A DNA stretch of 59,348 nucleotides, counting the filler, from Dugesia japonica (lineage: Eukaryota): NCBI GenBank assembly GCA_001938525.1. It is 5 parts of 5 records of this genome, joined end to end, with 100 filler letters (N's around TTAATTAATTAA, not from the genome) between each part and the next. Parts side by side here need not be neighbours in the genome. Positions count along the whole stretch, not along the records: positions 18,395 to 35,542 come from MQRL01593615.1; 4 more parts are not named here. One strand, given 5' to 3'. A program made the translations under genes and the position numbers. Each line of letters starts with the position of its first letter. The stretch's first letter is position 1. Shown in pieces: positions 1 to 59,348 of the stretch. The notes below the pieces were generated by a model. The model was not told where the DNA came from. It searched no databases and saw only the letters and a list, made by a program, of their open reading frames with translations.

Positions 1-849
1 AGAGATATGTTGATAATATGCTAAATGTGCGGATAATGATAAGCTTAGAAGAAAAAGAAAGATGGAATTGGTTATAATTTAGTAGCTATTAGGCGAACGT
101 TACAAGAGAGACACAGATGGAAGAGCTCAGTCAGTCATGTGGAGTAGGATAACTATGATTTTATAGAATTGTACAAAAATATGCTATGCTCGCTTTTCGC
201 TGTGGTTATGTTATTTTATTTTTGATTTCTTTGATTAAATATAAAGCTTGATTAACACGAATTATATATATTTGTTAGTTATATTTTTNNNNNNNNNNNN
301 NNNNNNNNNNNNNNNNNNNNNNNNNNNNNNNNNNNNNNNNNNNNNNNNNNNNNNNNNNNNNNNNNNNNNNNNNNNNNNNNNNNNNNNNNNNNNNNNNNNN
401 NNNNNNNNNNNNNNNNAAGCTGAAGAATTTCTCGCTATAACTTTTCGTTGTAGTGGGGTTTTTCTTTGGTATTAAATTTTTAACGTCCACGTCAGGAAGC
501 AGTTATTTCGAATTCTACATGAGTCGAATTAACTTGCGGTGGATCATATTTTTTTTAGCAGTCTGGAAGGTTTACCTATAACTTTTCGTTATAGTAAAAA
601 TCTTGCGAATGCTATGTTAATATTAACTTGCAATTTTTTTTGGCAAGCCGGACAGTCAAACTGCATCTTTTAGATGTAGTGACGATTTGCACGAAGGCCG
701 TTTTGTTAATGTCCGTATTATGGGTTAAGTATTAAGAATTAGACATATTAAATTTAATTGTAGTGGCTAATGTTTTTAATTTAATTTAATAAATAAATTT
801 GCAGCTAAGTAGTATCGCTGCCCAGTGAATCGATATATAATTTTTTTGC

Positions 850-1637
850 TGATCATATAGGGAGAAGAGTCAAGTTAAAGATTTAGGGAAACCTTAACAG
901 AGCTTGAAGATGACGGGAACGAGAAAAGATGCTTGCAGATAGTAACCATCTTCTCTAGTTCGCGTCATGAAGCGGTGGAAAAGTTATGATAGGCCACAGG
1001 CCGAAGAGACGTTTTACTAATTCAATGTTTGTATTGTTACTTAAAAATCTTATTTAAGGTTGTAATAAAAATTTTGATAAATTTATTTACCAGAAATAAT
1101 GACTGAATACTACCAACCACATATCCTATTGGTACTCACCAATAATGGAGAGGAAGGAACATTCTGGGTTCCCTGGAGGAATACCGTGGAGTTATTGGAC
1201 GAGCAACGGGTTAAATATNNNNNNNNNNNNNNNNNNNNNNNNNNNNNNNNNNNNNNNNNNNNNNNNNNGTTCATATAGGGAGAAGAGTCAAGTTAAACAT
1301 TTAGGGAAGCCTTAACAGAGCTTGAAGATGACGGGAACGAGAGAAGATGCTTGCAGATAGTGACCATCTTCTCTGGTTCACGTCATGAAGCGGTGGAAAA
1401 GTTATGATAGGCCACAGGCCGAAGAGACGTTTTACTAATTCAATTTTTGTATTGTTACTTATAAATCTTATTCAATGTTGTAATGAAAATTTTGATAAAT
1501 TTATTTATCAGAAATAATGACTGAATACTACCAGCCACATATACCATTGGTACTCACCAATGATGGAGAGGAAGGAACGTTCTGGGTTCCCTGGAGGAAT
1601 ACCTTGGAGTTATTGGACGAGCAACGGGTTAAATATG
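850..1637. repeat. Near-identical direct duplication (~850-1218 and ~1269-1637) flanking a gap
   Basis: Same sequence TCATATAGGGAGAAGAG...CGGGTTAAATAT on both sides of the N-run, with scattered SNPs; probably haplotype or assembly redundancy. Confidence 0.85.
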
Positions 1638-1948
1638 AGAAAGAAAAGACGGAGATGCTTGGCAAAGGAGGACAGTTGGTAGCTAAATTCCGAGTAATCA
1701 AGCAGCGGCTGATCGACACCCAAAGTTCTCTTCAACGATGCCAGCAGGAGAATCAACAACTTCGCCAGGAAATGCAGTTGATCCAGGAAGGAGTAGGAAA
1801 ATTGATTCAGTGCCACACCAAGAGTGGTGCACTATTGGGTCATCTTGAAGATAAGCTCCTATTGACGAACCCCGAGATGGTTGCAGAGAATTCCAGCTCC
1901 CCAATTCCTCTCATTGTGAAAGTGGAGTCCTTGGCAATGGTTGATTAA
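1517..1948 (+). CDS. Short predicted coiled-coil protein (143 aa) of unknown function, probably element-borne
   Basis: Intact ORF, clearly more GC-rich than its flanks. Heptad-like segment (LIDTQSSLQRCQQENQQLRQEMQLIQEGV). Stop codon overlaps AATAAA. Confidence 0.6.
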   Translation: MTEYYQPHIPLVLTNDGEEGTFWVPWRNTLELLDEQRVKYEKEKTEMLGKGGQLVAKFRVIKQRLIDTQSSLQRCQQENQQLRQEMQLIQEGVGKLIQCHTKSGALLGHLEDKLLLTNPEMVAENSSSPIPLIVKVESLAMVD

Positions 1949-2268
1949 TAAACATTTATGAGTGACCGAGTTGTGTTTTATTTGTTTTATTCTAAGCGAT
2001 TAAACTCCAGTGATATGTACGTCACTTGGTTATTACATAGATTGAGTCTACCGAAGTAGCGAGGAGTGGAATGAATACTATTTATCTAATAGTTCTCGAT
2101 TTTGAATAAGACCTTGGTTACTGAGAAAATTTTATGATTTGGGTAATTCAACATAATAGCTTAGTTTTCTTTAAAAAATGTGTTGATTTACTTGGCATTG
2201 ATTATATCTCATATTGTCTTTATGATTAATAACATGAATGTCAAATGAATAATATCTAACATTTCAGT

Positions 2269-2599
2269 GACCAATTCAAACGACTCCAAGGCATCGCGAG
2301 GTAATGGAATCGACGCGCCGCACCGATGGAAAGAGGAACGGCGAGAACTAAAAAATGAAATTCTGCGGCTGAAAGGACAGGTCCAGAAGTCGGCGGCCAA
2401 GTACAACCAAATCAAAGAGAAGGAACTGTCCCTTTAGCTTGCCAACAGGTTAATGGCCGATGTCATTAAAACATACGCCGATAGAGAGAGTTCGATGTTC
2501 GTGAACTTGCGAACTCTCTGGTTGAACTATCGAGCACCCGAGCAATCAAATGATCTGCCAGAACCAACCGTGGATTTAGACGCTGATTGTTATGTCTAA
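2269..2599 (+). pseudogene. Coiled-coil protein pseudogene, homologous to 40330-40683
   Basis: Translates to ...WKEERRELKNEILRLKGQVQK...KELSL*LANRLMADVIKTYADRESSMFVNLRTLWLNYR..., with one in-frame TAG. AATAAA follows the stop. Confidence 0.55.
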
Positions 2600-2947
2600 A
2601 ATAAATGTTCTAAATTGTGACTGAAGCATTATTATTTCTTGCTACGAATTTTAGTGGATGATAAAATTTCTAAGAAGTGGAATGGTAGTAATAAGTCATT
2701 TTCTTACTGAGCACGTGAGAGTGCTGTTGTCAGGGTTCACGGATCGATGAATATGACGCGATACCACAAAGTCGCGCTGAACCCGAGGGAAGAGAGGGGC
2801 ACATCACAGAGGTGATGCAAACGCTTGAGGTTTTTAGGTTTGCCTCTAGATCAGGTGACAATTTATTAAAAGTGAATGAGAGTGAAAAGAATTTTTAAGT
2901 TAAAAATCAAAATCCTAAAAACCCAACAAAAATACGTTTGTCGGAGA

Positions 2948-3353
2948 CAGTAGCGTAGCCAGGAATATATGAAAGGGGGGTTTTTAATTTTTGTCAAAAT
3001 TTTTGTATTTGTTTACTAACATAAAACAACAAAGACGCCAAGTATTAAGCAAAGACATCATTAACTGATTCTTTAAATTACGGAGACAACGTATGATACA
3101 TCAAAAAAAATAAATAATTATAGTGTACTGAGAGTACAGAATACAAAATAAATTTTTACAATTTATAATTTTGTATCGTTCAAAAATATTTAAATATTTT
3201 TTCCAAATATTCGAATATCAAATAGTCAATTATCTAACACAAATATATTTGAATATTCAGTTAGGAATCTCTAAGTCGCATCAAAAATGAAATTTTTTTC
3301 ATACGCCAAAGTGGGAGTTTTAACCCCTTAACCCCCCCTTGGCTACGCTACTG
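2948..3353. mobile_element. Non-autonomous hAT MITE
   Basis: Perfect TIRs CAGTAGCGTAGCCA / TGGCTACGCTACTG; 8-bp TSD GTCGGAGA at 2940-2947 and 3354-3361. Confidence 0.92.
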
Positions 3354-3361
3354 GTCGGAGA

Positions 3362-3480
3362 GCATAATAAAGAATTTACTCTATTTCTTGATTGCATGAC
3401 AAGGTGGAGTAGCCTAGTTGTTATGGTTCAAAGATTTTTGTTATTAAAAAATTGTATTGAAAAGTATTGAAAGACATCAA
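3362..3480 (+). pseudogene. hAT transposase fragment
   Basis: EHNKEFTLFLDCMTRWSSLVVMVQRFLLLKNCIEK matches the hAT LDxxTRWxS motif. Confidence 0.7.
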
Positions 3481-3484
3481 TAAC

Positions 3485-3620
3485 GAATATTCCTGACGAA
3501 AATTAAAATTATTATCAAAAACAAAAATAAATTTGATCGAAGCTTTATTTTAATGAAATCTCAAAAAACGATCAATGGTTACGTGCAACAATTATTCTCG
3601 CAATAATTGTAATTGTATGA
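3485..3620 (+). mobile_element. Solo Penelope pseudo-LTR 3' fragment
   Basis: GATCGAAGCTTTATTTTAATGAAATC...AATTATTCTCGCAATAATT is also found downstream of the Penelope ORF ends at 12.2, 17.7 and 23.5 kb. Confidence 0.65.
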
Positions 3621-4493
3621 TTTGCTCAAAGTTTTGGAACCAATTCAAATTGCTGCAGAAATGAAACCAATTTACTTACTACAGAAGGAGTATTTCAATT
3701 TTTTTCTAACGGTTATTTAATTTAGATACAGACCTTACCCAGAGAATGCTAAGATTATTACAGCTTCGAATTTCCGTTTTAAATATGGTTACTCTATATT
3801 TTTCCTATTTTATTTTATTCATTTTTTTAGGAGCGTTATTTGATATGCTCGAAAAAAGCATGCTGCATGAAAATAATCAACTGATACTTCCAGAAATCGT
3901 TGTCAATGAATATATGGAAACAGATTGTTGAACAGATTTCTGTAAATCTTGCTCCAGAGTAAACCTACAAATATGTCTGAACAAAAGCAAAGATACAGTA
4001 GAACAATATTTTTCATGTGTTTTAAATAAATGTATATTATATAGTTTTTTATTTGAAATTTATTTTTATAAAAAAGAAAACACAATACAAATTAATAACA
4101 TTATTTTGTATAATACGATGTTATAATAATTGTCAAGAAATAAGTGTCTAGAAATTTATTATATACAAATCAATATAATTTTAATTAGAGTTTAATTGCT
4201 CAAAATATAGGATGTTTTTAAATAACTTTACAATTATATTCTTGCAGAACCACAAGATTTGAACCCTTTGATATAAAAACATATAAACACATTAGTCTCT
4301 AATAAACCCATTAATTCTTAATAAATATACAAAATTTGTTTTAACGAATCAATTAAATTAACTCTATCCAAACTCCAGTGTTCCTCATTATTTCATTAAT
4401 TATATCAAAATTTCAAAATTATTTTACAAAAAACAGCGAATTATCAGAGCAAACAAATTAAACTTATTATTTTTTAAAAAAAATTATTTATTT

Positions 4494-4978
4494 TTGATCT
4501 TTAAGATTATTATGATTGAACTTAATGCATGTTCATTATTAAGTAACTATAAGTTTCAGTTGTCTCAATATTATACTCTTGGAAATAAAGACTATATTAA
4601 AAACCTAATAAAAAAGAATTTGTTGGATACAATTACAGAATCATTATATAATCTGAATAATATCAGTAAAATTGGTTATAATTTAATGGTTACAAAAGCG
4701 AAAGAATCGGAAAATAAACATTCAGCGCTATGCTGTGCCCCATTGAATTATCTAAAGAATATTTTCAGAGACAAGAGAGGACGAACTCTTTATGATAAAA
4801 ATGAAGAAATTATAGTATTAAACAAGTCGTAATCAATTTTTGCAGAGCATTTCGCAAAATTAAATTATGATTTCATAGTTAATAAAGAATGCGAAAGAGA
4901 AAAAGAAGAAAAACTATACATCGATTCATTACATGGGTTAACTATTGGACCTGATAATTATCAGACAATTAAAGATTA
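4494..4978 (+). pseudogene. Decayed ORF of unknown function, possibly a viral/Polinton accessory gene
   Basis: 112-aa ORF that continues in frame past one stop (..IVLNKS*SIFAEHFAKLNYDF..). It is followed by a noncoding segment shared with the Polinton contig. Confidence 0.3.
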
Positions 4979-5164
4979 ACAGATAAAATGTTATAGAAAA
5001 CGAATTTAAAAAAGTATGAAGAGAATATTCAACCTGTAATTATTAATTATAGAAGACTGTAATATTATATAATGCGATACATACGTACATGTTATTTGCT
5101 AGTTTCCATTAGACGTTACTTGTTTTTAAGAAAATGAATGGTTACTATTCATTTTAATTTATAC

Positions 5165-7563
5165 GATTGGACGGTTTTACAATTACTGCAATATGCAAAA
5201 GCCAATTTATTAGAAGCAGCATCAGTTTAAAAGGAATGCACCTTGCTAAGAATACATCGCGGGTAATAGATCTTGTATACGATTATGTTAAAAAAATAAA
5301 AGATAATTTAATAATAAAGATTTTTAAAAAATGAAGGAAGAAATCAGGAAATTCTGTTTATCCATTATGAATTTACGTTATATGAATTTACACTTATATT
5401 ACAATACACCTGACAAATCTGATAATTTAGGATTTTTGAACTAGTTGAATCAAAGTTAAATAAATTCTAATTAAAATTAAGTACGGACATTGTTTCTGTT
5501 ATGGTGAAATTTGAAAGTTGGTTCCTTGTTAGCTGTAATATATCCATCCCCGCGATCCATTTAGCTGTAATGTCTCTGCTATATAAAGAAAATAATCATA
5601 GTAATGACGAACAAGTCGAAATAAGTAAATTTCAATCAAATTCGTTTTATGATGAGTATGTTGGGGACGATAATGAGGAAAGTTATAATTTAGATACGGG
5701 CGATACGGATAGTGAATATGAATTTATTTTAAACAATAATTATATTATTGAAGGTCAAATTGCTTCTGTAATAAAAAATATTAGAAAAATTGCAAAATAT
5801 TTTTTAAGAACTCTCCCGTAAAGAATGGAATTTTTCAAAATTTTGTAAAACTCAAAGAAAATGATATAACCGACTGGCAATTACNTTTGGATTGCTAAAC
5901 TCGTTGGAAAAATTTAGAAACAACGGTACAAAGATTCTTGCGTTTAAAGAATCCAATAATAAAAGCTTTAACTGATTTAAATTTGGGATATAACTGGATC
6001 TCAGAAAACGATGAACAAGTGGCAAATGATTTATTAAATATTTTAACACCAATTAAAATGGCAGTAGAAGCATTGAGTTGCCAAGACTGTAATCTTTTAA
6101 AAACTGAAGGAATTCTTAAATTTCTATTTAGAACATTTGAAGATCACAAGTCAGATCTTAGTGCAAAATTTATAACAACATTAAAAGACAAAATTAACAT
6201 AAGACGAAATGTTTCGGTTATTTCATTAATAAATTACTTACAAAACACAGCATTAATATTGGGGTGTCGAGAGCAAAATGATTTTGTTTTCAAGCTTTCA
6301 TCTAAAAATGAAGTATATGTTGGGTATTATAACTCAACAAAAGATTTTATGGTTCGAAATTAACTATTGATAACAATAAAAATATAACTGTGATTTTATA
6401 GGTGTTAAAACTTTTATCTTTATATGTGTGTTGATACGGTATTATATAAGCAATATATGACACTATAAATAGAGTGATATAGTGTGTGATCTTATAAAAA
6501 TAAAATAAACCTTTTAGAATACTTTTATTAGTTTTGATGTATAACAAATAGCTTTACACTAGGTCTATAAAACTTATAACGCTTAAATTTAATTATCTGA
6601 AGTACTGCCTCACTTAGAGTTCGGNNNNNNNNNNNNNNNNNNNNNNNNNNNNNNNNNNNNNNNNNNNNNNNNNNNNNNNNNNNNNNNNNNNNNNNNNNNN
6701 NNNNNNNNNNNNNNNNNNNNNNNNNNNNNNNNNNNNNNNNNNNNNNNNNNNNTTTTTATGTATTTAAACATTTACATAAAATAATTGTTTCCAAATAAAA
6801 ATTTTATACAATTAAAACTTTTTCTCATAAAAAATAAATAGAATTAAAAATAATAAATAAAATAAAATAATTCATCATAATATAAACAACAAAGTTAAAT
6901 TCAGGATAAAATATTCAAGTCTGATAAATAATCACAAATAATCAAATGTAAATTCAATGTTTAGTCAAATGGATTTGATNNNNNNNNNNNNNNNNNNNNN
7001 NNNNNNNNNNNNNNNNNNNNNNNNNNNNNNNNNNNNNNNNNNNNNNNNNNNNNGAACTTGGATTGTTATACATGTTATGTTGTGTTTGTATGCGTTTGTA
7101 TGCTATGCATGTTATGTATAACTGTAACTCAACATATACAAAACTGCAAAATTAATCTTATAGAGACTTTATGCTAATAGTTGTGATATTGGATTTAAAT
7201 TACAAAAAATTTTGAACATTGGAGAATAAGAAAATATTGTAATTTCAAATAAAGATAACAATAACAATAATAACATGAGTTTATTTGCCAAGTTAGAGAG
7301 ATTTTTTCGTCAAAGTTCAGAAGCCTCCACTGCATTTGTGTCAAATATTAATTTTAATTTGATTCAAAAACAAACAAACCAGTACGAATCAGCTGGAAAA
7401 TTTACAGAAAATTTATCGAAGTTGAAGTTAGCGCAAATGACTATACCACCAACTAGTACTCAAAATCAGAGGAATTTTGCAATAGCTGGACATTTTGTAT
7501 CTAGGAAAAGAACCCGATTGTCCGACAAGTCGATTGATTGGTTTTATGTTTTAAAAAGCCATC

Positions 7564-7608
<45 letters not shown>

Positions 7609-7895
7609 TTAATAATAATAATTATAGTAAATAAAAGTTGATTTAAAATAAATAAATCGTTTATGTTATTTTATATAAAAAATGCACCAAAAAGATATTA
7701 TTTCGTCTTCGTAATATAATGAATAAAATTATATTTTGGATTGTTAAATAACTATTATAGAAATTATCGCTGATTTTTACTTAATAAAGAAATTACTAAT
7801 AAAAAAATGTTTAATTGAAATATCTCGGGAAATCTTGAGATTTACTGTAAATAAATTAAGAATAAAAAAATTTGTCGGGAATTGTACAATCTCTA
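5165..7895 (+). mobile_element. Decayed hAT transposon: transposase pseudogene ~5165-7560 plus probable right terminus
   Basis: LDGFTITAICKSQFIR; HLAV; LDC*TRW..RFLRLKNPIIKAL; C-terminal dimerization motif IPPTSTQNQRNFAIAG..RTRLSDKSID; terminus ..TCGGGAATTGTACAATCTCTA. Confidence 0.85.
7565..7625. repeat. (TAA)n microsatellite
   Basis: Direct reading. Confidence 0.95.
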
Positions 7896-8262
7896 ATTAT
7901 AAGGTTAGTATTAGAATGCAATTTTTCACTTATTACACTTTTAACAGTATATACATAATAAATATTACTTACACACCAGGTAATTTTTTTCGTATTCAAG
8001 TTAAATTTAATTTCTCATTAAGAATATAATACTCATATATTATTCATAATTTCTGAAATAATCAAGTGATAAAATAAATATCTTTAATTAAAAACTTATT
8101 CAAATAAATTAATACACATTAAAATTAGGGATTTAATTAGATACATGGAAAATGTAAAAAAAATTTCAAAAAACAAATAAGAATAATTATAAATATAATA
8201 AATAATTGAAAAAATAGTTTTCTACGTTATTTGTTCTCCAAAGAATTCGTAAAAATATATTT

Positions 8263-9201
8263 TTAATGGGAAGACGATCTTTTCGTTTGTACAAATCGTT
8301 TATTATCAAACAAATTATCCGATATATTTGTTTTTGAATTTCGATATTGCACCGAATCGATGGATCTTCTGTTCGATTTTGGTGAATACGTTAATTCAAC
8401 AGATTTCCTATTATTAGACGGTTTCACGTAGTCTTCAGAATTTAAATTTCCTTCAGAAACTTTATCATTAAAGGATCTTTCTTCATTGTCCAATTTTAAA
8501 ACTTCCGATAATTTTGATGAGTTCAAACGATTTTTGATATAACTATTCGTAGAATATAAATCATTTGACAAATGCGAATTCTCCATTTTACCGCTAATTG
8601 TTTTGAGAATCGGTTTTCTAAATTGAATAGTTTCTGGCATTAAATGAAATTGCGTATTATAAATATGCGACAAATGTGGATTAAATATCCCAACTTTGTC
8701 GCTTTGGGATATTTTCCATGGTTTTGTACATGGATTGTCAGTTCGATTTTCTAATGAATAACTTGAATTAATTTTCATATCATGAAAACATATATCAGAG
8801 TGAGAGGACCGTTGAATAGATTCACTATAATTCAGGTTATCTGGTATTTCTTCATCGACATAGAACGCAACTATAGCTTTACTAACGTAAGGCTTTCTTG
8901 TGACAAAAGTCGGATAGAAATGTTCTATCGATCGAGTGCAACTACGAATAGCTTTGTCATTTGGACCGGATATTTGAATGACTGCATATTTTACCCAGCC
9001 AGCATTATGGATTTTTCTATTTATACTTTTAGGTAACAATTTAACTTTACAACGGCTTCGTTTTTCTGCTGATTTTATTCTGGGATCATTAATGAAATGT
9101 TCAACTAAAACATCTCGAAATGGTAAGATATATTCTTCAATAGATATTTGAGGAGGGTCATACTCGAATTTATAAATACGTTTTGCCGAAACTGCTGACA
9201 T
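8263..9201 (-). CDS. Intronless 312-aa protein; N-terminal globular region with a possible degenerate KH-like fold, Ser/Asn-rich tail
   Basis: Longest intact ATG-to-stop ORF in a very AT-rich background. RIKSAEKRSRCKVKL...VIQISGPNDKAIRSCTRSIE follows a KH-like pattern but lacks GxxG. Confidence 0.7.
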   Translation of the reverse strand: MSAVSAKRIYKFEYDPPQISIEEYILPFRDVLVEHFINDPRIKSAEKRSRCKVKLLPKSINRKIHNAGWVKYAVIQISGPNDKAIRSCTRSIEHFYPTFVTRKPYVSKAIVAFYVDEEIPDNLNYSESIQRSSHSDICFHDMKINSSYSLENRTDNPCTKPWKISQSDKVGIFNPHLSHIYNTQFHLMPETIQFRKPILKTISGKMENSHLSNDLYSTNSYIKNRLNSSKLSEVLKLDNEERSFNDKVSEGNLNSEDYVKPSNNRKSVELTYSPKSNRRSIDSVQYRNSKTNISDNLFDNKRFVQTKRSSSH

Positions 9202-9529
9202 ATATTATTTTGTTGATTTTATTAAATAATTATGGATTTATTAATATTATACATGTATATTATATAAATAATTTTTAAATACATTCTAAAAAATTAGTTA
9301 AGGAATAATCGTAAATTAATAAGTATATTGTATTTTGTTCATTTATATTTGATAGTCAAACTCCTTTATTTTCTTTGTGCAACGTATGGGTGGGCATTAT
9401 CAGGCAAATTAATTACGTTATGCTGATCAGTGCCAAGTAAATTCCCATGCACTTTTTTTTTATCTGCTAGCAGTATTTTTCTGCGGTAATAGTTTCGCCC
9501 AGATTCAGAAAACTGTGATGTATGAGAGA

Positions 9530-9629
9530 NNNNNNNNNNNNNNNNNNNNNNNNNNNNNNNNNNNNNNNNNNNNTTAATTAATTAANNNNNNNNNNNNNNN
9601 NNNNNNNNNNNNNNNNNNNNNNNNNNNNN
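9530..9629. other. Artificial contig spacer
   Basis: 44N + TTAATTAATTAA + 44N. Confidence 0.97.
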
Positions 9630-10699
9630 TTGTGTATTATTTTTCAAAATATTTGAAAAATATATGATAACATTAATACAAATAAAATATAAGCAAACAT
9701 TAAATTTCTCAGAAAAGTCAAATAATTGAATTGTTATTTAAATTGCATTCTCCAAATTAGTAGTAATTTGAACGAAATTATTTTTGTGAGGACGAATTTA
9801 AATAATATTTAAAGATTATGAAAATTAGTGTTTAAATATATTAATGATATAATTTCAGTTGGCAGAAATTTCGCAACTTAAAAAATAAACATGACATTTG
9901 GATTTTATCAAAAGAAATTAGTTACTAGATTGTCATAAATCGGAAATAGTTTTTTTTAGTAATTGTTACTTCGTGTATCTGATTAGTTCATTAACTATTA
10001 TTTAAGTATTGTATAATCATTTAATTAATTAGTAAGATTTTCAATAACGATATTTTATTATATTAATTAAAATTTGTATACGTTTTATAACTTCACACGT
10101 ATTTTATCGGTTACAATGTGTATTAATTATTGTGATAATATTTTTGTAAATTTTAATGATAATTTTGTACTGCATCGAAACCTTTTAATCATAGACATAT
10201 TTCGATTTGGATAAAAGGAATATTTCAGATAAGCCATAGTTGAATTTTCAGTGAAGAAATTTGTGTTTCAATATATTTCATAATCAAATCTAACAATGTT
10301 ATTTATGACTTAGATTGCTGATTGCACAACTGAGAANGGTATGGGACTGATGGANTACTATAAAAGATTAATAAAAGATATGTTTAAAATGAGTATTTGA
10401 ATGTATTTTTGAAGATTGAATGTTGAAGAGTCGATTTGTTAAATCGATAAATTTTTTGTAATTTCAGTAATGAAGCAATTGATTGGTTATATAATAATAC
10501 AAAATAATGATAATAATAATTATTATCCATTGTTTTAAGAAATGTCGAGATTTCATATCGGACGATTACTTCGATTTCTATTTATCTTAGAGACTATTCA
10601 TCAACAAACGGTTTCATTTTATTTGCTGAAAGGGATTATGAAAAATTATATAAATACAAAATTTGAAATTATTTTATTAATTGAAACTATAAATTTTCG

Positions 10700-11312
10700 G
10701 GTTCTTTTCCGTTAACTGGCCGCAACTTTTTTTTCTTGTTTTATGAATTGTTAACTCGATATTTTGGTTTTAATATTATTTTATATTTTATTTAAAAGAC
10801 TTTCATCAATTTCAAACACTAATTCAACACCCCCAGTCAATGTTGAGTCGCCTATTACACACCTCCCGCATTTAGTTGCTCCAATCCACTACCGCATTAT
10901 TACCCATCTCTAATTCGCGTTCGCAGAAATCCACATATAAAANNNNNNNNNNNNNNNNNNNNNNNNNNNNNNNNNNNNNNNNNNNNNNNNNNNNNNNNNN
11001 NNNNNNNNNNNNNNNNNNNNNNNNNNNNNNNNNNNNNNNACATGTGTATTTATCACACCTCCAACGAATTTTTGTCCCAAATTGTAGCTTCATCTGATGA
11101 TTATCTGCGCATGATATTCCTTCCTAAAAAACTTTTACCGCTTCCTCTTTGCTATTCACTTGACGAATTAGTTGTTTAAAATGCATAATAAGCAATGGAA
11201 AATTAAAAAAAAGTAAATTTAATTGATTAAAAATGCTTAAAAAATTAAAACACAAAGTTTGTAAAGTGGTTGGATGCCAAAAGAATTTGTGGCCCGATAA
11301 TGGAAAAGAACC
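10700..11312 (-). mobile_element. Internally deleted Merlin (IS1016/IS1595-like) DNA transposon
   Basis: TIRs GGTTCTTTTCCGTTAACTGGCCGCAA vs reverse complement GGTTCTTTTCCATTATCGGGCCACAA; 8-bp TSD AATTTTCG; transposase remnants WRC, FCERELEM..VVDWSN*MREVC, GG..VFEIDESLL. Confidence 0.9.
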
Positions 11313-11772
11313 AATTTTCGACTTTCAAAGCGAAGAAAGAGAACTCACATTCAACTCAACTGTGAATATTGTAAGAAAGACTAAAACGGACAAGGGTTCA
11401 AACATGAACATAGCCGCATATACCAGGTTTTTAACTGCAAAATGAAATTGCGGACAAATAAAATTGATATCATCATAAAGTATTGGTATTTAAAATTATA
11501 CTGAAATGAAAACTTTAATTACTTTATTTCAAATTACTCGATCTATCTAAATAAAAAATTTGGATGAACTGCCCAAAGGTAATTCGATAAAACGGGATAA
11601 ATAGTTCGTTTGTGTAGTCTGTCTGTACTACTTTGTCATTTTTATCAACTTTAACTTTTTCTGAATAAATTAAATTGTCATATAATAATAATAAATATGC
11701 ATATGTTATGTTTAATATCCTAATACTCATTCTCAATACANNNNNNNNNNNNTCAGTCTAACCTTATTTCAG

Positions 11773-11890
11773 GTTGATGTTTTAAACCCTCCAAAGCCAG
11801 AAAACGTTAAACTATATAATATTGATTATGAAAACGTAAAGCAGAGTGAAATCACTTCATTTATCATTGACTACAGTGCAGCTGGACCAG
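11773..11890 (+). CDS. Filamin-type Ig-repeat protein, internal exon
   Basis: TTTCAG| VDVLNPPKPENVKLYNIDYENVKQSEITSFIIDYSAAGP |GTAAAA; typical FxIDxxxAGPG motif. Confidence 0.8.
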
Positions 11891-11940
11891 GTAAAAATGA
11901 AATTTGAGATAAAAACATTTGATTAAAATTAATAATTTAG

Positions 11941-12168
11941 GTGATATAGACATCACTATTTTAGATGAAAAGAATTTCAGAGTTGACTTTAATACCAAAG
12001 AACTTTCAAATAATCAAATTGAAATTAGTTTTATACCAAAATTTTCAGGAGTATTTTACAAAGTAGAAATATTCTATGCTGAAATTTCAATTCCACAAAG
12101 TCCACTAATTTTCCATATTTTACCTAAAATTGATGTATCCCGTGTGTCTATAGAAAATATGAAATTAA
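11941..12168 (+). CDS. Filamin-type Ig-repeat protein, internal exon
   Basis: Follows a 50-bp GT-AG intron in phase: GDIDITILDE..IEISFIPKFSGVFYKVEIFYAEISIPQSPL..DVSRVSI. Confidence 0.85.
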
Positions 12169-12224
12169 GTAATACTAGTTTTTTATGGATATAGAAAAAT
12201 ATATTTCTCAAAAACTTTTGATCT

Positions 12225-12790
12225 GATTTCAATAAATTAAAAGCTTCGATCAAAATTTTGATTTTTATTTTTCTTAATTGTTGTTAGTATTTCGAATTTT
12301 CGACATTTGTCTTCTTCAGGAATTAACTTTCGGATTTATTCAATATTTATTATTGTAATACGAAAATTTTTGGAATTTATTTTTTTTATTGAATTTTAAT
12401 TAGTTAATTTATTTAAATATTATAAATTCCATCGAGTTTAATTAGTAACTACATTAATAATTCATATTTCTTCCTGTGAAGTGTGGAAAAGTAGTCTGTT
12501 CTTAGTAATTTTCATGTTATATGATGAAATGTTANNNNNNNNNNNNNNNNNNNNNNNNNNNNNNNNNNNNNNNNNNNNNNNNNNNNNNNNNNNNNNNNNN
12601 NNNNNNNNNNNNNNNNNNNNNNNNNNNNNGTGACAATTTTTATTGTATATATTTCTACCATCACAAATGCATTTTGGATCACAAAGGTTTTGTCGTGGTT
12701 TCTGTAATTGGATACCCAAAGGTGTTTTGAATATTATTCTTGGATTGCGCCTGAGTTCAAATTTCGTTTACTATTATTAGTTTGGTTAAC
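12225..12790 (-). mobile_element. Penelope-like element 3' fragment (GIY-YIG region plus pseudo-LTR)
   Basis: Reverse complement matches 22380-22745 (PKCICDGRNI, HRKKxE), followed by the pLTR repeat. Confidence 0.85.
12289..12324 (-). ncRNA. Minimal type I hammerhead ribozyme motif in a Penelope pLTR
   Basis: Minus strand reads AAUUC-CUGAAGA-A-GAC(aaau)GUC-GAA-AAUU-C-GAAAU: intact core boxes, 3-bp stem II, palindromic AAUU at stem III. Confidence 0.6.
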
Positions 12791-13620
12791 AATATCATAT
12801 AATTCCATAAATATTTGTTTAATTACAAACTATTTTGGTTTTTTGTTGAAAGTTAAAAAGATGAAAATTCAAAATATTCAAACACATTAACTTCGATTAA
12901 TTTTTTGATGAAGGTATTTTTTAAAATAACTAATGCCCGTGAAACTTAAAAATATTTATAAGTTAATTTTAAATAAAATTCACCTAAATATATTCATTTA
13001 AAATTTTCAAAATTTAAATATATAGTCTTACATAAATTTTCTGTTCATAAATTTTTAAAATTTAAAATAATTTTTTAGAAATTTTGTTTTAAATTTCAAA
13101 TTTTGACCTTGCTACATTTGATTAAATTTTTACCCAAAACATACTGAAGATTTGAATAATACACTCTATAAAATTTAAAAATTTTACAGGGCACAAACTA
13201 ATTCTTCTAACTACTTTTTGCATTATTTGGTTACGTTTCTCATTAATAAAATGTAATTTAATTACTGTGTTGGTTTTTGGTTTGATTTTATTAAATTTTA
13301 TATTTAAAGATATATATTTAGATATAACTTTATTTTGATGGCCATTTATTTATTTATTTATTTTATAAATTTGAGAGAAATAAATTTCTTTTCTTCATAT
13401 GAAGAAAGTATCTCAACTATAATTATTTCACCATTAATTGTACCAATTTTCTGCCTGATGATGGTAGTATTACTACTCCGGGGTAATATATGTCCACTGT
13501 GAAACAGTTTCACATATAATTGATTTATTATAACTGATTCAATTCTTAAATCCAGTAAATTAAATAATTTAAATAAGTAATCATTTTTCTAATTTTGTAC
13601 TATAAATTGAAATAGTTTAT

Positions 13621-14590
13621 ATGGCGCAGTTAGATGACATTATATCAACAGCAAAGTTAAATAATTTTCAAAAAGGACAGATTGTGGCATATGCAGATTG
13701 CGGAGACATATTGCAAAGAAAATTTGGAGATCTCAACTAAATTTCTTCAAGATTACAAGGCGACTTAAAATTATGAACGTAAAGTTGATAGTGGAAAAAA
13801 AAGATAAACAACGAGTACTGATGATCAAAATATTGTATTTGTGGTAATAAATGCTCTTACCATTTCAGTGAAACAAATCAAAAGTGATCTAAATATGAAT
13901 ATTTCTAAACAAACTATTCGCAACAGATTACACGAAGCTGGATATTATTCGCATTTTCAAGTGAGATAACCGTTTGTACCCATTATTAATCAACAAAGAC
14001 GATTGACATGTGCAATAAAGTATCTAAGTTGGAGAATAGAAACAGTTAATATGGTCAGATGAATCTCTATACGTGTTTCGGTTTTAGCACTCAAAACGCG
14101 TTATTCCAAGTCATGCATGACTGGAACAGTCAAACAAGATAAAAGAATAATGGTCTGGGGATGCTTTGCTTCACTTGGGGTTAGAATCCTTTATAGGTTA
14201 AAAAGAACAATTGAAAAATGAACAATGTCGTCAAATTTAATTTAGACAAATTGTGCTTTCAGCAAAAAAATTGTTCCCAGATGGTAATCACATTTTACAG
14301 CATGACAACGATCCAAAACACAAAGCGAAACTTATTCAAAAATATTTGGAGAGGAAAAATATTAAAACTTAGGACTGGCCATATCAAAGTCCGGATTTAA
14401 ATCCTATTGAAAACGTATGGATTTCTCTGGATAAGCAAGTAGTAGATAGAAATACACAAAATTAAAATGAATTATTTCAAATTTTAGAAGCTGTGGAAAA
14501 ACATACCAACAACTTTTCTCACAAACCTTGTTGCAAACATGCCACACAGATGCTGTTATTAACAATGACGGAATGGCAACCAAGTATTAA
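13621..14590 (+). pseudogene. Tc1-family (DD34E) transposase pseudogene
   Basis: QKGQIVAY; TIRNRLHEAG; WSDES; MVWGCF; QHDNDPKH; DWPYQSPDLNPIENVW; ends TKY*. Several frameshifts. Confidence 0.92.
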
Positions 14591-15051
14591 AATTTATTTT
14601 TAATAAATTGTTTCAAGATTTTTGTCTTATTTTGAAAGTGATCGGATTTTATCTATCTAAAGAGAGAATGAGATTTTATATTAAATAAATAAAGAACTGA
14701 ATTTTAAGAAAACAGATATTTTCAATAAATTTATTATTTATTTTATTTTTTTATATTATTTTTTCATTATATCCATCTTATAATAATAATAATTGATTGA
14801 TTCTTTATTTAAACAATATAGATTGAATCATTATATATTTTACAGTTACTCCGTCAAAACTATATAACAATAAATTGGTACTTTTCGGTTATCTTGACCT
14901 CATCAAAAATTTTATAATTTTTTTAATCTTAAGATATTGATAAAATTAATTTTCAAAATTAAACAAAATCAATCTTAAATAAAATAAAATATATTATATT
15001 AAATATATTGAATAATAAATAAAATACTCTTCTTCTTTATTTTTAAGAAAG

Positions 15052-15682
15052 ATGAATCTCTGGAGCCTATCAACTACTGAGGAGGAAACTGTGAAATTCT
15101 TTCAAGATCGTGGTCCACTATCAAAAGAACAAAGATGCAAGAACGACCATCTCATGAAGCTGTACATTGGCAAAGAAATCTTCTGGAAGTGCACACTCAG
15201 GGCCTGCTATCAGAAGATCAATATTCGCAACGGCAACTGGTTCACTCAATCTCGTCTTCCATTCGTTACTGTTGCGCGTTTCATCTACATCTGGGCCTGG
15301 GAAATGACATATGGGAAGCTTTGCAAGAAGGAGCTCGGGATCAACAAGGACACAACAACAGACTGGAGTAACTATCTGAGGCAAGCATGAGTGGAGACTC
15401 TACTGACGAAGGATCAAGGACAAATTGGCGGCGAGACGATGATCGTGGAAATTGATGAGTCACTTTTTACCAAGCTCAAAAACAATGCCGGTCGGGTGCT
15501 ACCTCAACAACGGATCTTCAGAGGGATATGCCGCAAAACCCAAGAATTCTTTCTCATCGAAGTACCGGATCGAAGTGTGCCTACTCTCCTGACTGCAATC
15601 AAGGAGAACATTGCCGAGGGGACCATCATCTACTCAGACAGCTGGAAGACCTAGAAGACACAAGAACTGGAACTGAATAGAT
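15052..15682 (+). pseudogene. Merlin (IS1595-like DDE) transposase, 3'-truncated
   Basis: CKNDH..WKC..C; DWSNYLR; IGG...VEIDESLF; VPDRS..TLL..I..GTIIYSDSW; in-frame stops. Confidence 0.92.
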
Positions 15683-16141
15683 GAAATTACAATGAATTAA
15701 ATTAACTAAAAAAATATAAAAACTTAAATTATTTTTATAGTTTATTTAATATATAAAAACGAAAATATCAAATAATAATGAGATTTTAAATTATTTTCGA
15801 TTTTAAATTTCTCTATTGGTTAACCAGTGTTAGTTCTATTTAATTATACATTAAAATGAAAGAAAACGACATCTATGTCTTAAAGGTTTCTTAATTTCGT
15901 TTTCACAATTTTTCATATTTTACAATGGTTCTAAATTAAAATTGAAACAATTATAATTAAATTAAATTAAATTTTAAAAAAGTATTTTCAAGAAAAACAT
16001 TAAAATTTCATTTAATTTTAAATTAAAGTAAATAAATATGTGATTGATGTAACTGAATTTATTTAAATATATAAATAAAATAACATATTGATTTACATAA
16101 AATCAATGAATTATTTTTAATAAGAATAATTTTCATTTAAG

Positions 16142-16315
16142 ACGTATACAAAGAATCGTTTGAAAAATTTGAAATCGATTGTCTAAATATTATTGACAAA
16201 GCAAACATAAAATTGGATATAAAAATAACAGATTCTAAACAAAAATCCATCGAATATTCATTAAAAGAAATAAATTTCGGTATTTATCAATGTAGCTATT
16301 CGCCAATAATAGAAG
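16142..16315 (+). CDS. Filamin-type Ig-repeat protein, next exon
   Basis: AAG| (N)VYKESFEKFEIDC..LDIKITDSKQKSI..GIYQCSYSPIIE |GTAAG; phase matches the exon ending at 12168. Confidence 0.8.
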
Positions 16316-16553
16316 GTAAGATTAATATTTATTTTTCTTATCAATATTTTGTCTTAAAATATTTCCTTTATCTTTAATCAATATTTGCAAATAAAAATTA
16401 TTAAATTAATTATTAATTGATTATTATTAATATTATTAAATTTATTTCAATATTTTTTAATTAAATTTTTTATCAATTGCTTCAATAATTTAATGATTAA
16501 ATTTAATATAAAACGCACAAATTTCATTTTACATGTTACTTAATTGAGTTTAA

Positions 16554-16929
16554 CCCTTTTAATACGAGTTTTTTTCTTTTCATAATATTTAGATAATATA
16601 TGTTACATATGATTTGTTATCAACTAAGCAACATAGAGAAAATAAAATTAACCAATTACCGAAATAATTTATCAATAACAACCGTTAAAAAAACCAATTC
16701 CTGACAAAGACGTAGTCGAAAATTAGAATTATTATCACAAGCAAAGAAATATTTTAATCAAAGCTTTTATTTTAATGAAAACTATTAAANNNNNNNNNNN
16801 NNNNNNNNNNNNNNNNNNNNNNNNNNNNNNNNNNNNNNNNNNNNNNNNNNNNNNNNNNNNNNNNNNNNNNNNNNNNNNNNNNNNNNNNNNNNNNNNNNNN
16901 NNNNNNNNNNNNNNNNNNNNNNGAAAGGG
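16554..16929. mobile_element. Possible piggyBac-type MITE containing a Penelope pLTR piece
   Basis: TTAA-CCCTTT ... AAAGGG-TTAA termini; interior partly gapped. Confidence 0.4.
16696..16730 (+). ncRNA. Minimal hammerhead motif, copy with a G8A core mutation
   Basis: AAUUC-CUGACAA-A-GAC(gua)GUC-GAA-AAUU-A-GAAUU; perfect 5-bp stem I. Confidence 0.5.
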
Positions 16930-17404
16930 TTAAATAATGAAGTCTTAAAAATATATTTTTAGTGTTAAAATATCAAATAATCTGTCGGATTGAAAATTGT
17001 CTTTCGAATTAGAATTAGAAGTGATGTGAGTGAACTCGAAATAAATATCGTTGTCAAATATTATAATATATTAGTTAATATTATTCAAATAGTTCTCCAT
17101 TAAAGTTTATTGATTATGACAAGTTTGATTCCAAAAATTATTATATGCCTTCTTTTATTGAATATTTAAATAAATATTCTATTAATATTTAAACATTTCT
17201 ACAACTTATATTTTTTTGAAATATATTAAATTAACAAAATTTTAAAAAATAAATTTAAAAATCATTCTATTGAATCAATTTTAAAATTTAAACATTTTAA
17301 AACCTAAAATTAATTTAATTAAACTTTTAAAACGAAATTAATTGTTTGCATTATATTTCTAATTTTTACAAAATCAATGCTTCACAATACTTAACTTAAT
17401 AAAA

Positions 17405-17705
17405 AGGTTCATGATTCGCCAAACACACATCGTACAATCTACGCTACAAAAATTAAACAATTTAAACTATGAAAGTCTGTCTCATTCTGCATACTCACTA
17501 GATCTCTTCTCACTAATTAACATTATTTTAAAACATTTAAATAAGTTGTTTGACGGTAAAACCTTCAACAACAAAGATACAGTTATTAATACCTTCAAAG
17601 ATTTCGTTGCACCTAGAACTACCGATGTCTATTCTATGTTGGATAAATAAACTTTCAAATATGAGTGAAATGTGTACATAGTAATAGATTTTATTTTCAT
17701 AAATA
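17405..17705 (+). pseudogene. mariner transposase C-terminal fragment
   Basis: LSHSAYSLDL..KHL...DGKTFNN (degenerate HPPYSPDL). Confidence 0.75.
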
Positions 17706-17711
17706 AATTTT

Positions 17712-18090
17712 TTCACAATTTCAATTATTGCGCGAATAATTGTTGAACGTAACCATTGATCATTTTTCAGAAATCATTAAAATAAAAGCTTCGAACAAAA
17801 TTTATTTTTTTTAGTTTTTGTTAATAATTTTATATTTCAACTTTGTCTTCTTCAGGAATTGACTTTTTGATTTATTCAATATTTATTTTTACAATAGAAA
17901 TTTTCTTTGAATTTATTTATTTTTACTAAATTTTAATTGGTCAATTTTTANNNNNNNNNNNNNNNNNNNNNNNNNNNNNNNNNNNNNNNNNNNNNNNNNN
18001 NNNNNNNNNNNNNNNNNNNNNNNNNNNNNNNNNNNNNNNNNGTCGTCTGTTCCTAGTGTTTTCCATGTTAAGTGATGTTGTTCTGGTGAA
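17712..18090 (-). mobile_element. Penelope-like 3' fragment with pLTR
   Basis: PEQHHLTWKTLGT (cf. 22675-22712), followed by a pLTR containing AATTC-CTGAAGA-AGAC..GTT-GAAA. Confidence 0.8.
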
Positions 18091-18120
18091 ATCTTTTGGA
18101 TCATCTTTTTTTGACCAAGT

Positions 18121-18232
18121 TGTTCAAATTAAAAACACGATATAATTGATTATTCAAATTAAAAACATGATATAATGGATTGTTCAAAATAAAAACATGA
18201 TGTATTGGATTGATCGAATAAAAAATATGATA
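18121..18232. repeat. ~30-bp tandem minisatellite, about 3.5 copies
   Basis: TGTTCAAATTAAAAACAYGATATAATKGAT units. Confidence 0.85.
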
Positions 18233-18294
18233 AAAATTTAAATTTAAAAATTACAAACACGATAGAAAATCTATAAATTTATTAAACAAAAAAT

Positions 18295-18394
18295 NNNNNN
18301 NNNNNNNNNNNNNNNNNNNNNNNNNNNNNNNNNNNNNNTTAATTAATTAANNNNNNNNNNNNNNNNNNNNNNNNNNNNNNNNNNNNNNNNNNNN
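18295..18394. other. Artificial contig spacer
   Basis: 44N + TTAATTAATTAA + 44N. Confidence 0.97.
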
Positions 18395-18689
18395 ATTTAG
18401 ATACAATTATATTTGAATAACCATTATTTAGAAACTTATTTTTTATCAACCTTAAGGAAGTCAATCTCATTTCTTTATTTAGTCTTTATTTAGTCTTTCA
18501 GCTTTTATTATTTCACCCTTGATTATTCTAATTTTCTGTCTAATGTTAGTATTAATACTCCAGGGTAATATATGTCTACTGTAAAATAGTTTCATATATA
18601 ACGGGCAAATTAATAATTTGCCAGGTTTCTTTTGGATTTAAGTGTCCAGAAAATGAATTTGAAAGTCAATTGACTTCTCTAAAGTGTAT

Positions 18690-19326
18690 GTGATATTATC
18701 AATAATTCTATTGGCTATTTCTAGAAATAATCAATTGTTTGACCTAGCGGTAGTAGGAAAAATTTGATTGTATGTTATTTATTTAAATCAAAGTTATTCA
18801 AGTCAAAATTAAAAAACTTATATTGGCATGGGGTCTCAGATGAAGAGCATGGACTGACTAAATCTGTATTTTGTAATATTAAAATGAAAATTATAAATGG
18901 TTTTGATTCTAATTGGAGCAAAAGATTAAGACCTAGAGATATTATTGTTGTTGATGATCTGTATCAGGAGGCAAACAAAAAATCGATTTCAATTATCTAT
19001 TCACAAAGATATCAAGACATCGTAATGTGACTGTGATATTTATAACTCAAAATCTATTTTATCAGGAGAGTAGTCATAGAACCCGTTATTTAAACGGACA
19101 ATATTTGGTTTTATTCAAAAATTCTATAGATCAAACTGTTGTTGATTTTCTAGCAAGACAAGCATATCCTAATAACTGACAATTTCTTATTAAATCATTT
19201 CAAGATGCCACAGAAATACCACATGAATATCTATTTCTGGACTTTACACAACAATGTCCAGAACGATTATAGGATGAGAACAGATATATTCAATCCAAAT
19301 GGTATCACAATATATAAACAAAATAG
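18690..19326 (+). pseudogene. Polinton DNA-packaging ATPase (FtsK/A32-like)
   Basis: Decayed Walker A IV*PSGS/GK at ~18734; Walker B IIVVDDL; LFTKISRHRNVTVIFITQNLF; YLVLFKN..D...FLARQAYP; DATEIPHEYLFLD; RMRTDIF. Confidence 0.92.
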
Positions 19327-19351
19327 GTAATTTTTCATAATTTTTCAAAGA

Positions 19352-19531
19352 ATGACAAAATTAAAGAAATTTGTAGTTGATCAAGTAACTGATGGTGCTG
19401 TTAAACATCAAAAAATATCTTTTGAGAAGGAAATGTATGGAAAAAAGAAGAAACAATCACATAAAAAACGTCATGTGAAAAGAAAGCAACAAGTAAATAA
19501 AAAGAATATGTTTAAAAAACTTGCAAAATGA
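19352..19531 (+). CDS. Small Lys-rich Polinton protein, possibly frameshift-truncated
   Basis: MTKLKKFVVDQ...KKKKQSHKKRHVKRKQQ, immediately downstream of the ATPase. Confidence 0.4.
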   Translation: MTKLKKFVVDQVTDGAVKHQKISFEKEMYGKKKKQSHKKRHVKRKQQVNKKNMFKKLAK

Positions 19532-19605
19532 AGTGGAAAGAAGCTGAGAATAATGAACAAAAAACGATTTTAAACAAATGAATGGTATGTATTATTTTAA
19601 TTAAG

Positions 19606-19931
19606 ATGAAATTACAAAGAAGCATTCCATTTTTACAGCTTTCAAAACCTTTTAGAATGAGAATTTTACAATCATTTCCACCAAATTCTTTAGATGATTT
19701 ACTTGAAATTATTATAAATATTGTTCGTGGTAATGTAGATTTAAGTGCAGCCAAAAATGAAAACATTGAAAAAACATAGAAAACTTTATTTACGCTTGTA
19801 AACACAAAAAATACAATGAAATACACTAAAGAAATACAATGATACGAGTAATAAAAAATCATGGAGGTGGCTTTCATGCAGAATTAATACCAATTGCATT
19901 AGCTGCATTAGGCTTAATTCATTTCAAATAA
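19606..19931 (+). pseudogene. Conserved small Polinton virion-module protein with a hydrophobic C-terminus
   Basis: PFLQL..RILQ..LLEIIINIVRGNVDLS..(frameshift)..KNHGGGFHAELIPIALAALGL; matches the E..xNIxxGNVxL / GGF pattern. Confidence 0.75.
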
Positions 19932-20457
19932 ACAATGGTTGACGTTATAGCGTTATTATTAATAATTACAATAGACTTAACTCAAATGAACAATGAGTGG
20001 ATGGCAATCATTACCTAATTTTGACATGAAATTTGCATTGAGTTGTTGTTATGGAGATAAAAATGAAGACAATATAGACATGTCAAAAAAACCTAGCAGG
20101 TTTTCGAGGCATAGAAAATTCATGAAAGCAGCTCAAAAACGAAACGAAAGACAAAAGTGGTTATCTGGTCATCTGGCGTACAACCTGAACAATCTAATAT
20201 TGAAACGATTTCCAACAAGAGCATATAAATCATAGTATTGATGATTTATGACCAATGAACCTAATTGGGATGATTCCGTATTTAAATTTGTTAGAGGTTA
20301 CAAGTATATGCTAATATGGATTCAATAAATTTTCAAAATTTGATCCTGTTAAATCAAAGGAACTTGAAAGAATAAACAATACTATGTAAATTGATATGAA
20401 TAAGAAAACCAAGTTGAATAGTATCAACACAAATAACCAATCAAAACAAAAATTTAG

Positions 20458-20780
20458 ATGAAATCAAATAATTTCTATATGCTTTTACCCAATAATAGTA
20501 TTCCACTAGTTCATCCAAATAATAATGCTAGTAATTACATTGTTCAGCTTCAAAATACATTTTACATGGTTAGTAGTTGGGTAGTTGCCATGATGAATTT
20601 CACTTTTGTATATTCAGCCATGCCAATTTACAGTCAATCTATGATTGCATATACTAATCATTTAAACTAATTGAGAAGGAACTAACAATTGTTGTTAACC
20701 ATAAAAAAAGAAAACGTTCTTTTAACTGTTACTAGTAAAGACAAATTATAAACTAATTTGGAAACAGTAATACAATTTGT
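20458..20780 (+). pseudogene. Polinton minor capsid (penton-like), 5' part
   Basis: FYMLLPNNS...HPNNNASNYIVQLQ......WVVAM matches FYxxLPSNS..PxNxxSxFxVxL..WEVxL. Confidence 0.85.
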
Positions 20781-20859
20781 TAGAATTATTATTTCTTAAG
20801 TGTTAAATTTTTTTTATGTTTCGCTGTTTTCTTTGATGTTATTATTTGCCTCTAACCAT

Positions 20860-21010
20860 TCTAGAAAAATATTTTTTGTATTGTTGAATTTAACATGAAT
20901 TCAACCTCTGGTAATAACTCAACAAGATTTCTATGCATTTTATTTTTCTGGCATATTTGAATTGCATCTTAGATAGTTCTGAATAAACAATCTTTCAAAA
21001 GGATGATACC
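20860..21010 (-). pseudogene. Possible retroviral-type integrase fragment
   Basis: YHP..ERL/LFRTI*D...LVELLPEVEFMLNSTIQK across a frameshift. Confidence 0.35.
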
Positions 21011-23520
21011 AACGTACAATTATCGTATCCCAGAAATTGATAGCAATATAGAAGAACTCAGAAATAACCTTTTAGAAACTTACAAATATAATAAGAATAT
21101 CAAATCTAAAGCAATAAAAACAAAATTATTAAAGAAATAAAGAATTTGAAATCAATCATCATCAGTCCAACAGACAAAACAAATAAATTGGTAGCTTTAC
21201 ATGAACAGACATACAAGGACTTCTACTCTAAACATCTGAATAATTATGAGACCATCATCCATAAAAGACTACCAATTACGGAAGAGAATAAATTTAATAA
21301 AGAANNNNNNNNNNNNNNNNNNNNNNNNNNNNNNNNNNNNNNNNNNNNNNNNNNNNNNNNNNNNNNNNNNNNNNNNNNNNNNNNNNNNNNNNNNNNNNNN
21401 NNNNNNNNNNNNNNNNNNNNNNNNNNNNNNNNNNNNNNNNNNNNNNNNNNNNNNNNNNNNNNNNNNNNNNNNNNNNNNNNNNNTTATTGAATTTTGTTCC
21501 AGCACATTTGAAAAATAGTTATGAGTTTGTTGAACGAATTAAAAGTTATGACTGTAAAAACGATGATCAATTTGGTTCATTGGATGTAACAAATCTTTAT
21601 GGATCAATTCCCGTTGAAGAACCGGAAAATGTCATCGATATTGTGAGTGATTTCTTTGAGAGATATAAAGAACATACAGATATTCCTGAAATCACNAAAA
21701 ATGATTTCAAATCTCTTATTAATTTGTGTCTATTCTCTGACAGCATTTTTATCGGTGAACAACGTTTTAAAAAAAAGTGGTCTGGCAATGGATAACAATT
21801 TTTCTCCTATTTTAGCGATACTTTTTATGATCTTCATTGAAAATAAAATTATTGTCAAAGATGAACAGAAGATACATCTTTGGTTCAGATATATANNNNN
21901 NNNNNNNNNNNNNNNNNNNNNNNNNNNNNNNNNNNNNNNNNNNNNNNNNNNNNNNNNNNNNNNNNNNNNNNNNNNNNNNNNNNNNNNNNNNNNNNNNNNN
22001 NNNNNNNNNNNNNNNNNNNNNATCCAAAAGAAACCTGGTGAATTATTACTTACCCAGTTGTATATGAAACCATTTCACAGTAGACATATATTACCTTGTA
22101 GTAATACTACCATCAGGCAGAAAATTGGAATAATCTAGGGTGAAAAAATGAGAGCTGAAAGACTATCTACAAACGAAGAAATAAGACTGACTTCCCTCAG
22201 GATGATAAAAAATAAATTTCGAAATAATGGTTATCCAAATAGAATTGTATATAAACATCTATACGCAAATACAGAATTTTATAAAATCAAACAAAAGACA
22301 AATGCATTAATTAAATTTCTTATTATTAATGAGAAATATAGCCAAATAATGCAAAATATAATTAAAAAGTCGAAACTAAAACACAATCCAAGAATTATAT
22401 TTAAAACACAAGNNNNNNNNNNNNNNNNNNNNNNNNNNNNNNNNNNNNNNNNNNNNNNNNNNNNNNNNNNNNNNNNNNNNNNTCCCAAATGCATTTGTGA
22501 TGGTAGAAATATATGCAATAAATAAAATATCACTTACAAAATAACATGCACCTTATATAAAGATACATATATAGGAGAATCATTCAGAACCATCCGCACA
22601 AGAATTAAAGAACATCTGAAACAGAAAGAAAGTGAAGTCTTCAAACACTTTCGAAACAAACATAATGTTTTACCAGAAAATTATCATGTTACATGGAAAA
22701 CATTAGGAACAGTCTACACTTCTACACTTCACAGAAAGAAACATGAGCAGATTTTAATTAAAGAAGATAAACCTCAGATTAATGTAGTGTTCAACAATTA
22801 CAATATTTGAAAAAATATTTTTGATTAAAAAAACAGTTTATATCAATATCTATAAATAATATGTTTAAAATAAATATATTTTTTATATTAAAAATATAAA
22901 AAAACGAAATAATATTAATAAAATATAATATTAATAATATTAATTAAATACATTAATTAGTTGTCCTAATACGAATTTGAAAGAAACTTTTAAAAAAAAA
23001 TTTTAGTTCAAAAAAAATTAATTTTATAATTTTGTGTAAAATTAGTTCATTTTTGAATGAATTTTAAAAAAAGAATTTTTTAAAAAATAACATTTATTTA
23101 TAAAAAAACACAAATTAAAATTTTTAAAAATTTTCAAAAAATACGAAAATTTAAAATTAAAAATTCTAAGTATAATAAATCTAAAATATCTAAAAGGCTT
23201 TTCTGTATAATTTAAAAAAATTTTTTGAAATTTTTTGAGTTGATTTAAAAATAAAAATTAAAATCATTAAAATTNNNNNNNNNNNNNNNNNNNNNNNNNN
23301 NNNNNNNNNNNNNNNNNNNNNNNNNNNNNNNNNNNNNNNNNNNNNNNNNNNNNNNNNNNNNNNNNNNNNNNNNNNNNNNNNNNNNNNNNNNNNNNNNNNN
23401 NNNNNNNNNNNNNNNNNNNNNNNNNNNNNNNNNNNNNNNNNNNNNNNNTATTTTAATGAAATCTCAAATGCGATCAATGGTTAAGTCCAACAATTATTCT
23501 CAAAATAATTGTAATTATAA
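21000..23520 (+). mobile_element. Penelope-like retroelement: RT plus GIY-YIG pseudogene ~21000-22810, pLTR end at 23450-23520
   Basis: PTDKTNK; FGSLDVTNLYGSIP; GLAMDNNFSPILA; WFRYI; LYMKPFHS; NGYP; ITYKITC....TYIGESFRTIRTRIKEH; KPQIN. Confidence 0.93.
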
Positions 23521-23559
23521 ATTTCTATTTTGAAATAAAACTAAACGTGTTAAATTTAA

Positions 23560-23936
23560 TAAAATCCTAACAATGTCATTAGGATTAAAAGAATCGCAAT
23601 ATAATCGATTTAATTTGGTGATAAACAACTACAATACGAAAATATCAAGAAACCTAGAATATTAAAGAGTTATAATGAAATGTGCATCTATTGTAGTATT
23701 GTTGAACCTATTGTTGTTGGTGATGTGTATGTTTCTTAATTAAAATCAGTATGGATAGAACAAAATGAAAATAATAAAGTAGTTTAAATAATTGTTGATC
23801 ATTCAATGTATTTACATATTTATTCATCATATATAAACAATATAGAAATTAATATAATATATGAAAGCGAAAAACTAATCAACTTTGCTGAAGACTCAAA
23901 AACACATTTAACGTTACATTTTAGAAAAGTCAATAA
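23560..23936 (+). pseudogene. Polinton minor capsid (penton-like), 3' part
   Basis: MCIYCSIVEPIVVGDVYVS*LKSV...MYL....INNIEINI...LTLHFRK. Confidence 0.88.
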
Positions 23937-24372
23937 TGTATCCTGATATTGTATCGTTGTATAGTACTAGTCAAGCCGATGAAGAATTACCTTACTTTCT
24001 TGGAAAGCAGTATGGATCTGGTTGGTTGAGAACAATAGGTAGATTTGATTTGCCAATTCTTAAACGTATTGGTTCATTTAGTATGAAAACAGCTCAGGAT
24101 GTACTAATTAATAATGGAGAAATACTACCAATATTGAAACCATAATCATTAGCTGAAAATGTTATGTCATCATTGCCTAGCGGAGTAACCAGTATGATTC
24201 AAAATGTAGCAGGTATATAACCTCAAAGTATAACAACTAAAATACCATCTAAAATAACTAATATGCTAAAAAATAAACTCAAAACAAAACCAACTAATAA
24301 AAAACGTAAAAAATCTCGCGCATCACTTATAAACAAACGAATGAGAGGCCATGGAACAATATTTGAAAACTG
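23936..24372 (+). pseudogene. Polinton core-like protein with a QxGxG motif and basic tail
   Basis: LPYFLGKQYGSGWLRTIGRFDLPILKRIG...TAQDVL; C-terminus KKRKKSR..INKRMRGHGTIFEN; in-frame stops. Confidence 0.75.
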
Positions 24373-25587
24373 ATTTGCGGTAAAACTAAATTATGTAATT
24401 TTATCGACCATCGCCACAAGCTGTAATTGATAGTGGTACTTTTGAAGATGTCTTTCATATGAATTCAATTTCAGAATCAAAGAACAATTTAGAGTTTTTA
24501 ATAAATAGATTTGCAACAGAATATTTAGATGTGAATGATAATTTATTGTATATTAAAATGAAGGTAAGAGATAAGGATGGTAAAGATATGGCTGACGGTG
24601 ATGATACAGTTCCTAGTAACTATATGTTGTTACACTTTTAAGGATTTAATTCTTTCGTTTAATAATTTCAAAATTGAAGGGGGAAATGGATCTTATATTC
24701 ACAAAGCATTGATTAAAACTATTATAAATTATAATGGCGATAGTAAGAATATATGTTTTACAGCAACAGGATATGGATCAGAAGCAGATAGAAAAAAGTC
24801 TATTAAAANATCAAAACAATTATCTCTATGTAGTCTATTACAATTCAATTTCATGGATCAGCCAAAATACCTTATTTCCGGTGTCAATGTTCATATTCGA
24901 TTGAAATGAGCATCTTCTAAGATTTCTTTGGAATCTGCAGCCAATGAACTTTAATATGTATTAGTAGATGTAAAATTAATAGTTAGGCGTGTATGCGTTG
25001 AACCCTCAGTACTAGCTGCTTATCAACTAGTACTAAAAAGCAAAATGTTGTTTTTCCAATAAGAATCAAGGAAGTCATTGCATTTGCAATTTGTAAAGAT
25101 AGCTCATAATTTTATAAAAAAACAAATCTTTAGTGATCGTCGATTACCCAGCTTTATTCTGGTTACATTTCAAAGTGTAGAACAATATAATGGTAGTTAT
25201 AAAGACTTGAGTTCAATATTTCAAAATCTACATGCTGCTTCCGTTTCCTTGACTAAAAACACTGACTATTGAGAAATATATACTCAAGATTTTACAAACG
25301 ATAATTATGCCACAACATATATGAAATCCATAGTAAGAAATTTGGGATATTTGAATAAGAATATGAATTGTTGAATAACATTTCAAGATTTTAAGGAGAA
25401 TTATCCTTTCTTTACATTTTTTCTTGTTCTACATTTTGATATAAATCAGAGTCAATTACCTCCACAAGGAAATTTGAGATTGGATATCAAATTTGCCAGG
25501 GGTTTAACAAGATTGGCATATGTTATAATTTATGGAGTATTTGAAAAGGAAATTCAGATTAATACTAACAGTACAGTATAAGTGTAA
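24351..25587 (+). pseudogene. Polinton major capsid protein (double jelly-roll), copy A
   Basis: LEFLI...EYLDVNDNLLYIKMKV; SYIHKALI; QPKYLISGVNVHIRL; KLIVRRV..PSV; RLPSFILV; YNGSY; GNLRLDIKF; IIYGVFEKEIQI. Multiple stops and frameshifts. Confidence 0.92.
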
Positions 25588-25595
25588 ACAATACT

Positions 25596-25923
25596 ATGTA
25601 TTCTTGACACAACTGCAATAAAGTAATACTTATTGCTTAATTTTTTGTATAATTTATTAATTTTATTCAGATAGAACGGAGTACATCAACGTTACTTGAA
25701 TCAACATATTTCAGTAAACAATGCCTTAATCGTCAATACTCATATAACATATTTATGTGAAGAACAATGGAAAGCTGTTTACAATAAACCTGCTGAAATG
25801 GTGGTATTTGATCCATTAGCAATTTATTATCCGTCAATGTTGGTGTCACATTTTTCAAAATTATCAAAACCAATGAAATTCGATATCAAGATTCGTTTAC
25901 TTGTAGGCAACAGTGTTTATTAA
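25596..25923 (+). pseudogene. Adenain-like cysteine protease, copy A
   Basis: LIVNTH....EEQWKAVY......FDPLA...Q..S.TC.QQCL, a degenerate IVNT..GEHW.A..FD..G..Q..CG..C; position after the MCP is as expected. Confidence 0.7.
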
Positions 25924-26129
25924 AATAAGCAACATTACAGATGAAATACTTATTTGCATGTATTTGTAGTATACGAAATATATGTTTTATTGAAAAAAAA
26001 TCTTTTTCATTTATTTTGACTAAGACGATAGAAAAACATTACTTTTGTATAATCCTATGTTATAATAAATTATTGTATGGAAATAAGAAAAATTATTATT
26101 CAAATCTATTTATAAAAACAAAAATAATA

Positions 26130-26410
26130 ATTACATCAATTCTGTCTAAGCAAATAAAGTAACACAACGGATGCCAATAGAGTTACAAAAACAAATTTAA
26201 TTCTCTTTTGGTTTTTTAATTCTTCCTTAATTTTGTCGATGAATATTGATCAGACAATGAGTTCAACATAGTCATGTTTATTCAATAGATCATTGTCAAT
26301 CTTGCTTAGGAATTAAATTTCATCAACGGATCCACTGGTAATTGCACTTGCCAATTTCTTAATTTTCTTTCCTCCTGATTCATGTTGATAGTAACTTCAA
26401 ACTGTAAAAA
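26130..26410 (-). pseudogene. Small Polinton-associated ORF, paralog 1
   Basis: KLASAITSGSVDEI*...KHDYVELIV*SIF, homologous to 27030-27300. Confidence 0.45.
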
Positions 26411-26634
26411 TGACTTATTTTACAAAACTTACTGTTTATATACTTCTTGCGAAACATACATACATACTCGTTATTTGTTAATTTTTATTAGTCGTTACAT
26501 GTTTAAAAGGAAATGAATGGGTATTATTCATTTTAATATGATTGGATGAAATTTGTTTTAAATGATTTGATTTGTTATATAAAATCATAAATATTCAAGA
26601 ACATGACGCGAGCATGCATTTTGCATGACTACCT

Positions 26635-26935
26635 CATATTACATGGTTACTATGTAAATAATACCCGCACAAACCATATATTACACAGTTGCTATGTAAA
26701 TAATACAAGGTAACTGTGTAAAAAATATACTCATAAACCCTAAATATTTATAAAAATATTTACTTATTAGTTTTTTTTATAGACTTATAAAGTATTTATA
26801 CAGTAATTTTAAGTTACAGATATGAAAATGCTCCACACTCATAAACCCTATACAATCATAAACCTTATACACTCATAAACACTATACACTTCTAAACCTA
26901 TGTAAATAGTACAATCACAAACCCTATAAAGTTAT
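26635..26935. repeat. Tandem (TA)CACTCATAAACCCTA units and TTACA-N-GTTRCTATGTAAATAATAC repeats
   Basis: At least six CATAAACCC-type units and two copies of an imperfect palindrome, read directly. Confidence 0.75.
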
Positions 26936-27029
26936 AAAAGTTTTACTTATATGTTTTTTATATAAATAAAGCAAGAAAGAAACAAAGTTATTATTCAACT
27001 CTATTTATTAAACAATCCAAAAAAACAAT

Positions 27030-27300
27030 AATTACATTGATTTCGTTTGACCAAATGAAACATCACAACATATGTGAATAGAGTCACAGCAAAAAATTTA
27101 ATTCTTCTTTGTCTCTTCAGTTCTTCCTTAATTTGTTCATGAATATTGAACGGACAACAAGTTCAACATAATCATGTTTACTCATTGGGTCATTTTCAAG
27201 CTTCGTTAGGAATTGAACATCACCAACGGATACGATAGTAATTATATCTGACAATTGTTTTCATTTCAATTTCCACTTGATTTATATTGAGAATAATTTT
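27030..27300 (-). pseudogene. Small Polinton-associated ORF, paralog 2
   Basis: KQLSDIITIVSVGDVQFLTKLENDPMSKHDYVELVVRSIFMNKLRKN. Confidence 0.45.
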
Positions 27301-27829
27301 TAATTGTAAAAATATAATAATAATTACATCAATTCTGTCTAAGCAAATAAAGTAACACAACGGATGCCAATAGAGTTACAAAAACAAATTTATTTAATTT
27401 ATTTTACAAAAACTTCAATTGAAGGAGTAATTATCACCAGAAGGAGGATATCAAATTTATTAAGTGCACGACTTAAAGAAAGGAAGTAGAAATACTGAAT
27501 GGTGTGGAGAAATTGAACCAAAACGTATTCCACCAACCAAATTGCTCAATACTAAGCTACCACTATGAAAGCAAATTACCAGTAACATCTTTTAAAGTAA
27601 AATGGGACATGTCACAGGAAAGAATAAAAATGACAATTGAGCTCTAAACGATTAAATTGTCAGAAGTGCTCAAATTGAGTAAGGAAGATTTGAAGTAGCT
27701 AATCGCAAGAATAGTCGCAGAAAACGAACTGAGATACTAACAATGGTCGAAGCTTACCATCAATCAAACCAAGATGTACCTAAAGAAATCGGTTACATGA
27801 TAAAATTACACAGGAAACAAGTTTCATCT

Positions 27830-27912
27830 CTGTGTAATTTTTTCCTGTAATTTTTACCCGTGTAATTTCGTCTTGTGTAATTTTTTCTCGTGTAATTTAT
27901 TCCCGTAAACTT
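27830..27912. repeat. ~15-bp tandem repeat with a GTGTAATTT core, likely a MITE subterminal array
   Basis: Five to six units, running into a gap. Confidence 0.75.
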
Positions 27913-28234
27913 NNNNNNNNNNNNNNNNNNNNNNNNNNNNNNNNNNNNNNNNNNNNNNNNNNNNNNNNNNNNNNNNNNNNNNNNNNNNNNNNNNNAATGC
28001 ATAGACAGAATTTTAGTCCTGACACACCAATATCATAAACCCACAAAAAATTATTTCCAAGATCTCCACACGTCACTGGAGACCAATTTCACTCTTACAC
28101 ACCCATATCCACACACCACCTCAACTTTACCTACTTTAAATTAACACACACAAAATTGAAAAATTAAAAATACACACGCACACACTTTAATTGAGATGTT
28201 TTAAAACTTCTTCATCACTATTTTCCACATCATT

Positions 28235-28790
28235 TAAACTCTATGAAAGACTATTGATTTAAAGTTCTTTCAAATTTCCGAATATTATTAAGCTTTATTG
28301 ACATGCTTGATTCTTCAAACACTGATTCAGAAATAAATATTTCATATACATATAGTCTATTTCTACATTTCTTATCAACTTCATCTTTTTAGAGAATAGC
28401 TAAAATGATCTATATAAAGCATTTATTGAAATCGCTTTTTTTGCAAGATTGGCGGATGTCAGTATATAACTATTCACCGATAGTCTGCTTGTATTTTCTA
28501 CTATGGTGATTTTGAGGTTCATTTCCTAAATCCTGTCGAGTATCCAACTGGAACTGAGCTCACCCTTACTAGCAATTTTTATTGTTTAATTGCTTTATTA
28601 CATAATCGAAAAAACTATCATTTAGTGGAATAGCACGATTTGATATATACGACAAGATTTTATTTCTTCATCCCTTATAAACTCAACAATTGATCCAGAA
28701 TTTGATTTTCATATCTTTTTATTCTTCTTTTCTTAAGCAGTTGGATATTAAAAATATACGATTGCAATTCTTAACTGTTGTTGTAAATAT
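28235..28790 (-). pseudogene. Polinton protein-primed DNA polymerase B, N-terminal fragment
   Basis: SSWILDRI*EMNLKI...LSVNSYILTSANLAKK..DFNKCFI*IILAIL...RNRLYVY...LNNIRKFER matches the GSGW..GSSYIxLP..KK..DxKCFxWxILA..R...Y..IxKFE block. Confidence 0.7.
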
Positions 28791-29809
28791 AAAAGTTACA
28801 ATAAATGTATATAAATTGACAAAAATAGTCAACTGCTAGTTCGAACCAAAGCTACTTCCTGCAATAAGACCTGTAAAATATGACCCTTTATGTGTAAATG
28901 TGTTCTCAACAAGAAACATTGTAATACATGGACAAAAAATTAAAATTTTTATGGAAATATGGATAATATAATATCAGATTTAATCAATTTGAAGGAAAAA
29001 TATATAAAAAATACTCAACACTTAATATATAATCAACATTTTAGCAATTCATATACACACACATCAACATTTTGGAAAAATATAAATCAACATTTTCCTT
29101 ATCAATCTAGCCTTCATCTTTTTACAAAAATAATTTAAACTCACAAAACAATTTGTCATCTGTAATACTACTTCCTAACCTTTAAACTTTATCTTACAGA
29201 AAATAAATCAACAATCAGTCAAACCATCTCAAAACTAGTACAATAACCTTGTTCCATATGCCGCACCTTCACAACAACACCAAATTCATTCAAATCCCAC
29301 AACTACTTACAACACCAGACACTTTTTCACAAAAATGCCATATAACTCATTGCCATGAGACTCACAACTTTCTCAGCTCCTTACGCATTTTATGCCATAA
29401 GTCCTTTAAGCAATGTGTAAGTTGAATTTGTAAATAATTTTGTGACATCATTTATGTAATTATGCTACAAAATATTTAAAGAATTTTTAAAAAATTCAAA
29501 ATTTGGATTGGTCATTAATAATAATATCATTTGATGAAAGTCTTTCGCTAAACCTTGATCTTCATTTTGCAAAATTCAAAGAAAAAGTAAAGAGTTTACA
29601 TAAATCATTTTTGTTCAGTAGTAGATCAATTCAAATTAATGAACTAATGTTTTAATTAACAGATTTTTATAATTTTTTGTTCAAATTGATGAAAATTAAA
29701 TTTTTTAATTCAAAATAAAAGATTTTCATGATAGTTTTGTTTAAATTAAGTGAAATATATCAAATTACTCATCATTTGAGGTGTAATAATAAGCTTAACA
29801 AGGATAACA

Positions 29810-30722
29810 TGATTAACAATTCATAAAATATTTGCACAATGAATACATAAGTAAAATATCCCCCGATCAATGTTAATATTAATCGTTTACTGGCAATATT
29901 AATGTTAACATTTGTCACTCCATGGTAATTTTAAATTTTAGGCGCTCCTCCGGTAATGAAAACATTTTCTAAGGTGATGAAATTATTAATACTTTTATTA
30001 GCTGTTTTCCCGAGAAGAATAATTATTAATTTTTATGTTTAGGTAAAATTATTAATAATATCATTAAAAATCATTCTCATACGTTATTTGAATAACAGTT
30101 TTGTTTTTCTTCCATACATTACCTCCTTTGACATATCAAGTTGAGCAGTTGACTATTCACATCAGATCTCAAATCGTAAAGGCTCAAGACCATTAGTATC
30201 AAGCCAAGATCGTTCATAATCAAATTTATTGATTGGCTTGCAAATTTTTAGCTAGACTAAGCTCGCGTACAGTACGTGAATTTCCAGTAGCAGTGCTTCA
30301 GATTGTTCATATTCGGTCTTAAATGTACGCCACCATATTTATGAGATAAAAACAGCTAATCATTGTTGCCAATATTTGGCTAGACCCAGATACATAAAGT
30401 GGTCAAGACTTCAAACTCGGATGTTATTAATTCCATATTGTTTAAAAAACGTCATTACATAAAGTTATTACCATTAAAAAAGTCATAACAATAAATCATT
30501 ACCGTCTAATAAAAATCATTTAAAAAGTTAATATTTAAAAAATATTATTATTAATTAAAAAGTAAATCCTGAATTATTGTCAGAGCGACAAATGTTAACA
30601 TTAATATTACCGGGGAGCATTAGTGTTAACATAAATATTGCTAGAGAGCACTAATGTTGATATTACTCGGAGGACATTTTACTTTTTTATTCATTGTGTA
30701 AATATTTTATCAATTTTTAACC
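29810..30722. mobile_element. Foldback/MITE-like element with ~110-150 bp imperfect TIRs
   Basis: ATAAAATATTTGCACAATGAATA...GTTAACATTTGTCACTC is the reverse complement of GAGCGACAAATGTTAAC...TATTCATTGTGTAAATATTTTAT. Confidence 0.7.
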
Positions 30723-30884
30723 ATCCAGAGGAAAATTCCATTGCAATTCCTATGCGATTATAGAATGATTATGGAATCAGTAACGTAACAATTTATTACT
30801 GCTTTTCGATTTCATAATGATTATGTAATGCTTATGTAATCACGTTATGACATCATAAATATTACGTATTTCTTGCTTAATTCC

Positions 30885-31095
30885 TGGATGTGAATGGGAC
30901 AAGTAGCACTTAAAACTGTTTATAATGCTATAAGAAGCAGTCATTTAAGGAATCAATGAAAACCAACCAATGAATGTGTGGTCGGATGTGAAGGAAAATT
31001 TTATTGCTGCTTTAAAAGAAGTTGTTGATGGACCAAATAGTAGTGAAATACATAAACAAAAGAATAAAATAACATCGACAATAAACAAAAGATAA
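30885..31095 (+). pseudogene. C-terminal remnant of the core-like protein, module B
   Basis: GQVALKT...SFKESMK...TSTINKR (cf. ASLINKR in module A), directly before MCP-B. Confidence 0.45.
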
Positions 31096-31102
31096 AGTTT
31101 AG

Positions 31103-32500
31103 ATGCCAAATAAGATTGTATGCGAAAAAACTGAATTGCTGCTATTTGACTACAATATACCTAAGGTTGTTGAAGGCACAACATTTAAATAAATTTACCT
31201 AAGAAATTCTATAATCAGGTATGCTGGACAACAAATTGAATTCAGTTTTATTGGTTCAGATAATGATTACTTGGATTTTAATGATACCTTGTTTCTTATT
31301 AAAATAAAGACTGGAAATAAACCTTTCATTGCTTGACAATACCGACATGATTCCTTCCAATTATTCGCTTCACATTATACTCAAAGAAGCATTAATATCG
31401 TTAAATAATGTTAAGGTTGTTGATACAAACGATACATAAATGCAAAAGGTTGTTGTTAGGAGAGTTTGGAAAACTCATCGAATCATTAACATCAGAATTC
31501 AACTCCATAAATTTATTAAAATAAAACTATAACATCAATAATTTTTTAAATAAACAAATTTAAAAATTCATATTTAAAAACGGAAAATACTAAATATTTA
31601 ATTTTATATTTTAAAAATCCTTAAATTTTAGTAATTTATTTTATAAATTATTTTCTTGATACAATTTTAAATATACTTTTGATTTTAATAAATTCCGTTT
31701 TAAAAAATTGATTATCATAAAGACGATGATAAAAGTAAAGTTGGATTAAAAAGTCTGCGAAGCTTATACTATTTAGTGAACCGTATCTTGATTATTTTGA
31801 TCAACCAAAGTTTTTTGTCGTTGTTAATATGAAAATCAAGTTGACAAAAAATGTTGGTTTGGTAGTTTAAAAATAAACCAAAGATAATGATACAGTTGAA
31901 TAACTCTACAGTCATATATTATAGAATCAAAATCAGTAATGTGCCGTGTTTGTGTTGATCTATCGGTTGTATTTAGACATCGTGAATGATTAGAACATCA
32001 AAATGCAATCTAACTTTTCCAAATAACAGAAATCGTGTATTTTACATTTCCAAAACCTTACATGGAGAATACAAAGGTAATCTCTTTCCGATGAATGATT
32101 ACCGACATTTATTTTGGATTCTTTCGTGATTATGGCTCATTTTGTTCAACATTCTTGAATTTCAGTGTAAAGGCAAGAAACGTTGATTATCAAACACATA
32201 TACCACTGATTTTGATAATGAAAACACCGAGGTATATGTACAATCAATTATTCATAAATTAAGTTTGTTAAACGTAGACCAAACCAATGGCATTAGTATG
32301 AAGGAATTTAAAGATTCTAATATTTTGGTTTCCTTTTATTAGCTCCTTGCTTTTAAACTTATTAGTTCCAACTACCGAAAACCGAAAATCTTAAGTTAGG
32401 TGTGAGATTCCATAAAGCCTTGATGGAAAAGTGACAATATATGCATATGATGTATTTGCTTTAAAAATTCCAATCGTCACAAATAATATAATAATTGTAT
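31103..32500 (+). pseudogene. Polinton major capsid protein, divergent copy B (AT-rich insertion at ~31460-31710)
   Basis: MPNKIVCEKTELLLFD..QIEFSFIGSDNDYLDFNDTLFLIKIK; YFDQPKF; SVMCRVCVD.SV; LPTFIL; QLP..NLKL..VTIYAY. Confidence 0.85.
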
Positions 32501-32574
32501 GAAAAACGATTTTTATATTCATATATTGCAAAGGATGAAGTATGGATGTTTTGCGAAAGAATGTGTTTTTATTA

Positions 32575-32885
32575 GCAGTAATTTGCAGATTCAAACAATA
32601 TTGAAACGTGAGTTGGGCAGTAGCCGATTAAAAGGAGAATATTTATTGAAGCGCTTACCTGAAATTTTACAAAATGGATTCTTTGTAATCAATATTAAAA
32701 TTTGCCGAGAATATTTATTTGTTCAAGAATATTTAGAAGCTATTTTTGAAGTAAAGATTATATTTTATATTTTTTGTTACATTTTAAAAATTCTTAACAC
32801 TTGGATTACAAAAACAGAAATATTTGAGAGAAAAACTGGATGATATTCCAGATTCGCAATTCAAAAGTCTAAATAAAACTTAACT
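32575..32885 (+). pseudogene. Adenain-like protease remnant, module B
   Basis: NLQIQTILKRELGSSRLKGEYLLKRLP...FFVINI......EYLEAIF resembles NxxQI..FxGVYxxDxLP..VIN..EHWxAI; follows MCP-B. Confidence 0.5.
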
Positions 32886-32904
32886 AACAAAGCATAATTA
32901 ATTA

Positions 32905-33105
32905 ATGTTAATCTATTGGTAGTATTGTTGAACCTATAATTGTAGGTAATGCTAGTATTCCTAACTTGGATCCAATGTGGATAGAAAAGAATAAAAATGA
33001 TGAAGTAGTTCAAATAATAGTTAAGAATTTTATTTATTTGCCGATTACTTCATCATGATTAAAACAATAAAAAACTAAAAGTCGAGATGATAACGGAAAA
33101 TTAGC
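32905..33105 (+). pseudogene. Minor capsid 3' remnant, module C
   Basis: SIVEPIIVGNASIP...WIEKNKNDEVVQIIVKNFIYLPITSS...RDDNGKL; closely parallels 23690-23880. Confidence 0.8.
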
Positions 33106-34415
33106 TCATATTCGGAAAGCATTAACTAAAACCATTTATCAATAAAATGAAGATAGTAAGAATATTTGTCGTATAGCTTCGAGATAAGAAGATGATGCAA
33201 ATAGAAAATTATTTGTTAAACTAAGTAAACATTTGTATGTAGTTCCTTTCAACGTACTGACGAACCTTGGTTAATTTTACCGATGGCTCAACAGGATTGT
33301 TTGTTCGAAAAATAAATCGTAAGTCACCGGTGACCTACGTGGCGCACTGGTCAACAACTGCGTAGGTAACCCGTGACCTAAGTGTTAACAAAAGTTAACT
33401 TTGAAAAAAATGCTTCGCATTGATAAATGTACTGCCAAAATGCTGACTACTTTCAAAGCATGCTCTCTTAAATTCTTATATGCATCTTCTTTTAGGAATT
33501 TCTTATAAAAGTATGTAATATTTTCAGTAGCAAAAAATATATATTCCTAAGTTCATTGTTACATTGTAAGTCTATTAGTTCTAGTTGATATTTTGCTGGT
33601 ACAGAAATTACGACAAGAATATATCAAAATATAACAATGATCTTACTTTATTTTTTATTGCAATCTTTACTATCACAACAATCCTTATTAATTTTTATTA
33701 ATTCTTTTTGCTGCATAGTATATATCTTTTATTAAAAAATAGCCAAGAAATAACAATTTTAAAACCAAATATTAGACAATCATTGTTATTACAGTATATT
33801 TTCATTTATTTAGTATATTTTACTATAATAATAATTTCAGCTTGAAACACAGTAAGAAACAATATTATTACAAAAAATATTAAAAATTTTCATTTTTGCA
33901 ATATTACTTAAGAGCCACAGGTTGCCCACCCCTGGTGCAGAACCTTCGGTATTATATAGTTATCAAAATGTATTAAACTAAAAATATGCAATTTATCCAC
34001 TAAAAACAATGAAATTTGCTTTCTTTGCAATTATATAAGGAGCAAATCTTTAGTAATCAAGGATTTTCGAACTTTATTCTAGTTAACTGTCAAAGTGAAA
34101 ATCAACTTAATGGTAGTTATAAAATCATTAGTTTCACATTTAATCATTTCAATGTTACTTTCATAACTTTATTTGGTATATTTAGATAAGAATATAACAA
34201 GCGGAATTCCACCTGATGAACTTTAGAGTAAATCGCCGCTCTTTACATTTGTTCTTGCTACAGATTTTGATATAAATGAAAGTCAATTATCTCAGCTAGA
34301 AAATTTTTGATAAGATAAATAGTTTACAAAGTCTTAATCGATACCAGTATATGTAGTCATTTATTGATTATTTCAAAGTGAAATCCAATTAAATGCCAAT
34401 AGAACAGTTCTTTAG
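33105..34415 (+). pseudogene. Polinton major capsid remnant, copy C (5' deleted, split by a hAT insertion)
   Basis: HIRKALTKTI..EDSKNIC..ANRK; EPSVI..YAIYP; NGSYK; LFTFVLATDFDINESQL; FQSEIQLNANRTV. Aligns by eye with copy A. Confidence 0.8.
33265..33934. mobile_element. hAT (Charlie-like) non-autonomous insertion
   Basis: Right end GAGCCACAGGTTGCCCACCCCTG; left end degenerate; interrupts MCP-C. Confidence 0.6.
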
Positions 34416-34424
34416 TTTAAACCA

Positions 34425-34770
34425 TATTGATATCTTATGTGATTGAACTACATGAAGCAAGTCTTTGTTAAATATACATGATTTTACGTTATTAGTTCAA
34501 TTGAGATTAATAAAATTGGAAAACAATGGCTTAGATCAACTATTTATATATGTTAATGAACCAGAATAGTTAATACTCAAACATCAAATATTCATGGAGA
34601 TCAGTTAAAAGTGGTTTATAATTAACCTGTAAGTAGACTGGTAATCGACTGACTTGGATATTATTATACAACTATACTGGTGTCATATTATTCGAGATTA
34701 TCAAAACCGATCGTACACAACAAAGTTCAAAATAAAGATTCATCATTGTTTTACAATTTATATTTTTAAA
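34425..34770 (+). pseudogene. Adenain-like protease remnant, module C
   Basis: IVNTQTSNIHGDQLKVVYN*P...D*LGYYYTTILVSYYSRLSKP...QNKDSS; parallels 25725-25905. Confidence 0.7.
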
Positions 34771-35542
34771 ATTATAACAATTAAATCTGTAAACTTTTCA
34801 TTTAAAACAAAATTATATATTCCAAATTTAATAAAAATTTATAAGCAAAAATAAATTTTCAAAGCTAAAAATAAATTTTCAAATTGCAAAACTGAAATTC
34901 TAAACCAAAATTTATTTTTAGAACACTAATAAAAATTACAAACCAAAATTTTTTAATCCGATTTCGAAAATAAGATTTCCAGTCTAAAATAATAAATAAT
35001 TCAATCCAAAAATTAATTTTCAAACTTGGATTTTACAAACAAAAAATTTTCATACATAAAATTATTTTACAAAGTTGAAATTTAATAACTTCGAATTTAC
35101 AAAAGTAGAGTATTCATAGTTAAAATTTGTAAATTTATAATTCGCAAAAAAAATTTAATACCTGAAATGACAAACTAAATATTTTCTGTATAAATTTCAG
35201 ATTTCTTTAAAATCCAACAAAATTATATAAATAGAAGATTACTCAAATGTTTAAAAAAATATTTAAAATAGGATTTATTTAATTACCAATCGACAGGCAA
35301 TCTGTCTGTCAATTTCATGACAATATAAGTTAATGGAATGGTTATTGATATTCAAAAATGCGAATTTATTTATCTTTTTGTGACATATTTCCTTAAGGTA
35401 AGAAATGATATTTTATAAAATTAACCGTTTGAATTTTCTCTCTATAAAATAAATAGATAAAAATTTGCTCTAAATTATTTTACTTACATTAAAATTTATT
35501 GAATTTACGCATAATTAATAAAAATATTAATAGAATTACTAA

Positions 35543-35642
35543 NNNNNNNNNNNNNNNNNNNNNNNNNNNNNNNNNNNNNNNNNNNNTTAATTAATTAANN
35601 NNNNNNNNNNNNNNNNNNNNNNNNNNNNNNNNNNNNNNNNNN
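35543..35642. other. Artificial contig spacer
   Basis: 44N + TTAATTAATTAA + 44N. Confidence 0.97.
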
Positions 35643-37554
35643 AAATATCCCAAATTTAAAAAGAAATAAAACATAAGAAACAAAAAACTAGTAAACAATA
35701 AAAACAAATCCAATCCAAAAGAACTAAAGAACATTTTAAAGAAAATCAAAATCGAACCACAAAACAAAGTAGTACTCACAACAGAATATGTACTAGTAAA
35801 AAAACGTTTAGAAAAGGCTTTGAATCAAAATATTTAGACCGATTCAGATTAATCAAAGTCGACAAAAATGTCGCAACGAAGAAAATATGGCGACGAAGTT
35901 AAAATAAACCTTAGAAGAACCAAACTATATAATACAAAAAAAGAAAACAAGCATGTATCATTAAACACACGAAACGTAATAAAACTTTTCACAACAAAAA
36001 CTTAACCAGATAACATAAACTACAAAATAAAACCCAAAAACTTTAATTACATTCAAACAAAGCTAAACAAAAGAAACAACTCATATTGTTTTAGTGTTTT
36101 TTACATGTTTTTTGTCTATTTTTTTTACTTGTCAAGTACATTACACAGCGCCGGTTTGAACATTTGTGGGGCCGTGTGCGAGATTAGCCGCGGGGTTATT
36201 TTGTTTATTAATTTCCTTTGCTTTTTTTCAACCTAAGAGATTGGAATCTGCTATAATAATTTACTAATATAAAATATGATTGACATCACATCGTTCCATA
36301 TAAAACATATTTCAATAAATTATTTACCAACTTGCATAACTTAAACAAAAATATATATACGGTGCATACATATATAACAATTTTCATTTTTATCTGGATA
36401 ATATCAGTATTCTGAAAACTCCAATGTAATCATAATTTTGAAAAATGGAAATCATTAGTATCTTTATTTTATTGAAATAGAAACCCAAATAATAAACTTA
36501 TCTATTTAAAATGCACAGAATTAAGTAAATTTATTGTAGTTTTGAGAATAAATTTATGAATTTAAGTAAATTTCATNNNNNNNNNNNNNNNNNNNNNNNN
36601 NNNNNNNNNNNNNNNNNNNNNNNNNNAAATATCCCAAATTTAAAAAGAAATAAAACATAAGAAACAAAAAACTAGTAAACAATAAAAACAAATCCAATCC
36701 AAAAGAACTAAAGAACATTTTAAAGAAAATCAAAATCGAACCACAAAACAAAGTAGTACTCACAACAGAATATGTACTAGTAAAAAAACGTTTAGAAAAG
36801 GCTTTGAATCAAAATATTTAGACCGATTCAGATTAATCAAAGTCGACAAAAATGTCGCAACGAAGAAAATATGGCGACGAAGTTAAAATAAACCTTAGAA
36901 GAACCAAACTATATAATACAAAAAAAGAAAACAAGCATGTATCATTAAACACACGAAACGTAATAAAACTTTTCACAACAAAAACTTAACCAGATAACAT
37001 AAACTACAAAATAAAACCCAAAAACTTTAATTACATTCAAACAAAGCTAAACAAAAGAAACAACTCATATTGTTTTAGTGTTTTTTACATGTTTTTTGTC
37101 TATTTTTTTTACTTGTCAAGTACATTACACAGCGCCGGTTTGAACATTTGTGGGGCGCGAGATTAGCCGCGGGTTATTTTGTTTATTAATTTCCTTTGCT
37201 TTTTTTCAACCTAAGAGATTGGAATCTGATATAATAATTTACTAATATAAAATATGATTGACATCACATCGTTCCACATAAAACATATTTCAATAAATTA
37301 TTTACCAACTTGCATAACTTAAACAAAAATATATATACGGTACATACATATATAACAATTTTCATTTTTATCTGGATAATATCTGTATTCTGAAAACTCC
37401 AATGTAATCATAATTTTGAAAAATGGAAATCATTAGTATCTTTATTTTATTGAAATAAAAACTCAAATAATAAACTTATATATTTAAAATGCACAGAATT
37501 AAGTAAATTTATTGTAGTTTTGAGAATAAATTTATGAATTTAAGTAAATTTCAT
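35643..37554. repeat. Near-identical ~930-bp direct duplication (35643-36576 and 36627-37554) across a gap
   Basis: The copies differ by only a few SNPs and indels; probably assembly or haplotype redundancy. Confidence 0.9.
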
Positions 37555-38906
37555 AAGAAAAATATAAACAAAATGATCATGTTAAATTCATTATGAATTA
37601 AATGAGACAAATAACAGTTTCTTCTTTTTTCTTGCCATTTTGAATGGTAGTACGATTAAGATGATCTTTTAAAACCGGATCAAATCGAGCAATCAGTTCT
37701 AATAAACCTAAAAGGTTGCCATTGTGTGGTGAATATAGCGTATCACTACTTTCTCGGAAAGATAAATTATGTTCAGATAAATATAAAATTGCTCCGATTA
37801 TACATTCAAAAACCTTTTTCCAACGACATGTTTCAATACCAATTATCCGTTCATGTTCTTGATCTATTGTATTACAAATTTTTAGATTGTGTTCGGTTTG
37901 AAGAAAAGTCTGCATAGACTTTATATGATGCACTGATTGCTCAAGCGCTTTAAGCATTTGACTCAAATGAATTCAATCATTAAAACTATTATTGTGTAAT
38001 GATACATCAGTTTCNNNNNNNNNNNNNNNNNNNNNNNNNNNNAACATACTTTGTTAATAGTTTTCGAATATATTAGCCATCGTCTTTTTAGAGTTTGGCC
38101 GTTTGTAAATTTTCTATTGTGATATTTTTTAGAAAAAGATCTTTTATTTTTGTCTATAGGAAAATAGAAATTATTTATTTGAACAAGACCATGACGAATT
38201 AAAGCAATTCTGATATGTTTCGATATTTTACTTGGCCATGTACCAGGGTCTTCAAAATCTAATAGATTAATTTCTTCTGCGGTTTCAATATCGGGGTTTT
38301 TTTTATTCAAAATCATTACAGGGTTTTCTTCTTGTGGATCACTCTCAAAAATAATATTATAACTTGCCTCATTATTATTTTCTTCAAATTTGTTACCAGC
38401 ACCATCAGTATCGGTATCTTCAACTTCCATATTGCGACTGTGAGCTTCTACTTCTACAAAGACATATTTTAGCATACTATTACTTTGCTTTTTCTCCAGT
38501 AATTCACGCNNNNNNNNNNNNNNNNNNNNNNNNNNNNNNNNNNNNNNNNNNNNNNNNNNTTACTTGGCCATGTACCAGGGTCTTCAAAATCTAATAGATT
38601 AATTTCTTCTGCGGTTTCAATATCGGATTTTTTTTTATTCAAAATCATTACAGGGTTTTCTTCTTGTGGATCACTCTCAAAAATAATATTATTACTTGCC
38701 TCATTATTATTTTCTTCAAGTTTGTTACCAGCACCATCAGTATCGGTATCTTCAACTTCCATATTGTGACTGTGAGCTTCTACTTCTACAAAGACATATT
38801 TTAGCATACTATTACTTTGCTTTTTCTCCAGTAATTCACGCTTTAATTTGTTAAGTTTTTCACTTCCACTAAAATATTTTCTTCCTCGATCTCGATCTCT
38901 TCCCAT
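37130..38906 (-). mobile_element. hAT element (ZMYM1/Tip100-like; TTF zinc finger and DUF4371-type region) with 3'-deleted transposase
   Basis: SGSEK..K; DPGTWP; RSFS...NG...RRWLIYS; LSEHNLSFR..NGNLLGLLELIARFDPVLKDHL; terminus CAGCGCCGGTTT at 37130. The 5' part is duplicated across the gap at 38510-38559. Confidence 0.88.
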
Positions 38907-39589
38907 TTTACCAACTTAAATGTATACAATATATAAATATAGACAAATCTGCTATTTATACNNNNNNNCTGAGTATATATTTACCTATTTACCAATAAGA
39001 ATTATAATATCTATTATATTATAAACACAAACACTAGAAATTAATTATTTTTATACAAATTTAGCAAGTTCAATTTAAATACAAAAAATCTAAATACAGG
39101 ACACCAACCAATCCGATAGAATTCTCATAATGTATTGACAAAAATACAAAGTTGGAATATTCTTTGGTTTTTCCAATATTTTCAAAAACAAAGCCAACTG
39201 CAACAGAGCCAACTGCAACTATAAATTTGAATTTTCTTTAAAAAAAGTTTGAATTTGAATTTCTACCAATAGGGANCCACTAAATTTTTCCAAGTTAAAT
39301 TAACAAAAATAATAATGTATACATTTTTTTAGGTTTAAAAAAGCATTTAAAAACTTTTAAGGAAATTGATTGAATTCAAGGAAAGTTTAATATATTGTAT
39401 AAATTTTAAATTTTTTACTAGTATTTAATATATATTTCTTAATATTTCTAGTATTTGAATTATTTGTAAAAATTTTTGTTTATTGTGAAAGTTACCTTTT
39501 TGCTAATTATTCACTTTTTTCAAATTTTGAACAATTTATTTCTGAATGATAAAATTAAATATTTTCAAAAGTAAGAAAATAAACCAAGG

Positions 39590-39823
39590 CTTAGATAAAN
39601 AAATATTTTTTAAAAAATTTTTATGAAGGTTAAAAATTTCCAAAATTCAATTTTTTTCGACCGAAATTTTTGATTTTATTTTCTTAAGGAGTTGTGATTA
39701 AATAAATTGAATAAATCAATTACAACTCCTGAAGAAGATAAAATTGAAAATTTGGGGAAAAAATTAAATTTTGGAAAATTTTAACCTTCATAAAAAATTT
39801 TAAGAAAACATTTTTTTATCTAA
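39590..39823. repeat. ~230-bp palindrome made of inverted pLTR-like arms
   Basis: TTTATGAAGGTTAAAAATTTCCAAAATT...GGAGTTGT vs ACAACTCC...AATTTTGGAAAATTTTAACCTTCATAAA. Confidence 0.8.
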
Positions 39824-40329
39824 AATATTTAATTTTATTTTAAATAAAATAATATGGACTTTCTTACCGGATTTCCGTGAAAATTAATTAAAAATTATTA
39901 ATTTTATTAAATTTAAACAAAAATCATTAATTATTAATCAAAATCAAAAAATCATAAATCAAATATTTTGAAAAACAAATTTATTAAGTAAAATTTATTT
40001 TCAACTGCCAAGGTCAAAAACGATTTTTTTCTATTTTCATTGAGTTCAATATTTCGAATCAATATGAGTCGAATCAGAACACGATGAAATTATTAAAGGA
40101 ACTTTGATCTAACTGTGAGAAACATTGTGAATAATGTGCATTAATTAATACGTTATTCGAATTCCTATTTAAATGCTCTGTGACCTTAAATGTCTTGTAA
40201 TTAATAAAACACTGTCATCGTTACTGACTGTTTTCCGAGTAAAATCTAAGTTGAATCCACATTGTTTAGTTATATCATTAAATTGAAACAAATTTTCACA
40301 TCGGGAATGGGAATTTGTTATTATTTACT

Positions 40330-40683
40330 TCAAGAGGTCCAGTAAATCGAGTCAGCTGACTATCAGAGGAGCTACTGAACGAGCAGCATAAAAGTCGAAG
40401 AGTTAAAGAAAGTAAAGAAAGCAAAGAATTAAAAGAAGCGCGGAGAGAGGCGACGTAGTTACGAAGCAAGAACAGAATATTAAGAGATCGTGTGAGCGAA
40501 AGTCGCCACCGAGAGCTATCCCTCATGCATATTAATCGTATGATGTTGGGGATTAACAAGGGATAAGCTGATCGAGAAGGTGCGGTACTTGCCATTGTTC
40601 AAACTTTATGGCAAGAATACCAAAAGAAGAATGAAACACAAACAATTATCAACATCACAGAAGAAGAGGCGTTTGGTGAATAA
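40330..40683 (+). pseudogene. Coiled-coil protein pseudogene, homolog of 2269-2599
   Basis: KELKEARREAT*LRSKNRILRDRVSESRHRELSLMHINRMMLGINKG*ADREGAVLAIVQTLWQEYQ. Confidence 0.55.
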
Positions 40684-41029
40684 TGGACAGCATCATGAAA
40701 TAAATGTATTTAGAGCACTGATTTTGTTATTTAATTCCGTTGCTGAGATGTATAAAAGCTACGATGTGAAAGGGCAAGTAAATCGCTGAGCAGAAAATCA
40801 TTTCTTGCGATTCTTTACACAAGACAGGATACCACATAGTCCCGCGTGAATTCGTGGTAGATGTAACAGTACACGAAATACTGCCAAATTTCTACCGGCT
40901 TCGGGGTATGTACCCATAGAGTGAAGATATACACATGAACTGGATATGAAGAAAAGAAAAAGATCAATAAACCCTTGAAACCAAACATGATCATTATTTT
41001 ACAAATATATTTATCATCAGAAAAATTTT

Positions 41030-41100
41030 ATCAGTGGTCCGTCGGATTAAAAATTTTTGTATTAGTGGTCCGTGAATTTTCAAAGGTTGGCAACCACTAA
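41030..41100. mobile_element. hAT-Charlie-like terminal fragment
   Basis: AGTGGTCCG repeats ending AAGGTTGGCAACCACT. Confidence 0.55.
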
Positions 41101-41184
41101 TATAGAGTATCCAATTAACGTCAAAGTTTACAATATTTTAAACGAAAATTAATTTGTGAAATCCTTATTTTTGAATCCCATTAA

Positions 41185-41411
41185 CCAGTTAACTGCGGAA
41201 TTTATTCATGCAACTGTTCAATAATAAATAAAGTACAGTGAATTTCCTGTATAAAAGTAAAGTACGGAAAATACCAGGCGCATTAAGAAAATATTACTGA
41301 AATTTTGAGTTTTATCGAATTCTATTTTTTTTATTTTACACGTATTTGCGTCAACCTCACCCTAACCAAGATTTGGATATACATGTATACATGTCAAACG
41401 CAGTTAACTCG
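41185..41411. mobile_element. piggyBac-type MITE
   Basis: TTAA on both sides; TIRs CCAGTTAACTGCG / CGCAGTTAACTCG (one mismatch). Confidence 0.8.
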
Positions 41412-42885
41412 TTAAAGGAAAAACTTCTAACTTCAGCCATTTAAAATTCTCTTTGTGACTACATTCAAATCTAAATGGAGACTTTTTTCAAATAGTAATT
41501 TCCGCGGTATTTTGCATGTTTCATCATTACAAGTTCAACAATATGTTCTTCCTTTCTTATTATGTATCATTAATAAGAAATTATTAACACGAAAAAATTT
41601 AGTAGCAAGATATCAACATAATAACAGCTATTTTTAATAGTTATACAAAAATATTTTGTTTATTGATTTAAATTATTATCAACTTAAAATTTTTGAAAAT
41701 AATTTAACAGTAAAACATTACCATCAATATAACAAAGTCTAACAAAACTAATCATTAAAAACGAAGTTATATGAATTGCCGATAATCTAGAAAATCGGAT
41801 ATAATAAACCTAAGACTAATTCATTCATGTAAAAAAAATAATTATCATTTAAGGCAAAAGTATTTTAAAATATTAAAAACTGTTCTTATTTAATAAAATG
41901 ATTTAAAATACTTTAACTCAATTTGAATGTAGCTACAATTTGGTATACAGAGAAAATTTAACATCTTTGGATTTGAAAATTTTTTTTCTAAAATTTCAAT
42001 TACAGAAATTTCCAGCAACCATTGAAAATATAGCAAATTATAATTAGCAAACATAAAAAGAAAACATCAACAGTATTTTAATTTTTCTTTCATATGAGAA
42101 CTGTTTGTCTGAAATTTTCTTTTCATAAATAGAAAACAAGTTAAAATTTCATTTAAATATAACTGAAATGAAACGAAATTCCAAATCAAATTTAAATATT
42201 ATGCAATTTAATTATTTCAAAGTTTATGGGTATTGAATTAATATTTTCGGTTTATTAAAATCAATTTAAACGGAATGTTACAAAACATTAAATGGAATGG
42301 TGAATTACTTTTTGTTATAAAAATACATAAACGAAAAAAATTCAAATTTAACAATGTAATTTTCAAAATGGCTTACCGAAAATTAATGTTTTAAATTTTC
42401 CTATCAGATCCAATAATTATAAATTTCATATTAGACCGTATAAAAAATAGAAAGTTCAGTCTGACCTTTAATGCACTTTATAAACTAATTTCTAACATGT
42501 TTCAATATGATATTTTCAATTAAAGCAAGCAACAAAATTTGGATTTTACATAACTTGATTTTTGATTACGTGTTAATATTGAAATTTAAAAACTAATTTG
42601 TTGGAAAAATTACTTCAAAAGTAGGAATAAGAGAGTTAACAAATTTAAATAGCTTTATATTTCTCTAGTAATTAACACGACAAATTTACTTTATACAGAT
42701 TAATCATCAACAAAATCAGCTACAAAGACACTGAGTAATTTAACTAAACTCACTAATGAGTCAGAACTTGATAAATCGAAATTTTTGGACAAATACTTTG
42801 AATTTTCTGTAAATTATTAAATTTTAATGACATAAAAATAACGTTTAAAAAATATAAAATTAACAAACGCTAAGGATGTTTGAAA

Positions 42886-42957
42886 ATTAACAACTGGATA
42901 TGCTCGGTCAGTGGTGGTTACCTATCACCAATTAACCAAACATATCTCGAAGTTAAT
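42886..42957 (-). ncRNA. mir-190: pre-miRNA hairpin of the mir-190 family
   Basis: 5p AGAUAUGUUUGGUUAAUUGGUGA (42947-42925; seed GAUAUGU) pairs with 3p ACCACUGACCGAGCAUAUCCA; lower stem UUAAC/GUUAA. Confidence 0.93.
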
Positions 42958-43144
42958 CACAATAGCCTAACATAAAAGTCTAACCAAACACTGAAACCGT
43001 ATTGCAAAATAATAACCACGACTGTTTAAATCGAGTTTTAAATAACCTCACCAATTTCGATCACTAATCGCCCGAAATCAGCATAAATAGCTAGAAATAT
43101 TACTGCCAAATTCTAATCAATCCATGCTTGGTTCATGATTTTGT

Positions 43145-43360
43145 CAAAATAGCCAATAGAAAGTTAGATAAAAAATTTTCTACTAATATAACATACCAAT
43201 AAGAATGTGTGTTGGTATGTGTGCTCTTTGCCTCTATAGTTGTTAATTTTTCTATTGAATTCAATTATTGAACATTACCAGTTATGAAAAATACGTGTGT
43301 ATAGTATGTATGTAAAATTTTTCAGTGTTTATTAGCAATCCATTGGTTGATTGGTTTGTG
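43145..43360. promoter_or_regulatory. CCAAT-box cluster, candidate promoter of the mir-190 primary transcript
   Basis: AGCCAATAG, ACCAATAAG and ATTGGTTGATTGG lie within ~210 bp, upstream of the hairpin in minus-strand orientation. Confidence 0.4.
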
Positions 43361-44521
43361 TATGTTTATACTTTACCATAGAACTTCCGTTAGGATGTTT
43401 ATGTAGTTAGACAAAGACAATAGAGAGAATTCAATATAATTATAATAAACACATGATAGAAATCAATCAATATTTTAATGATTAAATTTATTTTAATAGA
43501 ATCAGTATATAAATATTAAGTTATGATTATTTTATGAAAACTTAATTTAAAACAATCTTGTTCAATCAACTCAGTGATATTCAACTGAAATTAAGTCATG
43601 CTGTGACCAAATAATTCTGTTATGCTTATTCATTGCTAGACAGATATGAAATGGTAGGCGGTAACTTTAACTACTTTGCTTTAATTGTAGCAATTGTATG
43701 TGATGTACGATCTAAAATTTCTTTAAAAATCTGACAACAAACAAACGCAAAAGTAAAATTCACTACTAAAATTTTGACGTCATCTGCGATATAAAACGAA
43801 GAGGAATTAGTTAGTATTAAATTATCATATTGCTAACTTCCTTAAATCTATCTGTGGTGACGAATTTGACAGCTCAATTCTTCTTGTTATTATAATTTAA
43901 TTTAAAACTTTCTTTCATTATAAAAATAACATTTGAATTTAGATTTTTTTTATTTGTCATAAAAAATTTTGTTCAATAAAACCAAACTAAATCGAAAAAA
44001 ATTTTGATTTGAAATTAACTATACATCAATTTATGATTTTTAAAATTAATTTAAATCCGGAAATGAAAGTATTTTTTAAATTACATTTTAACAGNNNNNN
44101 NNNNNNNNNNNNNNNNNNNNNNNNNNNNNNNNNNNNNNNNNNNNNNNNNNNNNNNNNNNNNNNNNNNNNTATTAAATAATTAAAATATCAATTTCGTACT
44201 CGGAGCAAACACCCCGTCTGTCCACTCCACTATAAACACCACTATAAACGAAATTAAATAAGATATGACGTTTTATTAATTTTAATCAGAAACAAGTACA
44301 ATTTAAAACATCGATATAAACTAGATAATAACGATGTAATTGTTACAAATTGCTTTTTTTCTGATCCAATTAGGGTTGCTAACTGTCTGTAAATTTACGA
44401 ACATTCTGTAAAAATTTGAACTAGAGTAACTTATCCGTTTAAGCCCTTAAGAACACTAGTATATCCGAAAGAAAACTAAGTCAAATTTTAAAAGCAAATG
44501 TTTAAATTTAACTAAATTTTA

Positions 44522-44527
44522 GTAGTA

Positions 44528-44591
<64 letters not shown>
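44522..44591. repeat. (TAA)n microsatellite
   Basis: Direct reading. Confidence 0.95.
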
Positions 44592-44691
44592 NNNNNNNNN
44601 NNNNNNNNNNNNNNNNNNNNNNNNNNNNNNNNNNNTTAATTAATTAANNNNNNNNNNNNNNNNNNNNNNNNNNNNNNNNNNNNNNNNNNNN
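44592..44691. other. Artificial contig spacer
   Basis: 44N + TTAATTAATTAA + 44N. Confidence 0.97.
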
Positions 44692-44869
44692 GAATTTTCT
44701 AACTTTTGAACTAAAATTCGACCATTCCAACTAGAATTCGATAAATATTTTCACGTATTCGTAACTAACAATCAAAATTCTTTCATACTAGCACTTCAAT
44801 TACTAGCACGATCGACGGCGGGGGGAGGCGGGGGGGGGTCGATGCCAGTGCGCTCATATATATCTACTA

Positions 44870-44965
44870 CCCGAAGAAGTTGGTTGCAATTTAGTAGGAA
44901 TATTTTGTCCCACCAAGCATACTCGATGGATCTAGCACCATCTGATTTCAATTTCTTTCTGATTT
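44870..44965 (+). pseudogene. mariner transposase fragment
   Basis: NILSHQAYSMDLAPSDFNFF. Confidence 0.75.
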
Positions 44966-45250
44966 TCTTCTAAAATAATTTTTTCATATTTTAAATTTTA
45001 CGAAATATTTTAAAATAATCTGATATTTCAGTTTCGAACATAAAATCTTTAAATTGGTTTGAAAAAGACAAATTTATATTTTGTATTTTTGTGTTGTCTT
45101 GTATTTGAATAAAATTTGGAAATTAAAAGTGTTAATTTTTTACATGCTACGATTGGTGTTATAGGCTATTCTAACAATAATAATAATGATAATAAAAAAA
45201 AATAATAATAACTATTATTAGTATAATTATAATAATAATTATTATTATTA

Positions 45251-45282
<32 letters not shown>

Positions 45283-45600
45283 NNNNNNNNNNNNNNNNNN
45301 NNNNNNNNNNNNNNNNNNNNNNNNNNNNNNNNNNNNNNNNNNNNNNNNNNNNNNNNNNNNNNNNNNNNNNNNNNNNNNNNNNNNNNNNNNNNNNNNNNNN
45401 NNNNNNNNNNNNNNNNNNNNNNNNNNNNNNNNNNNNNNNNNNNNNNNNNNATCAACATCAAAATTCAACTCCATAAAATTTATTTCAAATAAAAACTAAA
45501 CATCATTATTTGTTTAATCAAACAAATTAAAATCTATGCTTCAATTGAGAATTATTTTCTGATAAATTTAAAATTTTAAATTAAAACTTTATTTAAAATA

Positions 45601-46000
45601 CAGTCAATCCCGTCTAATCGGTACCCCGCCTAAATGGTACACCCGTCTAATCGGTGTCGGAAAAATGACGTTTTTTCCATTGCCCCGAATTTTTAACTAG
45701 AAAATCACACCATTCTGACGGGAAACATCAATTTCATAACCCCGCTTAATTGGTGTTTTTTTTTAATATTTCTAGCTAAAAAGACTATAAAATATAACTC
45801 TAATTTACATGAATATGTCATTTAAACTAAAATATAGATTTAGTTTAAATATTATTTATTATTTTATCGATTTTTTTAGAAAATGGGTATTCATTTGACA
45901 TTAAAAGAAAAAACAGAGATAATCAACTTTGCCAAGTTGCACAAAAAATATAAACCAAAAGATTGGAAATTACACTTTGAAAAAAATTATAAATAATATA
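45601..46000 (+). mobile_element. pogo/Tigger-like element, 5' end
   Basis: TA|CAGTCAATCCCGTCTAATCGG terminus with CCCGYCTAA subrepeats; MGIHLTLKEKTEIINF resembles a CENP-B/psq-type HTH start (45882). Confidence 0.75.
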
Positions 46001-46063
46001 TAAATTAAAATTCCAAAAGCTCAAAATAAATGAAAACATATCAATTGTAAATTTAAATGTATA

Positions 46064-47322
46064 CTACCATGATCAAAAAATACCCGGTCAACCCCATTTA
46101 AAATTCACACACAAATACTATAGATTTAAATCTTATTTTTAATAATTGCTACATATTTGTTTCAGTGCATAACCAAATTTCATCTGAACAAATTGTAATT
46201 TGAAAAAGCTACAGCAATTTATGTTAATATGTATGATATAATTGAACAAAGAATTTGTATTAAATTCTGCGTCAAAAACAATACAATACCTTGAAAATGC
46301 TATAGAAATGCTATGACAACAATGCTTTATCAAAATCAACAACTAATGCCAGTTTTAGATGGTCGTAAGACTGTAACAGACGATCCTAGATCTGGAAGAC
46401 CATCAACCTCAAAGAACGACAAAAATATCAAAGAAATAAATTCATTATTAATGGAAAACAGGAAATTGACTATCACAAAGATTGTTGAAAATGCAGGAAT
46501 ATCATATGAGACAGTTCAAACCATTTTGCATGCGGATTTGGATTGAAATATGATGCCGCAAGACTTGTTCCATGTGAATTGAACATTTTTCAAACATTTA
46601 GTCGTGTTGAAATTTCAAAGGACATGTTCTCTAACGTTGATTCTGATGAAACATTTATAAAATGTATAATTTTTGGTGACGAAGCGTGGGTGTTTGAGTA
46701 TGAAACTCAGATAAAACACCATTTAAGTCAATAACAGTCTCTGAAAGAGCCAAAACCGATAAATCCCCTGCATGTTCAGTCAAAAATGAAGGTCATGCTG
46801 ACCGTTTTCATCGATTAAAATGGAGTTGTACACCATGAATTTATTCCGGAATGTCAAACAATAAACAAGGAGTATTATCTAGGGGTTATAAGACAATTGC
46901 GTGAAGCTGTTCGTTTGAAAAGAAAAGATTTGTGGAGAAATAATTCCTGGATTTTACACCATGACAATGCACCAGCTCACAATGCAATAGTTATTGGAGA
47001 TTTTTTGCAAAAATTCAATACAAATTCCAACAAGCTTCGAACTCACAAGATATGGCTGTTTGCGACTTTTTCTTATTTAATAGGCTTAAAAAACCACTTC
47101 GAGGAAAACGTTTTGATACCCCTGAAGCGATCAAACAAAAAACAAAGGATGTATTGTTGAATATACCAAAGAAGAAGTTACAGAAGGCATTTGAAAATTG
47201 GATTACACGCTGGCATATGTACATTGAGGTTAATGGATACTACTTCAAAGGTAACAATTAAAATTGTGTTGAAATAGTTTCATTTTAAATTGAGTTGATC
47301 GGGTATTGTTTGATCAGGGTAG
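46064..47322 (+). mobile_element. Full-length decayed mariner (DD34D)
   Basis: TIRs CTACCATGATCAAAAAATACCCGGTCAAC vs reverse complement CTACCCTGATCAAACAATACCCGATCAAC; DDPRSGRP; ARLVPCEL; GDEAW; HHDNAPAH; DMAVCDFFLF. Confidence 0.95.
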
Positions 47323-47324
47323 CA

Positions 47325-48480
47325 TGCTTTAATTCTCACTGATTTTCAATAATAATAGGAAATGTAAATAAAAACTCTAAATACATTCATTTTTACATAA
47401 CATCTCATTCAAAGTTAAGTCCATCATTGCTAACAAAATTTCCCCACCATTCTGGCATTCTAGACATCATAATGATTGCTGTTCACAAAAGCCATGTTGA
47501 TCGAAAAAGGTAATAATCACTTGATGCAATGTCTGGTGAGTATGGCCGGTAAGGTAACACTTCCCATCTGAATTCTGCTAAAATCGATGAGTAGGGTCAA
47601 ACAATATCATGCTGTATCAACACCCTCTCATGTCTATTAGAATAGTCTGGTCGTTTTTCAAGCAATGCTTGCCTCATTTTTATTAATTGTTGTTGATAAC
47701 GCCAAACATCAACCGTTTCACGTTTGTTCGGAAGCTTAAATTAAATAATCACCCTCTGATCCCAAAAAATGGATACCATCACTTTTTTCTATGCAAATCT
47801 CGTTTTGGTTTTGATTTTCCGGGTTGAACAGGCTTTATCCATGATTTTCTTAGTTTTGAATTTTCATGAGAAATCCATTTTTCATCTCAAGACAATACAA
47901 TGTAAAAAGGACTTTTTCCTTTGCCTGTCTGACAAATGTCTAATCGTTTTGCGATATGTGCTTTTTTCTATTGATGAGGCAATCATTTACCTACTTTCTG
48001 TTTGTATACAATGGCATTTATTTACATTAATTATTTACATTCAATTGTTTTGGATCGATCTTTGATCAACACCTTTTCAAAATCTTCATCTGAAAGCGCT
48101 TCAGTTGACCTGTACGTTGTTTATCTTGCAAATCAAAGCCACTCATTTTGAATTGCCGAAACCATACTCTACAGCCTGTTTCAGACAGAGCATGGTTGCC
48201 ATAAGCTTGTGAAAGTATCCAAGACTTTCTGCATCACTTATTTTGAGATGAAAACAAAAACGTAACACCTCTCACAAATGTGCGTTTTTTGGAATAAAAC
48301 TAGTCATATTAAATGGATCGGTTTTCGTTTGCTGTACAACTTAACTAAATAATATACCATTATTTTAACATTTAAATATTAATACTTAACAAATTTTACT
48401 GATTGATTTAAATTATCGCTAAAATATTTATATAAGTTAATTAATTAAAACAAACCACGAGAATTAATGCGACTACCTAA
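47325..48480 (-). mobile_element. Decayed mariner, Mos1/mauritiana-like
   Basis: ATG at 48307: MTSFIPKNAHL*EVLRFCFHLK..; IFWDQRV; IQHD; WEVLPYRPYSPDIASSDYYLFRS. Confidence 0.9.
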
Positions 48481-48764
48481 TAATACCTAATAAATTAAAT
48501 TGTAAAAATAAATTATGTAAAAATACAAAATCTATATGAAAACAAATAATTGATTCATGATAATATGTATGTATTGTTGATAAATGGTGTATCTAAAAGA
48601 GGAACAAATATTGATAATAAATATAAATATATAAATTAAAATAAATTCCGAACAACACAAATCATCGTAAAAAATGCAAAATTATTTTTGTAGGTGAAAG
48701 TTTTTGTAGGTGATTAAAAACACATTATGAAAACTTTAAATAATTAAATTTAGATGAAATAATA

Positions 48765-48880
48765 TTTCATTTAAAATAAAAGCTTCGATCAAAAACTTTT
48801 TTATTGTTTTTGATCCAAGCTTTTATTTTAAATGAATTATAAAAAACGATCAATTATTCTCGCAATAATTGCAATTTTAA
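48765..48880. mobile_element. Penelope pLTR fragments in inverted arrangement
   Basis: TAAAATAAAAGCTTCGATCAAAA..TTTTGATCCAAGCTTTTATTTTA..AATTATTCTCGCAATAATT. Confidence 0.6.
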
Positions 48881-50479
48881 AAGAAATAATATTTATTTGA
48901 ATATCAAATATTTTAAACATGAAATATATTGAGGTTACTAACAATTTTGAGAGAAAATCGAGTTATTTTAAAATTTTTAGGGTTTCTATCCCAAAGCTTC
49001 TAATAATAGCGAAAATTAAAAAGTTAATGTGCGACCGATAGGGTTTCGATGTCTCTAAATCATTTGATTGGAAAATCATTCTTGAATTTATTTTGGTGAA
49101 ACATTTTATTGGAAGACGTTTGTAAAAGTCAACTTTGAGTGTACTGAAATATTATTTGTTCATGCAATTATGTTTAAAGATTTTGGTGAAGTTAATATAC
49201 ATGTGTGCGTTGAAAGCACGTTTTCATTGTAGTACGAAATTTGCATATTTGCCAAAGTGTGATAATGTGTGTTATTTGTGAAATTTTAGAAGAGAATAAT
49301 TTTTATTTAGACTGAAATATAATTTGATTATCGAGAGGATTTATTTTGGTTCAATCGCAGTAATTATAATTTAATTTGTAAAAATTAATTAACAGAGACG
49401 CACCTGATCTGAATACAGTCGGATCTTAAGTCTTGTGTATACCCCGACATTATTACTATTTTTATTTGATATTTTTCCATGTCCTTAACGTTTTTAATTT
49501 TTCTGTTTTTCATTGGTAATATATAGGATATCGAATTTATTTTCAGATATAGCAAAATAGAATTAAATTTGTGAATTTTTAAATTATAATATAATTCCAA
49601 GTTAAAATAAAAATCGAATATATAAAATCAGATAAAAGACAAACAAAATTTTAAATTTTCCATGTCCAAAAATAAGAATGTCTTGAAATAAAACTTTTGA
49701 AATATATTAATATAATTAATCGAATAATTAATCGGCTGCATTTTTGTAAAAAGGAACATTTGCAGCAATTAGCAAAGTTATAAATTTTTAAAATTTCTTT
49801 TGTTTACAAAAATTGAATTCAAAATTGAAAAATTTTAAATAAAATTTTAAAAAAAAAAAAAGGTAAAATTGTTTAAAACGTAGTTTTTATTTATTTTTTT
49901 TTTTGAGTTTGGATCACTGAAAGGTTATTTAATGATTTATCGATAACTGTTTACAAAAATACAAAAATACTTAATGGAAATACTTAAATTGTGTACAAAA
50001 ATCCTTATGTTGATTTGATTTCTCCAACAAAACATTCCATATCGACGCCCCAAGAATTTTTTGGTGTTGGAAAATGAACAAGATTTACATGAATGTAGTT
50101 AACTTAAATAGATTATTGAATTTAAGTGTTCAGTCAATTAACCGACAGATTCATAGAAAAATTTGAGAAAAAATGTCTACATGGATTCAAAACACAAACT
50201 ACATCCAATCGATGTAGCTATATACAGTCAAACATCCAAAAATAAAGCACTGTAGACGGTTGAAACTAAGAAACGAGCGTTATCAAGCATATATATGATA
50301 GGCTCTATTGAAAGGAAAAAAATACGAGTATTTTCTATGTCCGAACGAAATTCGATTGCTGAAATCATAGAGTTGTAGAAGAAGCCTATTTGACAATGAA
50401 TTGTGTTTTAAATTATCATTTAAATAAATATTTCCAATCAGTTACGTTTTACTTATGGAATTTGCATTTTATTGTTAAA

Positions 50480-50573
50480 AGAATAGTAATAATAAAATTA
50501 ATAATAATAATGATAATAANNNNNNNNNNNNNNNNNNNNNNNNNNNNNNNNNNNNNNNNNNNNNNNNNNNNNN

Positions 50574-50629
<56 letters not shown>

Positions 50630-50640
50630 TAATAATAATA
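50480..50640. repeat. (TAA)n microsatellite, gapped
   Basis: Direct reading. Confidence 0.9.
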
Positions 50641-51399
50641 TTAATTTCATTTGGTTCAAAATAATATTTGAGGCTCATCATTTTTCAAGATTGAAATATT
50701 ATAAAGATTACGGTGTAAAAGTTCACACCAAAGGTATGAAAATCATAGTTTATATTTAAGTGTGAAAGTCCACACCTTAAAAAGTTCATTTAAATAACAA
50801 CAGTAACAATAATATGTTTTGAATATTCTCACGCCAACAAAAAATAATAGAAAATATTTCGTTGTTTAAATTAAGGTGTGAAAGTTCTCGTCAAATGTGT
50901 CAAAATTCACACCTATATAAAACAAAAATAATAATAATTATTACTATAACAATAATAAAAATAATAATAATTTTATGTATTGATATTCAGTGCCCAACGC
51001 TTAAAACCAAAGCAATGATAAATCATTTGTTTACTTTAAACTGCGATTAAAAATAAAAAAAAAGTTTTTTAGATCATAGTGACAAAGTTCACTTTTTATA
51101 TTAATGTCTGAAAATTGGTGCAAAAAATGTCAAAATTCACACCTTTTATTGTTTACATTATGAAGCGTGAACAGTGATTGCGTCACATCTGGTTCTATCT
51201 ACACTTATCTGTCTATTCGTTTCTACTAATCAGAATGAAGGATTTTTAAATTTGAAACTTATTCAATGACGCAATAGATCAAAGTGATTAAATATTTGCT
51301 TATTAGCTTATTTTAAATAAATAAATTTATTTAAAAGGTTTATGAAAACTTCTTATAATTTAGGTGTATTGCACATCCACTGCATTTATATTAAGGGGT

Positions 51400-52030
51400 A
51401 AAAATAAATTTACTTATAAACTTCTGATATCATTCCTTATACAAACCTTTTCAAATTTGGTATCGTTAGAATTTTAGTGAAATTACGGATTTAACTAGCA
51501 TATTATCAAATGAGTTTGACGAATACCTAACGAGATATTTAACTTCAGATAAATTAAGTTGGGTTTTTCAAATAATTTCCGTTAAAAAATTAAAATTTCC
51601 GAGAAATTTCATAATATAGAACGAAGCAATAACAGTACCTAGTTTACATCATTATATGCAGGAAATCAAAACTTTCCATAAATACAGAAGTGGACTAATA
51701 AAATTTAAGTTCATATTGAAAAACTACTACATAAAATGTTCATCCGAAGTCTTTCATAAAATTACGAGAAATGTAAATCTTGAAATGTTTGAACACTAAA
51801 AAATAGCAACTTACAAGTACTATCATACAAATTGCAATAGTATTAAGTTGTTGTTTATCAAAGAATATTAGATATGACGCACTAAGTATGTTTTATAGTA
51901 AATTCTTTTCGCTTAACTTAAACCCAAAGAACGTTTGTGTACATATACACTTGGAATTGATGAAGACGTTTACATCGTATTTCGAGACATTTATTTCCAT
52001 TGCTATATATCTATCCATATTTATTGATAA
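51400..52030 (+). pseudogene. Possible non-LTR retrotransposon ORF2 C-terminal remnant
   Basis: KPKERLCTY-TLGIDEDVYIVF resembles the terminal ERxCxxC..EDxxH zinc knuckle; heavily decayed. Confidence 0.35.
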
Positions 52031-52236
52031 TTGAGTGAAAATGGAGTAGATATAGAGAAAGGCTCCAGAGCAAGGAATATCGGCGTTGTCATGAAAACAT
52101 TTAACATGGAACCCGTATCTAGGGCACAACAATGACCGTGTATGATTTCCATGACAACAAATAGTTCTTTGCGCTACAGTTCACCATTGAATCTATTAAA
52201 TTGAGTAAAAATTTGATTAATTTTGAATCTGTGTTT

Positions 52237-52551
52237 CAGTAGCGTAGCTACAGGGAAACAACTGGAAGCACCGCCTTTTTGCCCTCGACGTTAGGGGGCT
52301 CTTTTAAAAATTAATTTACTTATTATTTATATATTAAAAAACATATATTTAATTAAGTTTTTTCGGTTTATAAATATCGTTTATAAATATTAAAATATCA
52401 AATAGATATATTTATTTAAAATTAAATTATAAATATTAAATAATCCTCCACGTAGAGTCATATATTGGTTTCTGAATAAATAAAGAAATTTTAGTAGGGA
52501 CCCCTTAGTTAGAATTTGCTTATGGGCCTAAAAATATTAGTTACGCCACTG
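52237..52551. mobile_element. Non-autonomous hAT MITE
   Basis: TIRs CAGTAGCGTAGCTA / TAGTTACGCCACTG; 8-bp TSD CTGTGTTT on both sides. Confidence 0.9.
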
Positions 52552-54687
52552 CTGTGTTTAAAGATTTACTTTGAATGGAACGATAGAATTGAATACTGTG
52601 CTGATCAGAAAGAAAAGATATTGATCATAGATTACAAAATATGCATCACAGAAAATAATCATCTTATAACATGGAAATGAAATTATTTATATATAACAAA
52701 AATATTAAACTTTATTTAACATTTTCTGGTTTATATTAAAATTTATATATTATTTTGTTGAAATAATCACCTATCAAACTCAATCATTAATTTAAACAAA
52801 TAAAATATAATTTCGATGAGTTTTTTTTCATTTAAATCTTTTTAATATTTGCAGATTATTTCCATTGACAGACATTCAAGTTTGCTAAAATTATTATTTT
52901 TCATTTAAAATATTCAAAAAAATATTTATTTTTGATTAATGTAAATGAATACATGTTAATATATATTCTTAAAAAATATTAATTTTACAAACAATCTTCA
53001 ATAAAAAGTTTTTTGCTATCTATAAATATCTATTAGATCGTAGATTCTTAAACTTTGTTCTGCGGACCCGTTGGCATTAGTAAAAAAAGTTTGAGTAAAC
53101 AAAATGTATTCATTAATAATACCGTCTTTTGTAGGTTATCGCATAAGGAAACCAGACAATAATCAAAAGTAAAGTTATCAAAATCTTCTGTATTAGCCTA
53201 CCAACAAATAAGGCGAATGAAGTATAATTTAAATTCATGGTTCTTATGTGCTTTATGCTCACATTTTATTTAAACAAATAGTAAAAGAAAAGAAATTATT
53301 CATTTCATAGTTGTTTTTTTAAAAAAAGTTTGCATAAAAAAACAAAAAAATTCATAATTTCACAAAAAATTACCAAGAAAATCAATAAAAAATTCATAAC
53401 TTTTTTCATAATAATTTTTCTTATTAAAATTGTTTTAAATAAATAAAATTGAAACCACAGAGTGCAATATTTTTTTGGAATCGTGTATAATTAACAACTA
53501 CTAATAATTTATGTTGATCAAAAAAAACATTTTTTAAAAATTTTATTATTAATAAAGATGTTGTGGTGAAACATCAAGGAGAAAAATTATTAAAAACTAG
53601 AGAGACTTCAAATAATTGGTGTTCAGTTCAATTAATAGTAATAAAACTGAAATTAATAAGGAATAAAATTTTTATTAATTGAACCGAAAACCTAATTCAA
53701 AGGAGGGAGAAATAAAAGAATTAATATCAATATTAATTAGGAAGAAGGACAAATTATAGAAGAATTATAATAAAAGATGAAATTAATTTTATATAATAAC
53801 AAAAAGATTAAATCGCAAAAGAAATAATTAATTAATTAAAAAAGATAAAAAACAAAGGACAGTTAGTTAATAAAAGAAAAAGTTGGATTACTATTTTACG
53901 ATTATTATTTTGTTCCTTTGCATTATTATTGTTATACTTTATTGATATTATCAATTAACGCGCCGCCTTTCATTTTTATTACTTTGCTAATTACTATTAT
54001 TATCATTATCACTATGATTATTATTACTATTATCCGTAATATTATTATGCTCCCCATAATAATATCATACAATCATTGACGTCATTATCATTATTATTCT
54101 TGCTATTGACTTTATTGTTTCTATCAAAATTAACTTAGGATTGCTATCATTGTTGTTATTGTGGTCAAAATTAATTTTTATTATCCTATCTCACCATTTT
54201 TATTGTGACTACTATTATCATTATTATTTTATCACTGGCATAACTATTTATTAGTCTCTTTAATAGTTTCATCACTAATAATATTAAACTCTTGATTATG
54301 TTGGTCTACAACACCAATAATTAATAAAAATTGAGAGGGAGAAGGTCAAGAAGAGTTTATGATGTTTAGGATTTTAGTTAGAATATTGTGTAAAGATTAT
54401 TTATTTTTGAATGTATGGAATGTTTTGTAATTGTATTTATAATTGAAAATTATAAGAAATCATGAATTCTGTAGTATGAATTCGATTAATATCATTATTA
54501 TTAATATTAATTATTATTGTTATAATTAATTATTATGTTTTTTGTATTAATATTGTATTATTATTATTATTATTATTATATTATAGTAAAAATTTTTTTT
54601 AATTAATCTGGCAAAAAATAGACCAGATTTTAATTATTATTATTAATTCTATTTTTTTGTCTATTTTATGGACTATGTCCATCATTC

Positions 54688-54689
<2 letters not shown>

Positions 54690-54755
<66 letters not shown>

Positions 54756-54805
54756 NNNNNNNNNNNNNNNNNNNNNNNNNNNNNNNNNNNNNNNNNNNNN
54801 NNNNN

Positions 54806-54876
<71 letters not shown>

Positions 54877-54880
54877 GTGG
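54690..54880. repeat. (TTA)n microsatellite, gapped
   Basis: Direct reading. Confidence 0.95.
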
Positions 54881-55401
54881 TTTTATTATTATTATATTTA
54901 TTTTACTCCGTGGCCTGAATCTGGACTAATGAGATAATTTTCTGTTAGTCCAGAAGTAAGTACACCTTGAAAAAGCCAGGTTAAAAATAATTAATTATCA
55001 CAATTGGTGTGCAGATGTGTGCACAATATGTTGCATCGTTCGTTATTTTTGTTGTTAGGTTCACATTTTTAGTTGTTTTGGTTTTAAAAAAATTTTTTTA
55101 ATTTATTTGAGGTTTGATTTGAAAAGGTATTATTATTGATTATTTTGATATTATTATTGATTATTGTCATTAACTATTCTTATTAGTTTTGTGTTATTTA
55201 TTGAATTAGATTGCGCGGGTTATTTTTATCAGCTGCATTTTTCACTGATAAATAGAATTCACAATAAAGTCAATATTAAATTATGTTAAATGTTTAAATA
55301 ATTTGTAAACTGTTGGTTACTTTGATATTGATAATATTGTGTTGTGAAAATAGTTTGCATTTCTGATGATTTGTTTTCTTACCTCCGATATAAATTTAGA
55401 A

Positions 55402-55907
55402 ATGGCAAATGAAACATTTGAGAATATGTGGGAACTCGTGAAGGGAAATAAATTTCAATTAATAAATGAAGTTAATAATTAGTTCATTTGCAATATTTGT
55501 ATTGAATTGATGATGAAGGCTTGTAGTTGCAAGTATTGCTCGAATTGTATAGAAATTATTTAGATGGTCATGGTTAAGAAAAAGATTTTGAGAAAAATGT
55601 TTTTATTAATTATCCAATTAACATTAGTATTTCAGAAACTGTTGTAAAACGTCGAAATAAATATTTTTTATTTACAGATGAGTTGGGTTTGAAAGAAAAC
55701 CACATAAGAATATGCGACAAGAATCCGAGAAGTTGTCCATATTTCAAAATGGGATGTAAGAACAATGAAGTGTTTAATGAAAAAATGAAAGATCATCTTT
55801 GTACAAGAGATTTACTATCAAACGAAATCATTATTAGATTTTATAATTTACAATACAAGATGGAATCAATCACGAATGACACTTATTATTATTATTATTT
55901 TGAATAA
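55402..55907 (+). pseudogene. TRAF-like RING and TRAF zinc-finger pseudogene
   Basis: *FICNICIELMMKACSCKYCSNCI (RING with a deletion); after a TTTACAG acceptor, LKENHIRICDKNPRSCPYFKMGC..KMKDHL; in-frame stops. Confidence 0.75.
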
Positions 55908-56012
55908 AAATTTTAATGTCCATTTAATATTAAATTATGACTTCATTAAGAATAAATCAATATGAACTAGGATTATTCTATAATATTTAAATTGTCTNNN
56001 NNNNNNNNNNNN

Positions 56013-56985
56013 CAATCAATATGCAGATGAAATCGATATCATCAGAGTAGTTAATGTATCAATTAATAAAGTATTAGAAAAGAAGGAAACAAGTAAATCA
56101 AAATTATTAGATTTAAATAATTGCTTGTTTTGCGATGTTTCATTAGATAATTTGTTACCATTGATAAATGGAATTAATCATGAATAAATATTTAGACTGT
56201 GAATTATATCGAGAATATGTAGAATCAGTAAAAGTCGGAAAAGAATAAATCGAGACGAATCTTGAATATTCCATTGGACAGAATTGTATTAATCAATTGA
56301 AAAATGTTTTAAAGGTATATTTTCTGGTGAAGTGATAAATAATATCGATTAACATTCAAAAGGGAAAGAAATAATGAAAACATCGGAAGGTAAAGATTTA
56401 TTTGATATCAGAGATGAAATGTTAGTAATTGATGAAGATAATTTCACAGTGGAAAGTGTATCGAAGATCGATAAAAGTGACGTTAGGTAAACCTATATGG
56501 CAAAAATAAATCCAAAGAAATTATTAAAACAATATCTAGAAAATTTCGGAATAAACACAAATGAATATTTGTTAGCAATAATTAATGAACTTGATTAATT
56601 TTACCATGTTTCAATGAATGAAAAGTTAAATTTAGATGAATTAAAATTTTTTGACGAGAACAAAAGCGAGTTGCAATTAATAATGGAAAGTATAGAAAGA
56701 GAATTATTTTGATGTGAAAACAGCAGAAAAAATTTTACTATTGTTTAGAATCATTGTTTTGAAGAACTAATTAAAGAAGAAAAATATGATATTGAAAATA
56801 ATGAATTTTGTGAAAATATATCACTTGAAAAAGCAATCGAAAAGGATCTAATTATTCCAGTACTTGTATATGTTAATTTAAAAAGCGAAAATAAATTAAT
56901 AAATTTAAATGAAATGATTGAATGTGGAATATTAAATGCATTAGCAAATGAAATCAAAAGACAGGGAGAGGGGGGAGAAAAATAA
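56013..56985 (+). pseudogene. Decayed acidic ORF of unknown origin
   Basis: Long, mostly in-frame protein-like stretch with scattered stops, ending ..ECGILNALANEIKRQGEGGEK*. Confidence 0.35.
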
Positions 56986-59281
56986 TAGTAATGAGATTTC
57001 AAAAGGAAATAAAACATAAATAATATCACCGATAGAGATAAAGAAGTTGTTCCTTTTTATTTATTTTTGTATCAAAAGCTTATACTATTAACTTGTAAAA
57101 ATTAATCTAAAAAATTGAATTCTTTCGATCTTACTTTAAACTTGGTTTATTTATTAATTTTATTTACAAATAAAAAAAAGAAAAAGAAATATCAAAAATG
57201 TGTTTGTTTTAATTAATTGAATTCGTTGGTTTAATGATTTAATTTCAATTGAGTTTGAACGTCATTTCGTTTTTCTTTCTCGACTATTTGAATAAAACAA
57301 TGAATTTTTTGCCGACGAATTAATTTACATTCAATAGATTACTAACGAAAATAATTTAGATAACAAATTAAACTAAAAATGTAGTATCACTGAATTTATT
57401 AAAAGGATTTTTCTTTAAATTAGACATTTGTCTTTATGGGAATTAAAACGGACTAACATTCTGGTCCAATGGACTCAAAGAAAAGGGTGAGGTCATGCAC
57501 TCCTTTTAAACTGGGAGTCACAGGGGCGATCCCGAAAATGATCTTAGGACAATCATTAAAATGCATGTGTTTTTCACGAGTGTGCCCCTACAGAAATAAA
57601 ATCTTTTTAAATTTGTGAAAACCCAACAATTATAATAATCACAAGTCCCCGACATATTTAACTCAATTAACATTACTTTGATGAATTTTCCTTTTAGAAA
57701 ACGAAACATGCCCAGCTTTCCTATTTTAACTTTTTGAATCATCAAGCACGAGCTAGTGTCAGCGCGGTTATTAAATCTCAACGAAGTGGGACATCCCGGC
57801 GAAACAGACCTAGGGTGTTTTGCCGAGATGTTTCCACTAAATCCACCACCAAGCTACGACTAAATCTGTTTTTATTTTAATAAATATTTTATTGAACCAT
57901 TTGTTGTTTAACTTATTTATTGATACTTTATCTTTATCAGAATGAGCTGAAATTACGAATGGAGTTTAAATCTGCTTGGAAATTGCCGCATTATTATTTA
58001 GAGGGTTTGTAATCCTTATCGCCGGAATGTCGATATCCTGATGGATAAGCAGAACCTGCCCACAAAAGCCATAATTCACCATAGATGCAAAGATAGACGC
58101 CAGCGTTATCTCGATAAAAATTGGCTTCGACTGACTATGGCACATACCAAGCCACCCGCATTCATAACCCCGTTCTTTACCAAGGATAAGGAGAATAATC
58201 CGCTTGGGAAAGGAGTTATTATTGATACTTTACATCTTTATTTATCAGTGTTTTGAAATTAGTATTATCATATCTTTTTGCCATAATCTTATTATAATTT
58301 TCATTATTGATATCCCTTTTTAAATTAAAGGAGTCGAAGTAGAGCCCGTTCTGCACTACTCACAACAAGAAAGAAAACCAATGACAGCAATGACCAAAAA
58401 AATGACTTGGGAGCTGTATTGACTAGCTGAAACAGAATAGGGAAGATCAAATTGCAGCCAAAAAGGACAAAATTAAAGTGTTTAAAAATGATGCCGTGAA
58501 TTTCGGGAAAAGCTGCGCTGTTGCACCCTAATGACACGGCTCTGGAAATAGACCGCAAATAGACTATTCCGTAAAATAGCGTTCTTAACGCAATACATCG
58601 CGGACCTGGCCTCGAGACACAGCCAACTGACGATCAACTAGTGGGCTAATACAGACAATGCGATAGCATTCGATATTGAACCAGAACATCTAGCATAAGC
58701 TTAACTATCTAAATGATTCTGAATAAATATTAGAATTTGTTAAATTAATCTTTTCATAAGCCTAATAATAGGGGTAAATTTCAGGACCCAAACTAAATGG
58801 ATGCGAACCAGCACTGCAAATACAGGTTGGCAGTCCTCGGTCCTATTCCGAAGATCTGGAATTTGGACGCTAGATTAATTTCTTAGCGGGTATCTACCTG
58901 GTGACCGATCCCCAGTTCTAGAACTTAGGCGTAAAACCCAAATGGAACCCCAACAAAGAAACAAAATATAAAATAAATTAATAAAATCATAATTAAATAA
59001 CATAAATAAAAATAATATCAAAACTGTGAGAAATTTCCCTACAAACTTAATGAAATTCCTCATAAAATATTATTTTTCATTTAAATTATTACCAATTTTA
59101 TATCTTTCAGAAATTTATGTTAAATCATTAAAACTTTTCCAGATTTCATAGGGAAATTATAATTATAAAATATCTTTTTGAAGTTTTATTTCACCAAAAT
59201 TTAAATTACTCTTACTGTTTAATAATCTTTTTATTATTTGAGAAAATTGAAAATTAAAATTAAAATTGTTTGCTGGTAAAA

Positions 59282-59348
<67 letters not shown>
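59282..59348. repeat. (TTA)n microsatellite
   Basis: Direct reading. Confidence 0.95.

Follow-up and report, generated by a model that had tools for sequence, protein, structure and literature searches.

A probable Maverick/Polinton relic in Dugesia japonica with a virion gene module split by a Penelope-like retroelement

The DNA analyzed here, a 59,348-nt stretch of Dugesia japonica sequence (the window), carries at 18743-25923 a run of virus-like genes on the + strand in the order atp-pm-pz-int-penton-pw-MCP-protease. Every gene of this module has broken frames except a 59-codon basic ORF. Scanned directly with Pfam, the six broken module frames returned no family for any viral gene, so gene identities were obtained through intact relatives, including two here called L001 (contig JANOGQ010000345.1, 12,666 nt) and L002. 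An NCBIfam search gave nothing useful and Rfam gave no matches at the gathering score. Frameshift-aware alignments to intact relatives scored 81-1337 relative to 28-42 for reversed DNA, and were higher in 11 of 11 cases. The features are as follows.

18743..19330, + strand: packaging ATPase (A32/FtsK-like) pseudogene, whose aligned part has 1 stop and 2 frameshifts
19352..19531, + strand: open 59-codon basic ORF, 36% K+R, read from the sequence
19606..19931, + strand: predicted PZ / GasderminX pseudogene, its tail like adenovirus pX, with 1 stop and 1 frameshift
20059..20386, + strand: rve integrase remnant, N-terminal ~110-120 residues, from L001/L002 alignment and phmmer
20458..20750, + strand: putative N-terminal piece of the minor capsid (penton, PX) with 2 stops; matches L002 residues 7-102 by tblastn at E 9e-8
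20964..22810, + strand: Penelope-like retroelement (RT-like region and C-terminal GIY-YIG) within the minor capsid gene
22811..23540, no strand assigned: AT-rich tail (10% GC), 174-N gap and end of a dispersed short repeat family, from the sequence
23534..23945, + strand: putative minor capsid, C-terminal piece, 2 stops and 1 frameshift; tblastn E 2e-14 to L001 residues 251-344
23936..24373, + strand: QxGxG protein at the PW/Cupiennin position, with 2 internal stops, both in the tail
24370..25587, + strand: double jelly-roll major capsid protein (MCP) pseudogene, 5 stops and 4 frameshifts
25590..25923 (start approximate), + strand: adenain-type maturation protease pseudogene, at least 1 frameshift

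The ATPase copy is 53% identical to residues 16-211 of the L001 ATPase, which matches Pox_A32 at 29.2 bits (cut-off 22.8); the Walker A motif of the window copy is degenerate. The basic ORF that follows had no match in Pfam or NCBIfam and, judged by position only, may be the Maverick pm gene. As regards the third gene, known beforehand from its GNV/GGF motifs, structural modeling identifies it as PZ/GasderminX. Specifically, a model of its intact relative P0233 placed the Terrapene adintovirus GasderminX first among 108 structural matches (TM 0.79, 33% identity, E 1.4e-3; next E 0.5), and Adeno_PX rose above its cut-off in 2 of 12 intact relatives. Against solved structures the PZ model gave no clear match (best Z 5.7), hence we make no claim of a gasdermin-like fold.

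The first-pass annotation had listed one or more ORFs of unknown nature in this region; such an ORF is present and is the N-terminal third of an integrase. It aligns to residues 42-121 of 352 in the L001 integrase and 8-117 of 366 in that of L002, with a phmmer score of 18 bits relative to 4.1 bits on the shuffled window. The rest of the integrase core and the chromodomain are absent from the remnant; profile scans show both L001 and L002 integrases to be whole, with rve and Chromo domains. Note that about 70 nt separate the end of the remnant from the penton start and that nothing is inserted at this junction, as might be expected if the ancestor was already non-autonomous, lacking a working integrase or polymerase and moved by helper copies. 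For Nematostella, non-autonomous Polintons with retained capsid genes are indeed listed (PMC4028283 Table S1). However, this junction is seen in just one of the copies at our disposal, the integrases of both relatives are whole, and a deletion after insertion explains the junction equally well; we regard a non-autonomous ancestor as unlikely.

A six-frame search of the window, with the polymerase-like ORF of L001 as query, found no polymerase B (best phmmer domain 2.9 bits). Pfam likewise gave no polymerase where 18690-31150 was scanned, and no family at all in six frames of 25930-31150. Terminal inverted repeats with the (AGT)2/(AG)3 ends of Polintons, together with a 6-bp target duplication, were sought and not found: none flank the module in the window, where a single 26-nt inverted pair is at chance level (E 0.07). 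Since the window holds no polymerase, we file this copy as a truncated relic and not as a whole Polinton.

The putative penton gene is, by sequence, a homologue of the gene at the penton position in L001 and L002; it gave no PDB sequence match, and its start resembles by eye the PX alignment in PMC4028283 Fig. S2. Its two pieces lie 2783 nt apart, a distance equal to 38% of the module span. The module had been described as complete and tightly packed, neither of which holds given this spacing, the split penton and the shortened integrase. Within the gene sits the Penelope-like element, whose C-terminal GIY-YIG endonuclease matches Pfam at 23.9 bits (cut-off 22.6). Upstream of it are what we take, by eye, to be reverse transcriptase motifs A, B and the start of C, motif C being cut by an N-gap. 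The RT-like pieces gave no Pfam or PDB match, and no hammerhead ribozyme matched in the insert by Rfam at the gathering score. Between GIY and YIG of Penelope-like elements a cysteine motif (CCHH) has been described (PMC8557442), and one of its two cysteines is present in the insert. Diverged copies of the insert occur on the minus strand at 12431-13537 and 18047-18637. A weak protease match at 18588-18686 (E 0.1) lies within a Penelope-like copy and was discarded as chance.

The interruption contains four N-gaps (550 N), which means that continuity of the module rests on the draft assembly. Two different relics, one running from ATPase to penton N-terminus and the other from penton C-terminus to protease, could have been joined across these gaps, a reading favored by the other relics in the window and by the roughness of the assembly, evident in near-identical duplications on either side of 50-N gaps. 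However, the penton pieces are colinear, non-overlapping and on one strand (L002 residues 7-102 and 239-382), and the halves together reproduce the exact published gene order. We infer that both halves are one element, and consider a join of two relics quite improbable.

Downstream of the penton, the QxGxG protein shares 52% identity over 54 aa with the L001 gene at the same place. A gene is conserved between penton and hexon in the window, L001 and L002, and look-alike clusters of the QxGxG protein, weakly scoring and unnamed, are mostly Preplasmiviricota. The window MCP is 68% identical over 401 residues to the intact protein P0001. A model of P0001 (pLDDT 86.9) matches the iridovirus, PBCV-1, Sputnik and mavirus MCPs, so that the proposed search for a jelly-roll fold came out positive against solved double jelly-roll structures (best E 5e-16, TM about 0.6); its top viral match is Cotesia bracovirus protein R9XLG5. 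Pfam on 37 MCPs gave one weak DJR-like match and one spurious Omp85 match. The protease aligns at 25678-25922 to two intact proteases at 41-44%, and that of L001 matches Peptidase_C5 at 31.9 bits (cut-off 21.3); the catalytic histidine motif is not conserved in the window copy. Expected sizes of ~410 codons for the MCP and ~110 for the protease agree with the measured values, about 405 and about 112.

Decay is most easily quantitated in the MCP, where 13 of the 69 invariant positions have changed (19%) relative to a median of 1.4% and a maximum of 4.1% among 33 intact members of its clade. The divergence remarked on in the first-pass annotation is thus in part decay. Two of the four frameshifts in the MCP occur close to homopolymer runs of 5-7 nt, as would be the case if the element were largely intact and its breaks were sequencing or assembly errors. 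This reading has very little credence, as errors would have to account for five in-frame MCP stops, the changed invariant columns, the absence of the integrase core and the retroelement insertion, and the neighboring Penelope-like frames are far more open. Retention of one gene by the host, for which the basic ORF as the sole unbroken gene is the candidate, is just as hard to credit, since chance could well leave a frame of 59 codons open at such decay.

We are highly confident that 18743-25923 is the relic of a Maverick/Polinton, specifically an adintovirus with a Beta-class virion module, that integrated into the germline and then decayed. Of the genes that mark a Polinton/Maverick, the locus has the double jelly-roll MCP, an A32/FtsK-type packaging ATPase as recognized through L001, an adenain-type cysteine protease as a pseudogene and an rve integrase as an N-terminal remnant only; the GasderminX with a pX-like C-terminus marks the Beta class. 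Fold, profile and gene order bear out the virion module first proposed, down to the single-strand order running from ATPase and basic ORF through the GNV/GGF protein and minor capsid to the QxGxG protein, MCP and protease. After integration into the germline of an animal with an AT-rich genome, the element would have decayed, losing its polymerase arm, its ends and most of its integrase; a Penelope-like element would have inserted into the penton gene, and stops and frameshifts would have accumulated, such that the relic could make no particle. In the papers cited here, the roles established or proposed for this family give the icosahedral faces to MCP and the vertices to penton, with the ATPase responsible for packaging of linear DNA, the protease for particle maturation and the integrase for genome insertion. 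The PZ and basic proteins of a working virus are probably core or membrane-active proteins.

Vertebrate Mavericks have modules atp-pm-pz and int-mcp-pw-Mcp-pro, which share a strand in Xenopus tropicalis (Barreat and Katzourakis 2021, PMC8097293 section 7), and 96% of their loci are degraded (PMC8097293). The relic shares this order, the single-strand layout and the degraded state typical of those loci, but has no ppolb or terminal inverted repeats and an MCP about 30 aa shorter. In Starrett et al. 2021 (PMC8502044), the Terrapene box turtle adintovirus likewise has GasderminX with a pX-like tail and a small gene between penton and hexon, and the Beta-class module has the same integrase-penton-hexon-adenain order. 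The relic differs in having ATPase and GasderminX upstream of the integrase, where the map in Fig. S2B of that paper has them after adenain. For Schmidtea mediterranea, Repbase holds Polinton-1_SM, Polinton-2_SM, Polinton1_SM and Polinton2_SM (11.6-15.9 kb), two of the four scored as carrying MCP, penton, ATPase and protease (PMC4028283 Table S1, 2014). As capsid-bearing Schmidtea Polintons were listed in 2014, the kind was already known. Planarian Mavericks are catalogued and known as PIWI silencing targets (PMC8532177), and Mavericks are reported to be expanded in Dugesia (10.64898/2025.12.11.693146). A literature search returned no paper pairing an adintovirus with a planarian. The relic is an ordinary one, and with degraded Mavericks common the locus alone adds little.

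The more useful part is that a fossil in the genome can be tied to a populous clade of capsid genes that are intact and unlabelled. Among 1103 candidates, 41 MCP relatives were found at E<=0.001, and the window MCP nests in a clade (support 0.996) of 33 intact proteins of 402-412 aa with 50-90% mutual identity. These closest relatives form a large group carrying no database names, as judged from 10 of the 33 members looked up. The organism-labelled relatives from 2 of 30 clusters looked up, from a skink and a sea spider, both fall outside the compact clade, and P0001 shares only 31% identity with the skink protein of 436 aa that this search returned. The MCPs are compact as had been noted, but modestly so, relative to a median of 433 aa in 121 other full-length matches.

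The L001 MCP (419 aa) belongs to the sister group of this clade; the contig sits in a bacterial MAG, presumably by mis-binning. L001 has the same core gene order as the window with open frames, and the two are 53% identical in the ATPase and 34-47% in the MCP. Unlike the window it has a whole integrase and a polymerase-like ORF, and it lacks a basic ORF between ATPase and PZ. This 1073-aa ORF we take to be a polymerase from motifs recognized by eye; Pfam gave only Endonuclease_7 for it and a PDB sequence search was blank. A TBP-like gene follows the L001 protease.

Whether the relic and the 33 intact MCPs make up a lineage of compact Beta-class adintoviruses that is undescribed and still active, hosted by freshwater flatworms and distinct from the Repbase Schmidtea families, is a tentative idea that we hold to be rather doubtful. 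If the hosts of the clade are flatworms, particle formation by animal Mavericks could be studied in a laboratory animal, and if the lineage is indeed undescribed and active, a tractable regeneration model would gain its own group of integrating DNA viruses.

The surrounding region is transposon-dense and holds at least three such relics, the module included, with two further MCP relics at 31.1-34.7 kb. Elsewhere in the window, filamin-repeat exons, which are non-repetitive, lie at 11913-12191 and 16141-16374. A 313-codon ORF at 8266-9204, used to probe the host, scored against none of 81 candidates in a search that covered longer proteins only, and gave a KH-like lead only, with a score under 0.9.

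Proteins from two reference contigs, L001 (JANOGQ010000345.1) and L002, were mapped onto the window, and this bore out the gene order and single-strand arrangement that the first-pass annotation had proposed. Overall, frameshift-aware alignments scored 81-1337 versus 28-42 on reversed DNA (11 of 11). Except for a 59-codon basic ORF, the sole unbroken gene, the genes of the main relic (18743-25923, plus strand) carry the following damage, as counted from the frameshift-aware alignments or, for QxGxG, from its frame:

ATPase: 1 stop, 2 frameshifts
GGF protein: 1 stop, 1 frameshift
Minor capsid (penton), two pieces: 2 stops in one; 2 stops and 1 frameshift in the other
QxGxG frame: 2 stops, both in the tail
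Major capsid protein (MCP): 5 stops, 4 frameshifts
Protease: at least 1 frameshift; catalytic histidine motif not conserved

The reference contigs came from a scan of a prokaryotic genome collection, in which 75 pattern matches yielded three confirmed loci, all on short contigs in metagenome-assembled genomes. These animal-type Maverick contigs (L001, 1-12666; L002, 1-4976; L003, 1-1534) lie inside bacterial genomes of GTDB and are presumably mis-binned. The open frames of L001 (12,666 nt) run ATPase, GGF protein, integrase, minor capsid, QxGxG protein, MCP, protease and TBP-like, with Pfam matches to Pox_A32 (ATPase), rve and Chromo (integrase), Peptidase_C5 (protease) and TBP. A 1073-aa ORF that precedes the ATPase on the opposite strand is taken by us to be polymerase-like, from motifs recognised by eye. 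L001 also carries a weak 33-nt inverted pair (50-80 with 11232-11264), L002 carries a tandem pair of penton-like genes, and the end of L003 resembles bacterial sequence by eye.

The module had been described as complete, with an unknown ORF next to a minor capsid gene, but it is not complete. The unknown ORF (20059-20386) is an integrase piece, corresponding to the N-terminal 110-120 residues of the enzyme in L001 and L002 (tblastn E 2e-4 and 3e-5; phmmer 18 bits versus a maximum of 4.1 over three shuffles). Because the minor capsid gene begins about 70 nt after this remnant, some 230 integrase residues are gone, the chromodomain and most of the catalytic core among them. A 27-codon hydrophobic ORF between the GGF gene (PZ) and the remnant (19935-20018) gave no match. 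The minor capsid gene itself consists of two colinear pieces separated by 2783 nt, which is 38% of the 7236-nt span and includes 550 N. Inside this interval a GIY-YIG domain scores above the Pfam cut-off, and upstream of it are motifs that by eye look RT-like, in a region that gave no profile match. Penelope-like elements have an RT followed by a C-terminal GIY-YIG (available text of PMC8557442), and the insert appears to have the same order. Two further diverged Penelope-like copies, 75-83% identical, were found:

12431-13537, minus strand, Penelope-like copy
18047-18637, minus strand, Penelope-like copy, adjoining the ATPase at the expected site of the polymerase arm

Searches of the window by tblastn and phmmer, and of all six frames of 25930-31150 by Pfam, found no polymerase gene, and no terminal repeats were found in the window for the main relic. 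The locus is a genuine Maverick/adintovirus relic of an ordinary kind, both truncated and interrupted.

When the longest MCP frame was used as query with stops read as X, 41 of 1103 candidates matched at E<=0.001, most of them 402-416 aa long, with identity up to 66% and none with an informative name. For P0001, the best match and an intact relative, a model (mean pLDDT 86.9, built with 37 aligned proteins out of these 41) had 244 matches at E<=0.001, among them solved double jelly-roll capsid proteins from an iridovirus, PBCV-1, Sputnik and mavirus. Its best viral-library match (25% identity) comes from Cotesia sesamiae Mombasa bracovirus, whose Polinton appears in PMC4028283 Table S1. Across 33 intact relatives, 69 MCP columns do not vary; the window copy differs at 13 of these, versus 1.4% (maximum 4.1%) for intact members under leave-one-out, and therefore about one fifth of codons were altered once selection ended. 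The 68% identity to P0001 therefore understates the closeness of the original virus, which by simple scaling of these sequences would be roughly 84%. Two of the four MCP frameshifts are close to long homopolymers, so sequencing error may account for some of them; such error does not explain the stops, the integrase deletion or the Penelope-like insertion.

When 1.84 billion representatives were searched with a profile, 9264 proteins matched at E<=0.001. Of 189 rows, 158 full-length proteins were kept for a FastTree phylogeny (the other 31 fell outside 380-460 aa), to which L001 and a single-frame window piece were added. In this midpoint-rooted tree, which holds no catalogued Polinton reference, the window MCP groups inside a clade whose 33 intact proteins measure 402-412 aa (SH-like support 0.996), and the L001 MCP falls in a sister group. 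Identity within the clade is 50-90%, some members lie on contigs of 12-22 kb, and the median length of the 121 other full-length hits is 433 aa. By these sequence comparisons, a distinct compact MCP clade is real. Of the 30 clusters looked up, two have an organism label; one is from a skink and the other from a sea spider, and they share 31-33% identity with P0001. A related protein, P0041 (UniParc UPI00060534B3), is a 293-aa gene model fusing MCP pieces with protease, and appears to be a mis-prediction from one more decayed copy in the clade.

The architecture of the main relic is already published gene for gene. The vertebrate Maverick core is ppolb-atp-pm-pz plus int-mcp-pw-Mcp-pro, which in Xenopus tropicalis lies on one strand (Barreat and Katzourakis, PMC8097293), and the gene order of the relic agrees with it; by position, the basic ORF would be pm and the QxGxG gene pw/Cupiennin. 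Of 17 candidates, 12 proved to be intact relatives of the GGF gene, and two of the 12 pass the adenovirus protein X Pfam cut-off at the tail. For the model of one relative, P0233, the best match is GasderminX of Terrapene box turtle adintovirus (TM 0.79, 33% identity), with the next match far behind. Starrett et al. (PMC8502044) name two hallmarks of the virion modules of the Beta class: Cupiennin, and a GasderminX whose tail is pX-like.

Four Schmidtea mediterranea Polintons are given in PMC4028283 Table S1, and for two of them an MCP, a penton, an ATPase and a protease are recorded. The available portions of other sources describe planarian Polintons as piRNA targets (PMC8532177), Mavericks as expanded in Dugesia (10.64898/2025.12.11.693146) and Orthopolintovirales insertions in flatworms (10.1101/2025.04.19.649669); those of PMC6431247, PMC11161782, PMC10748475 and PMC3671162 hold nothing further on flatworm families. 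Among the papers and preprints searched (no subscription titles, Repbase Reports or supplements of preprints), none had the capsid lineages of flatworm Mavericks as its subject. The novelty left is the compact-MCP clade only, and depends on comparison with the Repbase Schmidtea families.

Two additional MCP relics had escaped the first-pass annotation:

31115-32440, second MCP relic, older, 39% identical to P0001 over 116 aligned residues (N-terminal part)
33089-34412, MCP of a third relic, 55% identical to P0001 over 157 residues

The second is broken by a repeat (31485-31564) that recurs at 45451, and by eye a possible protease remnant follows at 32500-32700. The third relic (32904-34724) shares 66-75% DNA identity with the main relic and retains the penton C-terminus, MCP pieces and protease, without the PW gene and the MCP start. 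A fragment at 28756-28935 resembles the TBP-related gene after the L001 protease (27.8 bits versus 7.1 on shuffles). A duplicated segment (26080-26411, 26975-27313, 27301-27395) holds a decayed ORF on the minus strand that is hydrophobic at its end, with 17-nt tandem repeats amid the segment (26835-26898); it had no Pfam match and may be an accessory region of the element.

The window is AT-rich draft sequence (GC 26.5%) with 31 N-runs of at least 5 bases and abundant hAT, Tc1/mariner and ISXO2-like transposon fragments. Its composition and general likeness to planarian genomes suggest a flatworm-like host. Probable host exons are:

8266-9204, minus strand, 313-codon ORF with a weak KH-like lead; searches with it gave nothing informative on the host
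11913-12191 and 16141-16374, two filamin-repeat exons
55578-55904, TRAF-type zinc finger, below cut-off

The artificial 100-nt fillers at 9530, 18295, 35543 and 44592 each consist of 44 N, a 12-nt stop-codon linker and 44 N, and one (18295-18394) sits just upstream of the main relic. Tandem duplications, 95-99% identical across 50-N gaps (853-1636, 35643-37554, 38228-38841), are probably unmerged contig ends or haplotypes. A dispersed short repeat family, partly palindromic and MITE-like, occurs at 3498-3617, 12229-12410, 16688-16778, 17689-17947, 23449-23540 and 48762-48915. Finally, inverted-repeat pairs of 78-81% identity (29809-29934 with 30601-30724; also 39591-39823) may bound small non-autonomous elements.

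Follow-up and report, generated by a model that had tools for sequence, protein, structure and literature searches.

The question raised by this locus is whether three relics of major capsid protein (MCP) genes, A, B and C, all on the plus strand of Dugesia japonica DNA, stem from one virus-like element or from several. The window, i.e. the whole stretch of DNA analysed, comprises 59,348 nt of assembly GCA_001938525.1, and positions 18,395 to 35,542 come from MQRL01593615.1; the genome is AT-rich and the surrounding stretch is rich in repeats. A sequence-only reading proposed three capsid/protease modules in tandem, of two divergent types, arising either by repeated integration or recombination or from one ancestral element with two capsid sets. 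We find the three MCP relics but not three whole modules, and we put at roughly 75% the probability that they derive from three broken Maverick/Polinton insertions, an ordinary fossil pile-up.

A is a long Maverick/Polinton fossil with plus-strand relics of ATPase, integrase, MCP and protease genes, of putative PZ, penton and core genes and probably of a TBP-like gene. It was compared with L004, a near-complete relative (the only one read) with the same gene order, and with L005. The packaging ATPase relic (18682-19321; tblastn E = 2.6e-40 with the L004 ATPase, which matches Pox_A32) has a profile score of 453 vs about 50-60 in other tiles, and this A32/FtsK-like gene is present in A only and absent from B and C. 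It is followed by a putative PZ-like gene relic (19577-19919; tblastn E = 0.003 with the gene that follows the ATPase in L004, profile score 104), the name being suggested by position (PMC8097293) and a faint Adeno_PX match in L004. The start of an rve integrase (20059-20362; tblastn E = 3e-5 with L005 and 2e-4 with L004) is likewise confined to A, where the remainder of the gene was not found; the L004 integrase matches rve and Chromo. The relic at 20464-23934 is, by gene position and motifs, presumably that of the penton (minor capsid) gene; it survives as one piece at 20464-20714 (profile score 182) and another at 23516-23934 (score 302; shuffle maxima for both, 32-34), between which lie a Penelope-like retroelement (GIY-YIG at 22526-22807) and N gaps. 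The putative core (PW-like) gene relic (23930-24370; tblastn E = 1e-14 and 1e-11 with the genes between penton and MCP in L004 and L005, respectively) is followed by a full-length MCP relic (24370-25578) with five stops and four frameshifts and an adenain-type protease relic (25598-25922; homology from 25726).

B had been taken to adjoin A; however, 5,193 bp and an assembly gap of 83 N (27913-27995) lie between the A protease and the B capsid. A TBP-like relic (28630-28942, plus strand; tblastn E = 2e-8 with the L004 gene after the protease, which matches TBP; score 102 vs a tile median of 41) is probably the 3' accessory gene of a Maverick, either A or a further copy; none of the papers listed by a literature search on TBP-like genes in polintons was relevant. 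Between this relic and B stands a 0.9-kb MITE-like element (29809-30724) with 126-bp inverted ends that are 78% alike (self-blastn).

B consists of a capsid gene and a protease of which no more than the first third is left. Its near full-length MCP relic (31115-32499, plus strand) has seven stops and 11 frameshifts and holds an AT-rich insert of ~200 bp near 31470-31690. The core tail reported upstream of it is at best weak: the score of a possible basic tail of 10 residues (31046-31092, plus strand) was reached by 36 of 200 shuffles using A's core alone and by 6 of 200 using a three-sequence profile. Nor is the B protease whole, since its homology is confined to columns 7-48 of 123 (32571-32693, plus strand), short of the columns that hold the catalytic His and Cys; the score of this stump was reached by 0/300 and 0/100 shuffles and is the best of 76 window tiles, and plain BLASTP and tblastn with intact proteases missed it. 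The 114-aa ORF at 32499-32843 is a chimera of the B protease start and penton-derived DNA; a protein search with it gave no match among three candidates, and BLASTP against an intact protease and an intact penton was blank.

As stated earlier, 30885-34770 is free of assembly gaps (N count zero), and the proposed ~20-bp spacing between B and C is of the right order, the last protease-like codon being at 32693 and the first penton-like codons at 32720-32788. The B/C joint (32693-32788) leads from mid-protease of B to mid-penton of C. C, described as a module, comprises the last 40% of the penton, an MCP with deletions and a foreign insert, and a protease, all on the plus strand, and lacks the penton end, the core gene and MCP columns 1-103. 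The penton part (32720-33103; score 180 vs a shuffle maximum of 29) is 42% identical in amino acids to the A penton over 107 columns and is directly fused to MCP columns 104-172 (33089-33282). The insert of 657 bp (33283-33939; score 23 vs a shuffle mean of 28) replaces about 40 MCP codons and has no capsid homology, and beyond it MCP columns 213-406 (33940-34412) carry two internal deletions, seven stops and two frameshifts. The protease relic (34449-34739) has three stops and two frameshifts; its catalytic His column is lost, as in A, and is kept in none of the three copies. Extension of the C penton back to 32664 by DNA alignment was dropped (35 vs a shuffle maximum of 42). The remainder of the B protease and the starts of the C penton and C MCP are in no window tile on either strand, and a joint from mid-protease into mid-penton is what a deletion spanning two adjacent elements leaves behind.

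An adenain-type protease after the MCP is thus represented by relics in A and C and by the N-terminal third in B; in the relatives, the L004 protease matches Peptidase_C5 (E = 1.3e-7) and those of L002 and L003 are below the cut-off. The penton and PW/core positions have homologues in A, L004 and L005 with no Pfam name, C being without a core gene and that of B weak. No pPolB was detected in the window by tblastn with the L004 polymerase, and the best profile tile scored 93 vs 74-89 for the next three (17-37 kb), so none of A, B and C is classed as an intact element. None of the three has terminal repeats or a 6-bp target-site duplication that we could find, inverted repeats enclose neither a single copy nor B+C nor A+B+C, and the end motifs AGTAGT/AGAGAG occur only as scattered hexamers; separate integration is therefore something we infer, not something we see. 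Outside the assembly, scans of viral_contigs gave no relative, three metagenome loci are only 1.5-2.1 kb and too short to show whole elements, and an Atlas search with the start of A's core gave only matches under 0.9.

The MCP homology is clear for all three copies, with frameshift-aware profile scores of 990 (A), 368 (B) and 220 (C) vs 24-33 in shuffles (five each; 25-33 for B). Lesions per aligned codon were 9/404 in A, 18/392 in B and 12/~225 in C, and near-invariant columns were kept at 54/95 in B and 32/51 in C. Pairwise comparison bears out that A is more similar to C (43-46% amino-acid identity) than to B (34-35%), and the motifs DSKNIC, FDINxSQL and SxLSKP are indeed all present in both A and C. 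At the DNA level identity among the three copies is only 49-66% (A-C ~65% in register), and we discarded the reading in which C is an allele of A, collapsed or doubled. Third-position mismatches are in excess between A and B (1.56, p = 1e-5) and between A and C (pooled 1.43, p = 0.0045), in a protein-guided alignment that favours a low second-position count; this indicates that the lineages diverged while still coding.

In trees computed with FastTree on 76 rows and with a quick IQ-TREE run on 36 of those rows, A and C form a subclade with P0001 (support 95-97 and 90, respectively), the closest intact relative, which is 70% identical to A. B falls outside this subclade but within the same 49-member MCP clade, so that "two divergent types" overstates the difference and B is not a distant capsid type but a second subfamily. 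Where B belongs within the clade we are unsure: an exclusive A+B+C clade was rejected (p-AU 0.03), a position inside the A/C subclade was not (p-AU 0.30), and the end branch of B is 1.26-1.37 long. The P0001 model (pLDDT 86.8) matches capsids of iridovirus, PBCV-1, Sputnik and mavirus with E down to 3e-17, and from this relative, as distinct from the window copies, the family is predicted to have the double jelly roll fold. Pfam lacks a model for the penton and for this MCP clade (~406-412 aa), and nine full reading frames spanning the three copies matched none of its families; a sequence search of PDB gave no significant match.

The pile-up of three insertions would have come about as follows. 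Three separate Mavericks, A and C belonging to one subfamily and B to another within the capsid clade they share, would have come close together within a transposon-rich region, and each copy would have decayed once integrated. One or more deletions over B and C would have cost B its right end and C everything left of mid-penton, fusing the protease stump to the penton stump; a further deletion within C would have taken the core gene and the capsid start, and other mobile elements would then have inserted inside and between the pieces. Of the earlier proposal of repeated integration and recombination, close integration followed by rearrangement fits. The make-up of the pieces, their decay, their kinship and the non-homologous nature of the joint are seen directly; the separate integrations and this order of events are what we infer. 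The shared orientation of all three pieces, with a chance of 1 in 4, is left unexplained by this reading. Chromodomains of chromoviruses prefer silenced chromatin, and by analogy the integrase chromodomain may steer Mavericks into such repeat-rich DNA; a literature search on integration hotspots returned no papers.

Both subfamilies are dispersed repeats of this genome. Summed contig depth over three DNA runs from three studies, which is not a copy number and is inflated in some bins by AT-rich inserts, stood at about 10-15 where pieces are unique, at 36,000-107,000 in the bins from core to protease of A and at 1,100-4,500 in the 3' half of B, and the Maverick family seems very abundant. Nothing is left at the locus that is capable of particle production.

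Animal Mavericks/Polintons (Polintoviricetes; 'adintoviruses', PMC8502044; PMC8097293) likewise have a double jelly-roll MCP, an adenain-type protease, an A32-like ATPase and an rve integrase, and their order integrase - minor capsid - PW - MCP - protease (PMC8097293) is that of the locus if its putative penton and core genes are correctly named. Most genomic copies are degraded fossils, as here (96% of vertebrate loci; PMC8097293), and unlike intact Mavericks the locus has no intact gene, pPolB relic or terminal repeats, while its relatives differ from the compared Mavericks in that a TBP-like gene follows the protease. Polintons integrated in tandem, and deletion among them, have been described before: polintons and polinton-like viruses lie side by side, and deletions across two integrated viruses have been proposed as a mosaic route (10.64898/2026.10.13.758929). 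There the interest is in replicase exchange between partly intact genomes, whereas the present locus is without any replicase and its joint falls inside two structural genes, destroying both. As read, it is of little significance beyond being a fossil case of the side-by-side integration and deletion proposed to shuffle modules among polinton-like viruses.

Could C instead be an old local duplicate of part of the dead A, later parted by insertions, B among them? One tree pairs A with C as sisters (support 85), the two share orientation, and the genes of C are a subset of those of A. We nevertheless regard this as improbable, given that they are only ~65% identical with a third-position excess, that C is much more decayed than A, that the larger tree leaves the branching order of A, C and P0001 unsettled, and that their similarity stops at the protease (a likeness 3' of it was dropped, 72 vs a shuffle mean of 81).

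Also improbable, though compatible with the pile-up, is a piRNA-cluster-like trap that retains and silences viral and transposon sequence. Maverick pieces make up ~12% of the window, and relics of several other classes are dense (Penelope-like, Merlin/IS1595-like, mariner/Tc1-like and hAT-like, several matches being weak). RNA run X8 (about 6% read, 151-nt reads, i.e. long RNA), however, gave 32 of 10.5 million reads, 30 of them partial, with depth about 1 or less everywhere and thus no abundant long transcript in that sample. Moreover, there are Filamin-like exons upstream in the same orientation, so the locus may be no more than ordinary repeat DNA of an intron or an intergenic stretch, and chance neighbours are likely at such family abundance. 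Small-RNA proof of a trap for such viruses would, if true, matter.

We give very little credence to one ancestral element with two capsid/protease sets, B then C, whose middle was later deleted. B and C adjoin without a break, point the same way and have decayed to about the same degree, as in one insertion, multi-MCP genomes exist (PMC7805220), tandem morphogenic modules are reported in two metagenome contigs and two homologous modules with 70-78% nucleotide identity in one contig (10.64898/2026.10.13.758929), and L005 carries two penton-like ORFs in a row. Against this, the joint cuts both genes mid-way, no inverted repeats surround B+C, L004 has a single MCP (49/49 queries land at one place) and a single protease, depth over B differs widely from that over A/C-like DNA, and no B-like to C-like link elsewhere was present among the 15 of 334 joints listed. 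It is equally hard to credit that B and C represent one animal Maverick lineage joining modules of different subfamilies, whether freshly mosaic or like the Trimcap polinton-like viruses, which also have several distinct MCP sequences close together (PMC7805220); a Trimcap genome has three distinct MCP genes in one virus, whereas the locus has three decayed fragments of one MCP clade with no shared boundary, and several distinct MCP genes inside one element were not found here. If true, modules of both types, A and B, should turn up within a single terminal-repeat pair in other genome copies, and two capsid modules per mobile element would matter; we found no report of such an animal Maverick.

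An assembly artefact as the source of the tandem arrangement is scarcely credible: the window has many N gaps, near-identical duplicates lie beside 50-N gaps (35643-37554, 853-1636 and 38228-38841), none of the listed contig pieces spans the A-B gap and only one of three DNA runs has a listed piece crossing the B/C joint, and the public runs may include the assembly's own source, but DNA identity among the three copies is far too low for alleles that were collapsed or doubled, and zero-difference contigs link the TBP-like relic to the B capsid start (3/3 runs) and bridge the left (3/3) and right (2/3) edges of the insert in C. Misassembly may affect the A-B link across the N gap but is unlikely at the B/C joint itself, as a 354-bp contig from run X2 (32594-32947) bridges it with 0 differences.

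Relics were mapped with profiles built from intact relatives, which were aligned to the DNA with frameshifts allowed and shuffled DNA as control. The first of the three plus-strand Maverick/Polinton relics (A, starting at 18682) comprises by profile alignment an ATPase, a PZ-like gene, the start of an integrase, a split penton, a core gene, a major capsid protein (MCP) gene (24370-25578; five stops, four frameshifts) and a protease ending at 25922; its penton is interrupted by a Penelope-like element. The MCP of B (31115-32499) retains nearly all columns and carries seven stops, 11 frameshifts and approximately 200 bp of inserted DNA. The sequence-only reading had given B a core tail and a protease; the former is weak, its score being reached by 36/200 and 6/200 shuffles, and the latter is reduced to an N-terminal stump (32571-32693; columns 7-48 of 123), the score of which was equalled by 0/300 and 0/100 shuffles and which BLAST searches do not detect. 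Contigs from other copies diverge from the window at 32637, in the frame of the stump and with a protease-family motif (by eye). C opens with a penton relic (start 32720-32788; columns 187-327 of 339) that runs directly into MCP columns 104-172; a 657 bp insert (33283-33939) then replaces approximately 40 MCP codons, the MCP continues past it (columns 213-406, two deletions) and a protease follows at 34449-34739. Terminal repeats and a target duplication were sought for the insert and none were found; it opens with a short, GC-richer palindrome at approximately 33318-33380. Among window tiles of both strands, the protease C-terminus was detected in A and C only, the penton N-terminus in A only and the MCP N-terminus in A and B only, and the parts missing from B and C were absent from all tiles on either strand. 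The catalytic His column of the protease is kept in neither A nor C, and B is without it altogether. The sole ATG-started ORF of at least 80 aa within the A-C finding is 32499-32843.

With the longest capsid frame of A as query, 58 of 477 candidate proteins matched (identity 41-65%); the MCP relatives are mostly 402-423 aa and unnamed, and 49 full-length MCPs were aligned. The predicted structure (pLDDT 86.8) of the closest intact relative of A, P0001, gives matches with E down to 3e-17 to double jelly-roll capsids, those of iridovirus, PBCV-1, Sputnik and mavirus. Scanning of genome contigs yielded L004, a near-complete Maverick relative of 12.7 kb filed within a bacterial MAG, with the order polymerase-like ORF, ATPase (Pfam Pox_A32), small gene, integrase (rve and Chromo), penton-like, core-like, MCP, protease (Peptidase_C5), TBP-like and last ORF; the contig ends may differ from the element ends. 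We take the first ORF, from its motifs, to be a putative family B polymerase-like gene; its sole Pfam match is an endonuclease VII domain. L004 has a single MCP (49/49 queries land at one place) and a single protease, and its gene order agrees with the integrase - minor capsid - PW - MCP - protease module that PMC8097293 gives for Mavericks. The Maverick-like contigs L004, L005 and L006 are all filed in bacterial MAG records, probably through binning contamination. L005 has two consecutive penton-like ORFs (1520-2353 and 2750-3907), with the integrase on one side and the core on the other; identity across the initial 55 aa is 40% (E 7e-11), and the second matches the protein P0087 (E 2e-34).

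Amino-acid identity is 34.7% for A-B (360 columns), 45.5% for A-C (145) and 29.5% for B-C (129); using both pieces of C it is 33.6, 43.3 and 25.4%, respectively, and DNA identity 50.5, 65.7 and 48.7%. C is nearer to A than B is, as had been ranked by eye. Much of the difference is due to decay. Of the columns at least 95% conserved in the 49 relatives, A retains 81/98, B 54/95 and C 32/51, and when the observed identities are divided by these rates of survival, the estimates before decay are roughly 72% (A-B), 84% (A-C) and 71% (B-C), the relatives' own median being 57%; this correction is crude and tilts upward for B because the relatives were found using A. The 15 best matches of B among 175 MCPs (the 49 close and 126 wider) all lie within the 49, and two trees place B inside their clade, where it has a long branch and stays apart from the subclade of A, C and P0001; a position inside the A/C subclade was not rejected (p-AU 0.30) and an exclusive A+B+C clade was (p-AU 0.03). 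Local duplication of A as the source of C is unlikely. Identity to the own best relative is 56-58% for C and 39% for B; since B carries a similar lesion load to C and is yet further from its relatives, B is a second subfamily. The "two divergent types" of the sequence-only reading overstate a second subfamily of the same clade. The excess of third- over second-codon-position mismatches (1.56 for A-B, p 1e-5; 1.43 for A-C, p 0.0045, three genes pooled; 2.6 in the intact pair L001-L003), towards which the protein-guided alignment is biased, points to lineages that probably diverged while the genes were still functional.

The capsid pile-up is real but ordinary, a fresh example of a known phenomenon. 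In published work, 96% of the Maverick loci in vertebrates are degraded and some genomes have hundreds (PMC8097293), some corals carry hundreds to thousands of polintoviruses (PMC11131425), and tandem integration is described in several genomes including anemones, with deletions spanning two integrated viruses proposed (bioRxiv 10.64898/2026.10.13.758929). With a probability of roughly 0.75, copies of an abundant Maverick family would have integrated separately into a repeat-rich region, decayed, suffered deletion and received further insertions. The B/C joint may represent a deletion spanning two same-strand neighbours; alternatively, C could have inserted at the protease of B, both outer parts being lost later. 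Unequal crossover between capsid modules is excluded because the joint is non-homologous, protease to penton. The element boundaries are lost, and neither terminal repeats nor a pPolB relic were found around or in A-C. A piRNA trap, which would be compatible with such a pile-up, is improbable. One element with two modules is very unlikely, and the same holds for B and C deriving from an animal Maverick that carried two modules. The literature describes one contig with two homologous morphogenic modules of 70-78% identity (bioRxiv 10.64898/2026.10.13.758929), Trimcap viruses with three MCP genes (PMC7805220, PMC10120064), and adintovirus gene classes with modules exchanged between lineages (PMC8502044), and no animal Maverick with two capsid modules was found in the open-access text searched.

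Reads from three DNA runs (three studies, one possibly the assembly's own source) and one RNA run were aligned over 23449-35540; counts of contig pieces rest on 24 listed pieces, with 77,273 others unlisted, and misses are uninformative. Difference-free contigs at unique depth (approximately 10-15) link 28887 to 31275 in 3/3 DNA runs. Among the pieces listed, contigs of this kind also cross the B/C joint (32594-32947) in at least 1/3 DNA runs, and the left and right edges of the C insert in 3/3 and at least 2/3, respectively. The 83-N gap is bridged by none of the listed pieces, and the connection between the A protease and B therefore depends on the scaffold; a TBP-like relic lies on the B side, and Maverick DNA therefore precedes B regardless of the gap. 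Misassembly is very unlikely. Summed depth, which is not a copy number, is 36,000-107,000 in the A core-to-protease bins, 1,100-4,500 in the 3' half of B, 6,300-9,700 at the C capsid end and approximately 30 in the C protease, and identifies both subfamilies as repeats dispersed in the genome. Among 15 of the 334 joints, two connect A-like with C-like DNA at homologous positions in each of the three runs, which other family members would also do, and none connects B-like with C-like DNA. In the RNA run 32 of 10.5 million reads aligned, 30/32 partially.

The TBP-like relic (28630-28942; E 2e-8, in a high-depth bin) corresponds to the gene next after the protease in L004 (10246-10698), a single-repeat TBP-like gene (Pfam TBP, E 2e-10) whose protein matches PDB TBPs with E down to 1e-13. 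Nothing on TBP-like genes in polintons was seen in the literature search, and this gene is possibly more interesting than the pile-up itself. A 0.9 kb element with inverted ends (29809-30724) separates the relic from B. The stretch behind the A protease (26080-27395) is internally duplicated (copies 75-94% alike), with short repeated units at approximately 26700-26960 and high read depth, and matches no L004 gene.

The window is AT-rich (16-38% GC per kb), with many N gaps, filamin-like exons and relics from several transposon classes, and reads as animal genome DNA. Filamin-repeat exons lie on the plus strand at 11913-12191 and 16141-16374, tblastn of the window gave no additional ones, and the Maverick pile may lie inside an intron of a filamin-like gene or just behind it. 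The Penelope-like retroelement within the A penton (21000-22810; GIY-YIG match, RT-like frames judged by eye) has related fragments nearby, at 12462-13522 and 18395-18637 (inverted). Tc1/mariner-like, Merlin/IS1595-like and hAT-like transposase relics occur at 13560-14590, 15019-15651, 37598-38915, 46295-47258 and 48069-48233, some with Pfam matches, the first and third by eye. The longest ORF in the window (312 aa; 8263-9201, minus strand) has no Pfam match. Near-identical (95-99%) tandem duplicates flank 50-N gaps at 35643-37554, 853-1636 and 38228-38841 and are probably scaffolding artefacts.
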